A DNA stretch of 62,267 nucleotides, counting the filler, from Sanchytrium tribonematis (Eukaryota), in NCBI GenBank assembly GCA_018985235.1. It is 5 parts of 5 records of this genome, joined end to end, with 100 filler letters (N's around TTAATTAATTAA, not from the genome) between each part and the next. Parts side by side here need not be neighbours in the genome. Positions count along the whole stretch, not along the records: positions 1 to 12,432 come from JADGIG010000218.1; 4 more parts are not named here. One strand, 5' to 3'. The position numbers and the translations under genes were made by a program. Within the stretch, counting starts at the first letter, position 1. Each line of letters opens with the position of its first letter. The notes under the pieces are model-generated. The model made no database searches. It was not told the origin of the DNA and saw only the letters and a program-made list of their open reading frames with translations. Of this stretch, positions 1 through 62,267 are shown piece by piece.

Positions 1-687
1 GAAACTTCCTCATCTTCATCAAATTGTGCAATTAAAGAGTATTGATGAGTTGGAAATCACAGATTATCAAAAATCTGGAAAAGTGCTCGTGAAAGAATTG
101 GATTTGGATGTTTGGCATGTTCGAGATATCTTGTTGAAATTCCCTATAGTTGGACATCTATACGGAGCAATGACTCATATATTTGGGCAATTATTTAATA
201 AATTATTATAAAGCAAAAAAGTTTTGCTCCTTTTATCACTTCTTCTTCTCCAACAAACGCTAAGTTGCAGACAATTACTCAGAGAAAACCAAAAATTTGG
301 TCATCTATTTGAGTAATAAGACATGTATTCAACTATTATTTATCAGAAATTCTGTGTAATCTTGATCATTGGTGTATCGGTGAATTTGAAAAAGTATCAA
401 AAATATCCTTGAGGAATCTCAAAACATGTCCCAATTGGCTGACTATGTTGATTAAGTAATCTCAGTGATAGTGAGGTGTTCCGAGTGAAATGAAGTCGAA
501 ATCAAAAAAAATATTACCATTATTTATTGATTTTAAAATACTGACAGTATCGCATCCAGAAACATATTATTATTTACTTATTGAGTGGATTTGCATACAT
601 AATAAACTGCATTATTTAGGAATTTGAGTTGCCTAATAATTTTCCCCAGTTGAAGATAATGATAATTTTGACAAAATTTTAAAATCA

Positions 688-2170
688 TAAAGTCTTTACC
701 AGCTCAACTCCCCCCATATTTTAAAAATGTCAATAAATAATTACTTAATTCATATATTTATTCATTTTCACCAGTTGAATCAATGGTTTCTTGTGCTTCA
801 AATCGAGGAACATTTACATCAGAAACTTCCTCATCTTCATCAAATTGTGCAATTTCAAACTCTTCTGCAGTCATTGAGTATGTTGTTCCATTTAATAATG
901 CATTTACAACATTAGACCAATTTGAAAAGCGCTTAAATGATGCAATAAACTAAGAACTTAAGTTATATAAAACTACCTAAGCCAGTTGCATTTGCCATAT
1001 GTAATTCCTCCACATTTTCAGTCAAATAACAGGTTTTTAAAGTTTTAACAATTGTCTCAGGAGTCATTTTTGCCCATTCACAGACAATCCAGTCTCTTAA
1101 TTTTACAATTCCTGGTTTTTGGAAGACTTTGGATTTGTTTGGGTCTTATTGAAATTCATCAACTTGTTTATCATAGAAGTCTAAAATTGATTTTCTTATT
1201 GCAGCTCAACATCTGCAAGTTGACAATAACCTGTTGTTCCTGCTGGAAATTTAATAAATTCAATATTCGTATTCTGGAAGTATGATTCAATTTCTGATCC
1301 AATATGAGCGCTTGCTTGATCCCAAACTAACAATCAATTTCCAAACGGAAATACACAATCCATGTATTTCTTTAATAATTCTTGAGTAACCCAATTTTTT
1401 TTCGTATAACCGACAATCTTGTTGTTTGGATTTCAATTGTGTTAAACTTTGGAGCTGAATTTGTTGAATGTACAATTAATGGAATGATTTTTTCATGATT
1501 TTTTTCCACACTCGTTACGGGAATTTAATTTGCTCATGTGGTTGCTAATGTTCTTTTAGTTCCCACATTCATTCAAATTACAGTTTCATCTGCAAATACA
1601 ATCTGATCACTCGAATAAAGAGATAATATGCTTATAACTTGTAGAATATGTTTTGCTGCTGATTCAATCAAGTTTTAATCATCTTTTTTAACTAATTGTG
1701 TTGCTGCTTTAGGTACGAATTCATTTCGTTTTAACATACCTTCATACCGATTTCTTGGCGCTTTGATTGTTCCATCATTAAATGCTTCAAAATCTTGTTT
1801 TTCAATTCATTTATAAGTACTATCATAACTCATAATTGATTTGCATAACATTAAAAATTTGATTCTTTCAATAATAATATCATCAATGGATCCAAATTTC
1901 ATACTGTGCCCAATTGATACCATTTTACGACTGTTTCTACCTCAATATGTAAATATTTTATCAGCATTTTTTCTCCAACCTTTAATTGCTTTTGTTCTAT
2001 TTTGCAATATTTTTAATACTAATTGAACCTTCTAATAATTGTAATAAAGCTTTACGTTTTTGTTTGATCATTAAAAATTGTTATCTACGCGGATGATTTC
2101 CATTTGTCACTTTTAAAATTTGATGTTTGACCCATCTACCCCCGGGGGAGCTGAGCTGCCAAAGGCTTTA
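688..2170 (-). mobile_element. Degenerate pogo/Tc5-like DNA transposon (CENP-B HTH + DDE_1 transposase pseudogene)
   Basis: Imperfect 27-bp inverted repeats including the flanking TA: 688 TAAAGTCTTTACCAGCTCAACTCCCCC versus the reverse complement of 2144-2170 TAAAGCCTTTGGCAGCTCAGCTCCCCC (4 mismatches). The minus strand carries broken motifs IVFADET and LLVWDQASAH, typical of pogo DDE transposases, with many stops and frameshifts. Confidence 0.75.
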
Positions 2171-2704
2171 AAAGGCTAAGCTACAAGATGCAAAATCGGT
2201 CTGCAAAGGATGTCATAATATTAACACAAAAGACTCATTTTATTGCTATGGTAGCAGATGTGTTATTCATTATGGCTGTTTACAAAATCTTCAAGGATTT
2301 TTGTGCTGCAAATCAGATTGCTGAGTTCAACGAAATAAATCAAGTTTAAGTCAAATAAATGTCATTTTTGCTCATACTTTATCAATATCAATTGCTATAA
2401 TCTATTTTTAAGATGCTTATAATCCATCATGAAATTTTCCACCAATCAGGGTCCTTGCACATTAAGACATCGATTAACAGTTTCCCACCCGTCGATGGGA
2501 CCCTGCAACAACCGTCTTCCCTGGACCAGCGGATGACTGGAGCTGATTCAATCGTTCCGACATGACAATGTTTCGACGTGTTGAAACATCATATGTTGCA
2601 ATAATTGCGTCAATAGGGAATCACATGGCAACTTGTCTTCAAAATAAACGACATGTCGATTTAATTTTTGTCAATTTTGTCTGTCGAAAATTTGCCCTTT
2701 CGAC

Positions 2705-3853
2705 ATGGATTCACAAATCTCTTCTGATGATTCCGAAAACTCATTAGAGTCATTTATGAATGATTTGTTAATGCTAGATACCGAATTTTCAAGTATATGT
2801 CCCAAATTTGTTCAACGTGAGAGACAATCAATCCCAAAATCCAATTGGTGGGAATTTGTTTATCCCAGATTACAACCAAGTGCCTACAAGAAAATCTATC
2901 GTATGAGAAAGGAAACAGTACAAAGATTAACCCAAGTATTGTATTCATTTACTAATAATTCAGATTTCAAATACAATACACGGTCCAAATTCCACAAAGC
3001 TATTTGTGTTTGTTTACGCTATCTCACTAGACACAAACGTCAGTTTGATCTACAATTCGATTATAATTGCTCAGGTGGATATATTAATATGTATTTCAAA
3101 GACGTGGTTTACTTAATTATAAATCATTTATCTGATCAAGTAATGAGTTGGCCAAATTTAGATGAGAGAAAACTTGCTAATGATATTTACAATGTATATA
3201 ATATTTCATGCTCTCTTGGTTGCCTGGATGGCACCTTTATTTATTGCAAAGGGTATGGAGAGACACCTGCCAACTATACGTGTCGCAAATTTGATTTTAG
3301 CATGAATGTGATACTTGTAAATGATCATAATTTATTAATTCGTCATTTTATTTCAAACAACGTAGGTGCCAAAGGTGATAATGAAATAATTGAGCAATCA
3401 GATTTAAGTAGATTAATTCCGAGTATATTGGCATTTAAACACAATGGCGACCATTATAATAATAGTATTGGCTTACTACGTATTTTATAGTTGCTGATAA
3501 AGGTTTAAATAATTCAAATTATATTATTACCCCATTCAGTGATAGAGGAAGAATTTTTTCAACTCAAAAGCGCGCATTCAATTATTGGTTGAATCAGTAT
3601 CGTGGCACTGCTGAAACTACGATTGGCAAGTTAAAACTGAGATTCCTAATACTGAACGAAGGATTAACTCGACATATGTGGGAACAGCAGATGAAAACAT
3701 TCGAGCTTGTATTTATCTTCACAATTTTAGCATTATTAATGGGGATTTGATAAATAGGGATGAGTTGGTGGACGTTGAGTCCCATGAATTACCATTTGAA
3801 TGTTGTTTTTCTAAAACAAATAATGAAGATGTTGGGAGTCAAACAGTGAATTG
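2705..3853 (+). pseudogene. PIF/Harbinger transposase (DDE_Tnp_4), frameshifted
   Basis: ORF 2705-3490 has GCLDGTFI and YTCRKFDFSMNV. Other frames downstream give YFIVADKG, FNYWLNQYRGTAETTIGKLKLRF and RACIYLHN, all Harbinger motifs. At least two frameshifts. Confidence 0.85.
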
Positions 3854-4365
3854 ATTGATGAAGATAGTGGATATAGAACAGCAAGAACAAAATTATATCA
3901 ATACTTTATTCAGATCAGTTTATTCGTTTCTTTAATAATTCGAATTTAATTAATTTGTTATGCATTGAATTCATTACTAATTCAATTGATGATGCTTTGG
4001 ATTTTTGGGGTTTGAAAATTTTTCCAAAGTAGTCTTATAATGTCTTGCTCTTTGTGTTGTGAACTGTTTATCCCCCTCCCAATTCATTTCTGCTTGATTG
4101 GGTAGGTAATGTCATCCACATTGAAAAAATTATTGGGCATGTCCACCCCTCGCTTATTCGAGTCTCGTCTGATGTCATTTTCTAATTGGTAACAATATTT
4201 TAAAGGTTATTGGTGTAACCATAGACGATAGTATCCGAGCTGACCGTCTGACCTGACTTTGAAAGAAGCATTTATTGATTAATTCACGGGGTTTATTGAT
4301 TTGCTGAGTCTCAACATGTCTTAATTTATAAGAAAGTAAAGATTTCATTTTCAATTCTCGTTTTT

Positions 4366-4680
4366 ATGATCCTGGTGGTACAAATTGTGCAATTGTCATA
4401 TTACACACGAAAAATGGGAGAGACAATTACCAAAAAAACAAAAAATCATCAATCAAAAAAAGTCACTTTCGTTAAGAATGCGGGAAATATTGATGCAGCA
4501 TTAAAAGAAGCTGCTGAGGAAGCGAAGCTACAAAAGCAAACAAAGAAACAAACTGAAGTTGCAAATAAAATCAATCAAAATGAAGAGAATGTGAGCAAAT
4601 TGCCCGACCAGATTGACGTAACAGATTGTAAACATGAAATTATACAATCTGCACCTGATAGGGCCATTTCAATTTATTAA
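4366..4680 (+). CDS. Hypothetical Lys/Gln-rich ORF, probably a TE fragment
   Basis: 104-aa ORF in a TE-rich region with no recognisable motif. Confidence 0.2.
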   Translation: MILVVQIVQLSYYTRKMGETITKKTKNHQSKKVTFVKNAGNIDAALKEAAEEAKLQKQTKKQTEVANKINQNEENVSKLPDQIDVTDCKHEIIQSAPDRAISIY

Positions 4681-5179
4681 AATCTATTATTGGTCGTTTA
4701 GCGGATGTTAGCCCAGAGAAACAGACAAACAAAGCCATTCGCCAAAAAAGAACAAATCTTATGTAAATTGTTACATGATTCACATTTTAGAATGCAACAC
4801 TTTAAACTATAAAGAAATGTATGCAGTTTAAAACAAAATTGTTGTAAAATGTGCTCAAAATGTCACGCTAAATCATATGGAATTAGATCCATTTTGAAGA
4901 AGTTAATAAAGAGATAGTGCACTTGCACTTTGTTAGTGAATTAGCCCCTGTTGAGGCTTAGATGAATGCCCTGATTGCAATCCAAAAATTAGATATGAAA
5001 TTTAAAAATTACAACTGCCTCTCGAAAAAGCTACATCACAAGAAATTAAACCAAAAGGACAATGTGTAAGAATGAAAATTAAAATTTGAAACCCCAAATC
5101 ACCAGATTATCAAAAATCTACTTTGTTCATTTTAATAGAATTGCATTGCACCAAATAAGATTAAATCCCAATCAAATAT

Positions 5180-5827
5180 TTTCAAACTTTATTAAAAAAG
5201 AACGTGCTGTTTTGAAATACATACTTGAATCCACTTAACAAAATAAATTTCACCATGACATGTATGCTGAGTGTAACAAATATTATCTTTCGCCGCAAAA
5301 GAGCTTCAACTAAAACAATTACGCCCCATTCCATTGGATTTAAATCAAATTTCAAACAGACTTCAAAGTAATAATTAAAACATTCCGCGTTGATTAACAA
5401 ATATCCAAATGATTTTGAGCATCACCTGTCAATTGATGCAGAAATAATTAAGCATAAATCATTTAATAATGCAAAGTAATTGATGGCGAAGAGAATATAC
5501 TAGCCAATATTGAAAAATTGGCTGTTAAGGGCTTTATGATACACTCAAATTTTGATTAAGGATTTAATAAAGAATCGGATTGCTAAAATCCTTGAAACTC
5601 ATGCTAGAAAAAGAAAAAAATTCAATAGCAAGTATGTAGATTTGAGCAATATCAATCCAACATCAAATAGATATGAAAGATTGTTTAGTCCGGTCCGACA
5701 TATATTTACCAGTGTTAGAAATCGTTTGTCTCCAATAATGCTGAAAAATGCTGTATTTTTAAAACACAATACTAGTTGTTGGGATGTTTCCATTTCGTTT
5801 AAATTTTTATCTCATTATATGTTTTGA
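5180..5827 (+). pseudogene. hAT transposase remnant (C-terminal dimerisation domain)
   Basis: ORF 5552-5827 contains PTSNRYERLFSPVRHIFTSVRNRLSPIMLKNAVFLK, matching the hAT PxTSxxxERxFS...RNRL motif. The upstream part is decayed. Confidence 0.7.
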
Positions 5828-5910
5828 TAAATCAGAAAGGAGGACACGGAGAACGGACATTGGTTTGTTGGTTTTTAAAAGGAAGCAATACCTAGAAATC
5901 AATAAATTAA

Positions 5911-6409
5911 ATGGTACTACTTCTTTCAATTGATATTGGTAAAGTCAATACAATTTTTGTAGTAATGGACGTTGACTTTAACGATTACTGCCTTATAAAA
6001 TATGTACAAACGGCGAGTATCGCTACAGTTAGTCATCCATCCTTTAATCACATGACCAATGTATTAGTTCAAATTCCTAATACTTATTCTTTAGAGAAAG
6101 TAATAATTGAAACACAAGTACAAGCAGTTAACAATGTTTCAAACCGAAACATGTTTCTAAACAACTGTATTGTATCGTTCTTATATGGTTATTTTAACAG
6201 CCAAGGTGTAACAAGTATCGATGTAACACCACAATCAAGATGTAAGTTTCTGAGAAAGAAGTTGCATTTGCCTCAAAAAAAGTACGCTCATACTTTAGCA
6301 AAAGAAGCATCGTTGATGTATTTGAATACAAGTGACCTTATTTGGGGAAAAGTTGGACGATTTAGCTGATGCTGTCGCACAAGGTATTTTGGCATTTACA
6401 ATTCAATAA
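5911..6409 (+). CDS. RuvC-fold Holliday junction resolvase, poxvirus A22 / Ydc2-Cce1-like (one frameshift near the C-terminus)
   Basis: Motifs LSIDIGKVN and VIIETQ are in ORF 5911-6369. The +1 frame from about 6350 reads KLDDLADAVAQGILAFTIQ* (stop 6407-6409), supplying the last catalytic acidic motif. Reconstructed length about 165 aa. Confidence 0.8.
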
Positions 6410-6416
6410 ATATTTA

Positions 6417-7925
6417 TTAAGAATTTAAATTGTTTCTACGCACAATTTCTTTCAATAATTTAGTAAACGGCATTGTGAATCCAACATATGCTGCTTTAAA
6501 GGAATTTAGGTCGGTGTATTGTTCCATTACTTTTCCAATTACATTCCAATTGCTATACTTCTTTTGATCACGTCGATTTGTACACGTACCCCATTCTTTC
6601 ATTGGAGTGAATATCCCTACCGCTGGATTCACATTAAACCAATAATCCCACAAATCATCAACTGATTTTGGTGGTTTGGGAACAACACGTGATGTAGTTG
6701 TTGCAGCAAATGAATTGAGATTGGTTTGTCTTGGCTGTAGAGAAGGCTGCAAAACTGTAGTCTTTGTTACAGTTTTTGTATTTATTGGTGGTGCAATAGA
6801 TTGACCAGGTACTACTTTAGTTTGTGTATTAGGATTGTCATGCTCTCGAAGTATTCGTGCAACTGATTCAGCTATTTCATTTGGATTAAATTGAGGCTGT
6901 GGTTGTCTATGCATTTGTTCAGCCGTTTTAAGTAAATTAGTTGGGTCTATATTATTTGAAATGTTTTCAGTAATTAGGTAGGTCGCCATTGTTTTAGCGT
7001 CCGACCATCTACACCATGCCATAAGTTGATTGAAATCAAATCGACGAGTTGGCGACAGAAACACTCTAAAATAAGCACCCCCACGACGGAAACTATGCAG
7101 TGAGACACCTCTTGCAATGTTGGCATTAGATTCCGTCACATCATCAATAATTTGTTTAATCTTTGCTTGAATGCCTTTGGCGCTGTGGTGTACATCAACA
7201 TTTCCATCTGTTTCAAAACGATAACAAGAAAATAAATAATCATTTCTTCTAAGATTAGTTCTCAATGATTGTAAATGTTGCCTGTAGATATTATAAAAGT
7301 CAACAACGTTTAAACAAGAAACACCTGGTTCATTGTAGAGGTGATATACTCGTGAACCATTATTTACATTGGCGTGTTTAAACCATCTTAGACGTACAGC
7401 TAAATATGGCTGATTGTCAGAGTCTCTACGTAGTTCAACATCATTCCATTTAAAATCTAATACTTCGTTGATTCGGAAGCAACCAATAAATGTCAATGAG
7501 AATAGAAATTGATAATAAGTCTTAATAAATGGATGCTGGGAATTTAAACTTGACATTAACTCATTTAATTCAAATGTTGTTATTGGATGGCTCTGTAATT
7601 CCTCGTCAATATTATTACTTCTTCTATATTTTTTAAGCCCACTAACATATTTCTTTGCCTTTTTATCCTTAGCCGGATTATTTGCCATATTCTCAAACAA
7701 ATGTACAAGTGCGCTCTTTGCTTGATCAACGGATCGGGCCTTTTGACCTCTTTCTGCTTCATGATGTAGAAAACTCACAACATGATCCACTAATACTGTA
7801 TGTTCTGGATTATCAGATAATGGATTAGCTTCTAAAAATCGCTTATATCCTTTTATATAGGACGCATAACTTGCATGTGTATTGTTTGAAAGATGTGAAT
7901 TAAGAATCTCAGTAATTGTAGGCAT
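6417..7925 (-). CDS. Crypton-type tyrosine recombinase with C-terminal GCR1_C-like domain
   Basis: Intact 502-aa ORF from ATG 7925. Catalytic set: R (GCFRINE), K (WFKH), HxxR (HSFRRGG), W (WCRW), Y (MATYL). The C-terminal PKSVDDLWDYWF..G..PMKEW resembles the GCR1_C domain of Crypton recombinases. Confidence 0.85.
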   Translation of the reverse strand: MPTITEILNSHLSNNTHASYASYIKGYKRFLEANPLSDNPEHTVLVDHVVSFLHHEAERGQKARSVDQAKSALVHLFENMANNPAKDKKAKKYVSGLKKYRRSNNIDEELQSHPITTFELNELMSSLNSQHPFIKTYYQFLFSLTFIGCFRINEVLDFKWNDVELRRDSDNQPYLAVRLRWFKHANVNNGSRVYHLYNEPGVSCLNVVDFYNIYRQHLQSLRTNLRRNDYLFSCYRFETDGNVDVHHSAKGIQAKIKQIIDDVTESNANIARGVSLHSFRRGGAYFRVFLSPTRRFDFNQLMAWCRWSDAKTMATYLITENISNNIDPTNLLKTAEQMHRQPQPQFNPNEIAESVARILREHDNPNTQTKVVPGQSIAPPINTKTVTKTTVLQPSLQPRQTNLNSFAATTTSRVVPKPPKSVDDLWDYWFNVNPAVGIFTPMKEWGTCTNRRDQKKYSNWNVIGKVMEQYTDLNSFKAAYVGFTMPFTKLLKEIVRRNNLNS

Positions 7926-8034
7926 TTTATTTGTTTTAACTTGGAGTTCTAGGTGGGAAAAATTATGCATTTTATGCCATAAATATGCAGCCAATGGACA
8001 TGTTATTTGACTAGATTGATTGGCTACTGTCAAA

Positions 8035-9138
8035 TTAGTGTCTTGATTGGCTTAAGATGTCCAAAAATGTCCCAATTGGTGTCTTGCTAATGTCCGTTTC
8101 ATTTATTATGTCATTTTCTAAATGGGTGATTTTCTGATTCAAATTGAGAATAGATTGTTGATTTTCCTTTGAAATGGCCATTTGATTCAATTGATTATGA
8201 GTCAAGGTGAATTGTTGGTTAAAAATATCAATTTCATTTAATATTTTTGAATTTGGAATTGGGAAATCATATTCATATGGGGAAATAATAGGAACACCGG
8301 TGAATTCTCTATTAAGCGGATTCTTGCTAAGTAATTGGCGTGTAAATTGACTCAAATCTTCATTCATTAAACAGTCTAAATCCAATGGAAATGGATTTGC
8401 AAAAATATCCAAATCTTTTAATTTTTGATTTGTGCCTAATAGCATGAGAGAAATAATGAATAATCCCACTTCAAAATAATCCGTGTATCTTCTATTAATT
8501 TGTGTCTTTTCTAGTGTCTTTGGATCATCATAAACAGACTCAATTTTGAATTCTAAATTGTGAAAAAATGCGGATTTTAAATCTAAAGCGAGACCATATG
8601 GCTGTGCTACATATAAATTACAATCATCATCTACTGTGAAATCAAGTGGTGTATTGCGATATAGATACACATTATAATTGTGGAATATTTTGACGATATT
8701 CATTAATTGGTAAATAATGTAATATTTGCAATGGAATGGGAAATCATTGCCATGTTTAGATAGAAATGTATTTAATTGATGTAAATTGCGATGATTGTCA
8801 AATACCAGTCTAAAATAGCCATCATAATTGCAATATCCGAGATATTTTGGAAAGAAATGAAATTCATCTAATTTGTCAATAATTTGTAAATGGTTGTATA
8901 TTTTTAATTCAACTGGGTCAAATTCATTTTGTGCAATGTGCATTCTGTGTTTAAATTTGTAAAATGATTCTTTAGGTGGATTTCTTTTAATAATATGATC
9001 TTTTGCAAATAATTCAACACTGACTGGTTCGTCATTGTATATTGCTTCAAATACATGACAGTGAGTCAATTCGGTTGATCCTCTGCCAAAAATGTAATCG
9101 CCTACTTGAACATGCTCTAAAAATGGCAATTCGGACAT
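8035..9138 (-). CDS. Protein kinase-like (probable pseudokinase) with C-terminal coiled coil
   Basis: Kinase-like layout (FGRGS loop, FPKYLGY, IIYQLMNIVKIFH, TDYFEVG, LLSKNPLNR) but no canonical VAIK, HRD or DFG motif. Confidence 0.55.
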   Translation of the reverse strand: MSELPFLEHVQVGDYIFGRGSTELTHCHVFEAIYNDEPVSVELFAKDHIIKRNPPKESFYKFKHRMHIAQNEFDPVELKIYNHLQIIDKLDEFHFFPKYLGYCNYDGYFRLVFDNHRNLHQLNTFLSKHGNDFPFHCKYYIIYQLMNIVKIFHNYNVYLYRNTPLDFTVDDDCNLYVAQPYGLALDLKSAFFHNLEFKIESVYDDPKTLEKTQINRRYTDYFEVGLFIISLMLLGTNQKLKDLDIFANPFPLDLDCLMNEDLSQFTRQLLSKNPLNREFTGVPIISPYEYDFPIPNSKILNEIDIFNQQFTLTHNQLNQMAISKENQQSILNLNQKITHLENDIINETDISKTPIGTFLDILSQSRH

Positions 9139-9184
9139 GTGCTCCGAGTTTACTCCGATTGAAATATGAACAAATTTGATTTAT

Positions 9185-9688
9185 TTAAATGCCGGATAAC
9201 AATATAGCACCCATAATAGATGTAGAAATAAATGATGCAGATGAAAATTGCTGATCAGCTGCATTTGGATCTGTTGGAGGAGCTGGTACTCCGGAATCTG
9301 CTGGTGCACCTGGTGGAGGAGGAATTCCCGCATCTGCTGGAGATACTGGTGGCCCTGCTGGTACACCTGATGGTGGTCCGGTTTGTGGTCCTGATGGAGG
9401 GGAAGGAAATCCTGCTGGTGGAGCTGGAAGATCTGTTGGACCTGAAGGAGCAGGCGGAAATACTGTTTGTCCTGATGTTGATGCAGGTAATCCAGCTGGT
9501 GAAGATGGATCTGATGGACCACCAGCACCTTGAGCACCTTGTAATGCAGCAGGTAATTGGGAAAGACCAGCAGCTATTTGACTTTGCATTTCTGGTGTCA
9601 ATTTTGCTTTAAGTTCAGCAGGTATCTGTGAGGTAATATCGGATGGACTTGGAGGAGTCTGTGCTAAAATGAGCGAAATGGACAACAT
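9185..9688 (-). CDS. Pro/Gly-rich secreted, probably GPI-anchored surface protein
   Basis: Hydrophobic N-terminus (MLSISLILA), low-complexity P/G/A/S body, and C-terminal SSA followed by a hydrophobic tail. Confidence 0.65.
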   Translation of the reverse strand: MLSISLILAQTPPSPSDITSQIPAELKAKLTPEMQSQIAAGLSQLPAALQGAQGAGGPSDPSSPAGLPASTSGQTVFPPAPSGPTDLPAPPAGFPSPPSGPQTGPPSGVPAGPPVSPADAGIPPPPGAPADSGVPAPPTDPNAADQQFSSASFISTSIMGAILLSGI

Positions 9689-9890
9689 AACACCATAAAT
9701 AGCGAGTATTCTTTTTAATACAATATTTGCAAGAAATTAACCATCTGATTGGTACGACAAGCTAATTGCGAATATGCAACCACTCCAATCACAAGGACTT
9801 GACTTCAACACCAAGTGAAAATGACTTGGTTTGCAAGGGTGTCAAACAAATAGTTGCAAAATCGGAGAATCTCCTCGTTACAAATTCTGC

Positions 9891-12195
9891 ATGGTACTAG
9901 AGACCATCATTATCACAAAAGCCATATGCATCGTTGGTAAGTTGCTCCCTATTCTACAGAATATCGAACAGACCTGTGACAATAATGATAAAGCAACCAA
10001 ATTGTGTAGGAGATTTAAGAGATTAAACTTTGTATTAAAGAAAATGGCATCCAAGACCTTTTCAGAGACCACCATGGATACTTTGCAACATCTTTTGAGT
10101 TTCTTAGGAACGGTGGATCTATTTCTCCAAGATTTTAAAGATTTCTCTTATATAAGAAGATTCTTGTTAAATGCGAATTACAACAAGAAAATGACCAATT
10201 TTGATTCCGAAATAGATAAAATCATTAGTGAGTTGATTGTATCATACATTTGTATGCAATACTATGGATTTGAAATCTGATACTGCCGACATTAAAGAGG
10301 ACACAGAACAAATTACAAATCATGTGGTTGAAATGAAGGAATATTTACAAACCATGATGTCTCAAATCGATATTTTGGAGAGCAATCATCAAAACACACC
10401 TCCAGTAGTTCAGCCAGTAGGTATATCAGATGCGCAAATGGCTGAAATTAGAGCCATGTTTGTAGAAATGGCAAATTTACAAAATCCACTAACTGCTGAG
10501 AATTTGGAAGAAACGAGAGAAATTGTGATTCAATCCTCTAAATCATTCGATATTGATTATATTGATGGCATTGAATTGTTTAATAATGAAATATTGGGAA
10601 GTGGCTCATATGGCACTGTTTATTTAGGAGAATGGCATGGCATCAAAGTAGCCATTAAACAAATAACTCACTTTTCATTTAATAATCCATCCTCATTTAC
10701 AGTCAAATCAGATGCATTTGAGAAGAACAAGTCCGTTTTACGAGAAGTGAAAGCATTTGAAAAATTAAACAAATCTCCATTTATTTGTAGTTTCTACGGC
10801 GTGACATCCATTGATGGTAAATTAGGGCTTGTTACGGAATATCTAGACAACAATTCATTGTATCATTGGCTCTATACGGATGGTAAATCACTCACAGATC
10901 CACAAATCAATAAAATTCGACTCGGGATTGCCCGTGGTCTAACTTACATGCATTCCCATGGAATTGCCCATAATGATATTAAATCTAATAATATCATGTT
11001 GGATAGTCAATTGATGCCTCGTATTATTGATTTTGGAATGGTTAAAATGAACAATTCAACCATGTCATTTCATGGCAAATCCAAATCAGTAGGGACAGAT
11101 CATTGGAGAGCACCAGAGTATTGGGATGTCTCTACTGAATCATTCCAACTGCGTGATCAATTTCCATTTGCGGGAGATGTTTTCTCCTTTGCCATTGTTT
11201 TGGGTGAAATGGCAACATGTCAAATCCCATGGGATCAGCGTAGTGAATGGGATATTGAGCGTGCTATTTCCAAGGGAATGCGTCCATATACTTCAGATCA
11301 AATCAAATTTTCTCCTTTATTCGAAATTATTGATAAAGCATGGCAGCAACATCCAAAAGACAGATATTCTATGGAAGACTTGCTCAAGAAATTAGAATCT
11401 CTAGGCAGTTCGGCCAACTTTGTCATAAAACATAATTGGGAATATTTTGCAGAATTGACAAACCCCGCCCGTATAGATAACATTTTTGGCAATGAACTAC
11501 TCAAATCATTCAAGGAATCCATTCAAACTGTGAATCACTCATTGTTCCAATCGTACTTGTTAAAATTAGTGAAAATTGTGAAGTTATATGATATAAAATC
11601 CTATATTGAATCATTAAAACCATTAAATGATAAAATGATTAAATTGAAAACACGTGAAACAGATTTATTTATACTTAATATCATGGCATTTCTCAAAATT
11701 GGAATTGAAAAAGACAACAAGGAGATATTTAATGATTTTGTGAATTCTGACCATGAATTATCTAGTTATTTTATTGGATATTGCTATTCAAATGGACTTG
11801 GGGTGGCTGAAAATGATTTTAAAGCATTTCAATATTTCAATAAAGCATCAGAATTGGGAATACCAGCTGCTCATTATTATTTGGGAATCAGCTATTTATA
11901 TGGAAAAGGGTGTGCAGTAGATCATGAAATGGGATTAAAATATTATCAAATGGCTGGAGAATCACATTTTGGAGAAGGATATTCTGCAATCGGATATCTT
12001 TATAGAAATGGGAATATTGTGGAACAAAATGAAAAAAAAGCATTGCATTATGATGAATTGGCTAAACCATATAGCTATGATGAAGAGACGGGCGATGCAT
12101 CATTAAAACTGATACTGTCTAGAATATCTCCTGAAGTAAAGAAAGAGGTTTTAGAAAAATATATGTTGATGCAACAAAATAATAAATCAAAATAA
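9891..12195 (+). CDS. MLKL-like N-terminal helical domain + TKL protein kinase + Sel1 repeats (split across two ORFs)
   Basis: The N-terminal ORF from ATG 9891 resembles an MLKL/HeLo-like four-helix bundle (NNDKATKLCRRFKRL..IRRFLLN). ORF 10237-12195 has GSGSYG, VAIK, HNDIKSNN, DFG, WRAPE and Sel1 repeats (IGYCYSNGLGV, LGISYLYGKGC). The two are joined by a +1 shift or by a candidate GTGAGT..AAG intron at 10228-10297. Confidence 0.8.
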
Positions 12196-12199
12196 TTTA

Positions 12200-12432
12200 T
12201 TAAGTAATCATGTGAATCAATTCTTTTTCAATTTGCTCTGGTTCTACATCTGGCTCAAATCTTTTAATTGGATTTCCATCTGCATCAATCAAAAATTTAG
12301 TGAAATTCCACTGAATATCTTCATTTTCATTTAAATGCTTTTCTTTCAAATATTCGTATAATGGATGCTGCTGAGATCCATTTACATTGATTTTATCAAA
12401 TAATGGAAACTCTACATTGTATTTTGAAGCTG
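12200..12432 (-). CDS. Glutathione/thioredoxin peroxidase (GPx family), 3' part only
   Basis: Minus strand reads YNVEFPLFDKINVNGSQQHPLYEYLK..IQWNFTKFLIDADG, with the GPx WNF-KFL signature. Cut by the contig end. Confidence 0.9.
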
Positions 12433-12532
12433 NNNNNNNNNNNNNNNNNNNNNNNNNNNNNNNNNNNNNNNNNNNNTTAATTAATTAANNNNNNNNNNNN
12501 NNNNNNNNNNNNNNNNNNNNNNNNNNNNNNNN
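12433..12532. other. Artificial contig-joining linker
   Basis: N44-TTAATTAATTAA-N44, which places stops in all six frames. Confidence 0.98.
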
Positions 12533-12586
12533 CGTTTCTCAATTTTCACTTCTACATTTATTAAAATCAATCATGAAGACGCTGTC

Positions 12587-13228
12587 ATGGAAGAGCAATC
12601 TGACAACATTGAGGAAATAGTAGATTTCATTACTCCTAAGACGTTTGTAGATCCTTCATTGTTACTAAGTTTAGCATACCTATATAAATTGCAATCGAAA
12701 TTCCAGCTTTCAAGAGTATTTTTTGAAGAAATATTAAAACAATTGATAACGCGTCCAACAATTGGTATTCCAGAATATGAAATTGAAAAGGTAGGAATTT
12801 ATTTCACAGATAGATGGGAGCTCAGTGGCTCAGAAATGAGCCATGTAGTGGTTCAGCTCATTCAATTTTCCTTTTTAAACCTGGCGGACATTTACATTTC
12901 TGCTGAAAATTATGATTTAGCTCAACATTATTTAGATTCTGTCGAAGCTCTTGACGACGATTATTCGACGGAGTCAGAAAACTGTTTGCCTGTTGCATTT
13001 CATATTTTATCGTATGATGTCAAAACTAATAAGGATTTTAAACACTTTGTACTTGGCAATGCTACAAAACTTAAAGGCAAATGTTTATTCTGTGAAGGCG
13101 ATTATATTGGTGCAATATCTTTATATGAAAAAGCTTTTGAGTGGATACCAAATGATAAAGTGATTCATGCTTTGTATGATGATTCCTTAAAAAAGTTGAA
13201 GGAAAGCCCACCCATTTTTAGCGAATAA
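12587..13228 (+). CDS. TPR-containing protein (probably 5'-truncated)
   Basis: TPR-like helices (LNLADIYISAENYDLAQHY; KGKCLFCEGDYIGAISLYEKA). Lies at the contig start. Confidence 0.6.
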   Translation: MEEQSDNIEEIVDFITPKTFVDPSLLLSLAYLYKLQSKFQLSRVFFEEILKQLITRPTIGIPEYEIEKVGIYFTDRWELSGSEMSHVVVQLIQFSFLNLADIYISAENYDLAQHYLDSVEALDDDYSTESENCLPVAFHILSYDVKTNKDFKHFVLGNATKLKGKCLFCEGDYIGAISLYEKAFEWIPNDKVIHALYDDSLKKLKESPPIFSE

Positions 13229-13241
13229 ATATTTTTCAAAA

Positions 13242-14429
13242 ATGTCAGAGATTTTTTCAAATCTAGAGATAAGAATCCATGAAGCCACAAACTACTTGGA
13301 AGCCTGTCAGTCATTTTTATCAGATAATAGCTTTGAGCAATGGCAAACTATTTTAAATTTATTTGCCTCTTCAAAACTGAAGATTAAGGAAAAATTAGAT
13401 AGTGACAGCAATTTTAAAAAACAAATTAATCTGGTTGAAAGAGAATTGAATAGCTTTATTAACAGGCTCATAAGTATCAAGCATCAGAAGATATGGACAA
13501 AAGCAAAAAAATTGGAGAATGTTGAACAGGCAGTGACCAAGATAAACACAGAATTTCAAAATTTTCTACTTTTGTTGGGGAATGAAATATCTGATACAGA
13601 AGATTTTTTTCTTGAAGCAATACAAGCAGATTTGCTTGGAAATGTCGACAGATGTAGATCGCTGCTTGAAAACTCTTTTCGAGCTGGAAACAAATGGGCC
13701 GGACTTAAGCTTGCTCAAATGTGCCAAAACCTGGATAACGCCGAGTTTTATCTGAGAGAAATAATAGACCCCAGGGCTCTTTATGCTATGGGAAACCTTA
13801 AGTTAAGCAAAGGTCTGATTGACGAGGCTGTTGCATACTGGACGAAAAGTAGCCAAGAACTTGGCAAAACTTCAAATTACTACGAAAAATTAGCATTAGA
13901 CGTCAATTTAAAATTAATTCAGTATGGCAATATGAATTCAGACTTGATTTTGACTACCTTGAATGATAATATACAGAAATTTCATGCTGAATCTATTAAT
14001 TATCTTGGATATTTATACTACAATGGGGGGCTTGTTGTGAAAGACCTTAATCAATCCTTTAAACTGTTCAGAAAGGCAGCAGAGTTGGGTCATAGCGACT
14101 CTTACAACAATTTGGGAATTTGCTTTGAAAAAGGGCACGGGACAGAAATTTCCATCGAAAAAGCCAAAGAAGCCTATTTTGCTATTGCGGAATCACATGG
14201 TGAAGCCTGTTCAAATCTCGGATTCCTCCTTTACAAAGAAGGAAAGTTTAGGGAATCTTTACATTATTTAAGTCGTGGATCATTTCTCGGTTCTACAACA
14301 GCGGAGACTCTTTTAATAAAGGTTCTGACCTCAATTGCGATGGACAAAACCAAACTTGACGAATTAACACTGCCATTCAAAAACTTGCAAATAACCCGTA
14401 GCTCTGAAAACAAGGTGATCGCTCCATAA
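13242..14429 (+). CDS. Sel1-like repeat protein
   Basis: NYLGYLYYNGGLVVKDLNQSFKLFRKAAELG and NNLGICFEKGHGT repeats. Confidence 0.8.
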   Translation: MSEIFSNLEIRIHEATNYLEACQSFLSDNSFEQWQTILNLFASSKLKIKEKLDSDSNFKKQINLVERELNSFINRLISIKHQKIWTKAKKLENVEQAVTKINTEFQNFLLLLGNEISDTEDFFLEAIQADLLGNVDRCRSLLENSFRAGNKWAGLKLAQMCQNLDNAEFYLREIIDPRALYAMGNLKLSKGLIDEAVAYWTKSSQELGKTSNYYEKLALDVNLKLIQYGNMNSDLILTTLNDNIQKFHAESINYLGYLYYNGGLVVKDLNQSFKLFRKAAELGHSDSYNNLGICFEKGHGTEISIEKAKEAYFAIAESHGEACSNLGFLLYKEGKFRESLHYLSRGSFLGSTTAETLLIKVLTSIAMDKTKLDELTLPFKNLQITRSSENKVIAP

Positions 14430-14448
14430 AGTAAATCATTACCATATT

Positions 14449-16552
14449 TTATTGGGTGACTTTCCATAAAATCAAGCAATTATCCATTCCACCAGTACTC
14501 AACAAATATTGACCATCTTGGGTAAATTTGACGCCTGTAACATGCGAGCAATGTCCAATGTATTCCTTGAAAGCTAAATTAAAACAAAGTACGTGGCGCA
14601 GTCTTAGATCGTGGTCTTGGCCAATTCCAAATCTGGACAGTAGAATTGTCTGTACCATCTACCAAAATTTTCTTCTCGGGATGAACAGCAACACAATTAA
14701 TGTCACTGGCATCGTGGACTCCTTTAGATTTGTCAGCATGTTGTTGCCAAATACCCATAGTAGACCAAGAAAACATACAAGTATAAGAATTGTACTTGAG
14801 TTGCTTAATAGTGTCAGCATGTGTCAATTGTTTAAGCCCTTCACAATCCCAATATAAAACTTCTTTATCTGTAGAGTTACTGATCAAAAAAGTGCCTTCC
14901 ACATTAAAGTCTACTGACAAGATTCGACTAGTATGACCACTCATTTCGCCCAATCTAGTGTGGTTGTTGGAAGCGTCATAAACGTCGATTTTACCATCTG
15001 CAGCACCTGTTACTAAATATTTTCCATTTGGACCGTATCTAATGCATGTAACGTCTCTATTGCTGACGGTAAATTTGTTCATTTGGGTCCAATTCATTCC
15101 TTTTTCATCTCCTTCAAAAACATGAACAGTACCACTTCGAAGACCAACGGCAATTTTTTGCAATTTTGGATGCCAGCATATAGCTCTTGCAGCTCCTACC
15201 TTAATTTTAACTATGCATTTTCTATCTGAAATGTTCCAAATTCGAACGCATCCATCATCACCACAAGTAGCTGCAAAATTACCTTTAACATCTAATCCCC
15301 ATAATTCGGCATCTTTAGATGAGTCATGAGCATTGACCAATTTTGTTGGCTTAGCTGGGCTTACAAACTTATTCAATTCAGTATCCCATTCAGATATGTT
15401 GCAATTTCTCATACCAACAAGAATTTTGAACTTTTCATTTCCACTTGTGTCAATACTACAGATATTGGGGAGTTCAGCTTCATCTCCTTCTTTCAGTTGA
15501 CACTCAGAAAGAACTTTTAGGTCTGCATCTAAAACTGCAAGCTTGGCATCTTTACCTCCACAAATAATGGAATTCATATGCTTCTTTAGTGCCAAGATAT
15601 TTCCATTGATAACAGGGTTATTTGTTTTGTTAGCTAGCTTTCCGGCCTTCCAGACATAAATGTGCCCATTTGCAGTTCCTGTCCACACTGTGTCGTCATT
15701 AAGGTAAGCAGCTGTTGGGAGTGCTTGGATTAAATCATTATTTCCAAACTCACCTCGCTTGATTTCGAGTTTTCCACTGACGAATGTTGAAAATCCGATG
15801 TATTTGACACCAACTAGGGTACATTCCGTCTTCTTAGTGGGATGGGCAACTAAGTCTAAAACTTTGTTGGAGATTCTTGTTGAAGTTAATAATTTCTCAT
15901 TATTCCAATCGTAAACCAAGACTTCATTATTTGGGTCTCCTCTAGTAACGCCATACAAGAGATCTCCAGTACAATTAAATTGCAACGCATTGATGCCATT
16001 TGAACCACGAGGTACCTTACAAGTTTTCAACAATTGGGCCTCTGGGAGTTTGTTGAATTTGGTATCTGAAATCTTGTATATGTTGATGTATGCATCACGT
16101 CCGACTTGGCCTAATGCAACAAGTCTAGAAGAAGTATGAACCGCAAGACCTAAAACATCATCATCGTGTCCTTGGAGAATGCATTGGGTGTTACTAGACT
16201 TTTGATGAACAATTCCAAGGCTTCCGGCAGTATAAATGACCAAGTCGTTATCTGTTGCGTTTAAAGCGGTAGGCAAATAAAACAAATTATTTCTTCTTTC
16301 TTTCGCATGATATCCAAAGACGTAGTTTAATTCCAATTTAAACAAAGGATCAGACATAACCACCTCTGGTTTTTCAATAGGAGCATGCACTTGTGAGGTA
16401 GTTTCTTTAATTGGCGTTTGTCCAGTATTTTTGGGTGTGGTTTTAGGCTTTGACGGTGATGTTGACGGTGAGGCAGATGAGTTTGATTTTGTAGGTGACG
16501 GAGGTTGTTGACCTTTTGGGACAGTAGTAGTTTTTGGTTTCGGCGCACTCAT
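14449..16552 (-). CDS. Echinoderm microtubule-associated protein-like (EML) HELP-WD40 protein; 19-nt intron at 14574-14592
   Basis: HELP motif LELNYVFGY..RNNLFY and many WD40 repeats. Removing the intron gives TAPPFKEYIGHCSHVTGVKF..LLSTGGMD, the EML C-terminal repeat. Confidence 0.88.
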
Positions 16553-16700
16553 TTTATTTCAAAATTGAATGTTTCAAAAATGAGAGGAATTTTTATACCT
16601 AAATTATTCGTATCATTATCATCAAGTAATAGGTCATTGATTATACCATTTTCAGCGGTGAAATAATATCAAAATTAATTTAATGCTTTAAAGTATAAAT

Positions 16701-17069
16701 TTATTGTGTTTTTAAAAAATTGATAAATGTGGAAACGTCTTCCTTTTTAATGCTCACTTCTTGACTTAAATCCTCGGTGGTAACTTCAACAGGCGAGAAC
16801 TGAATATGCTGAGAATCAATTTCCTTCATAATAAGCTCATTTCGGCCAACCTTAATGTGCACTTGCTCTTCTTTATCCATTGATAATTTAATACCAGATA
16901 AATTCTCGTAAAGTTGAAGCAAATATTTTGACGAACTGGCATCCTCGGAACCTTGTAGTTTCTCGTCTAATCTCTGCATCTTATTGAGAGCTTCTGTAAT
17001 TTCCTGTTTGACAGTATCTAACTCATCTTGAATCATTTGAGGGGTATTATTCACACAAATATAAACCAT
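16701..17069 (-). CDS. Small coiled-coil protein, possibly monopolin Csm1/Pcs1-like
   Basis: Coiled coil followed by LYENLSGIKL..FSP..LSQEVSI..F, reminiscent of the Csm1 RWD domain. The match is weak. Confidence 0.4.
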   Translation of the reverse strand: MVYICVNNTPQMIQDELDTVKQEITEALNKMQRLDEKLQGSEDASSSKYLLQLYENLSGIKLSMDKEEQVHIKVGRNELIMKEIDSQHIQFSPVEVTTEDLSQEVSIKKEDVSTFINFLKTQ

Positions 17070-17370
17070 AAATCAGCACATGGTACACCAAGTGCGACAC
17101 GCTCTATCAAAACTATTTCAATTTTAAACTTAGGCAAATTATAAACGAGAGTTTGTCGTGCTAAGTTTGGTGTGATGTTAGAGAAATTGTGAAAATCAAA
17201 ACTCAACAAGACATTAATTCTCACTAAGTACGATTAACAATATAGACATTGAAAATGCCATTTTGCGGAAGTAGTACACGATTTTGAAGATTTTAATTTA
17301 TAACTGAAGGAATTTTGTTATTAGCAATCAAATATCAAAATTTATTACGTTAAACCTAATCACCCAAATT

Positions 17371-18117
17371 TTATTGGGTTGATAATGGGTCCCTATCTTT
17401 CATGCTTATTTGGACATGCTCTAGACCTTCTTTTAGTAAAATCCTTTGCAAAACTTTTAAATAGCCTCTTTCGGTATTTGTATGATTCGTAACAATCACC
17501 ATTTTGTCGTTTTGTGCTAGATTGAGGATTTCATGATGGCCCAATTCACCAGTAATATAGCAATGTGCATCAAAATTGGGGAGAACGGAACCACCAGATC
17601 CAGCACAAACTGCAATACTTGATACATTTTTTCTTGAGTTTGCAACTTGAATGTATGGTATGCTGAGATGGTTTTTCATTATTTTGATGAGTTCGTCACC
17701 TTCAATGGAGGTGCTTAAAGATTTCGATCTACCACTTTTGTCTTGGGGAACATTTAGATCGCCATCAAAAGGACTTAGAAGCCAGTCGTTTATTCCGCCT
17801 TCCATTGAGTCAAGCCTTGTGTGTGGACAATAAACGCCAATTCCATGATATAAAAGAGAGCTCAAAATAAATTGCTTCGGGTCTGTATGTACAATTCTTT
17901 TAATGCCTTTGAATATTATTGGATGATATGCAACAATAACAGAAACCTCATTTGCAATTGCTTCATTCAGGACCTCTTTAGTCAGGTCAATTGTCAAAAG
18001 GATCTTATTACTGGTCCTTAATTCAAATGGTTCAACTAGGATTCCTGTGTTGTCCCATGGAGCTTCAAGTGTTTTCGGTGCAATTTGCTCAAATATAGTA
18101 GCGACTCGCTTGAGCAT
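17371..18117 (-). CDS. NIF3: NIF3-like protein (GTP cyclohydrolase 1 type 2 / YbgI family)
   Basis: WDNTGIL, LLTIDLT, AYHPIIF, HTRLD, IAVCAGSGG, TGELGHH and HTNTERGYL motifs. Confidence 0.92.
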   Translation of the reverse strand: MLKRVATIFEQIAPKTLEAPWDNTGILVEPFELRTSNKILLTIDLTKEVLNEAIANEVSVIVAYHPIIFKGIKRIVHTDPKQFILSSLLYHGIGVYCPHTRLDSMEGGINDWLLSPFDGDLNVPQDKSGRSKSLSTSIEGDELIKIMKNHLSIPYIQVANSRKNVSSIAVCAGSGGSVLPNFDAHCYITGELGHHEILNLAQNDKMVIVTNHTNTERGYLKVLQRILLKEGLEHVQISMKDRDPLSTQ

Positions 18118-18165
18118 ATTGCTGGAACTGTAGGGGAAATTTCTAGGAAATTGAATTGAAAATAT

Positions 18166-18570
18166 TTATTTTTTACTCTTTTTACCCTTCTTCTTTTTGG
18201 ACTTCTTATTGTCTTTTTTCTCAGCAGCAGCTTTTTCTAATGCTTGATCTTTGAGAGTCTTCTTGACGACTTTCTTTTCTTCCATTAAAAAGGCGCGCAA
18301 AACTCTATTTTTTACACAAGCAGAGCAAACACTACCACCGTAAGCCCTATTAACATTTTTTTGTCTTTTAGAAATACGCGAATATTCTTTAGGTCTCAAA
18401 TGTTTAATACCAGGTAGGATAACGTCACAACCAGCACCGCCGCATTTTGGGCCTGATGCCAATTTCTTACGGTATTGGAAAACTAATTTAGAAGGTGCTT
18501 TTACAACTCTAACGGCATTGCTTTTCGTATTGTATGACAATCGACGTCTGTATGTTAATCTTTGAGCCAT
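18166..18570 (-). CDS. RPL34: 60S ribosomal protein eL34
   Basis: MAQRLTYRRRLSYNTKSN..RAYGGSVC..RAFLMEEKK. Confidence 0.96.
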   Translation of the reverse strand: MAQRLTYRRRLSYNTKSNAVRVVKAPSKLVFQYRKKLASGPKCGGAGCDVILPGIKHLRPKEYSRISKRQKNVNRAYGGSVCSACVKNRVLRAFLMEEKKVVKKTLKDQALEKAAAEKKDNKKSKKKKGKKSKK

Positions 18571-18823
18571 ACATAGTGACTCATGATGCAAAAAATTCAG
18601 TCCAACACGTGGTTTTAACCAATCAGAAGTCCTGTCAGAAATTTATACCAATGTTTAATTTCAAAGATTCCACAATTCAACTCTTTCATTCTTGAACTAC
18701 TTCTCAAGCTGCATCATGAACCGCATTGCGGCAAATTAATTTGAGCTAACTCCTGATTGGGTATGGTTTGATTGGCTGCAAATCTAATAAAGTCTGAGCT
18801 TTGTAAAAAGGTGAAACTTTTGA

Positions 18824-20206
18824 ATGAGGTCCCACAGGAGATCAACTAGACAATCATCTTCCGGTTTAATTGAGAAAGAAAGTCAAGCCAGCCTTAATCC
18901 TGACGATTCGGTCAGTAACATTAGTCCACAATCACCTCCAATTGCGGCCTATTCCAATTTTTATTATCCACAACAACATTTGCCATCACACCAGATCCCA
19001 GTTGAACCAAATTACATGGCACATCAAAGCTATCAGCAGAATTATGAACAAAATTATGAGCAGCATTATGATATGGAAAATATTAATCAAGAACAAGAAG
19101 AACCTTATCTTGAAAGCGCATATGACTACACGATAGAGCCATCTTCTCAAGATTTTTTAAATCCGATAGGCCGAAAGAATAGTGGAAGCATTCATAACGC
19201 CAATGAGTCAAGAAACTCTAGGCAGTCTGTTAGTGACAATAATGCATCGGAAGAAAGAAGCAAATTAAGGCCAACTTCACAACTTGTAAATCCAGAAGTT
19301 AAACCACCAAAGCGACATTTTCCATTTTTTTCATATGTACTAAGCATTGCTCACGTTGTCGTTTTAGTTATTGCCTTGTTTGTCAACAAGGGAGCTACAG
19401 GAAATTTGTTGGCACCTATAACTAGCAATTATATGATAGGACCAGATTCCACTGCACTTATTAAAACTGGTGCTCGATTTGTGCCTTGCATGAAGCGTCA
19501 GGATTTCCCTAATTTTAAACTAGGAAATTGTCCTAGAAATGGAGGCGAATTGGGAACTTGTTATTTGAGTGAGTTATGTGGCTTTACTGATACTGATCAA
19601 TGGTACAGAATCATTACAGCCTTGTTTTTACACGCTGGAGTCATTCATTTGATTTGCAATGTCTTCTTCCAATTAAGTTTACTTAAGGATTTGGAGAGAG
19701 TTTGGGGTTGGTTTTTAATCTTCCCTATTTTCATGCTAAGTGGATCATTTAGTTTTCTTTTTGGTGCTGCCTATGCGCCTCAAACTGACGTTACACCATC
19801 TGTTGGATCCTCAGGGGCTTTGTTTGGGATAACTGCGGCCTTAATTATCAATCTATTAATTCATTGGAAGTCTTTACATAGGCCAATATTGCAATTGGTC
19901 AACCTAACTGTTGTTATTGTGATATCGATTCTATTCGGAATTTTTGTTTCTTTTATCGATAATTATGCTCATATTGGTGGATTTATTATGGGAATCGGCA
20001 ACAGTTTAATATTTGCTCCTTATGAGGGCGTTCGAAATACTCTTCGAAGAGTTGGTGTTAGAAAATCTTTAATTTACTCATCCTGGTTTCCTTGGACTTG
20101 CCGTCTCATTGGAATTGTATGGAGCGTTATTTTGTTTGCCTTTGTGGCTAAAGATTTTTATTCCAACACAAAATCGTGTTCCATTTGTGAAGGTTTAAGC
20201 AGTTAA
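18824..20206 (+). CDS. Rhomboid-family intramembrane protease (fungal type)
   Basis: GARFVPCM, QWYRIITALFLHAGVIH, catalytic VGSSG and AHIGG motifs. Confidence 0.9.
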   Translation: MRSHRRSTRQSSSGLIEKESQASLNPDDSVSNISPQSPPIAAYSNFYYPQQHLPSHQIPVEPNYMAHQSYQQNYEQNYEQHYDMENINQEQEEPYLESAYDYTIEPSSQDFLNPIGRKNSGSIHNANESRNSRQSVSDNNASEERSKLRPTSQLVNPEVKPPKRHFPFFSYVLSIAHVVVLVIALFVNKGATGNLLAPITSNYMIGPDSTALIKTGARFVPCMKRQDFPNFKLGNCPRNGGELGTCYLSELCGFTDTDQWYRIITALFLHAGVIHLICNVFFQLSLLKDLERVWGWFLIFPIFMLSGSFSFLFGAAYAPQTDVTPSVGSSGALFGITAALIINLLIHWKSLHRPILQLVNLTVVIVISILFGIFVSFIDNYAHIGGFIMGIGNSLIFAPYEGVRNTLRRVGVRKSLIYSSWFPWTCRLIGIVWSVILFAFVAKDFYSNTKSCSICEGLSS

Positions 20207-20214
20207 TGAATTTA

Positions 20215-22828
20215 TTAGAATTTCAATTGTGTTTGAATAGCATTCTCTTTTTCCTCTGGCTGGGTATCATATAATTTCACTCTCTTTCTGTTTTCCTCTT
20301 CTTCAGTCATACGCTTTCTATGATCTTCTTTTAATTCTTCAAACTTCTTTACTTTCTCCATACTTTGAGAAAAAGATTCGTCTTGTACATCTTCTGGTTT
20401 GTCTAATGCAAATGGATTAATCTTATTAAGCTTGATTTCGTCAGAATTATCTATTTGCATCAGGCTAGACACTTCCGCTATAGACACTAATTCATTTTCT
20501 ATTTTCCTTTCCATCGGTTCAAAACTGTAATTATTCGTATCATTATTAGTTAAAATTGTATTAAAGGCATAGTCATCAGCAGCAAATGGGTCTTTAATCT
20601 TTGAAGCTTGAACATCATCATCTTCGTCAAATTCATTTTCATTTTTGTATGACAAAATTAAGTCTGCAATATCAGATCTGTTGAAATAATTTACAATTTT
20701 AGCAGCAGCTTCGTATGATTGCTCCAAATGTAGCCGACCAGACAATGCCAAAACTTTTTTAAAATTGTCAGCTTTGCACGCGTTTTGTATTAATTTGAGT
20801 GAAAGTTTATCTGCTTTGCCTTTAAGTTCGAATATGTTATCGTCTTCTTCAAAATCAGAAATCAACATATTTAAGGTAAGAAGGATATTTTCATTTCTCT
20901 CAGACTGTGGATCTGTGGAATACCCTTTCATCTCGAGCTCGACAGATGTTGGAATTGCATCTGGGACCGGAGGGTATGGCATCTCCATCTAAGTTAATAA
21001 AAAATACAGGACATGCTACAAAATGAAACCTTTCACTTGAGACACCAACCGGCCAAATATAATATTCATTGTAGACTTCTCGCCCTCGCAAATCTAATAT
21101 TGGAACCCACAAGTTTCCTTCGGATAGCATTTGTAAACAGCCATTAGAGTCGTAAATTACCGGGTTGCCATAATAAGAAAATGATGAAAAAAGAATGTTT
21201 GCGCCTAGAATTGGTATTTGGCCATGTTTGATGACCCTGGATTTATCAGTATCAACATAGCTGTAGCAGGTATTTCCAAGAAAATCCGCAAAAATTGCAA
21301 AAATTTTAGATTGATATGCACATAGTGATATGCAGCGACCTTCTAAGGCAAAGACGTGCGTAGTTACACCAGAATAATCAAAAACGTAGACCTTAAGACT
21401 GCTTAAACAAATTGCAACACCGCCATTAAAAGCTGCTATTGCCTGAGGCTCACTGTCCAAAGTAATAGTCCAATCATTTCCACTTGCTCTGTCCGGATCA
21501 TGGAATGCTAGTTCAAAAGGCTCTTCTAAACGGAGCATGTATAGACCATCGTCACTAATATCTGCCATCTCATAATCATTTAAATCTGCATATCTCAAAG
21601 GTTTTTTGGTTTTATTATGATAATCACCAGTAATGAAGGAACCGTCATCTCTTTTAACTTTGCTAACTTTCCCCGACAAATTGAATGCCAGGAAACGTTT
21701 TGTCCCAACATATGGTGTTGTACCAGACTGAAACGGTTCTTGATTAACTGTGAGTTCTTCCAATGCATCTTTGACATCTTTCAAAGTGACCTTGCCTCCA
21801 GTAGGTCGAAGGTCATTTTCGTCTTCTTCCAAAAAATCATTTAAATCGTCACCTTGACCATCTTCTCCTTCATTTCCATTGTTGTCGGCAAACATTTCAT
21901 GGTAAGCATCCGTTTGGGTGACGGGGTCTACAGCTCCAACATCCTGGGTGTCAAAATCTTCTTGAGCTTCAACTTCAGTGAAGTTCGCTGGCGGTTCTTG
22001 TGCTTGGTTTTGCTCTATCTGTAATGGAAGAATGGTTGCTCCTCCACTTTTTATAGCAACAAATACGCTTTTGTTGACGACGCATATTGCAACAGCTTCG
22101 TCTATATCATATTTTGCAAGTTCTTGGTGAGTTTTGAAATCCAGCACAGTGACATGAAATAATGAGCAAATATAAATCTTATCGTTTGAAACGCAAAGGT
22201 CTCTGATTATAGATGAATACTCTATTTCCGCCAGATTATTAAATTTCGAGTCTATATAATTCAGAGCGGATAAACCTCCAACAATTAACCCATTCATGGG
22301 AGTCCAAGCAAACGGAAATCGCTTATTTTGGTCAATGTCAAATGTAACAAAAGTGTTGTGTTGGCTCACAATTTCGAGATTATCCATGCTAAAAATTGAT
22401 AGAACTCCATTTTTGTCTCCCAAGGCAAAATATTTTCCATTAGGGCTCACTTTTAAAGAAATTGCAATATTCTTTATCTCTACTGAAAGAATTTTGTTAG
22501 AAGTCATATCAAATTTTTTTAAAGTTGTACCAAAAGAGTAAATTAAACAGTCTTCGCCATAGCAATCCATTGCTCTAATTTTTGCATTTTCCTTGGCCAG
22601 AATCTTTTCTAAGTCACCCTCAAGATGAAAAAGTTCGATCTCGGTGTCATTCGCAACAAAAATTCGGCTCTTCGAGGAACAAAAACAAAAATTATCATTA
22701 TTTGCGATAGTATTCTTAATACCCTGTTCGTCAACAAATTGCAACTCTGTTTCTGATACTAGGACAGCATGATTTGCGGCAGTAAATGCAGTTATAAGCG
22801 GACCCGTCGTAGAAATTGTTCTTAGCAT
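20215..22828 (-). CDS. CTF4: Ctf4/Mcl1/WDHD1 replisome hub protein; 19-nt intron at 20989-21007
   Basis: N-terminal WD40 and SepB-domain motifs EPFQSGTTP..RFLAFNLSG, YDSNGCL, WVPILD, WPVGV. The intron joins ..FVACP to MEMPYPP.. in frame. Confidence 0.85.
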
Positions 22829-22879
22829 CTCGGAGGTTTTGTCGCGGCGGAAAATTAATTGCTCAATGATGCTTCATAT

Positions 22880-23416
22880 TTATTTTTTGGTATTCCAAGG
22901 AAGTACCACGTTCTGGTTTAGCAGCCAGGAAACATCATTAAGAGGGGGATCATCTTCTAGTGCAGAACATTCAATTACTTTATGAGAAATTGGTCCCAGC
23001 CTTAAAAAACTATCAATGTCTGCGGATGATTTTGCCTCTTCTAGATCTTGCTTGTTTGCAACTACTAAAATTGGGCAAAAAAGATCTGATTTCACCACAG
23101 AGTGAAGCTCATCTTTAGCCAGTGTTAACCTGTTAAGATCCGACGAATCAATTATCCAAATAATCCCATCCACAACGTCTTCAAAATAATTTTTCCAGAA
23201 TATCCTTATGGAGCTTTGACCTCCAATATCCCAAAAATTAACATGGTATCCATCAATATCTTCACTTAGAATTTGGAAACCAAATGTGGGTTCAATTGGT
23301 TTTTGGATGTGTAGCAAATTATATAAGAATGTTGTTTTTCCAGAGTTGTCAAGTCCTAACACCAAAATCCTCTTGTTTTTTTCCTTTTTCTTTATTTTTT
23401 GGACAAGACTGTACAT
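22880..23416 (-). CDS. ARL2: ARF-like small GTPase (Arl2/Cin4 type)
   Basis: GLDNSGKTT, PTFGF, WDIGGQSSIR and ANKQD motifs. Confidence 0.8.
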   Translation of the reverse strand: MYSLVQKIKKKEKNKRILVLGLDNSGKTTFLYNLLHIQKPIEPTFGFQILSEDIDGYHVNFWDIGGQSSIRIFWKNYFEDVVDGIIWIIDSSDLNRLTLAKDELHSVVKSDLFCPILVVANKQDLEEAKSSADIDSFLRLGPISHKVIECSALEDDPPLNDVSWLLNQNVVLPWNTKK

Positions 23417-23633
23417 TGTAAATTAATTTGTGTCAGATGAATCTCCGGTATGTTTAGGTTAACCAGAAAATAGATCAAGATGTTATGAAAAGCACCTCGG
23501 AATTCTTCGCAATTAATATCAGGATTGAGTTGAACTTGGATTTTACACAATATTAAATTTTAGGTGATTTGTTTCAAATAAAAAATCACGTGTAAAAACA
23601 ATTTCCAATCCAGTCATTCAAATTTTCAAAGCA

Positions 23634-23912
23634 ATGAGTAAAGGAACTAAGAAAGTTGGAGTTTGTGGAAAATACGGTACTCGATATGGATCTTCGTTAA
23701 GAAAGAGAATGAAGAAAATTGAAGTCACTCAACATTCAAGATACGCATGTTCATTTTGTGGAAAAACCAGTGTAAAAAGAGAAGCCGTTGGCATTTGGAA
23801 ATGCCGTGCCTGCAAAAGAACTGTGGCCGGTGGTGCTTGGGTTTTATCAACAACAGCTGCTCTTACAACAAGATCCACAACAAGACGTCTTCGAGAAATG
23901 GTTGAAGTTTAA
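23634..23912 (+). CDS. RPL43: 60S ribosomal protein eL43 (L37a)
   Basis: [36 protein letters not shown]. Confidence 0.96.
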
Positions 23913-23926
23913 TAAATATTTTCTAA

Positions 23927-24703
23927 ATGGAACACTTGGAGTTGGAATTTACTCCCGATGATTTAGAAATTTTCGATGACCAGCTCGTTCATGCATGCTA
24001 TGAATTACAAGATTCAAAAAGAGTCGGTAAAATTGCTTCTAGATCTGCGGAGTATTACAGAGGAAATGGTGTTCTGGATATCGAAGTGTACAAGGAAAGA
24101 CTATATGGCGTGACTTCTGAGGGCGAACTTATCGTAATTGGTGAAGACAAAGAATGCTATGAGATATCAAATGGGATTGGATTGTCATTGTCTATATCAA
24201 ATTTGGGAATGTGTCTTATTTCCGATTCATTGGGTTATCTGCATATTTTCGACACTAATACTAGAACCTTGATGCAAGACATTAAAGGACATAGTTTGGA
24301 AGTATGGAGTTGTTGCTGGCAAAATCATGCCAATATCGTTTCTGGTGCAGATGATTGTAACTTAAATTTTTGGGATATTATTTATGACAATAATATTCTA
24401 TGTGGAAACTATGACGAAAAAGTCCGTATTGTGGATTCAAGAACGCCAAACAGAATCGAATCAGAATTAGACTGTGGGGGTGGAATATGGAGAATGAAAA
24501 AGAACCCAAACAATGATCAAATATGGTTGATTGCTGCAATGCATGGTGGTGCACACATTGTAGATTTGAGGCAAAGTCAAATTCTGCAAACTTTTTCAAA
24601 ACACGAATCAATGGTTTACGGAGCTGTGTGGCTTAACCAAACTGAAGTAGCCACTTGTTCCTTTTACGATAAAATGTTGTGGTTCTGGAATATGGACAAA
24701 TAA
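23927..24703 (+). CDS. DPH7: WD40 protein, diphthine methylesterase Dph7/Rrt2-like
   Basis: SDSLG, GHSLEVW, SGADD, GNYDE, GGGIWR, AAMHGG, HESMVYG and TCSFYD motifs. Confidence 0.8.
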   Translation: MEHLELEFTPDDLEIFDDQLVHACYELQDSKRVGKIASRSAEYYRGNGVLDIEVYKERLYGVTSEGELIVIGEDKECYEISNGIGLSLSISNLGMCLISDSLGYLHIFDTNTRTLMQDIKGHSLEVWSCCWQNHANIVSGADDCNLNFWDIIYDNNILCGNYDEKVRIVDSRTPNRIESELDCGGGIWRMKKNPNNDQIWLIAAMHGGAHIVDLRQSQILQTFSKHESMVYGAVWLNQTEVATCSFYDKMLWFWNMDK

Positions 24704-24745
24704 TAAAATTGTGTGACAAATTTAATCTCCTTGCAACTTGAGAAA

Positions 24746-24920
24746 ATGAGCTATGAGAGGTATGACACAATGCTGCTTGTCAAAAAAGAATATCCGAATC
24801 CTGAGGAACTTGCTAAAAAATTGAAATGTACCCACGTTGCATATATTGACAAAATTTTGAATGATACTTTAAGAACGCCTCAATTGAAGCCGCTGATGGG
24901 AAATTTTGACCAATATTGGG
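24746..24920 (+). CDS. Hypothetical protein, truncated by the contig end
   Basis: Frame is open from ATG 24746 to the contig end in a gene-dense block. Confidence 0.4.
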
Positions 24921-25020
24921 NNNNNNNNNNNNNNNNNNNNNNNNNNNNNNNNNNNNNNNNNNNNTTAATTAATTAANNNNNNNNNNNNNNNNNNNNNNNN
25001 NNNNNNNNNNNNNNNNNNNN
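24921..25020. other. Artificial contig-joining linker
   Basis: N44-TTAATTAATTAA-N44. Confidence 0.98.
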
Positions 25021-26005
25021 CCATTAAACTTATTGTAGTAGTGGTACAACCATTGGTCCATCATCAGCTGCGATTTTATTGAGAGGAGGTTGGACACTTG
25101 GTGGAAGTCACAGATTATCATGAAGCGGGGGATCGATATGTCGGTAGATATTTAAGTGGGTTGCCATACAATTCACATCAATTTGCTTTGCTTCCGCCTG
25201 AATTTAGTGCAAATACACCAGCTAATTTATAAAGAAGAATTATTGAAATCGCATTTCCAAACTTGCCACCAACCCCATTTCAAATTGCAAAATTTTTTCT
25301 TGCATCACCTGTTCATCACTATAACTACTTAAGTGCTCAGATGAGTCCAACACATTTACTTCGTCACACCCCTTTATTTAGAGATTCAAATAGAATCCAG
25401 CAATTGTCTCAATTTGTATCTGTGTCCAATTTCGAATCTGATACTTTAACAGCAAGTGGTACTCCACCATATGCCAATATTTTATTTCAATTACTACACG
25501 TTCAACAATCTATGGAAAAAATAGTGCCAGCTATTGAAGAAAATTCCACTAAAATTGTAAACAATGTTGTTCAAGAATTTGAAAATCGATCAGTCAAATT
25601 AAATACAGTAACTTATACTGGATTAGATGAGCTTATCATGAGTGGCGTACAATCAGTTTTAGATCGAAATGGATTTGGTGTAAGGCAAGATGAAACGTCG
25701 CAATTTGAGGGAAATTTACAAGAGAGTGAGAATTCGAATTTATTTTCATATTATTCACACCCTGGTCGTACAGGCATGTTTTTTCTGACATATAACTATG
25801 CCATTCCATGCACTACAACCCCCAATGTCATCCATCTTTTCTTTTTTGGCAGTTCTACAGATCGAATACGACCACTTTCCAGATTACGCCAAATGACTTT
25901 AGTGATTCCAATGCTCGTAAACGATTAGCTGATTTAAAGTATTTAGTAAATGCAGTGATGGGACAGAACTCCTTAAACACGCCCACACTTGATGAAATCC
26001 ATTTA
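25021..26005 (+). pseudogene. CryptonS-like tyrosine recombinase remnant (3' half)
   Basis: CSSGTTIGPSSAAILLRGGWTLGG..DYHEAGDRYVGRYLSGLP..LPPEF and RKRLADLK parallel the protein at 29526-31433. Frameshifted. Confidence 0.85.
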
Positions 26006-26009
26006 AAAT

Positions 26010-27160
26010 GGAATTATCGTCAAACAAAGGTACGACTTCCGCCTAAGATTTACTCAGAAATCCAAGAAGCCTTACTCCTGGAATGGAAACCGCCAAGCAA
26101 TGACATCAAATATACTAGCTCATTCTTCAAGATGGAACAACGAAATCGTCAGTCCATCCAAAAATTCTATCATGCTTTAGTCGAAAGTCACAAAAAGTGC
26201 AATTTCGATAAAGACTACAAGCCATGCAAGACATTTTTTCCGAAAATTTTGCTCTTCTTTGAAAGATAAAAGAATTGTAAGATCAATTGCAACGATATAC
26301 AAGAGACAGAAAGAGATGCATATGAACTAGCAATTAAAATTGAATCAGATTTTGAACCCTCTCATGATCGTAAGAAAAACGAGAACATCGAAGTGAAAAA
26401 CCATTCAAACCATTCAAGAAGTTTAAGCATGATTCAAAGAATGAAAAAGAAGATTTTAAGAAACCATTTGGAAAACCAAAATTTTCCTTTTCCTAAGAAA
26501 CCGGGATATTATAGTACCTGAATATAAGGACTCAAACGATACTCCTGAGCATTTGAATATAAATCCGGAGCTAGCTGATGATTAACGTACAGCTCTGTTA
26601 CGAATAGCAAGCAAATTCTTATCCACTAATTACTTTATTGTGCTAGACCTTAAATCTGGATATTGGCAAATAAAAGTGGAAGAGGAAAACAAAGAAAAGA
26701 CAGCTTTCGTGACACCATTTGAACTTTATCAATTTACGGTATTGCCTTTTGGATTGTCTGAAGCTGCAGCTACTTTTCAACGACTTATTGACTCAATTTT
26801 TGCAGACGACATTGGTAAAATTATGTTGGTCTATCTAGATGACCTACTAATTTATGCTTTGTCTTACATTGAGTGCTAAGAAATGATATTTGGGAATGAC
26901 AGAAGTAGATTTATTAGGATTTAAAGTATCAAGTAATGGAATCCAACCAGCAAAAATTGAGGCAATAATAGTGTTCAAACCTCCTAAACAATTTGTAGCA
27001 TTACGAGCTTCTTTAGATGCTTTATCCACAAATATTCCAAACTCAGTCATTGGCTAAGAAAAATGCGGACTCCACATTCTCAATATGATCTCCCATTTTA
27101 TGTTTATACAGAAGCTTCGGAATTGTTGCGGTATTAGTTCAGCAAGGCAGACCAGTTTGG
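26010..27160 (+). mobile_element. Deleted Ty3/Gypsy retrotransposon remnant (gag, RT and RNase H fragments)
   Basis: Gag LLLEWKPPSNDIKYT is homologous to 35392-35826. RT reads LDLKSGYWQI..TAFVTP..LPFGL..YLDD. Confidence 0.88.
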
Positions 27161-27217
27161 TTGGTTTTGTAGTAACAGCTGGTCAGCAATGGGGAATTTT
27201 TCAATCAATTTTGCAGT

Positions 27218-27667
27218 TTGGGATGGCCCAAGCAGTTTGAGCTATCTGATTTAAGTTCTCTAGCTGATACATATGATAATTCTCCTCTTTTACTGAATAT
27301 GGATAACAAATGTAACCCCTTGAATTCAATTTACGTACTACGCACTAAAAAATCACTTCAAAAGAAAATTAATTTGAATCAGCACCGCAGCAAGTCATCT
27401 GATATCCTGTTGCCAAAAGATCTGGTCTAATTTTATTCATATGATCCATTTTCGGATAAATGCTGCTCTGTAATGGTGTTTTATTCCCAAGTGGTGATTT
27501 TTGTTTCAATCAAACTGTGCTCCAGACTTAGAGAACTCAAGGAACTCAGATGGAAAGATATTGTATTTAATACTACTTCAAATCCCGATTCTCCGACTGA
27601 AACATTTGGTCATATTCAAGTGTTACCAAATCTTCCAAACAATCACAAAAGAAACGCCGACTTTTAA
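27218..27667 (+). pseudogene. Tyrosine recombinase (Crypton-like) N-terminal fragment
   Basis: IKLCSRLRELKELRWKDI matches the first catalytic R box of YRs (compare GCFRINEVLDFKWNDV). An upstream KCNP segment is also present. Confidence 0.5.
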
Positions 27668-27982
27668 AGCAGTTTGAACATTGAATATAAAGACAGCAAC
27701 GCAAGGTAGCCAAAAATAGATTAGTTGTATATAAGGATTTTTTTGTACTCAGTTATGCAGTGGGATAAACGCGGAATCATCTCTATGTCCTCTATTGAGG
27801 TTTCTGGTAATTCCGGAGATTCCAGATCATCATCGGAATCCTCGCTTTCTAATTCAATTTTTTATAGAAAAATATATCCGTCATATGATCAATCAGAATC
27901 GGATTATTGCGCCTACAATCTATTTTATTTATAACTTATGTTGCTCTGTCAATGCAAATGAACTTGTTAATCCAGAAAATTA

Positions 27983-28486
27983 GTGAAAAGATTTTTAAAG
28001 TTCTTTTTGTTGGGAAATAGAAATGAAGCATTAAATGTGCCAAATTTGGTTTCTGTGAGAAATCATTTTAAATTAGCAAGTGAATGCGATTTATATCATA
28101 TTCCACTTGCTCATATGATTGAGAAATATTTAGAGGCTCATGATCAATTTGTAAATGGTGTTTTTAAAGAAAACTCTAATGAATATCAAATTCAATTGGC
28201 TGCTAAAGTAACTTATTTATTGCAATGGGAACCATTAAATTATGTCCATTATCAAATGGCTAGTAATGCACTCTATTCTAAATATAATCAATCATTTCCA
28301 ACTCATCAAGACACCCAATATTTGCTAGATTTAAATGCATTTGCAGTTTTTAATTATCGGCAAAACATTAAAGATCAGATTGATCAAATTCGTCAATCAC
28401 AAATGGTGAGAATGATCAATTTGTCTATTACATATTCAACCAACCCATTTCAGAGAAAGAAGCCAATTGACAACCCATGCATTTAG
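27983..28486 (+). CDS. Hypothetical protein (decayed; upstream frames from about 27784 probably belong to it)
   Basis: 167-aa ORF with no recognisable motif, lying between YR remnants. Confidence 0.3.
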   Translation: MKRFLKFFLLGNRNEALNVPNLVSVRNHFKLASECDLYHIPLAHMIEKYLEAHDQFVNGVFKENSNEYQIQLAAKVTYLLQWEPLNYVHYQMASNALYSKYNQSFPTHQDTQYLLDLNAFAVFNYRQNIKDQIDQIRQSQMVRMINLSITYSTNPFQRKKPIDNPCI

Positions 28487-29332
28487 AAGAAGTGGTGCAA
28501 CTATTCTGGCATTTATATGCCAAATGGGCGTCATTGGTGACTTTCCCTGTGTAGAAATTACTGTGAATGGACACAAATGTCCGAGAGTGAAATGATTACA
28601 AGGTACCTGGTTCACACTGCTAAATCTTTTTAATCTTATTTTAATGTCTTGTGAGTATTTCAAGTGGCTATTATTTCTTGAATGCAGTTTAAATAAGAAT
28701 ATTGAATGTGATTTGGTTTTTCTATGGTTGTATGTTCTTGAAGTAACAGTTCTGGGATGATTGCAATGATTTATACACTTGAAAGTAAATTGGCAGCGGA
28801 TATTTGGGTCGCTTCCGTATAATTAAATCTTCAATTTAAATATCGTATTGTTGGCATTAATATTAACATTAGACTTGCCATTGATGGTCTGTAGTTGCTC
28901 TTCCACTATTATAACGTTTACATTTTGAATAAATTCTCTTAATTGTTTTAAAGTTGCCAAATTAGATGAGACTTGGGAAAGAAAACTGTCGGAAATCTAA
29001 TAAGTAAACTATATTATCTACTTTAAACAGAAATAATTAGGTATTCTGTCGTCCACAGTCAACAACTGCCAGTAACATTTGTTTTGAGGGTGAAATCTCA
29101 AGTTGCACAAAGGGGAGAAGTGACAGCAAGAGAAAGGATGATGCTATTGCAGGCAAAAATGCCGCAAAAAAGGAGATGAATCATGAAGTTAATGATTCTC
29201 GATGTGAGAACAAAAACCACTCATTACATCATAGCAAATAAGATATATTTTTTTTTTGAAACGACTTTTCTTCCCCTATAAATTTTATGCAAGTTGGAGG
29301 GATGTCAATAACAATATCGAAAGTGATTTGAC

Positions 29333-31661
29333 CCATAGTTGATGTTGATTATTGATTGGTTCCCCTTGTTTTAAAGCCGAAATATTATCGGGTCTCAGAT
29401 CCTTTGTAATACTTGAGATTACATAAATAGAAGCAAATCCCAGAAGAGAACGAAGACAGATTATGAATAAACACTTTATTAAATCTCCCTCAAACGCAAT
29501 AACTCATTCCCGCTGGGTGATGATGTTAATAACATTTATGGGGTTTCGGGATTTCTGAGTATTCTCCAATGATGTGTTTAATAATGAATTTCAAATCACT
29601 CAATCTTTTGCGATGATTCTTGTTACTGAAATCTTGTGGAACAACTGACTTAAGTGGAGGAATATGGATTCTAGAGTCACCATGAAAGAATAAATGAATT
29701 AAATTTGTAATATTTGTGTTTGGAATTTCATAATTCTCAGGAAGAAGATTAAGACGTCCATTATGAGTGTATATCAGTGCTGATGGCTCAACAACATCCT
29801 CCACTACACTATTATCTCTGATGGGATTCATTAAACCAGCATCATTCAACACGCGAACTAAAACATCATTAATACGTGTATCAAGTCCCTCATATGTAAC
29901 AGTATTAAAATTCACAGCTCTATCTTCCATTTCATGCACTACACCATTAATTGTATTTTGAGTGGCTGTAGCTACTGCTGGTACAATCTCATCTACAGAT
30001 TGTTTTATACCTTTTAATTCATAAATAATTGCTGCATGTGGTGGTACACCTGTTGCTGTGAGTCTATCAGATGCAAATAAATGAATATTAACATGTTGTT
30101 GCAACATTTGAATACGGATATGGTCCCTGAATAAAGGGTTTTGAAAAACTAGATGGTGTGGATTAAAATTGGCTACGATATAATTGTAGTGATAAACAAG
30201 ATTTGCAAGTAGAAACTCAGCCATGTGGAGGTGTACTGGATTTAAATTAATAAATGTCATTTCAATTGATTCACGAAGCAACTCAACAGGTGTGTTGCGA
30301 CTGAATTCAGGGGGTAAAGTCGCAAAATGTTCATTGTGAGAAGGCAAACCACAAAGAAACCTACCAACATAACGATCACCAGCTTCTTGATAATCGGTGT
30401 AAGTATCCTGAGTTCCACCAAGTAACCAACCCCCTCTCAATTTAATTGCTGTTTCACTTGGGCCAACTGTAGATCCACTTGAACAGTATGTTTTAGCACC
30501 TTTTCTAAAAGAGTGAGATCCTATATCAACTGCAGCAAATTCAGAATTTAGTGGCTTTAATCTATCAATTTCGGTCAATAAAATATTAGAAAATCTATTG
30601 TATTGACTAGCCCCTTGAAATAGTTGTGTTTGTCCAGGTACAATAGAAAAGGAAGCAAGGTAAACAGCAAGAGATAATATGGGACACATTGATGGTGCCA
30701 AAGGGTTACAATATACATGTCTAGGATATCGTATATTCTCACCAGTTTGGTCCGTTTTAGAATGGCAAAAAAACACTTGTAGTGCATCATCTTGCCAATG
30801 CATATGATTGAAACAAAGTCGTACAGCATTTGCACTTCTACACATCAAATTCCAGCACAACAATGAAAAGCAGTGTGCAAAGATGGAATCAGAAGTGCCT
30901 TTTATTTGCCAAGAATTAAGTAAAATTTTAAGTGCTTGAATGTCCAATGGATCCTTTCCTTCTATTAATCTGTTGTTCGTACTAACGGCTTGCAAGGCAT
31001 TTGTTCTTTTAAAACCAGTAAATAGATTGTGCATGGTTTCATAAAATTCTTGATCGATAGTAATTTTATGAATTTTGAACAAGAAACCTAGTGCCGCTTT
31101 ATGGGTATTATATGCACTTTTACCCAACATCTGATCGCCATTTCCCTGTTTTTTTAATTTAGAAAGCCAGAGAATAAATAAATCAGGTGTAATGCTCCGA
31201 AACTCAATTGGAGGTCCATTTCCGATCACCGAAATCCAGTCCTTAATTTTACGCTTAAAACCCAAGTTACGATCTGAAAAATTAAAATAAAATTGTTCTC
31301 TATTATCTTCCGGTCCATCATATGCATCTACTTGTTCTAGAATATCTGATTGCAGATGTCTAAACAAATTTGGGCTAATTAAATTTGGAAATCGAAATGA
31401 TAAAAAAGAAATAAATCTTGTCATGGAACCCAAATAGCTTGATTGTGCTGATGGGCTGTATATATTTCGTAAATATTCGTTTGTTTGGTCGTCAGAGAGA
31501 ACTGCTGTCTGTTGGGGTTATTTTGTGACATCCCGCACCCGCTATATTATAAGGGCATTTCGGGATGTGTAAATGGTTACCAAATTCCCATTTAACTTCC
31601 CTATGGTGCCGATAGTCGTAGTTTTTACTGCTTTGAGTCTTTTTATTTGACTTCCATAGTT
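29333..31661 (-). mobile_element. CryptonS-like transposon bounded by CCATAGTT direct repeats
   Basis: CCATAGTT at 29333-29340 and 31654-31661 (AACTATGG on the coding strand) flanks the YR ORF. Confidence 0.6.
29526..31433 (-). CDS. CryptonS-type tyrosine recombinase
   Basis: 635 aa with WNLMCRS (R), SKTDQTG (K), RHVYCNP..CPILSL, GSHSFRKG (HxxR), LRGGW (W), QDTY (Y) and AGDRYVGR. Confidence 0.88.
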   Translation of the reverse strand: MGSMTRFISFLSFRFPNLISPNLFRHLQSDILEQVDAYDGPEDNREQFYFNFSDRNLGFKRKIKDWISVIGNGPPIEFRSITPDLFILWLSKLKKQGNGDQMLGKSAYNTHKAALGFLFKIHKITIDQEFYETMHNLFTGFKRTNALQAVSTNNRLIEGKDPLDIQALKILLNSWQIKGTSDSIFAHCFSLLCWNLMCRSANAVRLCFNHMHWQDDALQVFFCHSKTDQTGENIRYPRHVYCNPLAPSMCPILSLAVYLASFSIVPGQTQLFQGASQYNRFSNILLTEIDRLKPLNSEFAAVDIGSHSFRKGAKTYCSSGSTVGPSETAIKLRGGWLLGGTQDTYTDYQEAGDRYVGRFLCGLPSHNEHFATLPPEFSRNTPVELLRESIEMTFINLNPVHLHMAEFLLANLVYHYNYIVANFNPHHLVFQNPLFRDHIRIQMLQQHVNIHLFASDRLTATGVPPHAAIIYELKGIKQSVDEIVPAVATATQNTINGVVHEMEDRAVNFNTVTYEGLDTRINDVLVRVLNDAGLMNPIRDNSVVEDVVEPSALIYTHNGRLNLLPENYEIPNTNITNLIHLFFHGDSRIHIPPLKSVVPQDFSNKNHRKRLSDLKFIIKHIIGEYSEIPKPHKCY

Positions 31662-33949
31662 ATAGTAATTTTAATTTGTTAAATACAGAAAGATGCTTGG
31701 ATGGAATCACAAATTGCCACTGGGTTAATTGCATGCTTGTAAATCGGTACAATTAATACTTCTAACATGATTAATAATTGCCCATTTATGTCAATTTAAC
31801 TGTATTTGGTAAAACTAGCAAATGCCTCTTTTTATCAGTCGGACTTGGCACATTCGAACAAACCAAATCAATATAATTTATTATTTCTTTTGCACGAACA
31901 TTCTTTTAAACGATAAAGATTTTCCAAGGGACTCTTTCAAATCACGCAGACCTCTCTATTTAAAGGGAAAATGTTATTTTTTAAATTGTTTTACTTACAA
32001 TTGATTGGCTAGTAGTAATTTAACGGTTGTTAATTTGTCAAAAAATATTTTTAATTTCTAGTCTACATTTTGCATTATATCCCAACCAGCAAAGAAACCA
32101 ATGACCTCTCATCAGAGAAAAAGAAGAATATTAAATATGTCAAATTACGAAAGTCTTAAAGTTGAACGAAGTGATCAACGAAACGACTTGGAACATGGCA
32201 TTACATTACTTTTCGATAAACAAAGACGAAAAATTGCAGATGATAATTGGTCATCAGACGAGCTGCACCAGTTTTGAATACGAGTTGGAAAAAATGAAAT
32301 CTCAGATTGTTGATATTTAGCTCGTGAGGAAACAAAACAAGAATTTTATGTCGCAAATTGTGAACAACTATACTTTACTTAAGGGAGCAGAGTAAAATTG
32401 CGTTGTTTTTGGGAAATTCAAATGAAATTTACATAAGTTTAAAAACCAGATTGATATTACTTTTTGAGCAGCCCAATCGTTGTAACGGCAACCAGGCAGT
32501 GAAAGTTAACCACAAAAATCGCAATTTTTCCAAGACTTATTGGTAAATGGGGAGAGGATATTTTAATTTCATCATACCAGATTTGAGAACGTGACAAGGC
32601 ATAATTCTTCTTAATACAAGTACTGAGACAATGGCCTGACTGTATCAAGCAAATATTTGATCAACTCTACCTTTTTTCTGGTCATGATTGTCTTGTCGCT
32701 AGAATACTCAAAAACAATGTAATTCTCAAAATTTACATGACATTCGATAATATTTTTGAAACTTTTGCCAATTTTTTGGTGCACTTTTGTCCGTATCAGT
32801 AATACCCAGAAATTTGGTTTTCAATATTACCTGCAATAAAAATGATCCCGAAATAACTGCGCAGTTTTTGATCAGTAAATGCTTAAATAATCTAAATTAG
32901 ATATAAATTTTGCAATTTGCAAATCAACTTTTCCTAATGGTTTTTTGTACTGTATTAGAGTTGCATTTTTTCAGTGATAATACATTATCTTCATTTAAAT
33001 ATTCAAAACTTTTTAAAGTAAACTTCTGACAAATTAATGTTAATATTTATATGATCCAAATACTAGCACGGTATATTGTTGTGGGTCATACTCCAACGGG
33101 AGGAGTTTTGACCCTGTAGACCCAAAAGGTTCACGAGGCGAGTTTGAGCTATTTATGATTGGCTCTTATATATTACAAAGACTTGTGATATATAAGGGGA
33201 CCAATCAAGAGAAGGACTAAAATACATACAAAGGGGTCATTCCCCAAATAAATATCTTATGTCAACGACTGCAAACTCTATACAACATATATGATTGGAC
33301 CCATCGCAATATAACAATTTCTTAAAGTTTATTATTAAATATCAAAAACCCAATAGGACGACCCCAAATCTAATAAGTGATCCGTGAACTTCAAATGGGA
33401 TTCATTATATCTTTCAAGATATTGTTCCTCGCGAAGAAATTTTTTCTATCAGAAGATGATTTCACATGACTAATTACAACATAAAGTTGTAGAGATTACC
33501 AAAAGTGTCTCAGATTACCAACGACGATAAAATGCAAATCATTGATTCCGATATTCTTGTTTTCCTATTCAGGTCAATGTTGTAAAAATTGTAAACAAGA
33601 TAAGTTAGTTCGGAATCTGTTTCTGCTCGACAATTGTGTTTTTTGAATATTTTAAAAAAATCCGAAGAATACACACATCTTATATGTGTATATTTTGTAA
33701 AAAGAAATATTATTTGGATTGTATGCGTGCATACTACGAAGTAGAAAATGATCGAACTGTTGCGTATTGTTTGTTATGTTTTGATCATCTCACTCATGGT
33801 TATTAGATCAATTTGGAGTCAAATAAATAGTAATTTTGAAGAAAAATACGAGGAGAGTTTCATTTTCATGCCACCTTATTGGGTTAAAGACGATCAAAAA
33901 ATTATTAAATTGCGAAAAGTTTGAAACATTCGCAATTATCCGAGTCCGA

Positions 33950-34927
33950 GGTGTAGTACATCTCCGTTTACAGGAGAGGTAGCTGTTTAGGATCTCCGGA
34001 TAGTAGATTTTTGCAGTTTTGAAATATTTGGCGCTGCATTATTTGCATAATGTACTCAAATAATTGCAGATCAATCATTAAGAACTCATCAATTATTAAC
34101 ATGTCCATTTTTAAAGGAACAGGATTTGATTTTTCGTTAAATCTAAAGTCTCACATGTTTCTTTTATTTCATGATATCGCAACTTGAGTTTTGAATGTAC
34201 AGTCGCTCCATTAATCAAAAATCCAGCTATCCCAGTACTTGCTATTACTTCTGCTTTAGTTTGATATCCATATTACTTTTCCACTTTTGCATGGTAATCA
34301 TTTACATTTACATCTTCACTTTGCCTTTTAATGCTATATCTTGCTACGCTCGGATCAAAGAACGTGTTTTTAATTATTTTTCCTTTGGAATTAAATCGAC
34401 ATTTCCGAGAAGTACCTAATTAATAATTGGAACAACTGTGGTATTGATGATAACTTAAAACAAATGTATTTCCTGGTGTTCTTTAAAAGAACGAATATCA
34501 GCCTGTATACCATTCGGAATATCATGGGGGACCTCTACATTTTTCCAACTATATAACATATGCATATGAACAGTTCCGCGTTTTTTGAAATTTAAATCTT
34601 TGAAAGTATTGGGAAATTGAGTTGTTAGTGTAACCAAACTCAAGGATTATTTAAACATTCTTTGTAATCTTTCATAGCAGTAATGATTTAATAATACTGG
34701 ATTAGCGGTGAAAATAGTTTCATTTCCATCTGGTTTTTTCCAAACTTTAGCAAGTATTTTTCTAAATCAGGCCAAGTTTGCTCAGAGAAGGAAAAAGTGA
34801 CAAACAAATGCGGCCATAGCAAAAAGACCCATTTTAGCTTTTCTGAAAAAAAGAACTGGATTTTTTTACATTCTTGTAAAACATCATTAATAGTCCCAAC
34901 TGTTTTGCATAATTTTCGGTAATACAA
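33950..34927 (-). mobile_element. Helitron/Helentron Rep-helicase remnant
   Basis: Rep motifs PHLFVTFSFSEQTWPDL and KRGTVHMHML (HUH), followed by Pif1 helicase motifs LIIDEFLMI and LLSGDPKQLP. Heavily deleted. Confidence 0.8.
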
Positions 34928-34982
34928 TATGTTTCTAAATAGTCAAAATGAAAAAAAAATCATCACATTCACGAAACGCCCG

Positions 34983-35086
34983 TGTAACGCGGAATGTGTT
35001 ATCAAATTAAGATAAAGGGATCTCTAGAAGCTTCTAATCGCTTAAATAGAGACATTGCCCCAATAAATATCTTATCTACATTTACA
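34983..35086 (+). repeat. Candidate 5' LTR (104 bp) of the Ty3/Gypsy element
   Basis: TGTAA...TTACA termini, internal AATAAA, and a PBS immediately downstream. The second LTR is not in the window. Confidence 0.65.
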
Positions 35087-35094
35087 TGGTAGCG
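35087..35094 (+). promoter_or_regulatory. Primer-binding site TGGTAGCG (initiator Met tRNA)
   Basis: Complementary to the CGCUACCA 3' end of fungal tRNAiMet, as in Ty3. Directly follows the LTR-terminal CA. Confidence 0.7.
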
Positions 35095-37385
35095 AATGAT
35101 TTAAAATCAACTGAAACAGGAGAGAAACAAAGTACTTCCGATGGAGACAATGGTACTCCAACACCTCAACAACAGGATGAAACACTTATTTCCTTAAGTG
35201 AGAAATATGATGGTGAAGAATTTGAGGAAATCCCAACTAGTGCACCTCCATCTAACTCAGAAGATGTGATTAATTTTGGAGAGTTGATGCAACAATTTGC
35301 AGACTAACAAAAGAAAGTCAATGCAATTTGTCAACCGGGACCTGGAATTAGACCTACACCTCCTTGGGTTCAAAATGAAAACAAAGAACTGGTGAAAGAG
35401 TTCAAGTACAACATTCCAGCATTCGACGAAAAGAAAGAAAAAGTTGATGAATGGTTATCCAAAATGGAGGATAACAAAGAATTACTTGGTTGGTCTGAAG
35501 AGTGCTTATACAAAGAAGTCAAATTAAGATTGCCTTCCTCCATTTTTAAACAAATTCAAAATTGTGAAAAGAACTATGAAAGTTTAAAAGCAACTTTGTT
35601 ATTGGAGCTAAAACCACCTAGTAATGATATTAAGTATACGCATGAATTTTTTAGATTGTCACAAAGACAAAATCAAACTATTCAGCAATATGTCAAAGTT
35701 TTGAAAGAATTTCATCACAAATGCAACTTTGACACTGATGATCCAAATGAATGTATTATTTTCTTTCGGAAATTTTGCTCTTCATTATTGGATTCAAGAA
35801 TTATGAGACAAATTATAGCTGAATGATGTCAAAACTTTCGTGAAGCCTATGAATTGGCTATTAATTTGGAATCCGAAGCAACGAACGACTACAAGTCAGT
35901 TCATATGAAAAAGAAGAGCTTCAGTGGTTCTAATCAACCTTTCAAACAATCGGATCATAAAGAAGAATTTAAGAAACCTTATTACCAAGGTAAATCTTCT
36001 AAAGGCAAAAAACCATTCTTCAAAAAGCCAGAAATTAAAAAAGTAAATGGTTCAAACTATTTCGACAATTCTTGCGGAAATTCGGCCCGTCAACACAATT
36101 TGTAATATATTGATGGATACAGGAGCTAGCCATTGCTTTATGAGTGAAGCAACAGCGTTTGATTTGCAGTTAAAAATTAAGCCAGCTAAGCTCGATGAGA
36201 CAGAATCAGCAAATGGATCAAAATTGACCATTATTGGTTTTGCTCAGTGTAGTGTTTATTATTCGCAAACACCTGTCAAGCACAATTTTTACATTATTCG
36301 TAATCTAGCATCTAATATCATAATTGGGAGAGATAGCATGAGATTACAGAATATGAATATTGACTTTGAACGAAACTTTATCTGGATCAATGGTATGCCA
36401 ATTCGCATGAATCGTAGTCCAGATGAGGTAGCAGTTCAAACAGCAATGTTAAATTATGTCAGTACTTCTAAAAATAGCAAATTAAAAAAGTTTCAACTTC
36501 AGGAAATCCTGAAAGATATTACAAACGATTACGATTTGCATAGTGAAGATATTGTACTTCCAAATGAAAAAGACGACAACTCACCCAGAGACTTAGTGAT
36601 AAACGATAAACTAACAGAAGAACAGCAACAAGAACTTCGAAACGTAGCAAACCAGTTTCTGCCATGTTTTGGTTCTGAGAATAAGACTCGAGTTAGAACA
36701 AGACATCACATTAGAACGGATTGCGAACCTGTCAGAGCAGGAATCATAAAAGAGGAATGCGAAAAGATGCTAAAGGAAGACAGGATTGAACATTCCTGTT
36801 TTGACTGGCGCTCATCTGTAGTCTTAATTCCGAAGCCTGACGGATCAGTTCGTTTTTGTGTAAACTATAAACTATTTAACAAACAAACGAATTTCGACGC
36901 ATATCCTTTACCAAACTTACAATCTCTATTATCAAAACTTCAATGAGCAAAATTTTTCATTTTACTGGATCTTAAATCCGGATACTGGCAAATTAATTTA
37001 GCCGAGAAAGATAAAGAAAAAACAGCATTTGTTACACCATTTGGACTATTTCAATTTAAAGTTGTACCATTTGGGTTGTCAACCGCTCCAGCCACTTTTC
37101 AAAGACTCAAGAATGAGATCTTTGACAAAATGATGGGCAAAGATCTATTAATTTATTTAGATGATCTATTAATTTATGCTTCGACTTTCGAGGAATTAAT
37201 TGAAAAATTTGTCAGAGTTCTAAGAAAGTTGGAATTGCATGGTCTAACTCTCAGTGACAAGAAATGCCACTTGGGAATGACAAAAATTAATTTTCTGGGT
37301 TTCCAAATTTCCGCAGAAGGCATTCAAGCTTGTGAGGAAAAGATTAAAGCCGTAAAAGACCTTTCTGCGCCCAGCACAGTCACAC

Positions 37386-37485
37386 NNNNNNNNNNNNNNN
37401 NNNNNNNNNNNNNNNNNNNNNNNNNNNNNTTAATTAATTAANNNNNNNNNNNNNNNNNNNNNNNNNNNNNNNNNNNNNNNNNNNN
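37386..37485. other. Artificial contig-joining linker
   Basis: N44-TTAATTAATTAA-N44. Confidence 0.98.
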
Positions 37486-38549
37486 GTTCTGATCCCAATG
37501 GCATTCTCAATTTCCATTGCAATGGGTTTGTCGATGGCTATTTCCATTCTATTGTCGATCTCTTCTTCCATTGTCAAGTCCATGTCAATTTCTCTTTTAT
37601 AGTCAATAACCATTGGGTCCCAGGTCTGAATGGAACAAGTTGCACAGCCTCCCACTGGGCTATCTAGAATCATATAATCGACAGACTCAGTCGAATTTAA
37701 AATACTGCATGAAAGAGGAGGGTCATCTATATCCATTGGCTCACTACAATCCATTGGATCTACACAGTAAGATAAATCAATTGAATCTAGATATTGAATG
37801 TTATGTATTGAGTTTAGATTGGATTCATTCCTGTCTGGATTTTCTAACAAGTTTTGAGAAACAGCCGAAACAGACGATTGAGCTTGGTTCACTAGAATTC
37901 GACTGGTCTGCTCATATTCTGAGACAGAAGATGAAGTATTGCTTAAAATTTCGCTTGAAATTGATTCATCAGTAGTGGACTCGATTTCATCCAAAACTTT
38001 TGCAGGAGCTGCTTCTCTTTCGATTACACTATTTTCAGTTTTAAATTTTTCTAGGATAGATTCTGCATGCTTCTCGTCAAGCCTTTTTGGCTCCAAATCT
38101 GCTATAATTGGTGGCACTTTAATTTCCGGCTCTACAGTTATTGCTGAATCTGTTTTTATTAGCTCCTTTACTAATAGTTTATATTGCACATCCAGTTCCT
38201 GTTTAGATTTAGTATGTAAGCGAGGTGTTCTGCTTCTTTTTTTATATTCATTTAAAGAACCAAAAAGTATAGTTGCTCTAATTTTCAAGGTCTCTTTTTC
38301 AATATGGGCTAGTTTGTCTGTTGGCTCTTTTTCATTCGCTTTTTTCTTTTTATTTGCAATAAAGTCATGATTATAGAGTCTCTTTTGCGATGTAGTCAAA
38401 TTTTGCAAAATTAGCTCTTCATTTACCAAATGCAAAGTGTTTCCAAATAGAAAGATGACAAAGTTTGTCAAGCTAATAAAAATAGCATGTAGTTGTGCAA
38501 ATACTGCAATTTCCAAGTATTGAAAGAGGAAAAAGATATTAAATGCCAT
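37486..38549 (-). CDS. Hypothetical protein with a hydrophobic N-terminus and acidic xM(D/E)I repeats, 3'-truncated
   Basis: More than 350 open codons, with recurring PMDID/MEI motifs. No family recognised. Confidence 0.55.
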
Positions 38550-38787
38550 GGCCTTTTTTTATGAGCAAGCCACATCTGAATTTTAAGGCAACAAATTCGC
38601 ATATTAGCGAGAACAGCGCTTTAATAAGTCTGAATATTTTTAAATTAAGATATTAAATTCATATTAAAAGAAGAAAATGATTGTAGAAGAATGAAAGAAG
38701 CATTTAATTCAAGTTATTTAAAATGAACAATAAACATTATCATAATTCGAATATTTATCAATTTAAGTCTCCACTTCGTTCAACTCC

Positions 38788-41700
38788 ATGTTTCTACAAA
38801 GGTTGTGCAGAAATAAGATCCTGGTACTTGGCAGTGGCGGGCTAAGTATTGGACAGGCGGGAGAATTCGACTACAGCGGGAGTCAAGCAATCAAAGCTCT
38901 ACAACAAGATGGGCATCAAACAATATTAATTAATGCTAATATTGCAAGTATCCAGTCACAATTATGCGACCAAGTGTACTACTTACCCGTTAATAAAAAG
39001 TATGTGACCCAAGTTATAGAAAAAGAAAAACCCCAAAGTGTACTCTTAAGTGTAGGAGGACAGACTGCCATGAATATTGGCTTGGAGTTGGAGAGCGTTT
39101 TTCAAAGCAATGGTGTAGAGGTTCTAGGAACTCCTCTATCAAGTGTCAAAATAGCTGAAGATAGAGATTTATTTGCTAACGCGTTGATGGATATAAACAT
39201 TCCAATTGCCCCAAGTATTGCTGCCTATACTGTCGAAGAAGCATTGAAAGCTGCGGATCAAATCACATATCCCGTAATTATCAGAAGTGCATTTAGTTTA
39301 GGGGGTTTGGGTAGTGGCTTCGCTCACAACAAAGAAGAACTTCAAGCATTAGCTACAAAATCGTTGACTCTCTCAAATCAAATTTTAATTGAAAAGTCAA
39401 TGGTCGGTTGGAAGGAAATCGAATACGAAGTGATGAGAGATAAAGATGATAACACTATTTGTATTTGCAATATGGAAAATTTTGATCCATTGGGAGTGCA
39501 TACTGGCGATTCCTGCGTAGTGGCTCCGTCTCAAACATTAAATGATAAGGAACATCAAATGCTAAGACAAGCAAGTATTGATATTGTTCGAAAAGTAGGC
39601 GTCATTGGAGAATGTAATGTGCAATTCGCTTTAAATCCAAACAAATATGAATTTAAAGTTATTGAAATGAATCCACGTTTGAGTCGGTCATCCGCTCTTG
39701 CTAGTAAAGCTACTGGCTATCCATTGGCATATTTGAGTACCAAATTGGCACTCGGACATGTCCTGACAGATTTAAAGAATGTTGTTACAAAAACAACAAC
39801 CGCTGGATTTGAACCAAGTCTAGACTATGTTGTTGTCAAGTTCCCCAAGTGGGATTTGGCAAAATTTCCGAATGTAAGTCGCAAAATTGGATCTCAAATG
39901 AAAGCAATCGGAGAAGTCATGGCAATCGGTAAAACATTTGAGGAATCATTTCAAAAAGGTTTGCGATGTCTTGGATTGCAAGGATTTGAACCTCATCGAA
40001 TAAGCAAAGATGTGCATGAAGAATTGAAAACGAGTGGTACTGATAAAAAATATTGGTCCAAAATCCTCAGCGAACCCACAGACGAAAGAATATTTGCAAT
40101 TGCCAATGCATTTCATCACGGTTTATCTGCCGAACTTATACATGAATTTTCCAAAATTGATTTATTTTTTCTGTATAAGTTGGAAAATATTTACAACATG
40201 CAATTGGCTCTGGCAAATGGTTTAGACTCTGAAACTCTAAAGGAATGTAAAAAACTTGGCTTTAGTGATGCACAAATTGCCAAATATACAGCTGACTCTG
40301 AGAAATCTATCCGCGAAAAAAGAAAATCTTTGAATATTTTACCTTTTGTAAAGAGAATAGACACTTTGGCAGGTGAATTTCCGTCTGATAATAATTATTT
40401 ATACATGACGTATCATGGAGACGAACATGATCTTCATTTTGATCAAAAGGGAATCATTGTATTAGGGAGTGGCGTCTACAGAATTGGTAGCAGTTGTGAA
40501 TTCGACTGGTGTACAACCAGTGCATTAAGGTCAATAAGGAATTTGGGAAAATCAACCATTAGCATTAATAATAATCCAGAGACAGTTAGCACAGATTACG
40601 ATGAAAGTGACAGACTGTATTTTGAAGAGTTGACTGTTGAAAGAATTTTAGATATTTATGAGCTTGAGAAGAGCCAAGGAATAATTGTTAGTGTAGGAGG
40701 ACAAACTTCTCAAAATGTTTCAGTTGAATTAAATGCATACGGCTGTAAAATATTTGGTACATCGACAGAGAATATCAATAAGGCTGAATCTCGAAATTTA
40801 TTTGGAGAAATTCTGGATGAACTAGAAATTAAACAACCCGAATGGCACTCAATAGTGAGCGAAAAAGAAGCAACTCAATTTGCGAAAGATTTATATCCCG
40901 TTTTAGTTAGACCAAGCTGGGTTTTGAGTGGCAGTGCATTTCAAATTTGCCACAATGAGGAAGAATTGCAATCTTTTATGAAGCTCATAAAAATTGATAA
41001 AGATTTCCCTGTAGTATTGTCTCAATTTATTGAAAATGCTCAAGAAATTGATTTTGATGGCGTGGCCAAAAGTGGCAAAGTCATTTGCTATGAAATATCA
41101 GAACATCTGGAACCTGCTGGAATTCATTCAGGTGATGCTTCATTGGTTTTACCAAACAAATTTAGTCATGATCCCAATATATTGAATATAGCTGCTAAAA
41201 TTGCTAAATATTTAGAAATTACTGGGCCATTTAACATGCAAATTATACACAGAAATGGCGAATATTATGTAGTTGAATGTAACATTAGAGCAAGTAGATC
41301 CTTCCCACTTGTTAGCAAAGTGAAAGGATTTAATTTTATCGATGTAGCCATTCAATCAATGATGAATACCAAACCTATTTTTCAAGCTAATAGCAAAGAA
41401 TTTACTTGTGTCAAGGTTCCCCAATTCTCATGGAATAGGTTATCTGGTGCTGATGTGTTACTTGGTGTTGAAATGAGAAGTACCGGTGAAGTTGCCGGAT
41501 TTGCTAATTCTTTGGAAGGAGCATTTAAAATTGCAATGGAAGGCACAAATTATTTTAAATTTCCACAAAAAGGAGTTTTAATTGAGCAGCAAGATCAAAA
41601 ATATGAAGAAAAGTTGATTGAAGCGTGTAAAAATATCAATAATTTACCAATCTTTGTTTTGGCAAATAACAATTTTGAAAAGTTATTGAAGCAAAACAAC

Positions 41701-41943
41701 ATCAAATATACTACAATTAAACTGGACAGTTATAAAGAACTATCAAAAATCATTGATTTATGTCTATTTTTTGGTGGAAACAAAATAGGTGATGAATTTT
41801 ATCAGCTACGCCGCGGATTGACTGATTTGGGTGTTCCCGTTATAACAGATGCCAATATATGTGTACACACTTCCAAGTTATTATCTACTAAAGATGCTTC
41901 ATTGAAATCCTGGCAAGAATGGACTGGACATTCGAAAATGTAA
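38788..41943 (+). CDS. CPA2: Arginine-specific carbamoyl-phosphate synthase large chain
   Basis: LGSGGLSIGQAGEFDYSGSQA, two ATP-grasp domains and LSRSSALASKATGYP. Stand-alone large subunit. Confidence 0.95.
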   Translation: MFLQRLCRNKILVLGSGGLSIGQAGEFDYSGSQAIKALQQDGHQTILINANIASIQSQLCDQVYYLPVNKKYVTQVIEKEKPQSVLLSVGGQTAMNIGLELESVFQSNGVEVLGTPLSSVKIAEDRDLFANALMDINIPIAPSIAAYTVEEALKAADQITYPVIIRSAFSLGGLGSGFAHNKEELQALATKSLTLSNQILIEKSMVGWKEIEYEVMRDKDDNTICICNMENFDPLGVHTGDSCVVAPSQTLNDKEHQMLRQASIDIVRKVGVIGECNVQFALNPNKYEFKVIEMNPRLSRSSALASKATGYPLAYLSTKLALGHVLTDLKNVVTKTTTAGFEPSLDYVVVKFPKWDLAKFPNVSRKIGSQMKAIGEVMAIGKTFEESFQKGLRCLGLQGFEPHRISKDVHEELKTSGTDKKYWSKILSEPTDERIFAIANAFHHGLSAELIHEFSKIDLFFLYKLENIYNMQLALANGLDSETLKECKKLGFSDAQIAKYTADSEKSIREKRKSLNILPFVKRIDTLAGEFPSDNNYLYMTYHGDEHDLHFDQKGIIVLGSGVYRIGSSCEFDWCTTSALRSIRNLGKSTISINNNPETVSTDYDESDRLYFEELTVERILDIYELEKSQGIIVSVGGQTSQNVSVELNAYGCKIFGTSTENINKAESRNLFGEILDELEIKQPEWHSIVSEKEATQFAKDLYPVLVRPSWVLSGSAFQICHNEEELQSFMKLIKIDKDFPVVLSQFIENAQEIDFDGVAKSGKVICYEISEHLEPAGIHSGDASLVLPNKFSHDPNILNIAAKIAKYLEITGPFNMQIIHRNGEYYVVECNIRASRSFPLVSKVKGFNFIDVAIQSMMNTKPIFQANSKEFTCVKVPQFSWNRLSGADVLLGVEMRSTGEVAGFANSLEGAFKIAMEGTNYFKFPQKGVLIEQQDQKYEEKLIEACKNINNLPIFVLANNNFEKLLKQNNIKYTTIKLDSYKELSKIIDLCLFFGGNKIGDEFYQLRRGLTDLGVPVITDANICVHTSKLLSTKDASLKSWQEWTGHSKM

Positions 41944-41979
41944 TTATTTTATTGAAATTATCATACAATCAGTTTCTAC

Positions 41980-42555
41980 TCAAGTTTGAGCATATTCAAT
42001 GATCATGGGCTTACTTTTTGTAATCAAGAAATTATGCAACGTGGATTTGGCTAATTTTGCCTGTTCTTCAGTTTGATAATCTACATATGCGACATCAGTT
42101 CTCCCAGCAACTAATCTAACTTGAATAAATCCCTCATACTGTTGAAAGAGCAAGCCGAGCATGTCATCACTAACTTCACTAGGCAAATTTTGAACATATA
42201 ATATATTACTAGGATTCTCAATCTCTTCAACATCCATGTCTACAGGCACATTTTCTTTTTTAGTCGAATATTCTCCATTAAAAATTGAAAGCTGCTTTCC
42301 GTTTTCCTTGGCGTAATCTAGTTTCATAGGTTTACCGAATATTATTTTGCTTTGAAATTGCTGAATTGCTGCAACTGCATCTTGGAGTTCTGCAAAAACA
42401 ATAAATGCTTGTCCGCGCATTTTCGCAGATTTGAGAGCCACGATATCAAGAACAGTTCCACATTGACTAAACAGTAAATAAAGGGTTTCCTTAAGGGTAT
42501 TCTTATTAATTTTATCATTTAAATTGTGAGCATAAATTGTATTTTTAGGTTTCAT
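41980..42555 (-). CDS. U1A/U2B'' snRNP two-RRM protein
   Basis: NTIYAHNLNDKI..LYLLFSQ..KMRGQAF, plus a second RRM ILYVQNLP..VRLV. Confidence 0.9.
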   Translation of the reverse strand: MKPKNTIYAHNLNDKINKNTLKETLYLLFSQCGTVLDIVALKSAKMRGQAFIVFAELQDAVAAIQQFQSKIIFGKPMKLDYAKENGKQLSIFNGEYSTKKENVPVDMDVEEIENPSNILYVQNLPSEVSDDMLGLLFQQYEGFIQVRLVAGRTDVAYVDYQTEEQAKLAKSTLHNFLITKSKPMIIEYAQT

Positions 42556-42651
42556 CCTTGAAATTGTCAGGATTTCAGCCAAATAATATTTGCAGACTGC
42601 GAGCAATTCACTAGATAATTCTGTTGTATCAAGATTTTGTGTGGCTTTAAA

Positions 42652-43173
42652 ATGGATCTCGACATCTTGTTGATTCCCCAAGCAAATAAATATCTCGGAA
42701 CAAAATCATTCAAATTACACGATAATGAAGAGAAAGCTATAGGAAGAAATGGTAGCAAATCAGATATAATGTTTAATTCTAAAGTAATTAGCAGAAAACA
42801 CGCGTACATCATTTTTAAAAATTCCAAAGTGTATATTAGAGATGCTGGTAGCTCATCAGGTACATTTATTAATACAATTAGATTATCACCAATGGGAAGA
42901 GATTCTGACTGGGCAGAAATCAGAGATGGTGATGCAATACAATTTGGAGAAACTTTCCAACAAAACGATAACATTCATCCGTGTGTTCAGTGTAAAATGT
43001 ATTTAGCTAAACAATTTAATGGAGACTTAATTGGACCAGAAATTGCTAGCAATATTGAAGAAGAGTTTGAAGAGATGGTTAAATTCTTGGATGAGAAATC
43101 AAATATTTTGGCTATCTTCGAAGCAAGAAAAACCAAGTCAAATGGCAGTATAAAACCAGGTAATAATAATTAA
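42652..43173 (+). CDS. FHA-domain protein
   Basis: IGR..FNSKVISRKHA..IRDAGSSSGTFIN..DGDAIQFG. Confidence 0.88.
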   Translation: MDLDILLIPQANKYLGTKSFKLHDNEEKAIGRNGSKSDIMFNSKVISRKHAYIIFKNSKVYIRDAGSSSGTFINTIRLSPMGRDSDWAEIRDGDAIQFGETFQQNDNIHPCVQCKMYLAKQFNGDLIGPEIASNIEEEFEEMVKFLDEKSNILAIFEARKTKSNGSIKPGNNN

Positions 43174-43216
43174 TCTAGTTGACATTGAAGTTTACAAGAA
43201 AATACAAAGAAAGTAT

Positions 43217-43447
43217 ATGCTGGATCCATTGACAACTGATACAGATATGGCTCTATTTGCAATAATCGATGAATTTTTAGGTGATTATCCAGATCTTCAA
43301 AAAACCCTTATTGACGCATTAAAAGCTAAATTGCAGCAATTGCATCCAAGTGATAAGTCCACATCAAGGCGGGAAAGTGAAATATTTTCAGGAACTTTTC
43401 AAACTGCACACCGCAGTACAGACCTCGAATTACCCTCAATTTTTTAA
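43217..43447 (+). CDS. Small hypothetical protein
   Basis: 76-aa ATG ORF that fills the gap between two genes and ends at a shared AATAAA. Confidence 0.45.
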   Translation: MLDPLTTDTDMALFAIIDEFLGDYPDLQKTLIDALKAKLQQLHPSDKSTSRRESEIFSGTFQTAHRSTDLELPSIF

Positions 43448-43451
43448 TAAA

Positions 43452-44336
43452 TTAACTTACATATCTCATAGTAATACTCCAACGAATCCCTCTTTGCTTA
43501 ATATGACCATCTTCCAATATATCCGATCTGCGTTCTTTTATTCCATGAGTAAATTTGTATCTGGAATCTCCAGTTAAACAACAAAGTGACCTAGGTGGTA
43601 ATTCTACGCAAAATGAATGTCCATCAAGCCCAAAATCCATAATCACACCGTCATTAAGCGTGAGGCCAAGTATGTAGGAACCAATTCCTGTAACAATATC
43701 TGTATGAGGCGATATTCCCGAATTTATTGGATATTTTGAGACAGTTGCCTGATTAGGTTTGTCAGTGACCCAAGGTAAATCAATCAAATCAAAAACGGCT
43801 TGAATATAAATTGGAATTAAATTTGCGGGGGTTTTTATATCGAAATTTTCGTATGTATATTTAAATCCAAAATGTTGAACAAATCGATTTTTGACTTTAT
43901 GCAGTGGTTGTGACTTCAATTGATTAAGTAAATCCTGCTCAAATTCTTCTGAAATAAAATCAGTTATTAAATGCAGGCCTGGTATTTCCGCAAAACTCAA
44001 GTGAGTCTGCCTAGATATTTTAGTTGCAAAATTAGGTGGACCTGGTATTATTTCGCAATATGCTAAAAGCATCCTCTTATTGTTTGCATTTAATCTTTTA
44101 AATTGGTAAGAGTTCATAAACGTTTCAGATTCCTGTTCCGTTGCCATGGTTATGTAAGAGCAATCATGATCAATTCTAACTTGACCATGAACGAAATCCA
44201 GATCTGCACAATTTATCGCCCAATTACCAGTAGCGCCCATGTTTAACAGGCAAATTGTTTTCGAAGGGTTAGGAGAAAATATATTGCCATAATTTAATTT
44301 CAAATACTCTAGACGCTTAATCCGTTTCAACTCCAT
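43452..44336 (-). CDS. AlkB-family 2OG-Fe(II) dioxygenase, ALKBH8-like N-terminal half
   Basis: PGLHLITDFISEEFE, RFVQHFGFKY, NQATVSKY..GISPHTD, HGI and RWSITMR motifs. Confidence 0.82.
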   Translation of the reverse strand: MELKRIKRLEYLKLNYGNIFSPNPSKTICLLNMGATGNWAINCADLDFVHGQVRIDHDCSYITMATEQESETFMNSYQFKRLNANNKRMLLAYCEIIPGPPNFATKISRQTHLSFAEIPGLHLITDFISEEFEQDLLNQLKSQPLHKVKNRFVQHFGFKYTYENFDIKTPANLIPIYIQAVFDLIDLPWVTDKPNQATVSKYPINSGISPHTDIVTGIGSYILGLTLNDGVIMDFGLDGHSFCVELPPRSLCCLTGDSRYKFTHGIKERRSDILEDGHIKQRGIRWSITMRYVS

Positions 44337-44929
44337 GTTTTAAGTGACAACGACTTCCGATTGAATAAAGTGGAAAGAAAGTATTTTAATTGAGGAAGAC
44401 GAGTTGGAATAACATACACCGATTACCAGAAACACGTAGACATGCACAACATTTTGTCAAAATATAACTTTGCAATTATAAAACTAAAACACTTGAGGGT
44501 ACACCCCGCATTTGTTCGAACATCCAGATTGGAAAATATTATGAGTGATTATTTAGCAAATAAGAAAATTAAATGCTTTATGCTCCAAAAGGTGCAACTG
44601 AATATATAAGTAGTGGTGTAGCTATTATCAAAAAGTCTATGGGAAAGTTCCAAATTTTCAATGAATTTAAAAAACCAACAATTGTTCATGTGAAAAAATG
44701 AATGGAAAAGCATCAGAATCAAATTCCGCTTTACATTATTAAAAATAATTAAATATTCGTTTCTACAGTAAAACTTCTGGAGATAGTGGATGATTTGAGC
44801 ATATTAATTTAAAAGAAACGTTTGGCTTCCAAAATCGGCAATTCAGCATATTTCGCTTTTTAGACTTTTTAAATTATATTGCGAGTAATGGTGCACTCAT
44901 AAACGCTTTATTACAGTGGATTTCAATCA

Positions 44930-45505
44930 ATTTTTCACACGTTTATGTCGGCAAAATCTACGAACTAGAGTCTCTGCAGTTCTATATGTCATTTGACTTG
45001 TTTTACGGAATCTACTGCCATTGGTGCTTGTTGTCAACCTATAATGATTTATTTCCCAGTTTGATTTCAAATATATTCATCAAGAGTGGATGTGCTTAAG
45101 TTGTCCTGTCCCATCACTGCATTCACTACATATTTTAAATCAGCTAATCGTCTGAGAACATTGGGATCACTAAGCCATTTGAAGTAATCTGGGAAACTGG
45201 CCTTATTCGATTAGTTAAACTGCCATAAAAGAACAAATGGATGATATTGGGGGTAGTGGTGTATGGAATGACATAATTGTATGGCAGGAAAAATATACTT
45301 GTACCATTTTCTCCATATAATGTTGAACGTGTACTACTTGTAATTGAAATACAATATTGGCATATGGTGGAATTCCACTTGCTGTTAAAGTATCAGATTC
45401 AATTTTGGAAACCGATACAAACTGAGAAAATTTCTGGATTCTATTTGAAGTAAATGAGTCAAACTCATTTGAGCACTCAAGTTATTATAATGATAAACAA
45501 GTGAT
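44930..45505 (-). pseudogene. Third CryptonS-like YR fragment (C-terminal part)
   Basis: Reverse complement aligns by eye with 25305-25510 and 25770-26000 (e.g. GAATCTGATACTTTAACAGCAAGTGG, CGATTAGCTGATTTAAA). Confidence 0.8.
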
Positions 45506-45779
45506 AGCCTTTAATTGTTACTTATGTCAAATTTTTTACAAATAAGTGAAATTTCAGTTACCATCAAAACTGAAAGACGATAGTTTTTGCATCCAGTATA
45601 AATTTACTCCTATGAAACCATGTTACACGTATAGGATTTGTCATAATTATTTTCAACCTTATTTATTGGTTTTGGCCCCTTATTTTAATGGCATCGAGCT
45701 ATGCTTTTGATGAATGATTTAATAAGGTTTTGATCATGGAATTTTGCAAACCTACCATAATTTTAATACGATTTCAATG

Positions 45780-46330
45780 TTATCCTGACCTGCTTGGCAA
45801 ACAGGCTCATGTACCAATTTATCTTTTAATAAAATCAGCAGTTTTCGATTGGGTTAAGATCAGAGCTTTTACTTGGCTACTTTTCGAGAATTAATTTTTA
45901 TTTTCTAACCGTTTGATGAAGGTACGAGCCTTATGAGGTCTGGCATTATCTTGGACAAAATGAATTGTGTAGCTGCAGGCATCCAAATCAGGCATGTGAC
46001 GGGTTCTAAGTAGTCTGAGATAAGATACTTTGTTGACGTAACCATCAACAGCGACCAGGGGATGACCCCAATATCTTGCCTGTGTTATTTTACTCAATCA
46101 AGCTTACTAAGTCGTTCTAGTGACCAATAATTCAGTCTGTGATTAAATTGGCGAGATTGGACCATTACCTCATCACTAAACTAGAACTGTTTCCTTTCTT
46201 TAGTTAGTAAACAAAAGATTTTTTAGCAATAATTACTACGATTCAATTTATGTTGATCTCTTAACATTATGACCACTCTTTGTTGAAGATTTAAAATGCT
46301 AATCATGTCTACAATATAAATTGTTTCAAA
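45780..46330 (-). pseudogene. Tc1-like transposase remnant
   Basis: FSDE, FVQDNARPH and PSKSSDLNPIEN motifs across broken frames. Confidence 0.75.
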
Positions 46331-47340
46331 GTAGCATAAGAAATCTGAAATTTCAGCTTTCGTATCATCATTTGGAGGGGTTCTAACACCAATCGCGCCC
46401 TTAAATAATGTATGCTTTTTACAATGATGCCTGAAGATGATTAAATCTGATACTTTTAAAGTGATTGTAGATGAAAAAAATGCGACATCAGATTTTGGAC
46501 TAGTAAACGGGCCATTTACTAGTATTGAGATTCAATCTGTAAATCAGATGTCTAATTATTTGAAAATTTCCTACATGGATCAAATCAATGATCGACCTTC
46601 AAAACAGAGAACCACTCGTTTTAGTCAAATTTCAGATTCATTGATCAAACAACATCAAATCAAATCCATTTGATTTATTAAAAGCAAACAGACCAAATGC
46701 TTGCAAACAATATCTTATCTAATGAGAAACCCCGAATCTCATTGGCTAATTTTATCAACAGTATAACTCCATCCTACTTTATCCGTTCGGGTTCAGCAGC
46801 AATTGGAAATTCTTTTACAAGCTAGCCAATTCTCCAACCAATTGCGTGTCCATTTGTTCATCCTGCTCTCATTTTAGTAAGGAAATTATTTATTCTTCTC
46901 TCGCACAGATCACCTGGGCTATCAAAACACGTTCTAAAATCATCAAGATAGGTGCTCCATACACTCAATTCATCATTGTGACTCGTTATAACGTCAAGAT
47001 TGTTGTTTTCACACACACCATCAAAACACATCCGTAACAGACACGATTGTTTTGGCACAAAAACATTTCATTTTAAATAATATTTTTAAAATCAGTGATT
47101 TTCTTTACTTCCGGATTTCAAATCGGGAAGTCCAAATGCCACCAAAACCAGAGAAAAAAGAAAAGAAACCGTCCACAAAAGTCAAAAAAGTAGTAATTAA
47201 GCCTTTTTTTGAGTGATCTACCAATTGAATTTCGAGAAGATGTGTTTAAATGCTACTTGGAAAACTAAAATGTCTATAATCACAAGCAACAACAATGAGA
47301 TGTGAATACCATCCTTTAAAATTGTAAATTGATCTTTCAT

Positions 47341-49306
47341 CTACTCCATCTGGCTCGTCTGAGGTATATGGCAACCATCTGTAGCTGCAATAGCACCTTC
47401 AAGTACTGTAGACTGACTCATTCCCTCCACCATTTCTGCCATGACATTCGGATCATTTGGCAATTTAATTGTTTCATTTTTAATTTGGAGAACTAGATCA
47501 ACCATTTCCCAAACAATTTCATATGCAGTGGCAGTTCCAATACCAAAAAAACAACCCAACAGACAGTAATCAATGTTATGTCCCACAAAACACAAATAAA
47601 ATCCAACTCTTGTTGAAAATTTAATTTTGGGTCTACCCCGTAAACTAAAGTGACCGTATAAATTACCTGCTGTTCCACAATATAGGGATATATCCCAAAC
47701 AATAAATAATATTTGTGACAAATGTCAAAACGCAAAATACTACAACTCGTCGAAGAACCAAACAATCAATTAGTACCATATGATGGGTCAAAATTAAATG
47801 ATACAGAGAAAAGAAGAATGGACGTCCTTTATTCCGCTTTACAATGGTCATCGGCAAAATTAAAAGATCTTTGTCCTCATACTAACAAAAGACGTGCTAT
47901 TGAGATTGACCAAATTCTAGAAATATCACAAGAAACCAATTCCAAATTTGTTATGGAAACATTGTGTAGATTCTTGGAAAATAAACATATTCATGATTCG
48001 GGTGGGAGAGGTAGAAAGAGAATACTGAATGAAGATATTATAGAGGATATACAAATATTTATTGATGCTAGAGAAGGTGTATTTAAGCTGTCTGAAATTA
48101 TTGTGCATCTAGAATTAGATACTCGTGAGCGTGCTTTGAGCAATTTTTTACGTGATAAAATGAAAGTGGAATGTTTTAAGAAAATAAGAGGAGTGCAATT
48201 AAATAAAGCACATAAGAGGGAAAGACTGCAGTATGCGCGCACTCGAATGGCATGGAATTTTGGATGAATTTATTTTTTGGCGATGAATCTCTTTTTAGAC
48301 TAGTAAATTCTCATAATGAACCACACCATGTTTGGAGAAAAGCCGGGGACTATTCAAGAGATTCTTATTTCTACTCAGAAGTGGAAAATAGTCCCGGATG
48401 AATGGTTTACATGAGTATTAATTGGGATGGTCCACAATTTATTCATTTTTTCCATAAAAAACACCACAGTGACGGCAACGACGTATCAGCAATTAATACG
48501 TGATCACATGCTTAATGCTTTGACAGAAGAGCGTATTATAGAGAATAGAATGTACAGTTTTATATATGATAATGCTCGAGTTCACACGGGACGGGATTCG
48601 ATCGACATTGTGATTGGTAATGGAATTGATAGTTTATTTTGGCCAGCGCGATCCCCGGACTTGAGTCCTGTCGAAAATTGCATTGCTGTGGTTAAAAAGA
48701 AAGTGTGGGAGCGCCAAAATGAGTATGGCAATAATTTGGATTTATTCAAAGTATTTTGTGCTAATATAAACAGTTATAGAAGAAGAATTCTATAACTTGG
48801 ATGTGTCCACCATCAGTGGAGCGTATTTATCGATTCCAAATCGATTGATGAAGGTTGTACGGGCAAAACAGTCGACACATCGATATTTGTATTAAAATAA
48901 ATGATTTGACGCATACACATAATGAAATAATCATATCTAGTCAATTCTCCCATTTTCCCCCAATGATTCTCCTTGCAAACTTCAAACGGCAGATAATTTA
49001 TACGGACACTTTAGAAAGCCAAAGTAGTCTCAATTTATCATGTAATAATTGAAATGCGTCTGGTGAAAATCTGAATATCTTTTTAAACTCTACATGGCTA
49101 ATGCTCTCTTCATTTAGCATTTCAAATGGATCATGTAATCGATCTCGTTGAAATATCTGCCTTGAAATATAAATATTGACATCTAAATTGCAAATCATGG
49201 CTTGGAATTGCATTATATCAAGTTGCTTCTTCATAGCGCAAAGCAGCATCAAAACCATTTTGGTATTCATAACAAGAAGATCGGAAACAGTATTTATTGA
49301 TAACAA
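47341..49306 (-). pseudogene. PIF/Harbinger transposase interrupted by a Tc1 insertion
   Basis: The 5' part (EFKKIFRFSPDAFQLL, 49012-49306) and the 3' part (GRPK..FGIGTATA..GAIAATDGCHIP, 47341-47645) join in frame when the Tc1 element and one TA are removed. Confidence 0.85.
47648..49011 (+). mobile_element. Tc1-family DD34E transposon, 1364 bp, with TA target duplication
   Basis: 27-bp TIRs at 47648-47674 and 48985-49011 (3 mismatches). TA at 47646-47647 and 49012-49013. Transposase 47722-48795 has FGDES, YDNARVH and SPDLSPVE, with 34 residues between D and E; frameshifted. Confidence 0.92.
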
Positions 49307-49639
49307 GGGTTTGCCTAAACAAGTTATACTGCACTAAAGTACATAATTGCTCAAAAATTTTATAGGTTAATCTTATTATGAGTATAAACCATTATCTTCG
49401 ACGTTCTCGTCAATAGATTATGGTTAAACTCTCGAGGTAATCGTCAATGAGTTATGTACACGTATATAGGAGAAGAGTTTTCTTTTGCAATTTATGGACA
49501 ATTGGGAAGGTTGATCGGATAAAATACATTTGTGTACAATATGAGTTATATTTGATTTAAGTAGCTTTTTAGTTTACCCGCTATTATTTTGTAATTGCAC
49601 GTCCAAAACAAATTTCAAAGTAACAATACAAGTTAAAAC

Positions 49640-49845
49640 TTATCTTCCAAAGCTCCTCTTAAACATGATTCTGGTAAATTCTTAAAAGAAGCACCATCTA
49701 ACAAAAATTTAATCTGATGTCTAGCCACATGATTCCAGAACTTCATGTGAGAGAAATCCCATTAATTTTCATGCAGGACGGCGCAAAGTGCCATACTAGT
49801 GCTGAAACAATTTCCTTCCTAAATCGAGAAGGCGTTATTTTATTT
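49640..49845 (+). pseudogene. Tc1-like transposase fragment
   Basis: LIFMQDGAKCHTSAETISFL motif at the contig end. Confidence 0.6.
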
Positions 49846-49945
49846 NNNNNNNNNNNNNNNNNNNNNNNNNNNNNNNNNNNNNNNNNNNNTTAATTAATTA
49901 ANNNNNNNNNNNNNNNNNNNNNNNNNNNNNNNNNNNNNNNNNNNN
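49846..49945. other. Artificial contig-joining linker
   Basis: N44-TTAATTAATTAA-N44. Confidence 0.98.
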
Positions 49946-50109
49946 CCAATAAATTCATCATTTTCATGAATAATTAATTTAGAGTAATAAATTTGAATGG
50001 CTATTTTTGACCATGATTGACATACTGTAAACAATCTAGTCAATTGTTGAGGAAAGAATTCTTTGGTAAAAATCAATTTTAAAATATCTTCAGGCAATTT
50101 TCGATTCAT
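49946..50109 (-). CDS. F-box-like protein N-terminus (truncated), copy 1
   Basis: KLPEDILKLIF..LFTVCQSWSKIA F-box pattern. Confidence 0.75.
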
Positions 50110-50190
50110 TTTATTGTTTCAAGGATAAGGATATCGAAATATCATGTAGTACCTAAAAAACCGTATACTAAAGGGGAATTTTCTTCAAAC

Positions 50191-50987
50191 ATGCTCTTGC
50201 TTTCGTTGCTGCTGCTTTGCCAAAGTACAACACCATTAACACCAGTGCTTCAAATTATGAAATCACTGTCAGATATAGGTCGCAACTCCTTATCTCTTGC
50301 AAATCAGTGCTATGGAAGATATGTGAGAAACAATGTTTGTGAAATTCTTAATTTTCCATTTGAAACAGTTCATTCATTACAGCGTCAATTGAAAACTGCC
50401 ATACAAGAATTAGATTGTGAAAGTTCTAAAGATTTATACAGTTTTATCAAATTAAATTCAAATATCGTGGTTTTAGCACTTGTAGCTTTATTTCTAGAAG
50501 CAGCTTCTGTCAAAAATATGCAATTTTTATTTGGAATTTGGGGTGATAATGATGGAAATGAAGAGTATGGCAATTTGTATTTCTTAAACTTTATGGATAA
50601 ATCTGAGTGTCGCATCAAAGATTTACCCAAGAATTATGCTAACTTTGGAATGGTTGCGAAATCAAATTTATTAAAGGCTGTCATTTGCGATGCTCAATTT
50701 ATAGCTGCGCTGAAAGTCAGATAAGTTCTTGTCAACGCGATCCTTCAGATGAACTCGCCGACATGTGCAACGTAGATGTACATTTAGGTTGCAATCGTAG
50801 AGCCAAAATTAATCAAGAACAGGCAATGACTGCCCGTAGAAAAGCCTGGAATGGTGTAAAACAAGAATTAACGCTTGAAATTGAAGAAATGTTTTTGATT
50901 ATGGCATTGTTTTTTACACTAAGATCATTGGCTAAAAGACGATCCTGTCAAAAAGATATCTTGCCCCGGTTTATTGAAGCAATTTAA
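50191..50987 (+). CDS. Hypothetical secreted/membrane Cys-containing protein, split by an apparent frameshift near 50640
   Basis: Signal-like N-terminus in 50191-50724. The overlapping frame 50643-50987 is Cys-rich with a C-terminal TM segment. Confidence 0.45.
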
Positions 50988-51011
50988 AACTTGTGCAAAT
51001 TAATAAATTCT

Positions 51012-51380
51012 TTAATTTTCATCACTGCTTGAATAATCCACTAATTTAGGTTTCTTGACAACTCTTTCCTCTTCAATCCGAGGATTCTCCACTCTTTTTC
51101 TCTCCATTTTTTGCAATTTTCTAAATTTGACCATTTCCATTTCTTCATTCTTCAATTTCTCACTCTCTTTATCAATAATATCCTGTATAAATTCCTTATC
51201 ATGTACATTTAATCCACCATGTTCTCTTTCATAATTAATTTTAATGGTTTTTAATTCTTCTTTTTGTTTATTTTGTTGTAATAATTCATGGTATATATCA
51301 TTTGGATTCTCATTAGTTGATTTGGCTAATTTATTGGCTTTTTGACGTAATTTGATGGTATCTGTGTCAGCAACATTCAT
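51012..51380 (-). CDS. FAM192A/Fyv6 (NIP30)-like nuclear protein
   Basis: IYHELLQQNKQKEE..GLNVHDKEFI..KFRKLQ pattern and a LVDYSSSDE tail. Confidence 0.55.
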   Translation of the reverse strand: MNVADTDTIKLRQKANKLAKSTNENPNDIYHELLQQNKQKEELKTIKINYEREHGGLNVHDKEFIQDIIDKESEKLKNEEMEMVKFRKLQKMERKRVENPRIEEERVVKKPKLVDYSSSDEN

Positions 51381-51441
51381 TTTTCTGAGAATAAATGGGA
51401 GACGACGTTGTTTGAAAAGGAGAATTTTGCAATTTGACAGG

Positions 51442-52078
51442 ATGAAACGCACACTCATTTTTCTACATGGTATTTCCAATTCATTCAGGTTTAGGTGATC
51501 AAGGTAGTTCATGGAATGATCTCAAATCATTCTTTAAAGGTTGGAAATGCATTTTCCCAAATGCCCCAGTCCAACCTGTCGCCATCAATGGCAATTTACC
51601 ATGTCCCTCATGGTATAATATTTACAGCCTCACAGACCATTCCAATCAAGACCAAGTCGGTCTACTCCAAACCCGTCAATTTATCCATGATTTAATCAAG
51701 AAAGAAATGAATGACGGCGTCCATCCCAAGAATATCATAATTGGTGGATTCTCACAAGGTGCTGTCTGTTCCCTACTTACCGGTCTCACATTGGAAGTAG
51801 AATTAGGTGGTATTATCGCACTTAGTGGCTATTTACCCATTAAAGACCATGTCAAACAGAGTAAAATCCAACATATTCCCATTTTCATGGCGCACGGCAC
51901 AGAAGATCAAGTCATTCCCTATAAATTCAGTCTACAAACACGCCACGCATTAGATGATTTGGATATCAAATATACTTTTAAATCATACGAATTTGGACAC
52001 ACTGCAGATGCCAAAGAATTACAAGATATGCAAAATTGGGTGACAGAATTATACAGAGATAATAAATCGGAATTATAA
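51442..52078 (+). CDS. Acyl-protein thioesterase 1 / lysophospholipase; 19-nt intron at 51470-51488
   Basis: Spliced N-terminus MKRTLIFLHGLGDQG, then FPNAP, GGFSQG, HGTEDQVIP and GH catalytic motifs. Confidence 0.93.
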
Positions 52079-52226
52079 TTTAATATCAATTGTTGATTCC
52101 AAAAGTGATTCCATTGCATTTTGTGACGCGAAATTATCTGTATTACATCATTTGATCATTCTATTGGTGAATGATTGGTTTAAAATGACAATCATTTCAC
52201 AAGATTTTCTCCGTTTAATTTCAAAA

Positions 52227-53312
52227 ATGCATTCGATTGGCATGGGATACGATGTGAAAGATGCATTCGACGAAGAAACATTGCTAGATGAGAAGGAATA
52301 CAAAGTACAATTTAACAAAAGCAGAAGTATGAGAAGAAATATTAAAATATGGCTTCTTATTGGCATTATACTGTCAATTTTACTATTTCTACACCCGAAT
52401 CAATACAAATCAGACCATTTAAAGCCATTATTACCACTAGAGAACCCTCCCGAAATTAATTATTCATTTAATATCTCAAAGAATATCTTCATGGCCATTA
52501 AAAACAATGAATTCTCAGCAAATCAAAGATTATCCATTGAATCTATCCCACCAGATTATCATTTATTCAAATTTAAAGATGAAGATTGCGAATTATTTAT
52601 TAATTCAACTTTGCCAAAATATGCTGAAATGTTGAAATCATTCAGACATGGCATTATGAAATCAGATTTCTGTAGATATGCTTATATTTATCAATATGGT
52701 GGTACTTATATGGACAGTGATATTGTCATGAGAAATGTGCCTCAAAATTGGACTCATGAAATTCCAAAACATTTCATCAATAAAAAACCCATTAAAATGG
52801 TTGTTGGAATAGAGCATATGCAACCATCCTATTCTCAAATTGTCCAATGGTCATTTGCAGCTGATAAACACCATTTTATCATGAAATATTGCATGGATGA
52901 AATATTACTCAGTTTTGAAATGGCTCCTCATCGATTTAATAATCCCAATTTAATAGATAATGATGTGATTGAATTAACAGGCCCAACTGTTTTGAGTAGA
53001 GCAGTTTTGGCGTATGTGCTGGAACAAGGAGGAGAAAACAAAGACTTGAAATGGGCCAATTTGCCACTTCATATCGGTGATTTATACGTGGCCAGTCATC
53101 ATGTATTGAATTGTCATGATGACATTGATGGAAATTGCGTATCTAAAGAGTCTATAAAGCATTTATACGCTGGATCGTGGAGAAAAATTCCTATGGACTT
53201 TTTGGGCACTGGCAGCCAACCACCCATTGGTAATACGGGTCCAATATCCATATCTGATGAACTACAACGACAAAGTCCATTGACTTATCAGCCACCTCTT
53301 TCAATAAATTAA
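52227..53312 (+). CDS. GT32 glycosyltransferase (Och1-like alpha-1,6-mannosyltransferase)
   Basis: Type II TM anchor with KSDFCRY..YGGTYMDSD, VGIE, QIVQW and LTGP. Start codon uncertain. Confidence 0.85.
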   Translation: MHSIGMGYDVKDAFDEETLLDEKEYKVQFNKSRSMRRNIKIWLLIGIILSILLFLHPNQYKSDHLKPLLPLENPPEINYSFNISKNIFMAIKNNEFSANQRLSIESIPPDYHLFKFKDEDCELFINSTLPKYAEMLKSFRHGIMKSDFCRYAYIYQYGGTYMDSDIVMRNVPQNWTHEIPKHFINKKPIKMVVGIEHMQPSYSQIVQWSFAADKHHFIMKYCMDEILLSFEMAPHRFNNPNLIDNDVIELTGPTVLSRAVLAYVLEQGGENKDLKWANLPLHIGDLYVASHHVLNCHDDIDGNCVSKESIKHLYAGSWRKIPMDFLGTGSQPPIGNTGPISISDELQRQSPLTYQPPLSIN

Positions 53313-53317
53313 TTTAT

Positions 53318-54007
53318 TTATAATTGCATATATTGTGAATTTCCACTTATTTTATGTCTAATCCAATTGAAACCATCTTCTAATGCATATCCGATGCGTC
53401 TAAATAGCCATAAATGTGGAACAATATCCAATCCACGGTCTTTTAAAACAAAGAAACGATAAGCCATGTGTAATGCGAAATAACAAGATAAAATGATGAG
53501 CAAGATGCTAAACCATCCTAATCCTTGACTTGTAGGTGCTGGATTGCCATTTCCATTGTTATTTCCTTGAGAAACGTGCTTAAATTTGGAATTTGCAATT
53601 TCAATCATTGCAGTTTTATCTGTGTTTCCACGAGAATGAAAGGTTTCAGAGACTGTGACACTCTTTGATTCTGTGTCAAATGCCAATTTTAAAGTGGTAA
53701 TATAATGGATTCCATTGGTAGTCGTTTCATATCTCAAAACGAGTCTAAAGGGTGATTTTTCAACGGATATTTCTGGTGAATCATTTGTATTCCACATTTC
53801 TGTGACTGTCGTATCGTCTTTTGTGTAGATTAAACAGCTATTTCCACAAGCATCACTCACTTTTCTACATGGATTGACTCTAAATGTTTGACCAAATGGT
53901 TTAGATTCTAACTCGAAATCAGTTGTTGGAATGGATGATATATCAAATGTCTCATCATCTTTGACGATTTTAGAACAATCTAGAGCAAATAAAAGTTGCA
54001 AAAACAT
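53318..54007 (-). CDS. Atg27 / mannose-6-phosphate-receptor-like type I membrane protein
   Basis: Signal peptide, lumenal NPC motif, TM segment GWFSILLIILSCYF, RGLDIVPH..F and a C-terminal YxxL. Confidence 0.7.
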   Translation of the reverse strand: MFLQLLFALDCSKIVKDDETFDISSIPTTDFELESKPFGQTFRVNPCRKVSDACGNSCLIYTKDDTTVTEMWNTNDSPEISVEKSPFRLVLRYETTTNGIHYITTLKLAFDTESKSVTVSETFHSRGNTDKTAMIEIANSKFKHVSQGNNNGNGNPAPTSQGLGWFSILLIILSCYFALHMAYRFFVLKDRGLDIVPHLWLFRRIGYALEDGFNWIRHKISGNSQYMQL

Positions 54008-54244
54008 GTTTCACCCTCTTAAAAATTATGGTTTGTTTGAAATTGTGAGTTTTTACTTGATTTCCTTTTAAAAACCATAAATCAATAGATCGACGTCATT
54101 ACCAAAACACGATCCGCATCAAATAACCATCGAATCAACCTTGCCGACGTGGCGTCACTCAGTTTCCCCCTTGTAAAAACACGTGCGATCGGCATGTGTT
54201 ATCGAATCCGATGATTTTTAGTCGATCTGAAAGGATCAAACTAA

Positions 54245-55051
54245 ATGTCAGCACTTTCCAATATCTCTGGATACGATATTATCGCATTTGCTCTATGGGG
54301 AGCTGATGTATTGTTATTTTTCCAATGTATGTGCAAGTCATATTTCGTATTCCCTCATAAAAATAGAAAATTTTACATGTTACTGGTGAGCGGCTTAATA
54401 GGGGGCATTATATTCGCAACAACTACGATAATTACTTCATATTTTCTAGTTGGAAACGTTCCCGTAAGTATATTTGGCCTCGTAGCGTGGTTTGTCATGA
54501 TTGTGAATTGTTACTTTGTTTATTCGATTCGAATCCAATCTATGGGTGGCTATAATAGATTTGACAAGTTTGCTGCTAAAATTCCATGGATATTCATTAT
54601 CGTGACACTCCCGATCTTTTTAATCGTCGTGGTCACTTATTTCCTCGTAAATGACCAAGCAAAAGAGATTTTGAAAGAAGTATCACTGGTATTGGGCATT
54701 ATATTTAGTGTATTAATCACTGTGAGTGAAGCATTTCTATATTTGGTCTTATTGCAAAAAGTACGTGAAATATTAGAATATCGAACGACTGCTAAAAAGA
54801 AGCTGGTGTGGGAGTTGTCATTTGCTTTGGTGCTGATTGTGATATTGGATGTGCTATTGATTATATCTAAAGTGGCTATAGTGAGCTTGGATAAAAATTT
54901 GAGGCCGTTTACGTATTTATTAAGATTTGTTTATATTGTGCGATTTTACGATGATTTATTGGAAGATGTGAATCAATCTTATTTATCAAATATATCACGA
55001 CATGATTCTTATCATATAGAGTCAAAATCACTTGAATACCTGGAAGAATAA
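54245..55051 (+). CDS. Multi-pass (about 7 TM) membrane protein
   Basis: About seven hydrophobic segments. Paralogous to 55320-56108 (shared LVSG, YxxxIxxL, KxPW, xEx(F)xY and FYD(D/E)L motifs). Confidence 0.7.
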   Translation: MSALSNISGYDIIAFALWGADVLLFFQCMCKSYFVFPHKNRKFYMLLVSGLIGGIIFATTTIITSYFLVGNVPVSIFGLVAWFVMIVNCYFVYSIRIQSMGGYNRFDKFAAKIPWIFIIVTLPIFLIVVVTYFLVNDQAKEILKEVSLVLGIIFSVLITVSEAFLYLVLLQKVREILEYRTTAKKKLVWELSFALVLIVILDVLLIISKVAIVSLDKNLRPFTYLLRFVYIVRFYDDLLEDVNQSYLSNISRHDSYHIESKSLEYLEE

Positions 55052-55319
55052 ATAATATTTGTAATTTAAAGAAATTAAAAATTGTAGATTTTGGGCTTAA
55101 AGTTAAATCATCGTTGACATGATGAGTCATAGTGACGTCTAACGGAATGAAATGAGAGCCAATCGGTGATTTAATTGACATCGGTGATTCTGTGACTCAG
55201 ATGCTTATCGAGTCGAGATAGGGCGCACATTTGCCATTTTAGATTGGATTCTGCCAATGAACACGCAAGATCGAAGCACGAAAACTTTGATAAAGACTAT
55301 CCATTCCATCGTGTAGAAC

Positions 55320-56108
55320 ATGGTAAACTCGCTGGTAATGTTGATATTCGGGATAGGGATATGGGGAAGTCAAATAGTTTTATTGGTGCAGGGCATTTCT
55401 TCGTTACATGCTGTAAAGCAAGCTAAGATGCCACTACTACTTGGATTAGTAAGTGGCTTTATTTACTCAACATTATTTACTGCTGTCAACTATCTAAATA
55501 TGGAAAATACGCTCTTGTTGACAGTCATTTCTGTTTCAACATATTTCATCAGTATCTCATGCTGCTCCTTCATATACGCACATTCAATAGCCGGTCTAAG
55601 TAATTGGAGATATGCATGGGTAATTAATAAGTTGCCATGGTTATTTATGCTAATATTAATACCATGTTTGGTGTTAAACTGTATTTTATTTGCTAGCACC
55701 GATAGAATCGCATTAGAGTTATATATGACTGTTCTACTTATTAATTGCTTTCTGTTTTTGACTGTGGGTGAGTTGTTCATGTACGGTGTGCTATTAATGG
55801 AAGTCTATCTCACTAAAAAGTCAAAGAAATTGAAAGCAGATTATTTAAATGAGTCTATAGTGGCTATTATCACATTGATGATCATTGCAATATTCGTCAT
55901 GATATCCCAGTATTGCCTAGTAGATCTGTTTGGCATCATATTGGGATTTAGTGCCATATTTAAGCTATCATTAATGATCACATTTTATGATGAATTAATC
56001 CATAAAATACATAAAGTCAATCAGTCTGATAGGAATGATAGCTATGATCAGTCATATAACCATCCACACGGCCACCAATTGAGAGATTTACTTGATTTGG
56101 AAGCATAA
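55320..56108 (+). CDS. Multi-pass (about 7 TM) membrane protein, tandem paralog
   Basis: Same topology and motifs as 54245-55051. Confidence 0.7.
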   Translation: MVNSLVMLIFGIGIWGSQIVLLVQGISSLHAVKQAKMPLLLGLVSGFIYSTLFTAVNYLNMENTLLLTVISVSTYFISISCCSFIYAHSIAGLSNWRYAWVINKLPWLFMLILIPCLVLNCILFASTDRIALELYMTVLLINCFLFLTVGELFMYGVLLMEVYLTKKSKKLKADYLNESIVAIITLMIIAIFVMISQYCLVDLFGIILGFSAIFKLSLMITFYDELIHKIHKVNQSDRNDSYDQSYNHPHGHQLRDLLDLEA

Positions 56109-56146
56109 AAATAAAATTACTTCTCCCTGCGACAGATATTTTGAAA

Positions 56147-56392
56147 ATGATTCCACCAAATATCGCGCACACCAAGAACCATTTCACTCCCAAATCAACC
56201 AATTTAGGAGATCTTATCAGATTATACAAAGCATTACCAACGAAAAGAGCAGTTCAATTAAAAACTCCTTTTCAACATTATAAAGGTAAATTTGGAACCT
56301 CAGCACACTGGCAAATCTTGCTATCTGCTGGTTTAATTGGATACTCTATGAATTATTGGTTCAAATTAAGACATGGTCCTTCACATCACTAA
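56147..56392 (+). CDS. ATP17: Mitochondrial ATP synthase subunit f (fungal type)
   Basis: IPPNIA..LYKALP..YKGKF..LIGYSMNYWFKLRH pattern. Confidence 0.75.
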   Translation: MIPPNIAHTKNHFTPKSTNLGDLIRLYKALPTKRAVQLKTPFQHYKGKFGTSAHWQILLSAGLIGYSMNYWFKLRHGPSHH

Positions 56393-56701
56393 ATAAATGA
56401 GATGATTGGTCAAAGCACGTGTTTTTGTATTTTCAAAGTTGTCCCCTTTATTTCAATATCATAGCACACTTTGTTGCAAAGCGTTCTTTGTAACCATTTA
56501 ACTATGAGAGATTTAACATGGTTTATCAAATAGAATTGTTTTATTTTATATAAACGGCCATGGTAGATTCAATAACAATTTTACTCGCCATTTAGATCAG
56601 TTTTGGAAAATTAAACGTATTCTTTGCTAATAATAAATATTCGTACTCCCCAGATAGGAATTTTTAACCAACTTTTTTGATTTTTTGCAACTAAAACGGA
56701 G

Positions 56702-57154
56702 ATGTTGCAGCAAAGCGTCGTTGCCATTTCTGCTTCTTTAATCACAATATTCGCAATGAACTTCTTTAAGAGATCAGCAAGAATATTTAAAGATGTCGGT
56801 GGAGACATGAAAATGGTGCTAATTGCTAGGACGGATTTAAAAATGACAAAAGGAAAAATTGCTGCTCAATGCTGTCACGCGTGTCTTGAAGCTTATGAAT
56901 CATCATGTAGTAAATATCCTAAACTGGTAAATGCGTGGAAATCAGAAGGGCAAGCGAAAGTTGCTTTGAAATGCGAGTCGCAGCAGGAATTAATGGAATT
57001 GTATAATACTGCTAGAAGGAATGGACTAGTTGCAGAATATATTAGAGACGCTGGAAGAACACAAATAATGGCTGGTAGTGTGACTGTATTGGCTATCGGA
57101 CCCGCACCTGTGGAGGAAATCGATAAAATCACTGGACACTTAAAGTTGCTATGA
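56702..57154 (+). CDS. PTH2: Peptidyl-tRNA hydrolase 2
   Basis: KMVLIARTDLKMTKGKIAAQCCHA..GQAKVALK..IRDAGRTQI..TGHLKLL. Confidence 0.95.
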   Translation: MLQQSVVAISASLITIFAMNFFKRSARIFKDVGGDMKMVLIARTDLKMTKGKIAAQCCHACLEAYESSCSKYPKLVNAWKSEGQAKVALKCESQQELMELYNTARRNGLVAEYIRDAGRTQIMAGSVTVLAIGPAPVEEIDKITGHLKLL

Positions 57155-57166
57155 TGTGAAATAAAT

Positions 57167-57559
57167 TTACTTTCCGCGAACCCATTTTTTGAATCTGTAA
57201 TATCTTTCAATACTGACGACAGCCAGAATAATATTAATTCCGAGTGCTAATCCAAAAATGACATTCATTCGTTGATTTATACCGACTAGATCCAGTTTAG
57301 TGGCCAAATTAGTAAGAGACATGGCCCATAGCAGGCCTAAGAACCCAATATTGAGAAATGTAAAGATCAAATACGTGTAGAAACAAAATATGGTGTATTT
57401 TGGAGACTTCTTCACTAAATTTGAGATGCCTAACAAACAGCCAAATAATCCAAATATACAGCTATACAGCTGCAGATACATACATATAGCATAAAACAAG
57501 ATCACAATAGTAAATAAAAAACATAATACGAGTCTAGGAGAGAGACATTTCATTTTCAA
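57167..57559 (-). CDS. Small four-TM membrane protein
   Basis: Four hydrophobic segments; the ORF fills the gap between neighbouring genes. Confidence 0.55.
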   Translation of the reverse strand: MKMKCLSPRLVLCFLFTIVILFYAICMYLQLYSCIFGLFGCLLGISNLVKKSPKYTIFCFYTYLIFTFLNIGFLGLLWAMSLTNLATKLDLVGINQRMNVIFGLALGINIILAVVSIERYYRFKKWVRGK

Positions 57560-57586
57560 GCCACTTTTTTAAAAAAACCAAATAAA

Positions 57587-58141
57587 TCAATCTTTATTTA
57601 GTTTATATGCTTGAGTGTGCTTAAATAATACAAGCTCATTTGATAAATAAGGAAGCCTTAGTACAACTTCTTCGAGATCGTGCTTAAAATTAGGTAAAAG
57701 TTGTTGAATCTGAAAATCCTGAAATCCTGCTTTAAAATAGCAATATACGAGGTTCTCATAAACGTGATTAATATTAATAATGACAGGTAGTCCCAATGGA
57801 TTATAATTTATGGATTTGCAGTGTCTAAATGAGCGTAGACACTTGCCATAATATGAAAGTGAATTTTTGTAATCCTTCAATTTTTGGTACATTAAGGCAT
57901 AAAAGTAGTACCCTATAGTCAGATATGGATCCATTTTAAGGCATGATTGGAAATAGTGATGTGCCATTTCGTAATTACCTAATCGGAAGAACAAAATTCC
58001 GATATTAAAACAAACCTTCGAATTTAATTTCATGTTCATGTACGACTCAATCGCCATTTCGTATTCTTTTTCTTGGATATATTTTCTCGCTTCATGGGTT
58101 AGAAATGCGCAATTGGATATACGATTAGAAATTCGCTTCAT
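57587..58141 (-). CDS. NoxR/p67phox-like TPR protein, paralog 2
   Basis: NSKVCFNIG..MDPYLTIGYY..INYNPLGL mirrors the NoxR/NCF2 N-terminal TPR domain. Confidence 0.65.
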   Translation of the reverse strand: MKRISNRISNCAFLTHEARKYIQEKEYEMAIESYMNMKLNSKVCFNIGILFFRLGNYEMAHHYFQSCLKMDPYLTIGYYFYALMYQKLKDYKNSLSYYGKCLRSFRHCKSINYNPLGLPVIININHVYENLVYCYFKAGFQDFQIQQLLPNFKHDLEEVVLRLPYLSNELVLFKHTQAYKLNKD

Positions 58142-58198
58142 TGAATGTGCCACAAACCCGAAAGGAGAAAAGCAAGATCACGTTGATTTTAAACCGGC

Positions 58199-58227
58199 CA
58201 GCGTGATGGCCGGCGGCCATCACGCTG
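58199..58227. repeat. GC-rich perfect palindrome (14-bp arms, 1-nt spacer)
   Basis: CAGCGTGATGGCCG-G-CGGCCATCACGCTG. Confidence 0.95.
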
Positions 58228-58276
58228 TTTGTAAGACAGAGGGGACAAATAGATCAGTAATAGATTAAAATTTCCT

Positions 58277-58972
58277 TTATTGCGCATATGCATCTTTCTG
58301 TTTGACATTGAATAATTTGTGAAAATGGGTCGATTTGTTTTTAGCAATAATTTTGGAGCCAAAATGACCCATGTACATATGAGTATGGTATGGTTTGCTT
58401 CTCTTGCCCTGGAATAACAATAGTTCATTAAAATATACTGGCTTAATGAGCATAATTGATTTAAAATCCTTTGGCAAATTTGGATCCAATTGTTTTGCTT
58501 CCTTTAACAAATCACACGCATTGCCATAGTTCTCCAACTTATACTGACATATGGACATGTTCAATAGTACGTCTTTTTTATAAAGTGAAGCATACAATGC
58601 AATTTGTTCATATTCAATCACCGAATGTTGTCTCATAGATTTCAATGCTTTTTGGTAATAAAAAGTAGCATCCCCATATTCCATCAATTGCTGATGAATC
58701 ACTGCAAGCATATAATACGCAATACTAAGCCATTCATCCAAAGAAACGGCCTTTTTAAAGTATAACTTTGAAATTTCCAAATCTCCCATTTTCTTATACA
58801 GAGACCCAATATTGAAATAGACACGACTGTTCATCTTCATTTGCAAATGCACTTGAATCGCTTGCTCATATTGATGATCCAAAATGTACTCTTTTGCTTT
58901 GAATTTCAACATGGCTGCTAATTCGATTTGCTTTTTAATACTTTCAATTTCAATCATTGAAATGTGCCTCAT
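58277..58972 (-). CDS. NoxR/p67phox-like TPR protein, paralog 1
   Basis: NSRVYFNIG..AVSLDEWLSIAYY..MRQHSVIEYEQIAL..LY..DVLLN, plus an activation-domain-like tail. Confidence 0.72.
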   Translation of the reverse strand: MRHISMIEIESIKKQIELAAMLKFKAKEYILDHQYEQAIQVHLQMKMNSRVYFNIGSLYKKMGDLEISKLYFKKAVSLDEWLSIAYYMLAVIHQQLMEYGDATFYYQKALKSMRQHSVIEYEQIALYASLYKKDVLLNMSICQYKLENYGNACDLLKEAKQLDPNLPKDFKSIMLIKPVYFNELLLFQGKRSKPYHTHMYMGHFGSKIIAKNKSTHFHKLFNVKQKDAYAQ

Positions 58973-59327
58973 ATGTCCAATATATATAATTGTTTAGTAA
59001 ATGAGTTCATTTACACTGCCTAATGAGGTCTAATCACGTGAAATGAGATGGCACAATTTCTGTTCTAATTGGTCGAGTAAAATGAGCCATATATGACACT
59101 CAAGGCATTGCGCATCTGATTACTGTATCATATTATTCTCATTTTCGAATACGCATTACTCACTTATACACAGATACTCAACTTTAAAATCGTTTTGGCG
59201 AATTTGCCATTGAAACAATGTCATGTCCTGAGTGTTGCCATTGTGTTTTCAATGATGCCATTTTTGCCGACCCATCTGGTCTATTTCCATTACTCCATGA
59301 CTCACAACCAATTAGTCCTTTTTAAAT

Positions 59328-60447
59328 GTGGATCCACAAATCTTCAAACATCTCAAAATGAATCACATTGAGTCAAATCAAATGTTATTGCTAATAATGT
59401 ATTTGTTATACGTTATTGTTGGATTAATTTTAGTTCTGATAAATAGAAACACGCAAATTATGCGAATTCGGTGCACAAATTTAATTTTATTGGAATCTGC
59501 TGCTTTTTCGCTTATTGGGCTTTTCATTTGTTTGATGAAATTTACAAATATAAGCAAGACCGTTCCATGTGATATATATCAACTGTTCTTCCCTGTGATC
59601 ATTAGTTTGTCTCTATCATTGCAATTTATAAGAACATGTCGTATTTATGTGTATTTAATGAAATCTCAAGTTGAGACTCATGCGGGTATATTGTTACGTA
59701 TTTGTGGATTATTTTGGAACAAGAGAGATGTTTCGAGATTGAAGTATCTCGTTCTTTTTGTTTTAAGTTCCTCAATTTGCAGTATTTTGGATTACGTTAT
59801 TGTCAAATATATTGAAAAAGAACCATGGTCCTTTCGATCCACTTTGTTAAAAGAAAATTGTGTATTTACAAGTATAAATTAGCTTTCAAATAGTCCATTT
59901 AGGATACATTTTAGTGTTTTTGTCATTTTCAATCCAATTTATTCGATATTCCATATTTGATGAAAACTATTTGAGTGTACAAGTCATTTGTTTGTCTTTT
60001 ACATTATTAATGGCTCCATTTGCTTCTATTGTCATTCCTGGGGAAATAATTGGGAATTTTATTTTTCTAGAATGTTTTATAGCGCTATTTTATGCTTTGT
60101 ATTTTCCATTAATCATGTCTCTCAAGGACAAACATATTAAAAAACCAGATATTACATTTGATAATGTCATTTTTAATACGCGATTGTTTGAAATTGCAAA
60201 ACAACTTCATGGAGAAGAAAATATGATATTTTTGCAAGCTATTGAGAGATACAAGTCAAACATAGTAACAATGGATTACTTGATAACCATGTTCATGAAG
60301 CCAACCAGTCCATTTGAACTAAATATTAGCCACGACTTGAGAAATGGGATTTTAAATTCGAATGGAAATCAACAATTGGCATATTTGGATCGAATTTGTA
60401 ATGAAATTAAGTTGCTGGTTGATTTAAATATCATGCCGTATATGTGA
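59328..60447 (+). CDS. 7TM-RGS protein (two ORFs; candidate 22-nt intron at 59872-59893)
   Basis: Multi-TM region followed by RGS motifs HGEENMIFL and SPFELNISH. Confidence 0.75.
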
Positions 60448-60765
60448 ATATCAATAAATTATAGTGTTTGTTGTCAATTATTTAATTTTAAGATTGTGAA
60501 AACCCAAAAAATCTCGGAAACATGGGATTCAATATTAAATAATTGCAATGTTGATATAAAATCACCACTAATAAATGAAATGAGAATAGTTTCAATCAAT
60601 TTTTGCACTAAATGTTGCATTCGATGGAACTTAGGGAAACAAAATTTAATAATAGAGAATAGAGAATTTTCTTAAAATTTTTCCTACATTTTCCCCCATG
60701 AATTACCTTTGAGGAATCTATCTGAGTGAAATTGATTTCTATGTCCCACACAATTCCTTCAATTA

Positions 60766-60795
60766 TCTGAAATGGTCTGAAATAGTCTGAAAATA
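60766..60795 (+). repeat. 10-bp tandem repeat x3 (TCTGAAATRG)
   Basis: TCTGAAATGG TCTGAAATAG TCTGAAATAG, upstream of the App1-like gene. Confidence 0.85.
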
Positions 60796-60844
60796 GACCC
60801 AATTTGTCTGTTTAAATCACATTTGGCACAAACGCCATTACAAA

Positions 60845-62035
60845 ATGCTTTTGATCTGCCTCATGGCATCAATTCCAGTGAGTGAAGCCAAAATCAGCAT
60901 ACGAAAAGCAGCCAAAACTACTTATGGCGATAATCTAAATGGTCCTTTACTAATACCACACGATGGATTTTATACACCTACGTCCATCATAGTTCATGGT
61001 AGAAATGTCGAACTAGCCAAAAATAATAGACGGCTAAGTTTTGCCACTATAATAGGACCAGTATTTCCCAAAACTAAAGAATATACCGAGAGAATTGGAT
61101 TATTTGGAATTAAAGGAGTTTCAGGTCCAGTTCGTTTAAATGAACAACACACCATAATTACAGATAATTTAGGTGCTTTCACATATCATTTTAAATCAGA
61201 TGAAAATTTAGATAAAGGTGAACATTTCCCAAAAGACTCCAATATCATTAAAAATCCTAATTCAGAAAGTTCTGATGTAGTTTCTGATGTAGTTTCTGAT
61301 GCAACAGAGAATCCCAAGCCTAATGAAAATCCAAACGAAAATGTTGATACTCAATCTGATCCCCCTCGTCCATTTGAAATACCAAAGAAATTCACTATTT
61401 ACGAATTTAAAAAGACGAAACTTGTGATTAGCGATGTAGATGACACATTAAAGGAATCGCACACAAGTAATGGCTTAACTGCTGTGAAATATATTTTCAC
61501 ACAGCCTACAGTCGCATTTGAGACTATGAAGCAAAAACTGGCTGGAATGAAAAACGATAATGATTTTGTGTATTTATCAGCCAGTTTTAGTCAAACATAC
61601 CCATTTATTAAGAAATTTCTAGTTGAAAATTACCCACAAGGTCCATTATTTCTTAGAACATTCTCAATATTCCAAAAGAAAGCCATTGCCGATTATAAAT
61701 TCAACAATATCATTAAAATAATTGATTTGACACCAAAACACGATGAAGTGACACTCATTGGGGATTCTACGCAAGTGGATGCAGAAGCGTATGGAAGAGT
61801 TTATGCTGCAATGAAGAATAAGGTCGGGAATAAGAAAACTATCAAAATAATCATGCACGTTGTTAAAGAGAAACAGAAAAAGAAAGTTGAAAAGAAATTG
61901 AGAAAATTAATGGGTGATGAAGCATTTGAATCAAATGTCGAATTCATTGACAAGACAACTAGTGGGGAACAAAAAACCAATTTTTGGCGGAAATTAATAT
62001 CCCGGATATATTCTTCTATAGGTTTAATGATATGA
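60845..62035 (+). CDS. App1-family phosphatidate phosphatase (HAD)
   Basis: VISDVDDTLK, FVYLSAS, YPQGPLFLR and LIGDSTQVDAEAYG motifs. Confidence 0.85.
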   Translation: MLLICLMASIPVSEAKISIRKAAKTTYGDNLNGPLLIPHDGFYTPTSIIVHGRNVELAKNNRRLSFATIIGPVFPKTKEYTERIGLFGIKGVSGPVRLNEQHTIITDNLGAFTYHFKSDENLDKGEHFPKDSNIIKNPNSESSDVVSDVVSDATENPKPNENPNENVDTQSDPPRPFEIPKKFTIYEFKKTKLVISDVDDTLKESHTSNGLTAVKYIFTQPTVAFETMKQKLAGMKNDNDFVYLSASFSQTYPFIKKFLVENYPQGPLFLRTFSIFQKKAIADYKFNNIIKIIDLTPKHDEVTLIGDSTQVDAEAYGRVYAAMKNKVGNKKTIKIIMHVVKEKQKKKVEKKLRKLMGDEAFESNVEFIDKTTSGEQKTNFWRKLISRIYSSIGLMI

Positions 62036-62084
62036 TTAAATCTCCTAGCCTGCTGCGAAAATCCTTATCCTTGAAACAATAAAA

Positions 62085-62267
62085 ATGAATCAAAAATTGC
62101 CTGAAGATATTTTAAAATTGATTTTTACCAATGAATTCTTTCCACAACAATTGACTAGATTGTTTACAGTGTGTCAATCATGGTCAAAAATAGCCATTCA
62201 AATTTATTACTCTAAATTAATTATTCATGAAAATGATGAATTTATTGGGATTTTGAGACATTTGAAT
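62085..62267 (+). CDS. F-box-like protein N-terminus (truncated), copy 2
   Basis: MNQKLPEDILKLIFTNEFFPQQLTRLFTVCQSWSKIA. Near-identical inverted copy of 49946-50109. Confidence 0.75.
   Translation, partial: MNQKLPEDILKLIFTNEFFPQQLTRLFTVCQSWSKIAIQIYYSKLIIHENDEFIGILRHLN

Follow-up and report, generated by a model that had tools for sequence, protein, structure and literature searches.

Cryptons are described as elements of 2–3 kb and low copy number, in which a tyrosine recombinase (YR) is the sole recombinase and which have short direct repeats, but not true inverted repeats, at their termini (Kojima and Jurka 2011, PMC3212892). A 2026 review treats their transposition as modelled and not demonstrated experimentally (PMC13565253). 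In the genome of Sanchytrium tribonematis (GCA_018985235.1), a Crypton-like YR gene lies tail-to-tail with a gene for a Holliday-junction resolvase. Do these two genes move together, and what would a resolvase do in such an element? We analyzed a window of 62,267 nucleotides, filler included, made of five joined parts of five records; positions 1–12,432 are from JADGIG010000218.1. Both genes and their families, a differently flanked second copy carrying both, the right boundary, and a further YR–resolvase pair in the window are established. The YR and the resolvase very probably constitute a two-gene mobile unit (table 1).

Table 1. Positions of the element, its ends and the related sequences in the window
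Feature	Position	Strand	Remarks
Degenerate 21-bp direct repeat, left copy	5796..5816	+	17/21 identical to 8095–8115
Left end zone, candidate cores TTATC (5807–5811) or TATGT (5818–5822)	5807..5822	+	Putative
GGACA motif pair; its second motif forms the left arm of the 10-bp inverted repeat	5842..5861	+	Motif picked after the fact
A22/RuvC-type Holliday-junction resolvase gene, frameshifted	5911..6409	+	Pfam, PHROG, Atlas A22 clusters
Leftward departure of the second copy from the window, inside the resolvase gene	6168	.	Loose end; depth about 53 by arithmetic
Frameshift site of the resolvase	6346..6349	+	Other copy longer by 32 bases
14-bp perfect palindrome, both stop regions, AATAAA on each strand	6405..6418	.	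One of four such in the window
Cre-like tyrosine recombinase, intact	6417..7925	-	502 aa from M16
Three GGACA motifs opposing the left-end ones, including the right arm (8089–8098)	8058..8098	-	Motif picked after the fact
Kinase-like ORF, 367 aa	8035..9138	-	Last 23 codons and stop inside the element end
Right end, TTATG(T) core	8106..8111	+	Three sequences cross over
Decayed YR, sister lineage	27482..28633	+	Tail-to-tail with the resolvase relic
Second resolvase gene, decayed (stops, frameshifts)	28687..29078	-	Aligns to residues 2–139 of the first; D and E motifs kept
Open 632-aa YR, another Crypton-like lineage	29526..31424	-	Same strand as the resolvase relic and 450 nt upstream of it

A 2.3-kb Unit Encoding a Cre-Like Recombinase

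The element is a unit of ~2.3 kb with two convergent genes, encoding a Cre-like YR and an A22/RuvC-type resolvase. According to an ORF scan, these are the only genes between 5807 and 8111, and no reverse transcriptase is present. As the initial annotation had noted, their stop codons (6407–6409 and 6417–6419) are 7 nt apart and share an AATAAA, here within the perfect palindrome.

The YR ORF (6417–7970, minus strand) has no internal stop and encodes 517 aa from its first ATG. The catalytic motifs are R166, K198, H292-x-x-R295, W322, and Y331. An N-terminal binding domain and the catalytic domain are followed by a disordered linker and a C-terminal domain (residues 430–517), which is confidently helical in the predicted structure. 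Structure prediction, proposed earlier as a check, recovered a Cre-like fold for this protein (Cre family E 2e-10; Z 16.0, rmsd 4.4, 283 residues aligned). The intact 502-aa frame and the R-K-HxxR-W-Y motifs were correctly annotated, whereas the GCR1_C-like tail found no support in Pfam, which detects no GCR1_C domain in the YR, in 36 relatives (3 + 33), or in six tail fragments.

The YR family comprises 348 proteins at E ≤ 0.001, with a patchy distribution. An organism name was available for nine of the 23 relatives looked up: five from Aphanomyces, two from Sanchytrium, and one each from Lobosporangium and Favolaschia. Judged by sequence, Aphanomyces and Sanchytrium proteins are the nearest named relatives. 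In a quick, midpoint-rooted tree of 51 relatives with an HxxR motif and at least 230 aa, the YR groups with Aphanomyces proteins (support 87–98), apart from the HCFRRGGAQ group. The element also suggests that oomycetes and zoosporic fungi have exchanged YRs. No fetched relative carries a fused resolvase domain (Pfam run on 33). Searches for the DNA context of the relatives returned no match in viral contigs including IMG/VR, prokaryote genomes, or one viral record, and only three matches in metagenome contigs, all by chance and in bacterial DNA. A shared-word profile search recovered only four proteins, all already known.

The Resolvase Gene Is Frameshifted in This Copy

The resolvase gene encodes the motifs SIDIG (D8), IIETQ (E67), and KLDDLADA, as initially annotated, but it is not the intact ORF of ~165 aa then proposed: the reading frame stops at 152 aa, and the +1 frame is the one that encodes KLDDLADA. 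The window copy thus encodes all four acidic catalytic residues, but in two different frames, at the cost of the last two. In the other copy, 32 extra bases at 6346–6349 open the frame, and the first two acidic residues are missing; no single protein holds all four. With an X placed at the break, the product matches Pox_A22 (PF04848) with 27.4 bits for a cut-off of 22 (E 4e-6, model positions 3–136 of 143); the 152-aa frame alone scores 17.1 bits. It also matches PHROG 159 (E 2e-4) and Atlas A22 clusters (0.92). From these profile matches it is of the A22/RuvC type and is predicted to cut four-way junctions. With 165–176 aa, it is shorter than most sampled giant-virus A22 proteins, and its alignment to them has a gap of 10–14 residues at 6346–6349. 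Neither an intron nor a programmed frameshift was retained. Seventeen possible GT/GC..AG introns restore the frame, all deleting 46–253 nt that align with A22 proteins, and the allele longer by 32 bases also argues against an intron; a programmed frameshift was rejected on the same grounds.

An in-frame stop immediately precedes the resolvase ATG; therefore, there is no unspliced N-terminal extension. With D8 as a catalytic residue, this agrees with the earlier remark that no room is left for a SAP domain or a targeting peptide. The Pox_A22 family is treated as separate from Ydc2 (PF09159) in PMC3985635, and the Ydc2-catalyt model gave no match to the resolvase at E ≤ 10. Identity with the host Ydc2/Cce1, which the initial annotation had set against a mobile pair, was rejected on this result, on the stop before the ATG, and on a second homologue in the window, each of the two lying beside a YR. 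Fanzor and TnpB are long RNA-guided RuvC nucleases with a zinc finger; this assignment was likewise rejected, given the size of the resolvase and no TnpB-type Pfam match.

Among eight candidate relatives, the resolvase retrieved only itself, with none in IMG/VR. Other searches gave two weak phage matches (E 3–6) and one PDB match (E 0.8), and a motif common to both window resolvases had one chance match in viral contigs. The single-sequence fold (pLDDT 35) was unusable.

A Differently Flanked Copy and the Ends of the Element

The second copy was read from contigs of one DNA run, possibly the source of the assembly itself; these contigs merge copies, their depth gives no copy number, and the phasing of the two copies is therefore provisional. 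Coverage by another DNA run, which was left out, was limited to 240 nt at the YR end. The second copy shares 6168–8110 with the window and has other flanks, with loose ends at both positions. One contig covers 6178–8110 and differs by 28 substitutions, a 1-nt gap, and the 32 additional bases; six flanking contigs show no difference from the window. This copy lacks the 5' half of the resolvase gene, and its YR carries a nonsense codon. The YR genes differ at 26 codons (9 silent, 17 not; pN/pS 0.51, p 0.08), and these changes show drift, not selection. No copy among those seen is whole: the window resolvase is frameshifted, and the second copy is truncated with a dead YR.

The right boundary is defined by a three-way crossover at 8106–8110. 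The second copy agrees with the window up to 8110, and a lower-depth relative of the neighbouring gene agrees with it from 8106 on. This relative, at depth 16, is without the element end at 8106 and has no join to the left flank. We infer a left end at 5807–5822, around a TATG-like core; the contigs of the DNA run hold no second left end. On either strand of the whole window, 5796–5816 is the sole other match of at least 17/21 to 8095–8115, and this left repeat copy probably corresponds to the half of the target site that came from the host. The kinase-like ORF is likely the insertion target. Its kinship to kinases is weak, PIP49_C being its only Pfam match (E 0.055). The flanking "pseudokinase" and "hAT relic" (5540–5827) were by-eye readings, and the latter has no Pfam match.

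The 10-bp inverted repeat (5852–5861/8089–8098), first taken to bound the pair, exists but does not mark the ends of the element. It is subterminal: 8 nt separate its right arm from the mapped boundary, and this arm lies within the last codons of the neighbouring ORF. Between random windows of 60, 150, or 300 nt, a perfect 10-mer arises by chance in 0.7, 5, or 18% of pairs, respectively. Similarity between the two 50-nt ends is not significant, as 222 of 3000 random pairs (7%) score as high. The left-end GGACA motifs are candidate subterminal protein-binding sites.

A Second Recombinase–Resolvase Pair

A second pair of the same kind, decayed and distantly related, lies 21 kb further along the window. 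The two resolvases are about 27% identical. Apart from itself, the first resolvase matches nothing in the window better than the resolvase relic (score 78; next 49), whose score was reached by none of 300 region shuffles and none of 60 shuffled queries. The relic also resembles the first resolvase more closely than it resembles any of 71 A22 proteins from giant viruses (best score 55). The last motif of the relic gave no confident recovery. The YR relic (alignment score 74; maximum of 40 shuffles, 46) has its R motif near 27524, HxxRR near 28476, and W..Y up to 28615, with about 500 extra bases inside and no tail; the resolvase relic ends about 70 nt from its catalytic tyrosine. The resolvase relic is located in a cluster of dead transposons. 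Because of this cluster and of a second YR 450 nt away, its partner is ambiguous, the 632-aa YR being the alternative. Read within one window of one genome, the YR–resolvase pairing recurs in two families.

The two-gene mobile unit proposed in the initial annotation is supported because the second copy holds the YR and the 3' half of the resolvase gene and departs from the window at 8110, and because a distantly related pair is present at 27.5–29.1 kb. The ends and probably the YR tail had been misread, neither copy is whole, and a role of the resolvase in transposition is presumptive.

Comparison with Cryptons and Other Elements

The element shares with Cryptons a YR with the catalytic R-H-R-Y set as only recombinase, no reverse transcriptase, a size within 2–3 kb, and low copy number; the candidate short direct repeats at its ends have a mapped core on the right and either TATGT or TTATC on the left. 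It is repeated with different flanks (one further copy, 6168–8110, with loose ends on both sides) and has no terminal inverted repeats, the 10-bp repeat being subterminal. On balance, we favor the reading that the unit is a copy of a Crypton-type DNA transposon with an intact YR and a frameshifted resolvase cargo, the resolvase likely cutting four-way junctions left by the YR. The cargo is the difference: a DDE transposase, a C48 peptidase, and an HTH protein (PMC3212892, PMC13465315), as well as Fanzor (PMC13565253), are described as second genes of Cryptons, unlike the Holliday-junction resolvase found here. Our literature search, which did not extend to Repbase, to most subscription journals, or to bioRxiv supplements, found no description of a Crypton with such a resolvase; one may exist in those sources. 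To our knowledge, most described Cryptons are, as far as known, mobile without a resolvase gene, which counts against our reading.

Most CryptonS families, from oomycetes and a diatom, have TATGG termini (PMC3212892 supplement 1). The crossover core here likewise contains TATG, but its fifth base is T in the window or A in the second copy, not G. A conserved C-terminal domain not recognized as GCR1_C and nearest named relatives among oomycete proteins also recall CryptonS, whereas none of the nine named YR relatives is from Phytophthora, in a comparison whose tree is without CryptonS sequences. CryptonF recombinases have a C-terminal GCR1_C domain, for which Pfam gave no match in the helical tail of this YR. 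Fanzor-carrying Cryptons similarly harbor a RuvC-fold nuclease gene inside a YR transposon; Fanzor is, however, a long RNA-guided TnpB homologue, and the product predicted here is a short A22-type structure-specific resolvase. With Pox_A22 and giant-virus resolvases, the element resolvase shares the D-E-D-D catalytic set, the motif order, and a score above the Pfam cut-off (X at the break). It is shorter than most, weakly similar to all, and located in a eukaryotic transposon. The range of A22-type resolvases, typical of large DNA viruses, thereby widens to include nuclear transposons. Daidara Gypsy retrotransposons are also eukaryotic transposons with a RuvC-like resolvase gene. Unlike the present element, they are LTR retrotransposons with a DDE integrase and no YR.

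Possible Roles of the Resolvase

In our working model, the YR would excise the unit as a circle by crossover at short TATG-type cores, and the circle would integrate at AT-rich targets loosely resembling the element ends. Imperfect core homology would stall the Cre-like enzyme after the first strand exchange; the element-encoded resolvase would then cut the stalled junction, and host ligase or repair would complete the event. In integron and CTX-phage integration, as described, a YR makes one strand exchange and replication resolves the junction (PMC3458562, PMC3442271). As a precedent in which a separate process completes YR-made junctions (PMC3458562), this counts in favor of our reading. 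These systems differ in being bacterial, in using single-stranded substrates, and in relying on replication instead of an element-encoded nuclease. A resolvase partner would explain Cre-like integration at loosely matching targets, although a Cre-like enzyme normally needs identical spacers.

The resolvase would serve transposition. It probably acts in the element's own cycle; that it acts on the YR-made junction in particular has a little less than an even chance. We propose only tentatively that eukaryotic Cre-like transposons form a two-enzyme class, in which the YR would make one strand exchange and an element resolvase would complete the reaction, exact core homology would not be needed, and the slot would have been filled repeatedly (A22/RuvC in two families). 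If true, this class would be the first testable handle on Crypton transposition, and the two-gene 2.3-kb unit with mapped ends is a small system for testing it.

The linkage seen in the second copy and the second pair applies equally to a resolvase kept for another step, either to debranch or amplify the circle after excision or to steer donor-site repair so that copy number rises, akin to the Fanzor proposal. Poxvirus A22 resolves replication concatemers, which counts in favor of such a role. So do the Fanzor cargo of Cryptons and restorative homing, both discussed in PMC13565253. However, genes for a polymerase, a helicase, or Rep are absent from the unit, and an A22-type enzyme of about 176 aa would leave no room for RNA-guided targeting; we consider this role unlikely. 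A passenger resolvase of no use to the element, taken up a single time from a giant virus or its endogenous remnants, would account for viral nearest resolvase families and for every resolvase copy seen being broken, and zoosporic fungi are reported to carry giant-virus insertions (PMC13533422). A passenger is made quite improbable by the two resolvases of about 27% identity, which adjoin the tails of different YRs and so imply that such genes were retained for long or captured more than once; each is also distant from the sampled set of 71 full-length giant-virus A22 proteins.

Accidental adjacency, with a lone resolvase (host Ydc2/Cce1 or viral relic) beside a Crypton and copied once by segmental duplication, would fit a region full of dead transposons and a single further copy ending inside the resolvase. 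It is made very improbable by the lack of a Ydc2 model match and of an N-terminal extension, by the existence of a second convergent pair, and by the right break, which coincides with the point of divergence of the element-free relative of the neighbouring gene. The pair might also be a piece of an endogenous virus, of either the large DNA or the polinton-like kind, in which integrase and A22 gene types both occur (PMC13236599). This origin is hardly credible: no YR relative was found in IMG/VR contigs, a YR of matching profile flanks none of 120 giant-virus A22 loci (80 with up to 3 kb a side, 40 with less), and no other viral gene was noticed by eye among the window ORFs. The best viral fold matches of the YR are phage integrases, only 17% identical to it.

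A Crypton-Type Element with Resolvase Cargo

The window is AT-rich (GC ~0.33), eukaryotic, and gene-dense, with a gene content suggesting that it may come from a zoosporic fungus or something closely related, and its ~2.3-kb unit is a genuine, decaying Crypton-type element with a resolvase as cargo, one of two such families present. The pairing of a Crypton-like tyrosine recombinase (YR) with a RuvC-type Holliday-junction resolvase, proposed in the initial annotation, corresponds to a real element and was met again at a second locus (see table). Both proteins of the element are included in EukProt.

The intact 502-aa YR announced earlier holds: the ORF is uninterrupted (517 aa, or 502 aa counted from M16), and R166, H292, R295, W322, and Y331 keep the order of Cre. 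Its matches to integrase N-terminal domains and to models of XerC/D are weak. The closest structures to its fold model (mean pLDDT 78, from a 27-row alignment) are Cre and Tre (E 2e-10; Z 16.0, rmsd 4.4 across 283 residues). Its tail (residues 430–517) is a confidently modelled helical domain, kept among relatives; described as GCR1_C-like, it gave no match to GCR1_C. A search of 1.84 billion representatives gave 348 YR relatives at E ≤ 0.001. The organism is named for nine of the 23 looked up: five Aphanomyces species, Sanchytrium (2), Lobosporangium, and Favolaschia. In a quick tree, the first YR groups with Aphanomyces and Sanchytrium proteins, and a fungal HCFRRGGAQ group stands apart from them. 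Searches of viral contigs, metagenome contigs, and prokaryote genomes yielded no relative with DNA context from viruses or prokaryotes. The pairing was read in this genome, and the relatives were compared as proteins.

The resolvase starts directly after an in-frame stop. Its supposed ~165-aa RuvC-fold gene stands as a member of the A22 family but not as a single ORF, as the frame closes at 152 aa and the KLDDLADA motif falls in the +1 frame. With an X placed at the frame break, the protein passes the Pox_A22 cut-off. It also matches a RuvC-like PHROG, and its 152-aa part adjoins giant-virus A22 clusters in the Atlas (0.92, 182 shared features).

Two Copies of the Element

The window was compared with contigs, which merge element copies, from one DNA sequencing run (X1) containing 65% of sampled words and possibly itself the source of the assembly. 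The flanks (3500–6207 and 8222–10351) show 0 differences in six contigs. A 1964-nt contig across 6178–8110 shows 28 differences from the window and is one base short at 7934; its alignment uses position 6346 twice, with 31 letters in between, or 32 bases net. Counted by hand, these extra bases join both resolvase parts into a single 176-codon frame; they fill the 10–14-residue gap of the window resolvase relative to giant-virus A22 proteins. The YR of this second copy carries a nonsense codon at residue 234, and 9 of the 26 YR codons changed between copies are silent. The loose ends at 6168 and 8110 place the second copy among different neighbours; its junction contigs have depths of ~53 and ~64, the window right junction 33.5, and the flanks 58–72. 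Judged from these contigs, the window copy would combine a live YR with a broken resolvase, and the second copy a dead YR with half a resolvase. On this reading of the nonsense codon, the frame break, and the loose end at 6168, neither copy would have both genes whole. The deletion form is missing among the contigs listed. Low-depth X1 contigs (11–18), ~5% different from the window at 4583–5011, 8137–8251, and 10352–10369, represent either paralogous blocks or a second genotype of minor abundance.

Ends and Insertion Site

Three sequences cross at 8106–8110 (TTATG): the second copy follows the window sequence as far as 8110, and agreement with a depth-16 relative of the adjoining kinase-like gene starts at 8106, preceded by at least 255 other letters. 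Such a crossing is as expected at an insertion site. By eye, the depth-16 letters before 8106 are similar to the left flank as well as to the right end of the element itself, and this contig may carry a diverged sister element. The left 5796–5816 is identical to the right 8095–8115 at 17 of 21 positions, the sole such match in the window; candidate left cores, TTATC at 5807 and TATGT at 5818, lie within and beside it. Five GGACA motifs, plausibly binding sites, sit just inside the ends. The 10-bp inverted repeat noted initially is present but does not mark the ends, being one pair among these motifs. TATGG is the terminus of most CryptonS families (PMC3212892). The last 23 codons and stop of the adjoining ORF come from the element right end (8035–8105), which is why its frame is still open after insertion.

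A Second YR–Resolvase Pair

A tblastn search with the resolvase gave 28912–28700 as top non-self match (27% identity, E 0.002), and a profile built from 71 A22 proteins of giant viruses matched faintly at 28826–28996 (E 0.11). A frameshift-tolerant alignment places resolvase residues 2–139 over the whole relic and keeps both the D motif and the E motif in register. Its score of 78 (window's next best, 49) was reached by none of 300 shuffled regions and none of 60 shuffled queries; the 71 viral proteins scored at most 55 there, and Pfam did not recognise pieces of the relic.

On the opposite strand, a decayed YR converges on this relic. It aligns best with sister-group proteins (score 74; 40 shuffles reach 46) and scores 48 against the first YR, where shuffles reach 47. 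The relics end ~70 nt apart, each without its C-terminal part, which fits one deletion across a tail-to-tail pair. Alternatively, the partner could be a third type of YR, with an open frame, 450 nt off and in tandem with the resolvase relic (hhalign 29.5% to the first family). Whichever YR is the partner, the YR–resolvase adjacency occurs twice, in families distant in sequence. The convergent YR relic contains ~500 extra bases, in which a 171-codon frame (27971–28486, +) has no Pfam match; the LTR-retrotransposon piece at 26000–27200 abuts the relic, whose 5′ part it may have deleted. TATGG occurs at 31602, 178 nt before the ATG of the 632-aa YR, which we take to be Crypton-like; the motif is common in that region. 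The N runs are joins from window construction, so the long-range order of sequence on either side may differ from that in the genome; two separate the first pair from the second.

Possible Role of the Resolvase

YRs exchange two strand pairs one after the other via a Holliday junction. Integrons halt after one strand exchange and then depend on replication (PMC3458562). Cryptons are modelled to excise as circles via short direct repeats (PMC3212892), a model without experimental demonstration according to PMC13565253. The cores at the element ends are only loosely alike (TTATC or TATGT, TTATGT, TTATGA), and the predicted resolvase would most likely cut junctions left unfinished by the YR at such loosely matching cores. 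The resolvase may instead help to amplify the circle or to repair the donor, or may be a plain passenger. Extra genes described in Cryptons encode a DDE transposase, C48 peptidase, HTH, and Fanzor (PMC3212892, PMC13465315, PMC13565253); in the literature searched, with Repbase and most subscription journals outside its scope, no junction resolvase was found as Crypton cargo.

Other Features of the Window

Coordinates of features in the window
Feature	Position	Strand	Remarks
DDE_Tnp_4 (Harbinger-like) transposase	2705–3750	+	frameshifted
Resolvase	5911–6409	+	
First YR (ORF)	6417–7970	−	
MLKL_N-like ORF overlapping kinase + Sel1-repeat ORF	9891–12195	+	E 0.008
Sel1-repeat genes	12587–14429		next after MLKL-like region
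Broken relative of 632-aa YR	25028–25972	+	47% identical
Decayed LTR-retrotransposon pieces	26000–27200; 35464–36946	+	gag-like, aspartic protease, RVT_1 (E 6e-17)
YR relic	27482–28633	+	motif reading: R near 27524; HAFRRSGA near 28476; W and Y to 28615
Resolvase relic	28687–29078	−	
Open 632-aa YR	29526–31424	−	CRSAN, HSFRKGA, RGGW motifs
Two small remnants of 632-aa YR	45186–45442		
Tc1-like transposase	47722–48795	+	split
Four pairs of 44-N runs	12433–12532; 24921–25020; 37386–37485; 49846–49945		spacing 12,488 / 12,465 / 12,460

The MLKL_N-like and kinase ORFs probably form an MLKL-like architecture split by an intron or a frameshift.

What the first reader, a model, noticed from the sequence alone, without database searches (positions are those of the whole stretch)
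20989..21007. Third 19-nt intron, in the replisome gene CTF4/Mcl1
Seen: the minus-strand GTATTTTTTATTAACTTAG sits exactly between codon CCT of the 642-aa ORF and the first codon of the 257-aa ORF. Splicing gives WPVGV..FVACP-MEMPYPPVP, consistent with the SepB domain running into the helical domain. It contains a TTAAC branch-like motif immediately before TTAG. Inference: a conserved housekeeping gene is unlikely to be a pseudogene, so splicing is the simplest explanation.
Basis: partly seen in the sequence, partly recalled or inferred. Interest (0 to 1): 0.75.

Follow-up and report, generated by a model that had tools for sequence, protein, structure and literature searches.

The report
19-base introns in a parasitic fungus
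A DNA-replication gene of what is likely an alga-parasitising fungus is broken by a 19-base insert that is likely cut out as an unusually tiny intron; related fungi are broken at the same spot, so their public protein lists likely hold split genes.

Summary
Confirmed. The 19-nt GT..AG stretch at 21007-20989 (minus strand) sits in phase 0 between the SepB-propeller half and the helical half of CTF4. Removing it scored best of 28 possible splice choices on a profile of 101 outside orthologues, with no gap at the junction. An indel in the T-run cannot mend the frame. All 4 of 4 close relatives, among them Amoeboradix gromovi (Sanchytriomycota), break at the same codon. Three tails fit a 19-base skip best; the fourth has a stop inside the insert. 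The window holds three more 19-mers of the same build (EML-like, APT1, FHA genes; A at position 14) and one 22-nt candidate. No RNA run was listed, so splicing is inferred. Tiny introns are known in ciliates, nucleomorphs (often 19 nt), mikrocytids, myxozoans and microsporidia (22-76 nt in E. cuniculi). I found none described for sanchytrids, whose proteomes were called without intron models. The scan's earlier notes hold nothing on sanchytrids. Verdict: a very likely real intron and a new, independent case of a known kind.

The parts
21008..22828 (-). CTF4/Mcl1/AND-1 exon 1: N-terminal WD40 region and most of the SepB (Mcl1_mid) propeller
20989..21007 (-). 19-nt phase-0 GT-AG intron (inferred)
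20993..20997 (-). branch-like TTAAC; predicted branch A at 20994 (intron position 14, -6 from the 3' end)
   Evidence: sequence; A at position 14 in 4 of 4 window 19-mers and forced in 3 of 3 informative CTF4 relatives
20215..20988 (-). CTF4 exon 2: end of the propeller, Ctf4_C helical domain, acidic tail
14574..14592 (-). 19-nt phase-1 intron (inferred) in an EML-like WD40 gene on the same contig
   Evidence: exon 1 matches Beta-prop_EML_2 positions 1-228, exon 2 positions 229-266; 3 of 3 close relatives break at the same codon
51470..51488 (+). 19-nt phase-1 intron (inferred) near the start of an acyl-protein thioesterase (APT1-like) gene; removal restores the H-G-L-G-D motif
   Evidence: an X1 contig covers it with 0 differences
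43160..43178 (+). 19-nt phase-1 intron candidate in an FHA-domain gene; support is the ORF join and the shared motif only
   Evidence: the second exon has no convincing Pfam match
59872..59893 (+). 22-nt intron candidate joining a 4-TM ORF to a 3-TM plus RGS-like ORF (a 7TM-RGS gene); also has A at -6; not pinned by homology
41980..42555 (-). U2B''/U1A-like two-RRM spliceosomal protein gene (another contig of the window)
   Evidence: E 4.6e-45 to human U2B''

Best explanation
The 19 bases are likely a tiny GT-AG intron that the ordinary (U2-type) spliceosome would remove, which would join the two open frames into one full-length Ctf4 protein of 864 residues. Shown: the junction, its fit to orthologues, and the same break in relatives. 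Inferred: the organism is a sanchytrid or a close relative; GUA is read as the 5' site; U2 pairs around positions 9-15 with the A at 14 bulged; a lariat with a 14-base loop forms; and the AG five bases on is the 3' site, with no room for a pyrimidine tract, so the intron would be recognised as one unit of nearly fixed geometry. An unspliced transcript would stop 35 codons later and lose the Ctf4_C helical domain. The same build recurs in three other genes of the window, which suggests 19 nt is this lineage's usual intron size, with some spread (one 22-nt candidate).
For: (1) Best of 28 frame-restoring GT/GC-AG choices on a profile of 101 outside orthologues: 249.7 bits, against 246.0 for the 25-nt acceptor and 174.2 unspliced; C-x5-Y-P aligns without a gap across the junction. 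(2) 4 of 4 close relatives end their N-half ORF just after the same F-H-[FY]-V-x-C-[PS] motif, each followed by Val, which forces GT. (3) Three tails fit the second exon best at a skip of 19: scores 58, 60, 42 against next best 29, 32, 20; 0 of 60 shuffled tails reached them in each of 6 tests. AG at 18-19 is possible in all three, AG at 24-25 impossible in two, and A at 14 is forced in all three. (4) The fourth relative has a stop at the third codon of the insert, and a matching C-half protein is listed with the same longest-contig length. (5) The EML-like break is shared by 3 of 3 close relatives, and in 2 of them the stop codon covers intron positions 12-14 as in the window. (6) The APT1 19-mer restores H-G-L-G-D as in human APT1. 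(7) A U2B''-like gene is in the window; the A. gromovi annotation table lists Prp8, Brr2, Dbr1, SF3B1, U1-70K, U2AF, ISY1 and a KOG0119 KH protein.
Against: No spliced read or cDNA was seen. The relatives' introns are deduced from off-frame protein tails with best-case codons, which shows compatibility, not their DNA; no DNA locus of a relative was found. The margin over the 25-nt acceptor in the window alone is only 3.7 bits. The strict motif (4 hits at 19 nt, none at 14-18 or 20-23, 6 hits in 15 shuffles) was drawn from the same introns, and it also hits 24, 28 and 31 nt. The match to TACTAAC is only 3-6 of 7. Not every break in the window is an intron: an MLKL_N-like ORF and a kinase ORF overlap at 10237-10280 with no GT/GC-AG join up to 60 nt. 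No snRNA gene was found in the window.
Confidence: 0.92

Rival explanations
1. The gene is truly split: two proteins are made, the second starting at the ATG right after the TAG or at the next Met.
For: The 257-aa ORF starts with ATG exactly at the junction; exon-2 codon 3 could be ATG in 2 of 3 informative relatives; gene callers list the C-half as its own protein.
Against: In P0003 no ATG is possible before exon-2 codon 12, which would cut off the conserved E-x-P-Y-P stretch. The cut falls inside the SepB profile. The N-half tails differ in length (2 to 35 residues) and read as off-frame exon 2. A split does not explain GT, A14 and AG at a fixed spacing, nor the EML-like and APT1 cases.
Confidence: 0.03
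2. A programmed +1 ribosomal frameshift or transcriptional slip joins the halves.
For: The two ORFs overlap by 89 nt and differ by +1; 89 of 141 single-base deletions tested open the frame; +1 frameshifting in yeast genes is known (recalled).
Against: All six T-run deletions are blocked by the TAG; the best single-base variant scores 241.0 against 249.7 bits. P0002 has a stop inside the insert, and the EML-like and FHA inserts hold in-frame stops too.
Confidence: 0.02
3. It is an intron, but the real acceptor is the next AG (25 nt), or both are used.
For: It scores only 3.7 bits lower.
Against: It removes two residues that the profile has; AG at 24-25 is impossible in P0003 and P0004.
Confidence: 0.02
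4. An assembly error or a pseudogene.
For: The window holds other broken genes without an intron solution; X1 may be the same data as the window.
Against: The X1 contig is identical across the site; the same break occurs in four relatives at 45-52% overall identity; both halves stay conserved.
Confidence: 0.01

Closest known systems
Ultrasmall introns of chlorarachniophyte nucleomorphs (18-23 nt; 19 nt is 70.3% of those in Bigelowiella natans; PMC4494063, passages read)
   Same: Same length, GT-AG ends, narrow size range.
   Different: Those are 793-1,028 per relic endosymbiont nucleus. Here they are sparse (4 or 5 seen in 62 kb) in a full fungal nucleus of unrelated origin.
Stentor coeruleus 15-16 nt introns (PMC9505925, passages read)
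   Same: GUA start, U-rich body, branch A at a fixed place (position 10 of 15 or 11 of 16, which is -6 as here).
   Different: 3-4 nt shorter, so a tighter lariat; a ciliate; there based on thousands of annotated introns.
Mikrocytos mackini 16-17 nt introns (PMC10245619, passages read)
   Same: A reduced parasite with a uniform tiny length.
   Different: A rhizarian with only 17-19 spliceosomal proteins found. The A. gromovi table lists U1-70K, U2AF, SF3B1, ISY1 and Dbr1; I made no full inventory.
Microsporidian introns (Encephalitozoon cuniculi 22-76 nt; PMC3629993 and PMC6349667, passages read)
   Same: Few, short GT-AG introns in a reduced fungal-line parasite, with the branch point close to the AG.
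   Different: The four here are 3 nt below that species' minimum, and three lie mid-gene or late. Sanchytriomycota is a separate phylum, so the shortening would be independent (inferred). I did not see the size ranges of other microsporidia.
Myxobolid and dicyemid short introns (median 22-27 bp; PMC13644364, parts 1-2 of 3 read)
   Same: Parasites with a 5' signal reduced to GTa and A residues near the AG.
   Different: Animals, with broader length ranges.
Ctf4/Mcl1/AND-1 (WDHD1) replisome hub
   Same: WD40, SepB propeller and helical C-domain in order.
   Different: No Pfam hit beyond Ctf4_C in the C-terminal half; otherwise an ordinary, fast-evolving orthologue.

Membership tests
U2-type spliceosomal intron | GT-AG ends | tested here: met
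   GT forced in 4 of 4 CTF4 relatives, AG possible in 3 of 3 informative ones
U2-type spliceosomal intron | Removal restores a conserved reading frame at that exact place | tested here: met
   best of 28 choices, no gap at the junction; also the EML-like and APT1 genes
U2-type spliceosomal intron | Branch-point A in a TRAY-like context near the 3' end | tested here: inconclusive
   A at position 14 in 4 of 4 window 19-mers and 3 of 3 informative CTF4 relatives; only 3-6 of 7 matches to TACTAAC; its use as the branch is not shown
U2-type spliceosomal intron | Absent from mature mRNA, leaving as a lariat | not testable with these tools
   the one run offered is held as DNA-like contigs
U2-type spliceosomal intron | The host encodes a major spliceosome | tested here: met
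   U2B''-like gene in the window; Prp8, Brr2, SF3B1, U1-70K, U2AF, Dbr1 in the relative's table; snRNAs not seen, only the window was scanned
Ultrasmall, fixed-length intron class (Stentor, Mikrocytos, nucleomorph type) | All or nearly all introns of the genome fall in a range of a few nt below about 25 | tested here: inconclusive
   4 at 19 nt and 1 candidate at 22 nt in 62 kb; no whole genome held; in-frame introns without a stop would be missed
Ctf4/Mcl1/AND-1 | SepB (Mcl1_mid) domain followed by the Ctf4_C helical domain | tested here: met
Sanchytriomycota | Groups with Amoeboradix/Sanchytrium in a phylogeny | tested here: inconclusive
   nearest named relative for two genes is A. gromovi, 58% and 71% over the regions searched; apart from P0003 and P0005, the best hit is only E 1.6e-32; no tree was built

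The most novel reading that the evidence does not exclude
Sanchytrid fungi have independently shrunk their few spliceosomal introns to a near-fixed 19 nt with the branch A locked at position 14: the shortest regular introns in Fungi, missed because the genomes were annotated without intron models, and spliced by a spliceosome that keeps U1-70K, U2AF and ISY1.
Probability: 0.6. Interest if true: 0.72.

Novelty: new member of a known kind. Interest (0 to 1): 0.62.

Why it matters
It would add a fungal phylum to the short list of lineages that splice introns under 20 nt, below the 22-nt minimum reported for E. cuniculi. Its -6 branch position matches Stentor's, which would point to a shared physical limit on how close branch and acceptor can lie. 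It also has a practical effect: both published sanchytrid proteomes were made with TransDecoder on genomic contigs, and the A. gromovi CTF4 and EML-like entries end in what read as off-frame tails. Split and truncated proteins, and missed short exons, could affect gene-content and gene-loss counts for the phylum.

Tried and rejected
No whole genome is held. No RNA holder listed; this is no evidence either way. Scans for DNA of relatives found nothing: CTF4 alignment in metagenome, viral and prokaryote collections, EML-like alignment in metagenome and viral collections. Rfam and ARAGORN found nothing in the window. Rejected as introns: the TPR ORF pair at 13200 (reads as two genes); 57213-57195 and 52040-52058 (19-nt GT-AG that would join a gene to an antisense or neighbouring ORF); the transposase-like break near 3490 (no join found). 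Left open: 23448-23466, a 19-nt GT-AG between the Arf-family and L37ae genes with no coding support. Nucleomorph, ciliate or microsporidian origin was set aside because the nearest named protein is a sanchytrid's. Dropped rows: P0013 (26% identity WD40) was left out of the EML-like alignment; of 148 outside proteins, 141 reached the end of the SepB profile and 101 were long enough to enter the orthologue profile. The protein atlas did not answer, and one paper (PMC3809491) is not held. No fold or complex was predicted, as the profile alignment already fixes the junction. PMC10158995, PMC8476143, PMC13685798 and PMC4435813 (passages) gave no fungal minimum intron size; PMC2483917 (passages) gave branch consensus and fixed branch-AG distances in other intron-poor lineages.

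Full report
Observation. The minus strand 21007-20989 is a 19-nt GT..AG stretch with one G or C inside. It follows 1821 nt of frame from ATG 22828 (phase 0) and ends right before the 257-aa ORF; removing it gives one open frame of 864 residues. Pfam puts Mcl1_mid (profile 1-268 of 291) on the first ORF and Ctf4_C on the second; human AND-1 chains are the best solved matches (E about 1e-19). The window is five contigs joined by N spacers, with G+C of 30-38%.

Is this the right cut? There are 28 GT/GC-AG pairs of 10-79 nt in the area that restore the frame. I built a profile from 101 outside Ctf4/AND-1-like proteins (of 148, none of the close relatives) and scored all 28. The 19-mer is best (249.7 bits); the 25-nt acceptor follows at 246.0, and the unspliced ORF gives 174.2. 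The alignment runs through the junction with C-x5-Y-P in register and no gap. Single-base deletions do worse: 0 of 6 in the T-run open the frame, and the best of the 89 that do (of 141 tested) scores 241.0. One contig of run X1 covers 14613-22948 with no difference or gap, though X1 may be the window's own sample.

Relatives. The search with the SepB half returned 5 proteins of 973 candidates: the window's own and four relatives. One is named Amoeboradix gromovi, phylum Sanchytriomycota. All 4 end soon after the same F-H-[FY]-V-x-C-[PS] motif, each followed by Val, which forces GT. P0002 stops at the third codon of the insert, and a C-half protein (P0008, 64% over the region searched) is listed with the same longest-contig length. 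For the other three I asked which skip length lets their off-frame tails encode the second exon. The answer is 19 in 3 of 3 (58, 60, 42 against next best 29, 32, 20), and 0 of 60 shuffled tails reached these scores in any of 6 tests. The tails force an A at position 14 in all three and allow A-C-N-A-A-Y at 10-15 in two. This is compatibility under best-case codons; I never saw the relatives' DNA (searches found none).

Other introns. Three more 19-mers share the build GTA, then TT at 11-12, A at 14 and YAG. (a) EML-like gene, 14592-14574: exon 1 matches Beta-prop_EML_2 positions 1-228, exon 2 positions 229-266, with two residues more than the profile at the join. All 3 close relatives, one of them A. 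gromovi, break at the same Arg codon, and in 2 the stop covers intron positions 12-14 as in the window. (b) APT1-like gene, 51470-51488: removal puts His directly before G-L-G-D as in human APT1; unspliced, the frame from that ATG stops after 18 codons. (c) FHA gene, 43160-43178: it joins 180 and 88 codons, with no homology support. A 22-nt candidate at 59872-59893 would join 4 and 3 predicted membrane helices and an RGS-like tail, so the length is probably not strictly fixed. Against over-reading: a loose motif is barely above chance (16 hits against 5-15 in shuffles), the strict motif is post hoc and also hits 24, 28 and 31 nt, and an MLKL_N-like/kinase break at 10237-10280 has no GT/GC-AG solution. 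In-frame introns without a stop would escape my scan.

Mechanism. Shown: sequence, frame, homology fit and the conserved break. Inferred from established spliceosome biology: GUA is read as the 5' site, U2 pairs around positions 9-15 with A14 bulged, a 14-base lariat loop forms, and the AG five bases on is the acceptor. A U2B''-like gene lies on another contig of the window. The A. gromovi annotation sheet lists Prp8, Brr2, Dbr1, SF3B1, U1-70K, U2AF, ISY1, SNRNP40 and a KOG0119 KH protein; the names SNU114, HSH155 and SLU7 gave no hit, and the file was cut when stored. Unspliced RNA would stop 35 codons on and lose the helical domain, which in yeast binds partner proteins (recalled). A split gene, a frameshift and an error are each unlikely: P0003 cannot start with ATG before exon-2 codon 12, P0002 has a stop within the insert, and the break is shared.

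What is known. Introns of this size are described in chlorarachniophyte nucleomorphs (18-23 nt, PMC4494063), Stentor (15-16 nt, branch A at position 10 or 11, PMC9505925), Mikrocytos (16-17 nt, PMC10245619), myxobolids (median 22 bp, PMC13644364) and E. cuniculi (22-76 nt, PMC3629993). I read passages of these, and two of three parts of the myxozoan paper. The sanchytrid genome paper (PMC8371127, passages) predicted proteins with TransDecoder on contigs, uses 'intron' only in its reference list, and gives about 35% G+C. In its readable supplements 'intron' occurs once, about mitochondrial group I introns; two supplements were too large and one was a scan, and these might bear on the point. PMC10459994 likewise has the word only in references. 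Ten searches of the open library (listings and abstracts) showed no paper on sanchytrid introns. Subscription journals and database gene models were not searchable. The scan's own notes hold nothing on sanchytrids or this stretch.

Verdict. This is very likely a real 19-nt spliceosomal intron (0.92), conserved in place and apparently in length across relatives 45-52% identical, and one of at least four in the window. The kind is known, but this lineage appears new for it, and the length is below the fungal minimum I found in print. The missing piece is RNA, then a genome-wide length count. Interest 0.62.

Noticed in passing
window 24378-24380 (+), WD40 gene 23927-24703: An X1 contig has 61 other letters where the window has 1, so the window copy seems to lack about 20 codons: an allele or a collapsed assembly.
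   Followed up: no
window 9825-12195 (+): An MLKL_N-like ORF overlaps a kinase-Sel1 ORF in the +1 frame with no GT/GC-AG join up to 60 nt: a frameshifted copy, an assembly error, or an unusual splice site.
   Followed up: partly
window 59316-60447 (+): Probable 7TM-RGS gene in two ORFs (4 and 3 predicted helices, weak RGS match E 0.016); the shortest join is a 22-nt GT-AG; X1 agrees with the DNA.
   Followed up: partly
window 23448-23466 (+): A 19-nt GT-AG with a GTATGT start and a TTAAC one base further 3', between the divergent Arf-family and L37ae genes; possibly an untranslated-region intron or part of a small RNA; no Rfam match.
   Followed up: no
window 14582: An X1 side contig differs by one base inside the EML-like intron, away from GT, A14 and AG.
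   Followed up: no
window 6417-8051 (-): ORF with a phage-integrase N-terminal SAM-like domain, suggesting a tyrosine-recombinase mobile element (Crypton/DIRS type, names recalled).
   Followed up: no
window 35308-37441 (+), 2648-3490 (+), 48415-48795 (+): Broken retrotransposon (gag, protease, reverse transcriptase) and DDE transposase remnants.
   Followed up: no
window 12433-12532, 24921-25020, 37386-37485, 49846-49945: N runs around a short spacer: the window is five separate contigs of about 12.4 kb, so neighbours across them are not linked.
   Followed up: yes
window 50083-50724 (+): ORF with a likely signal peptide and a weak match to fungal chitosanase GH75 (E 0.005).
   Followed up: no
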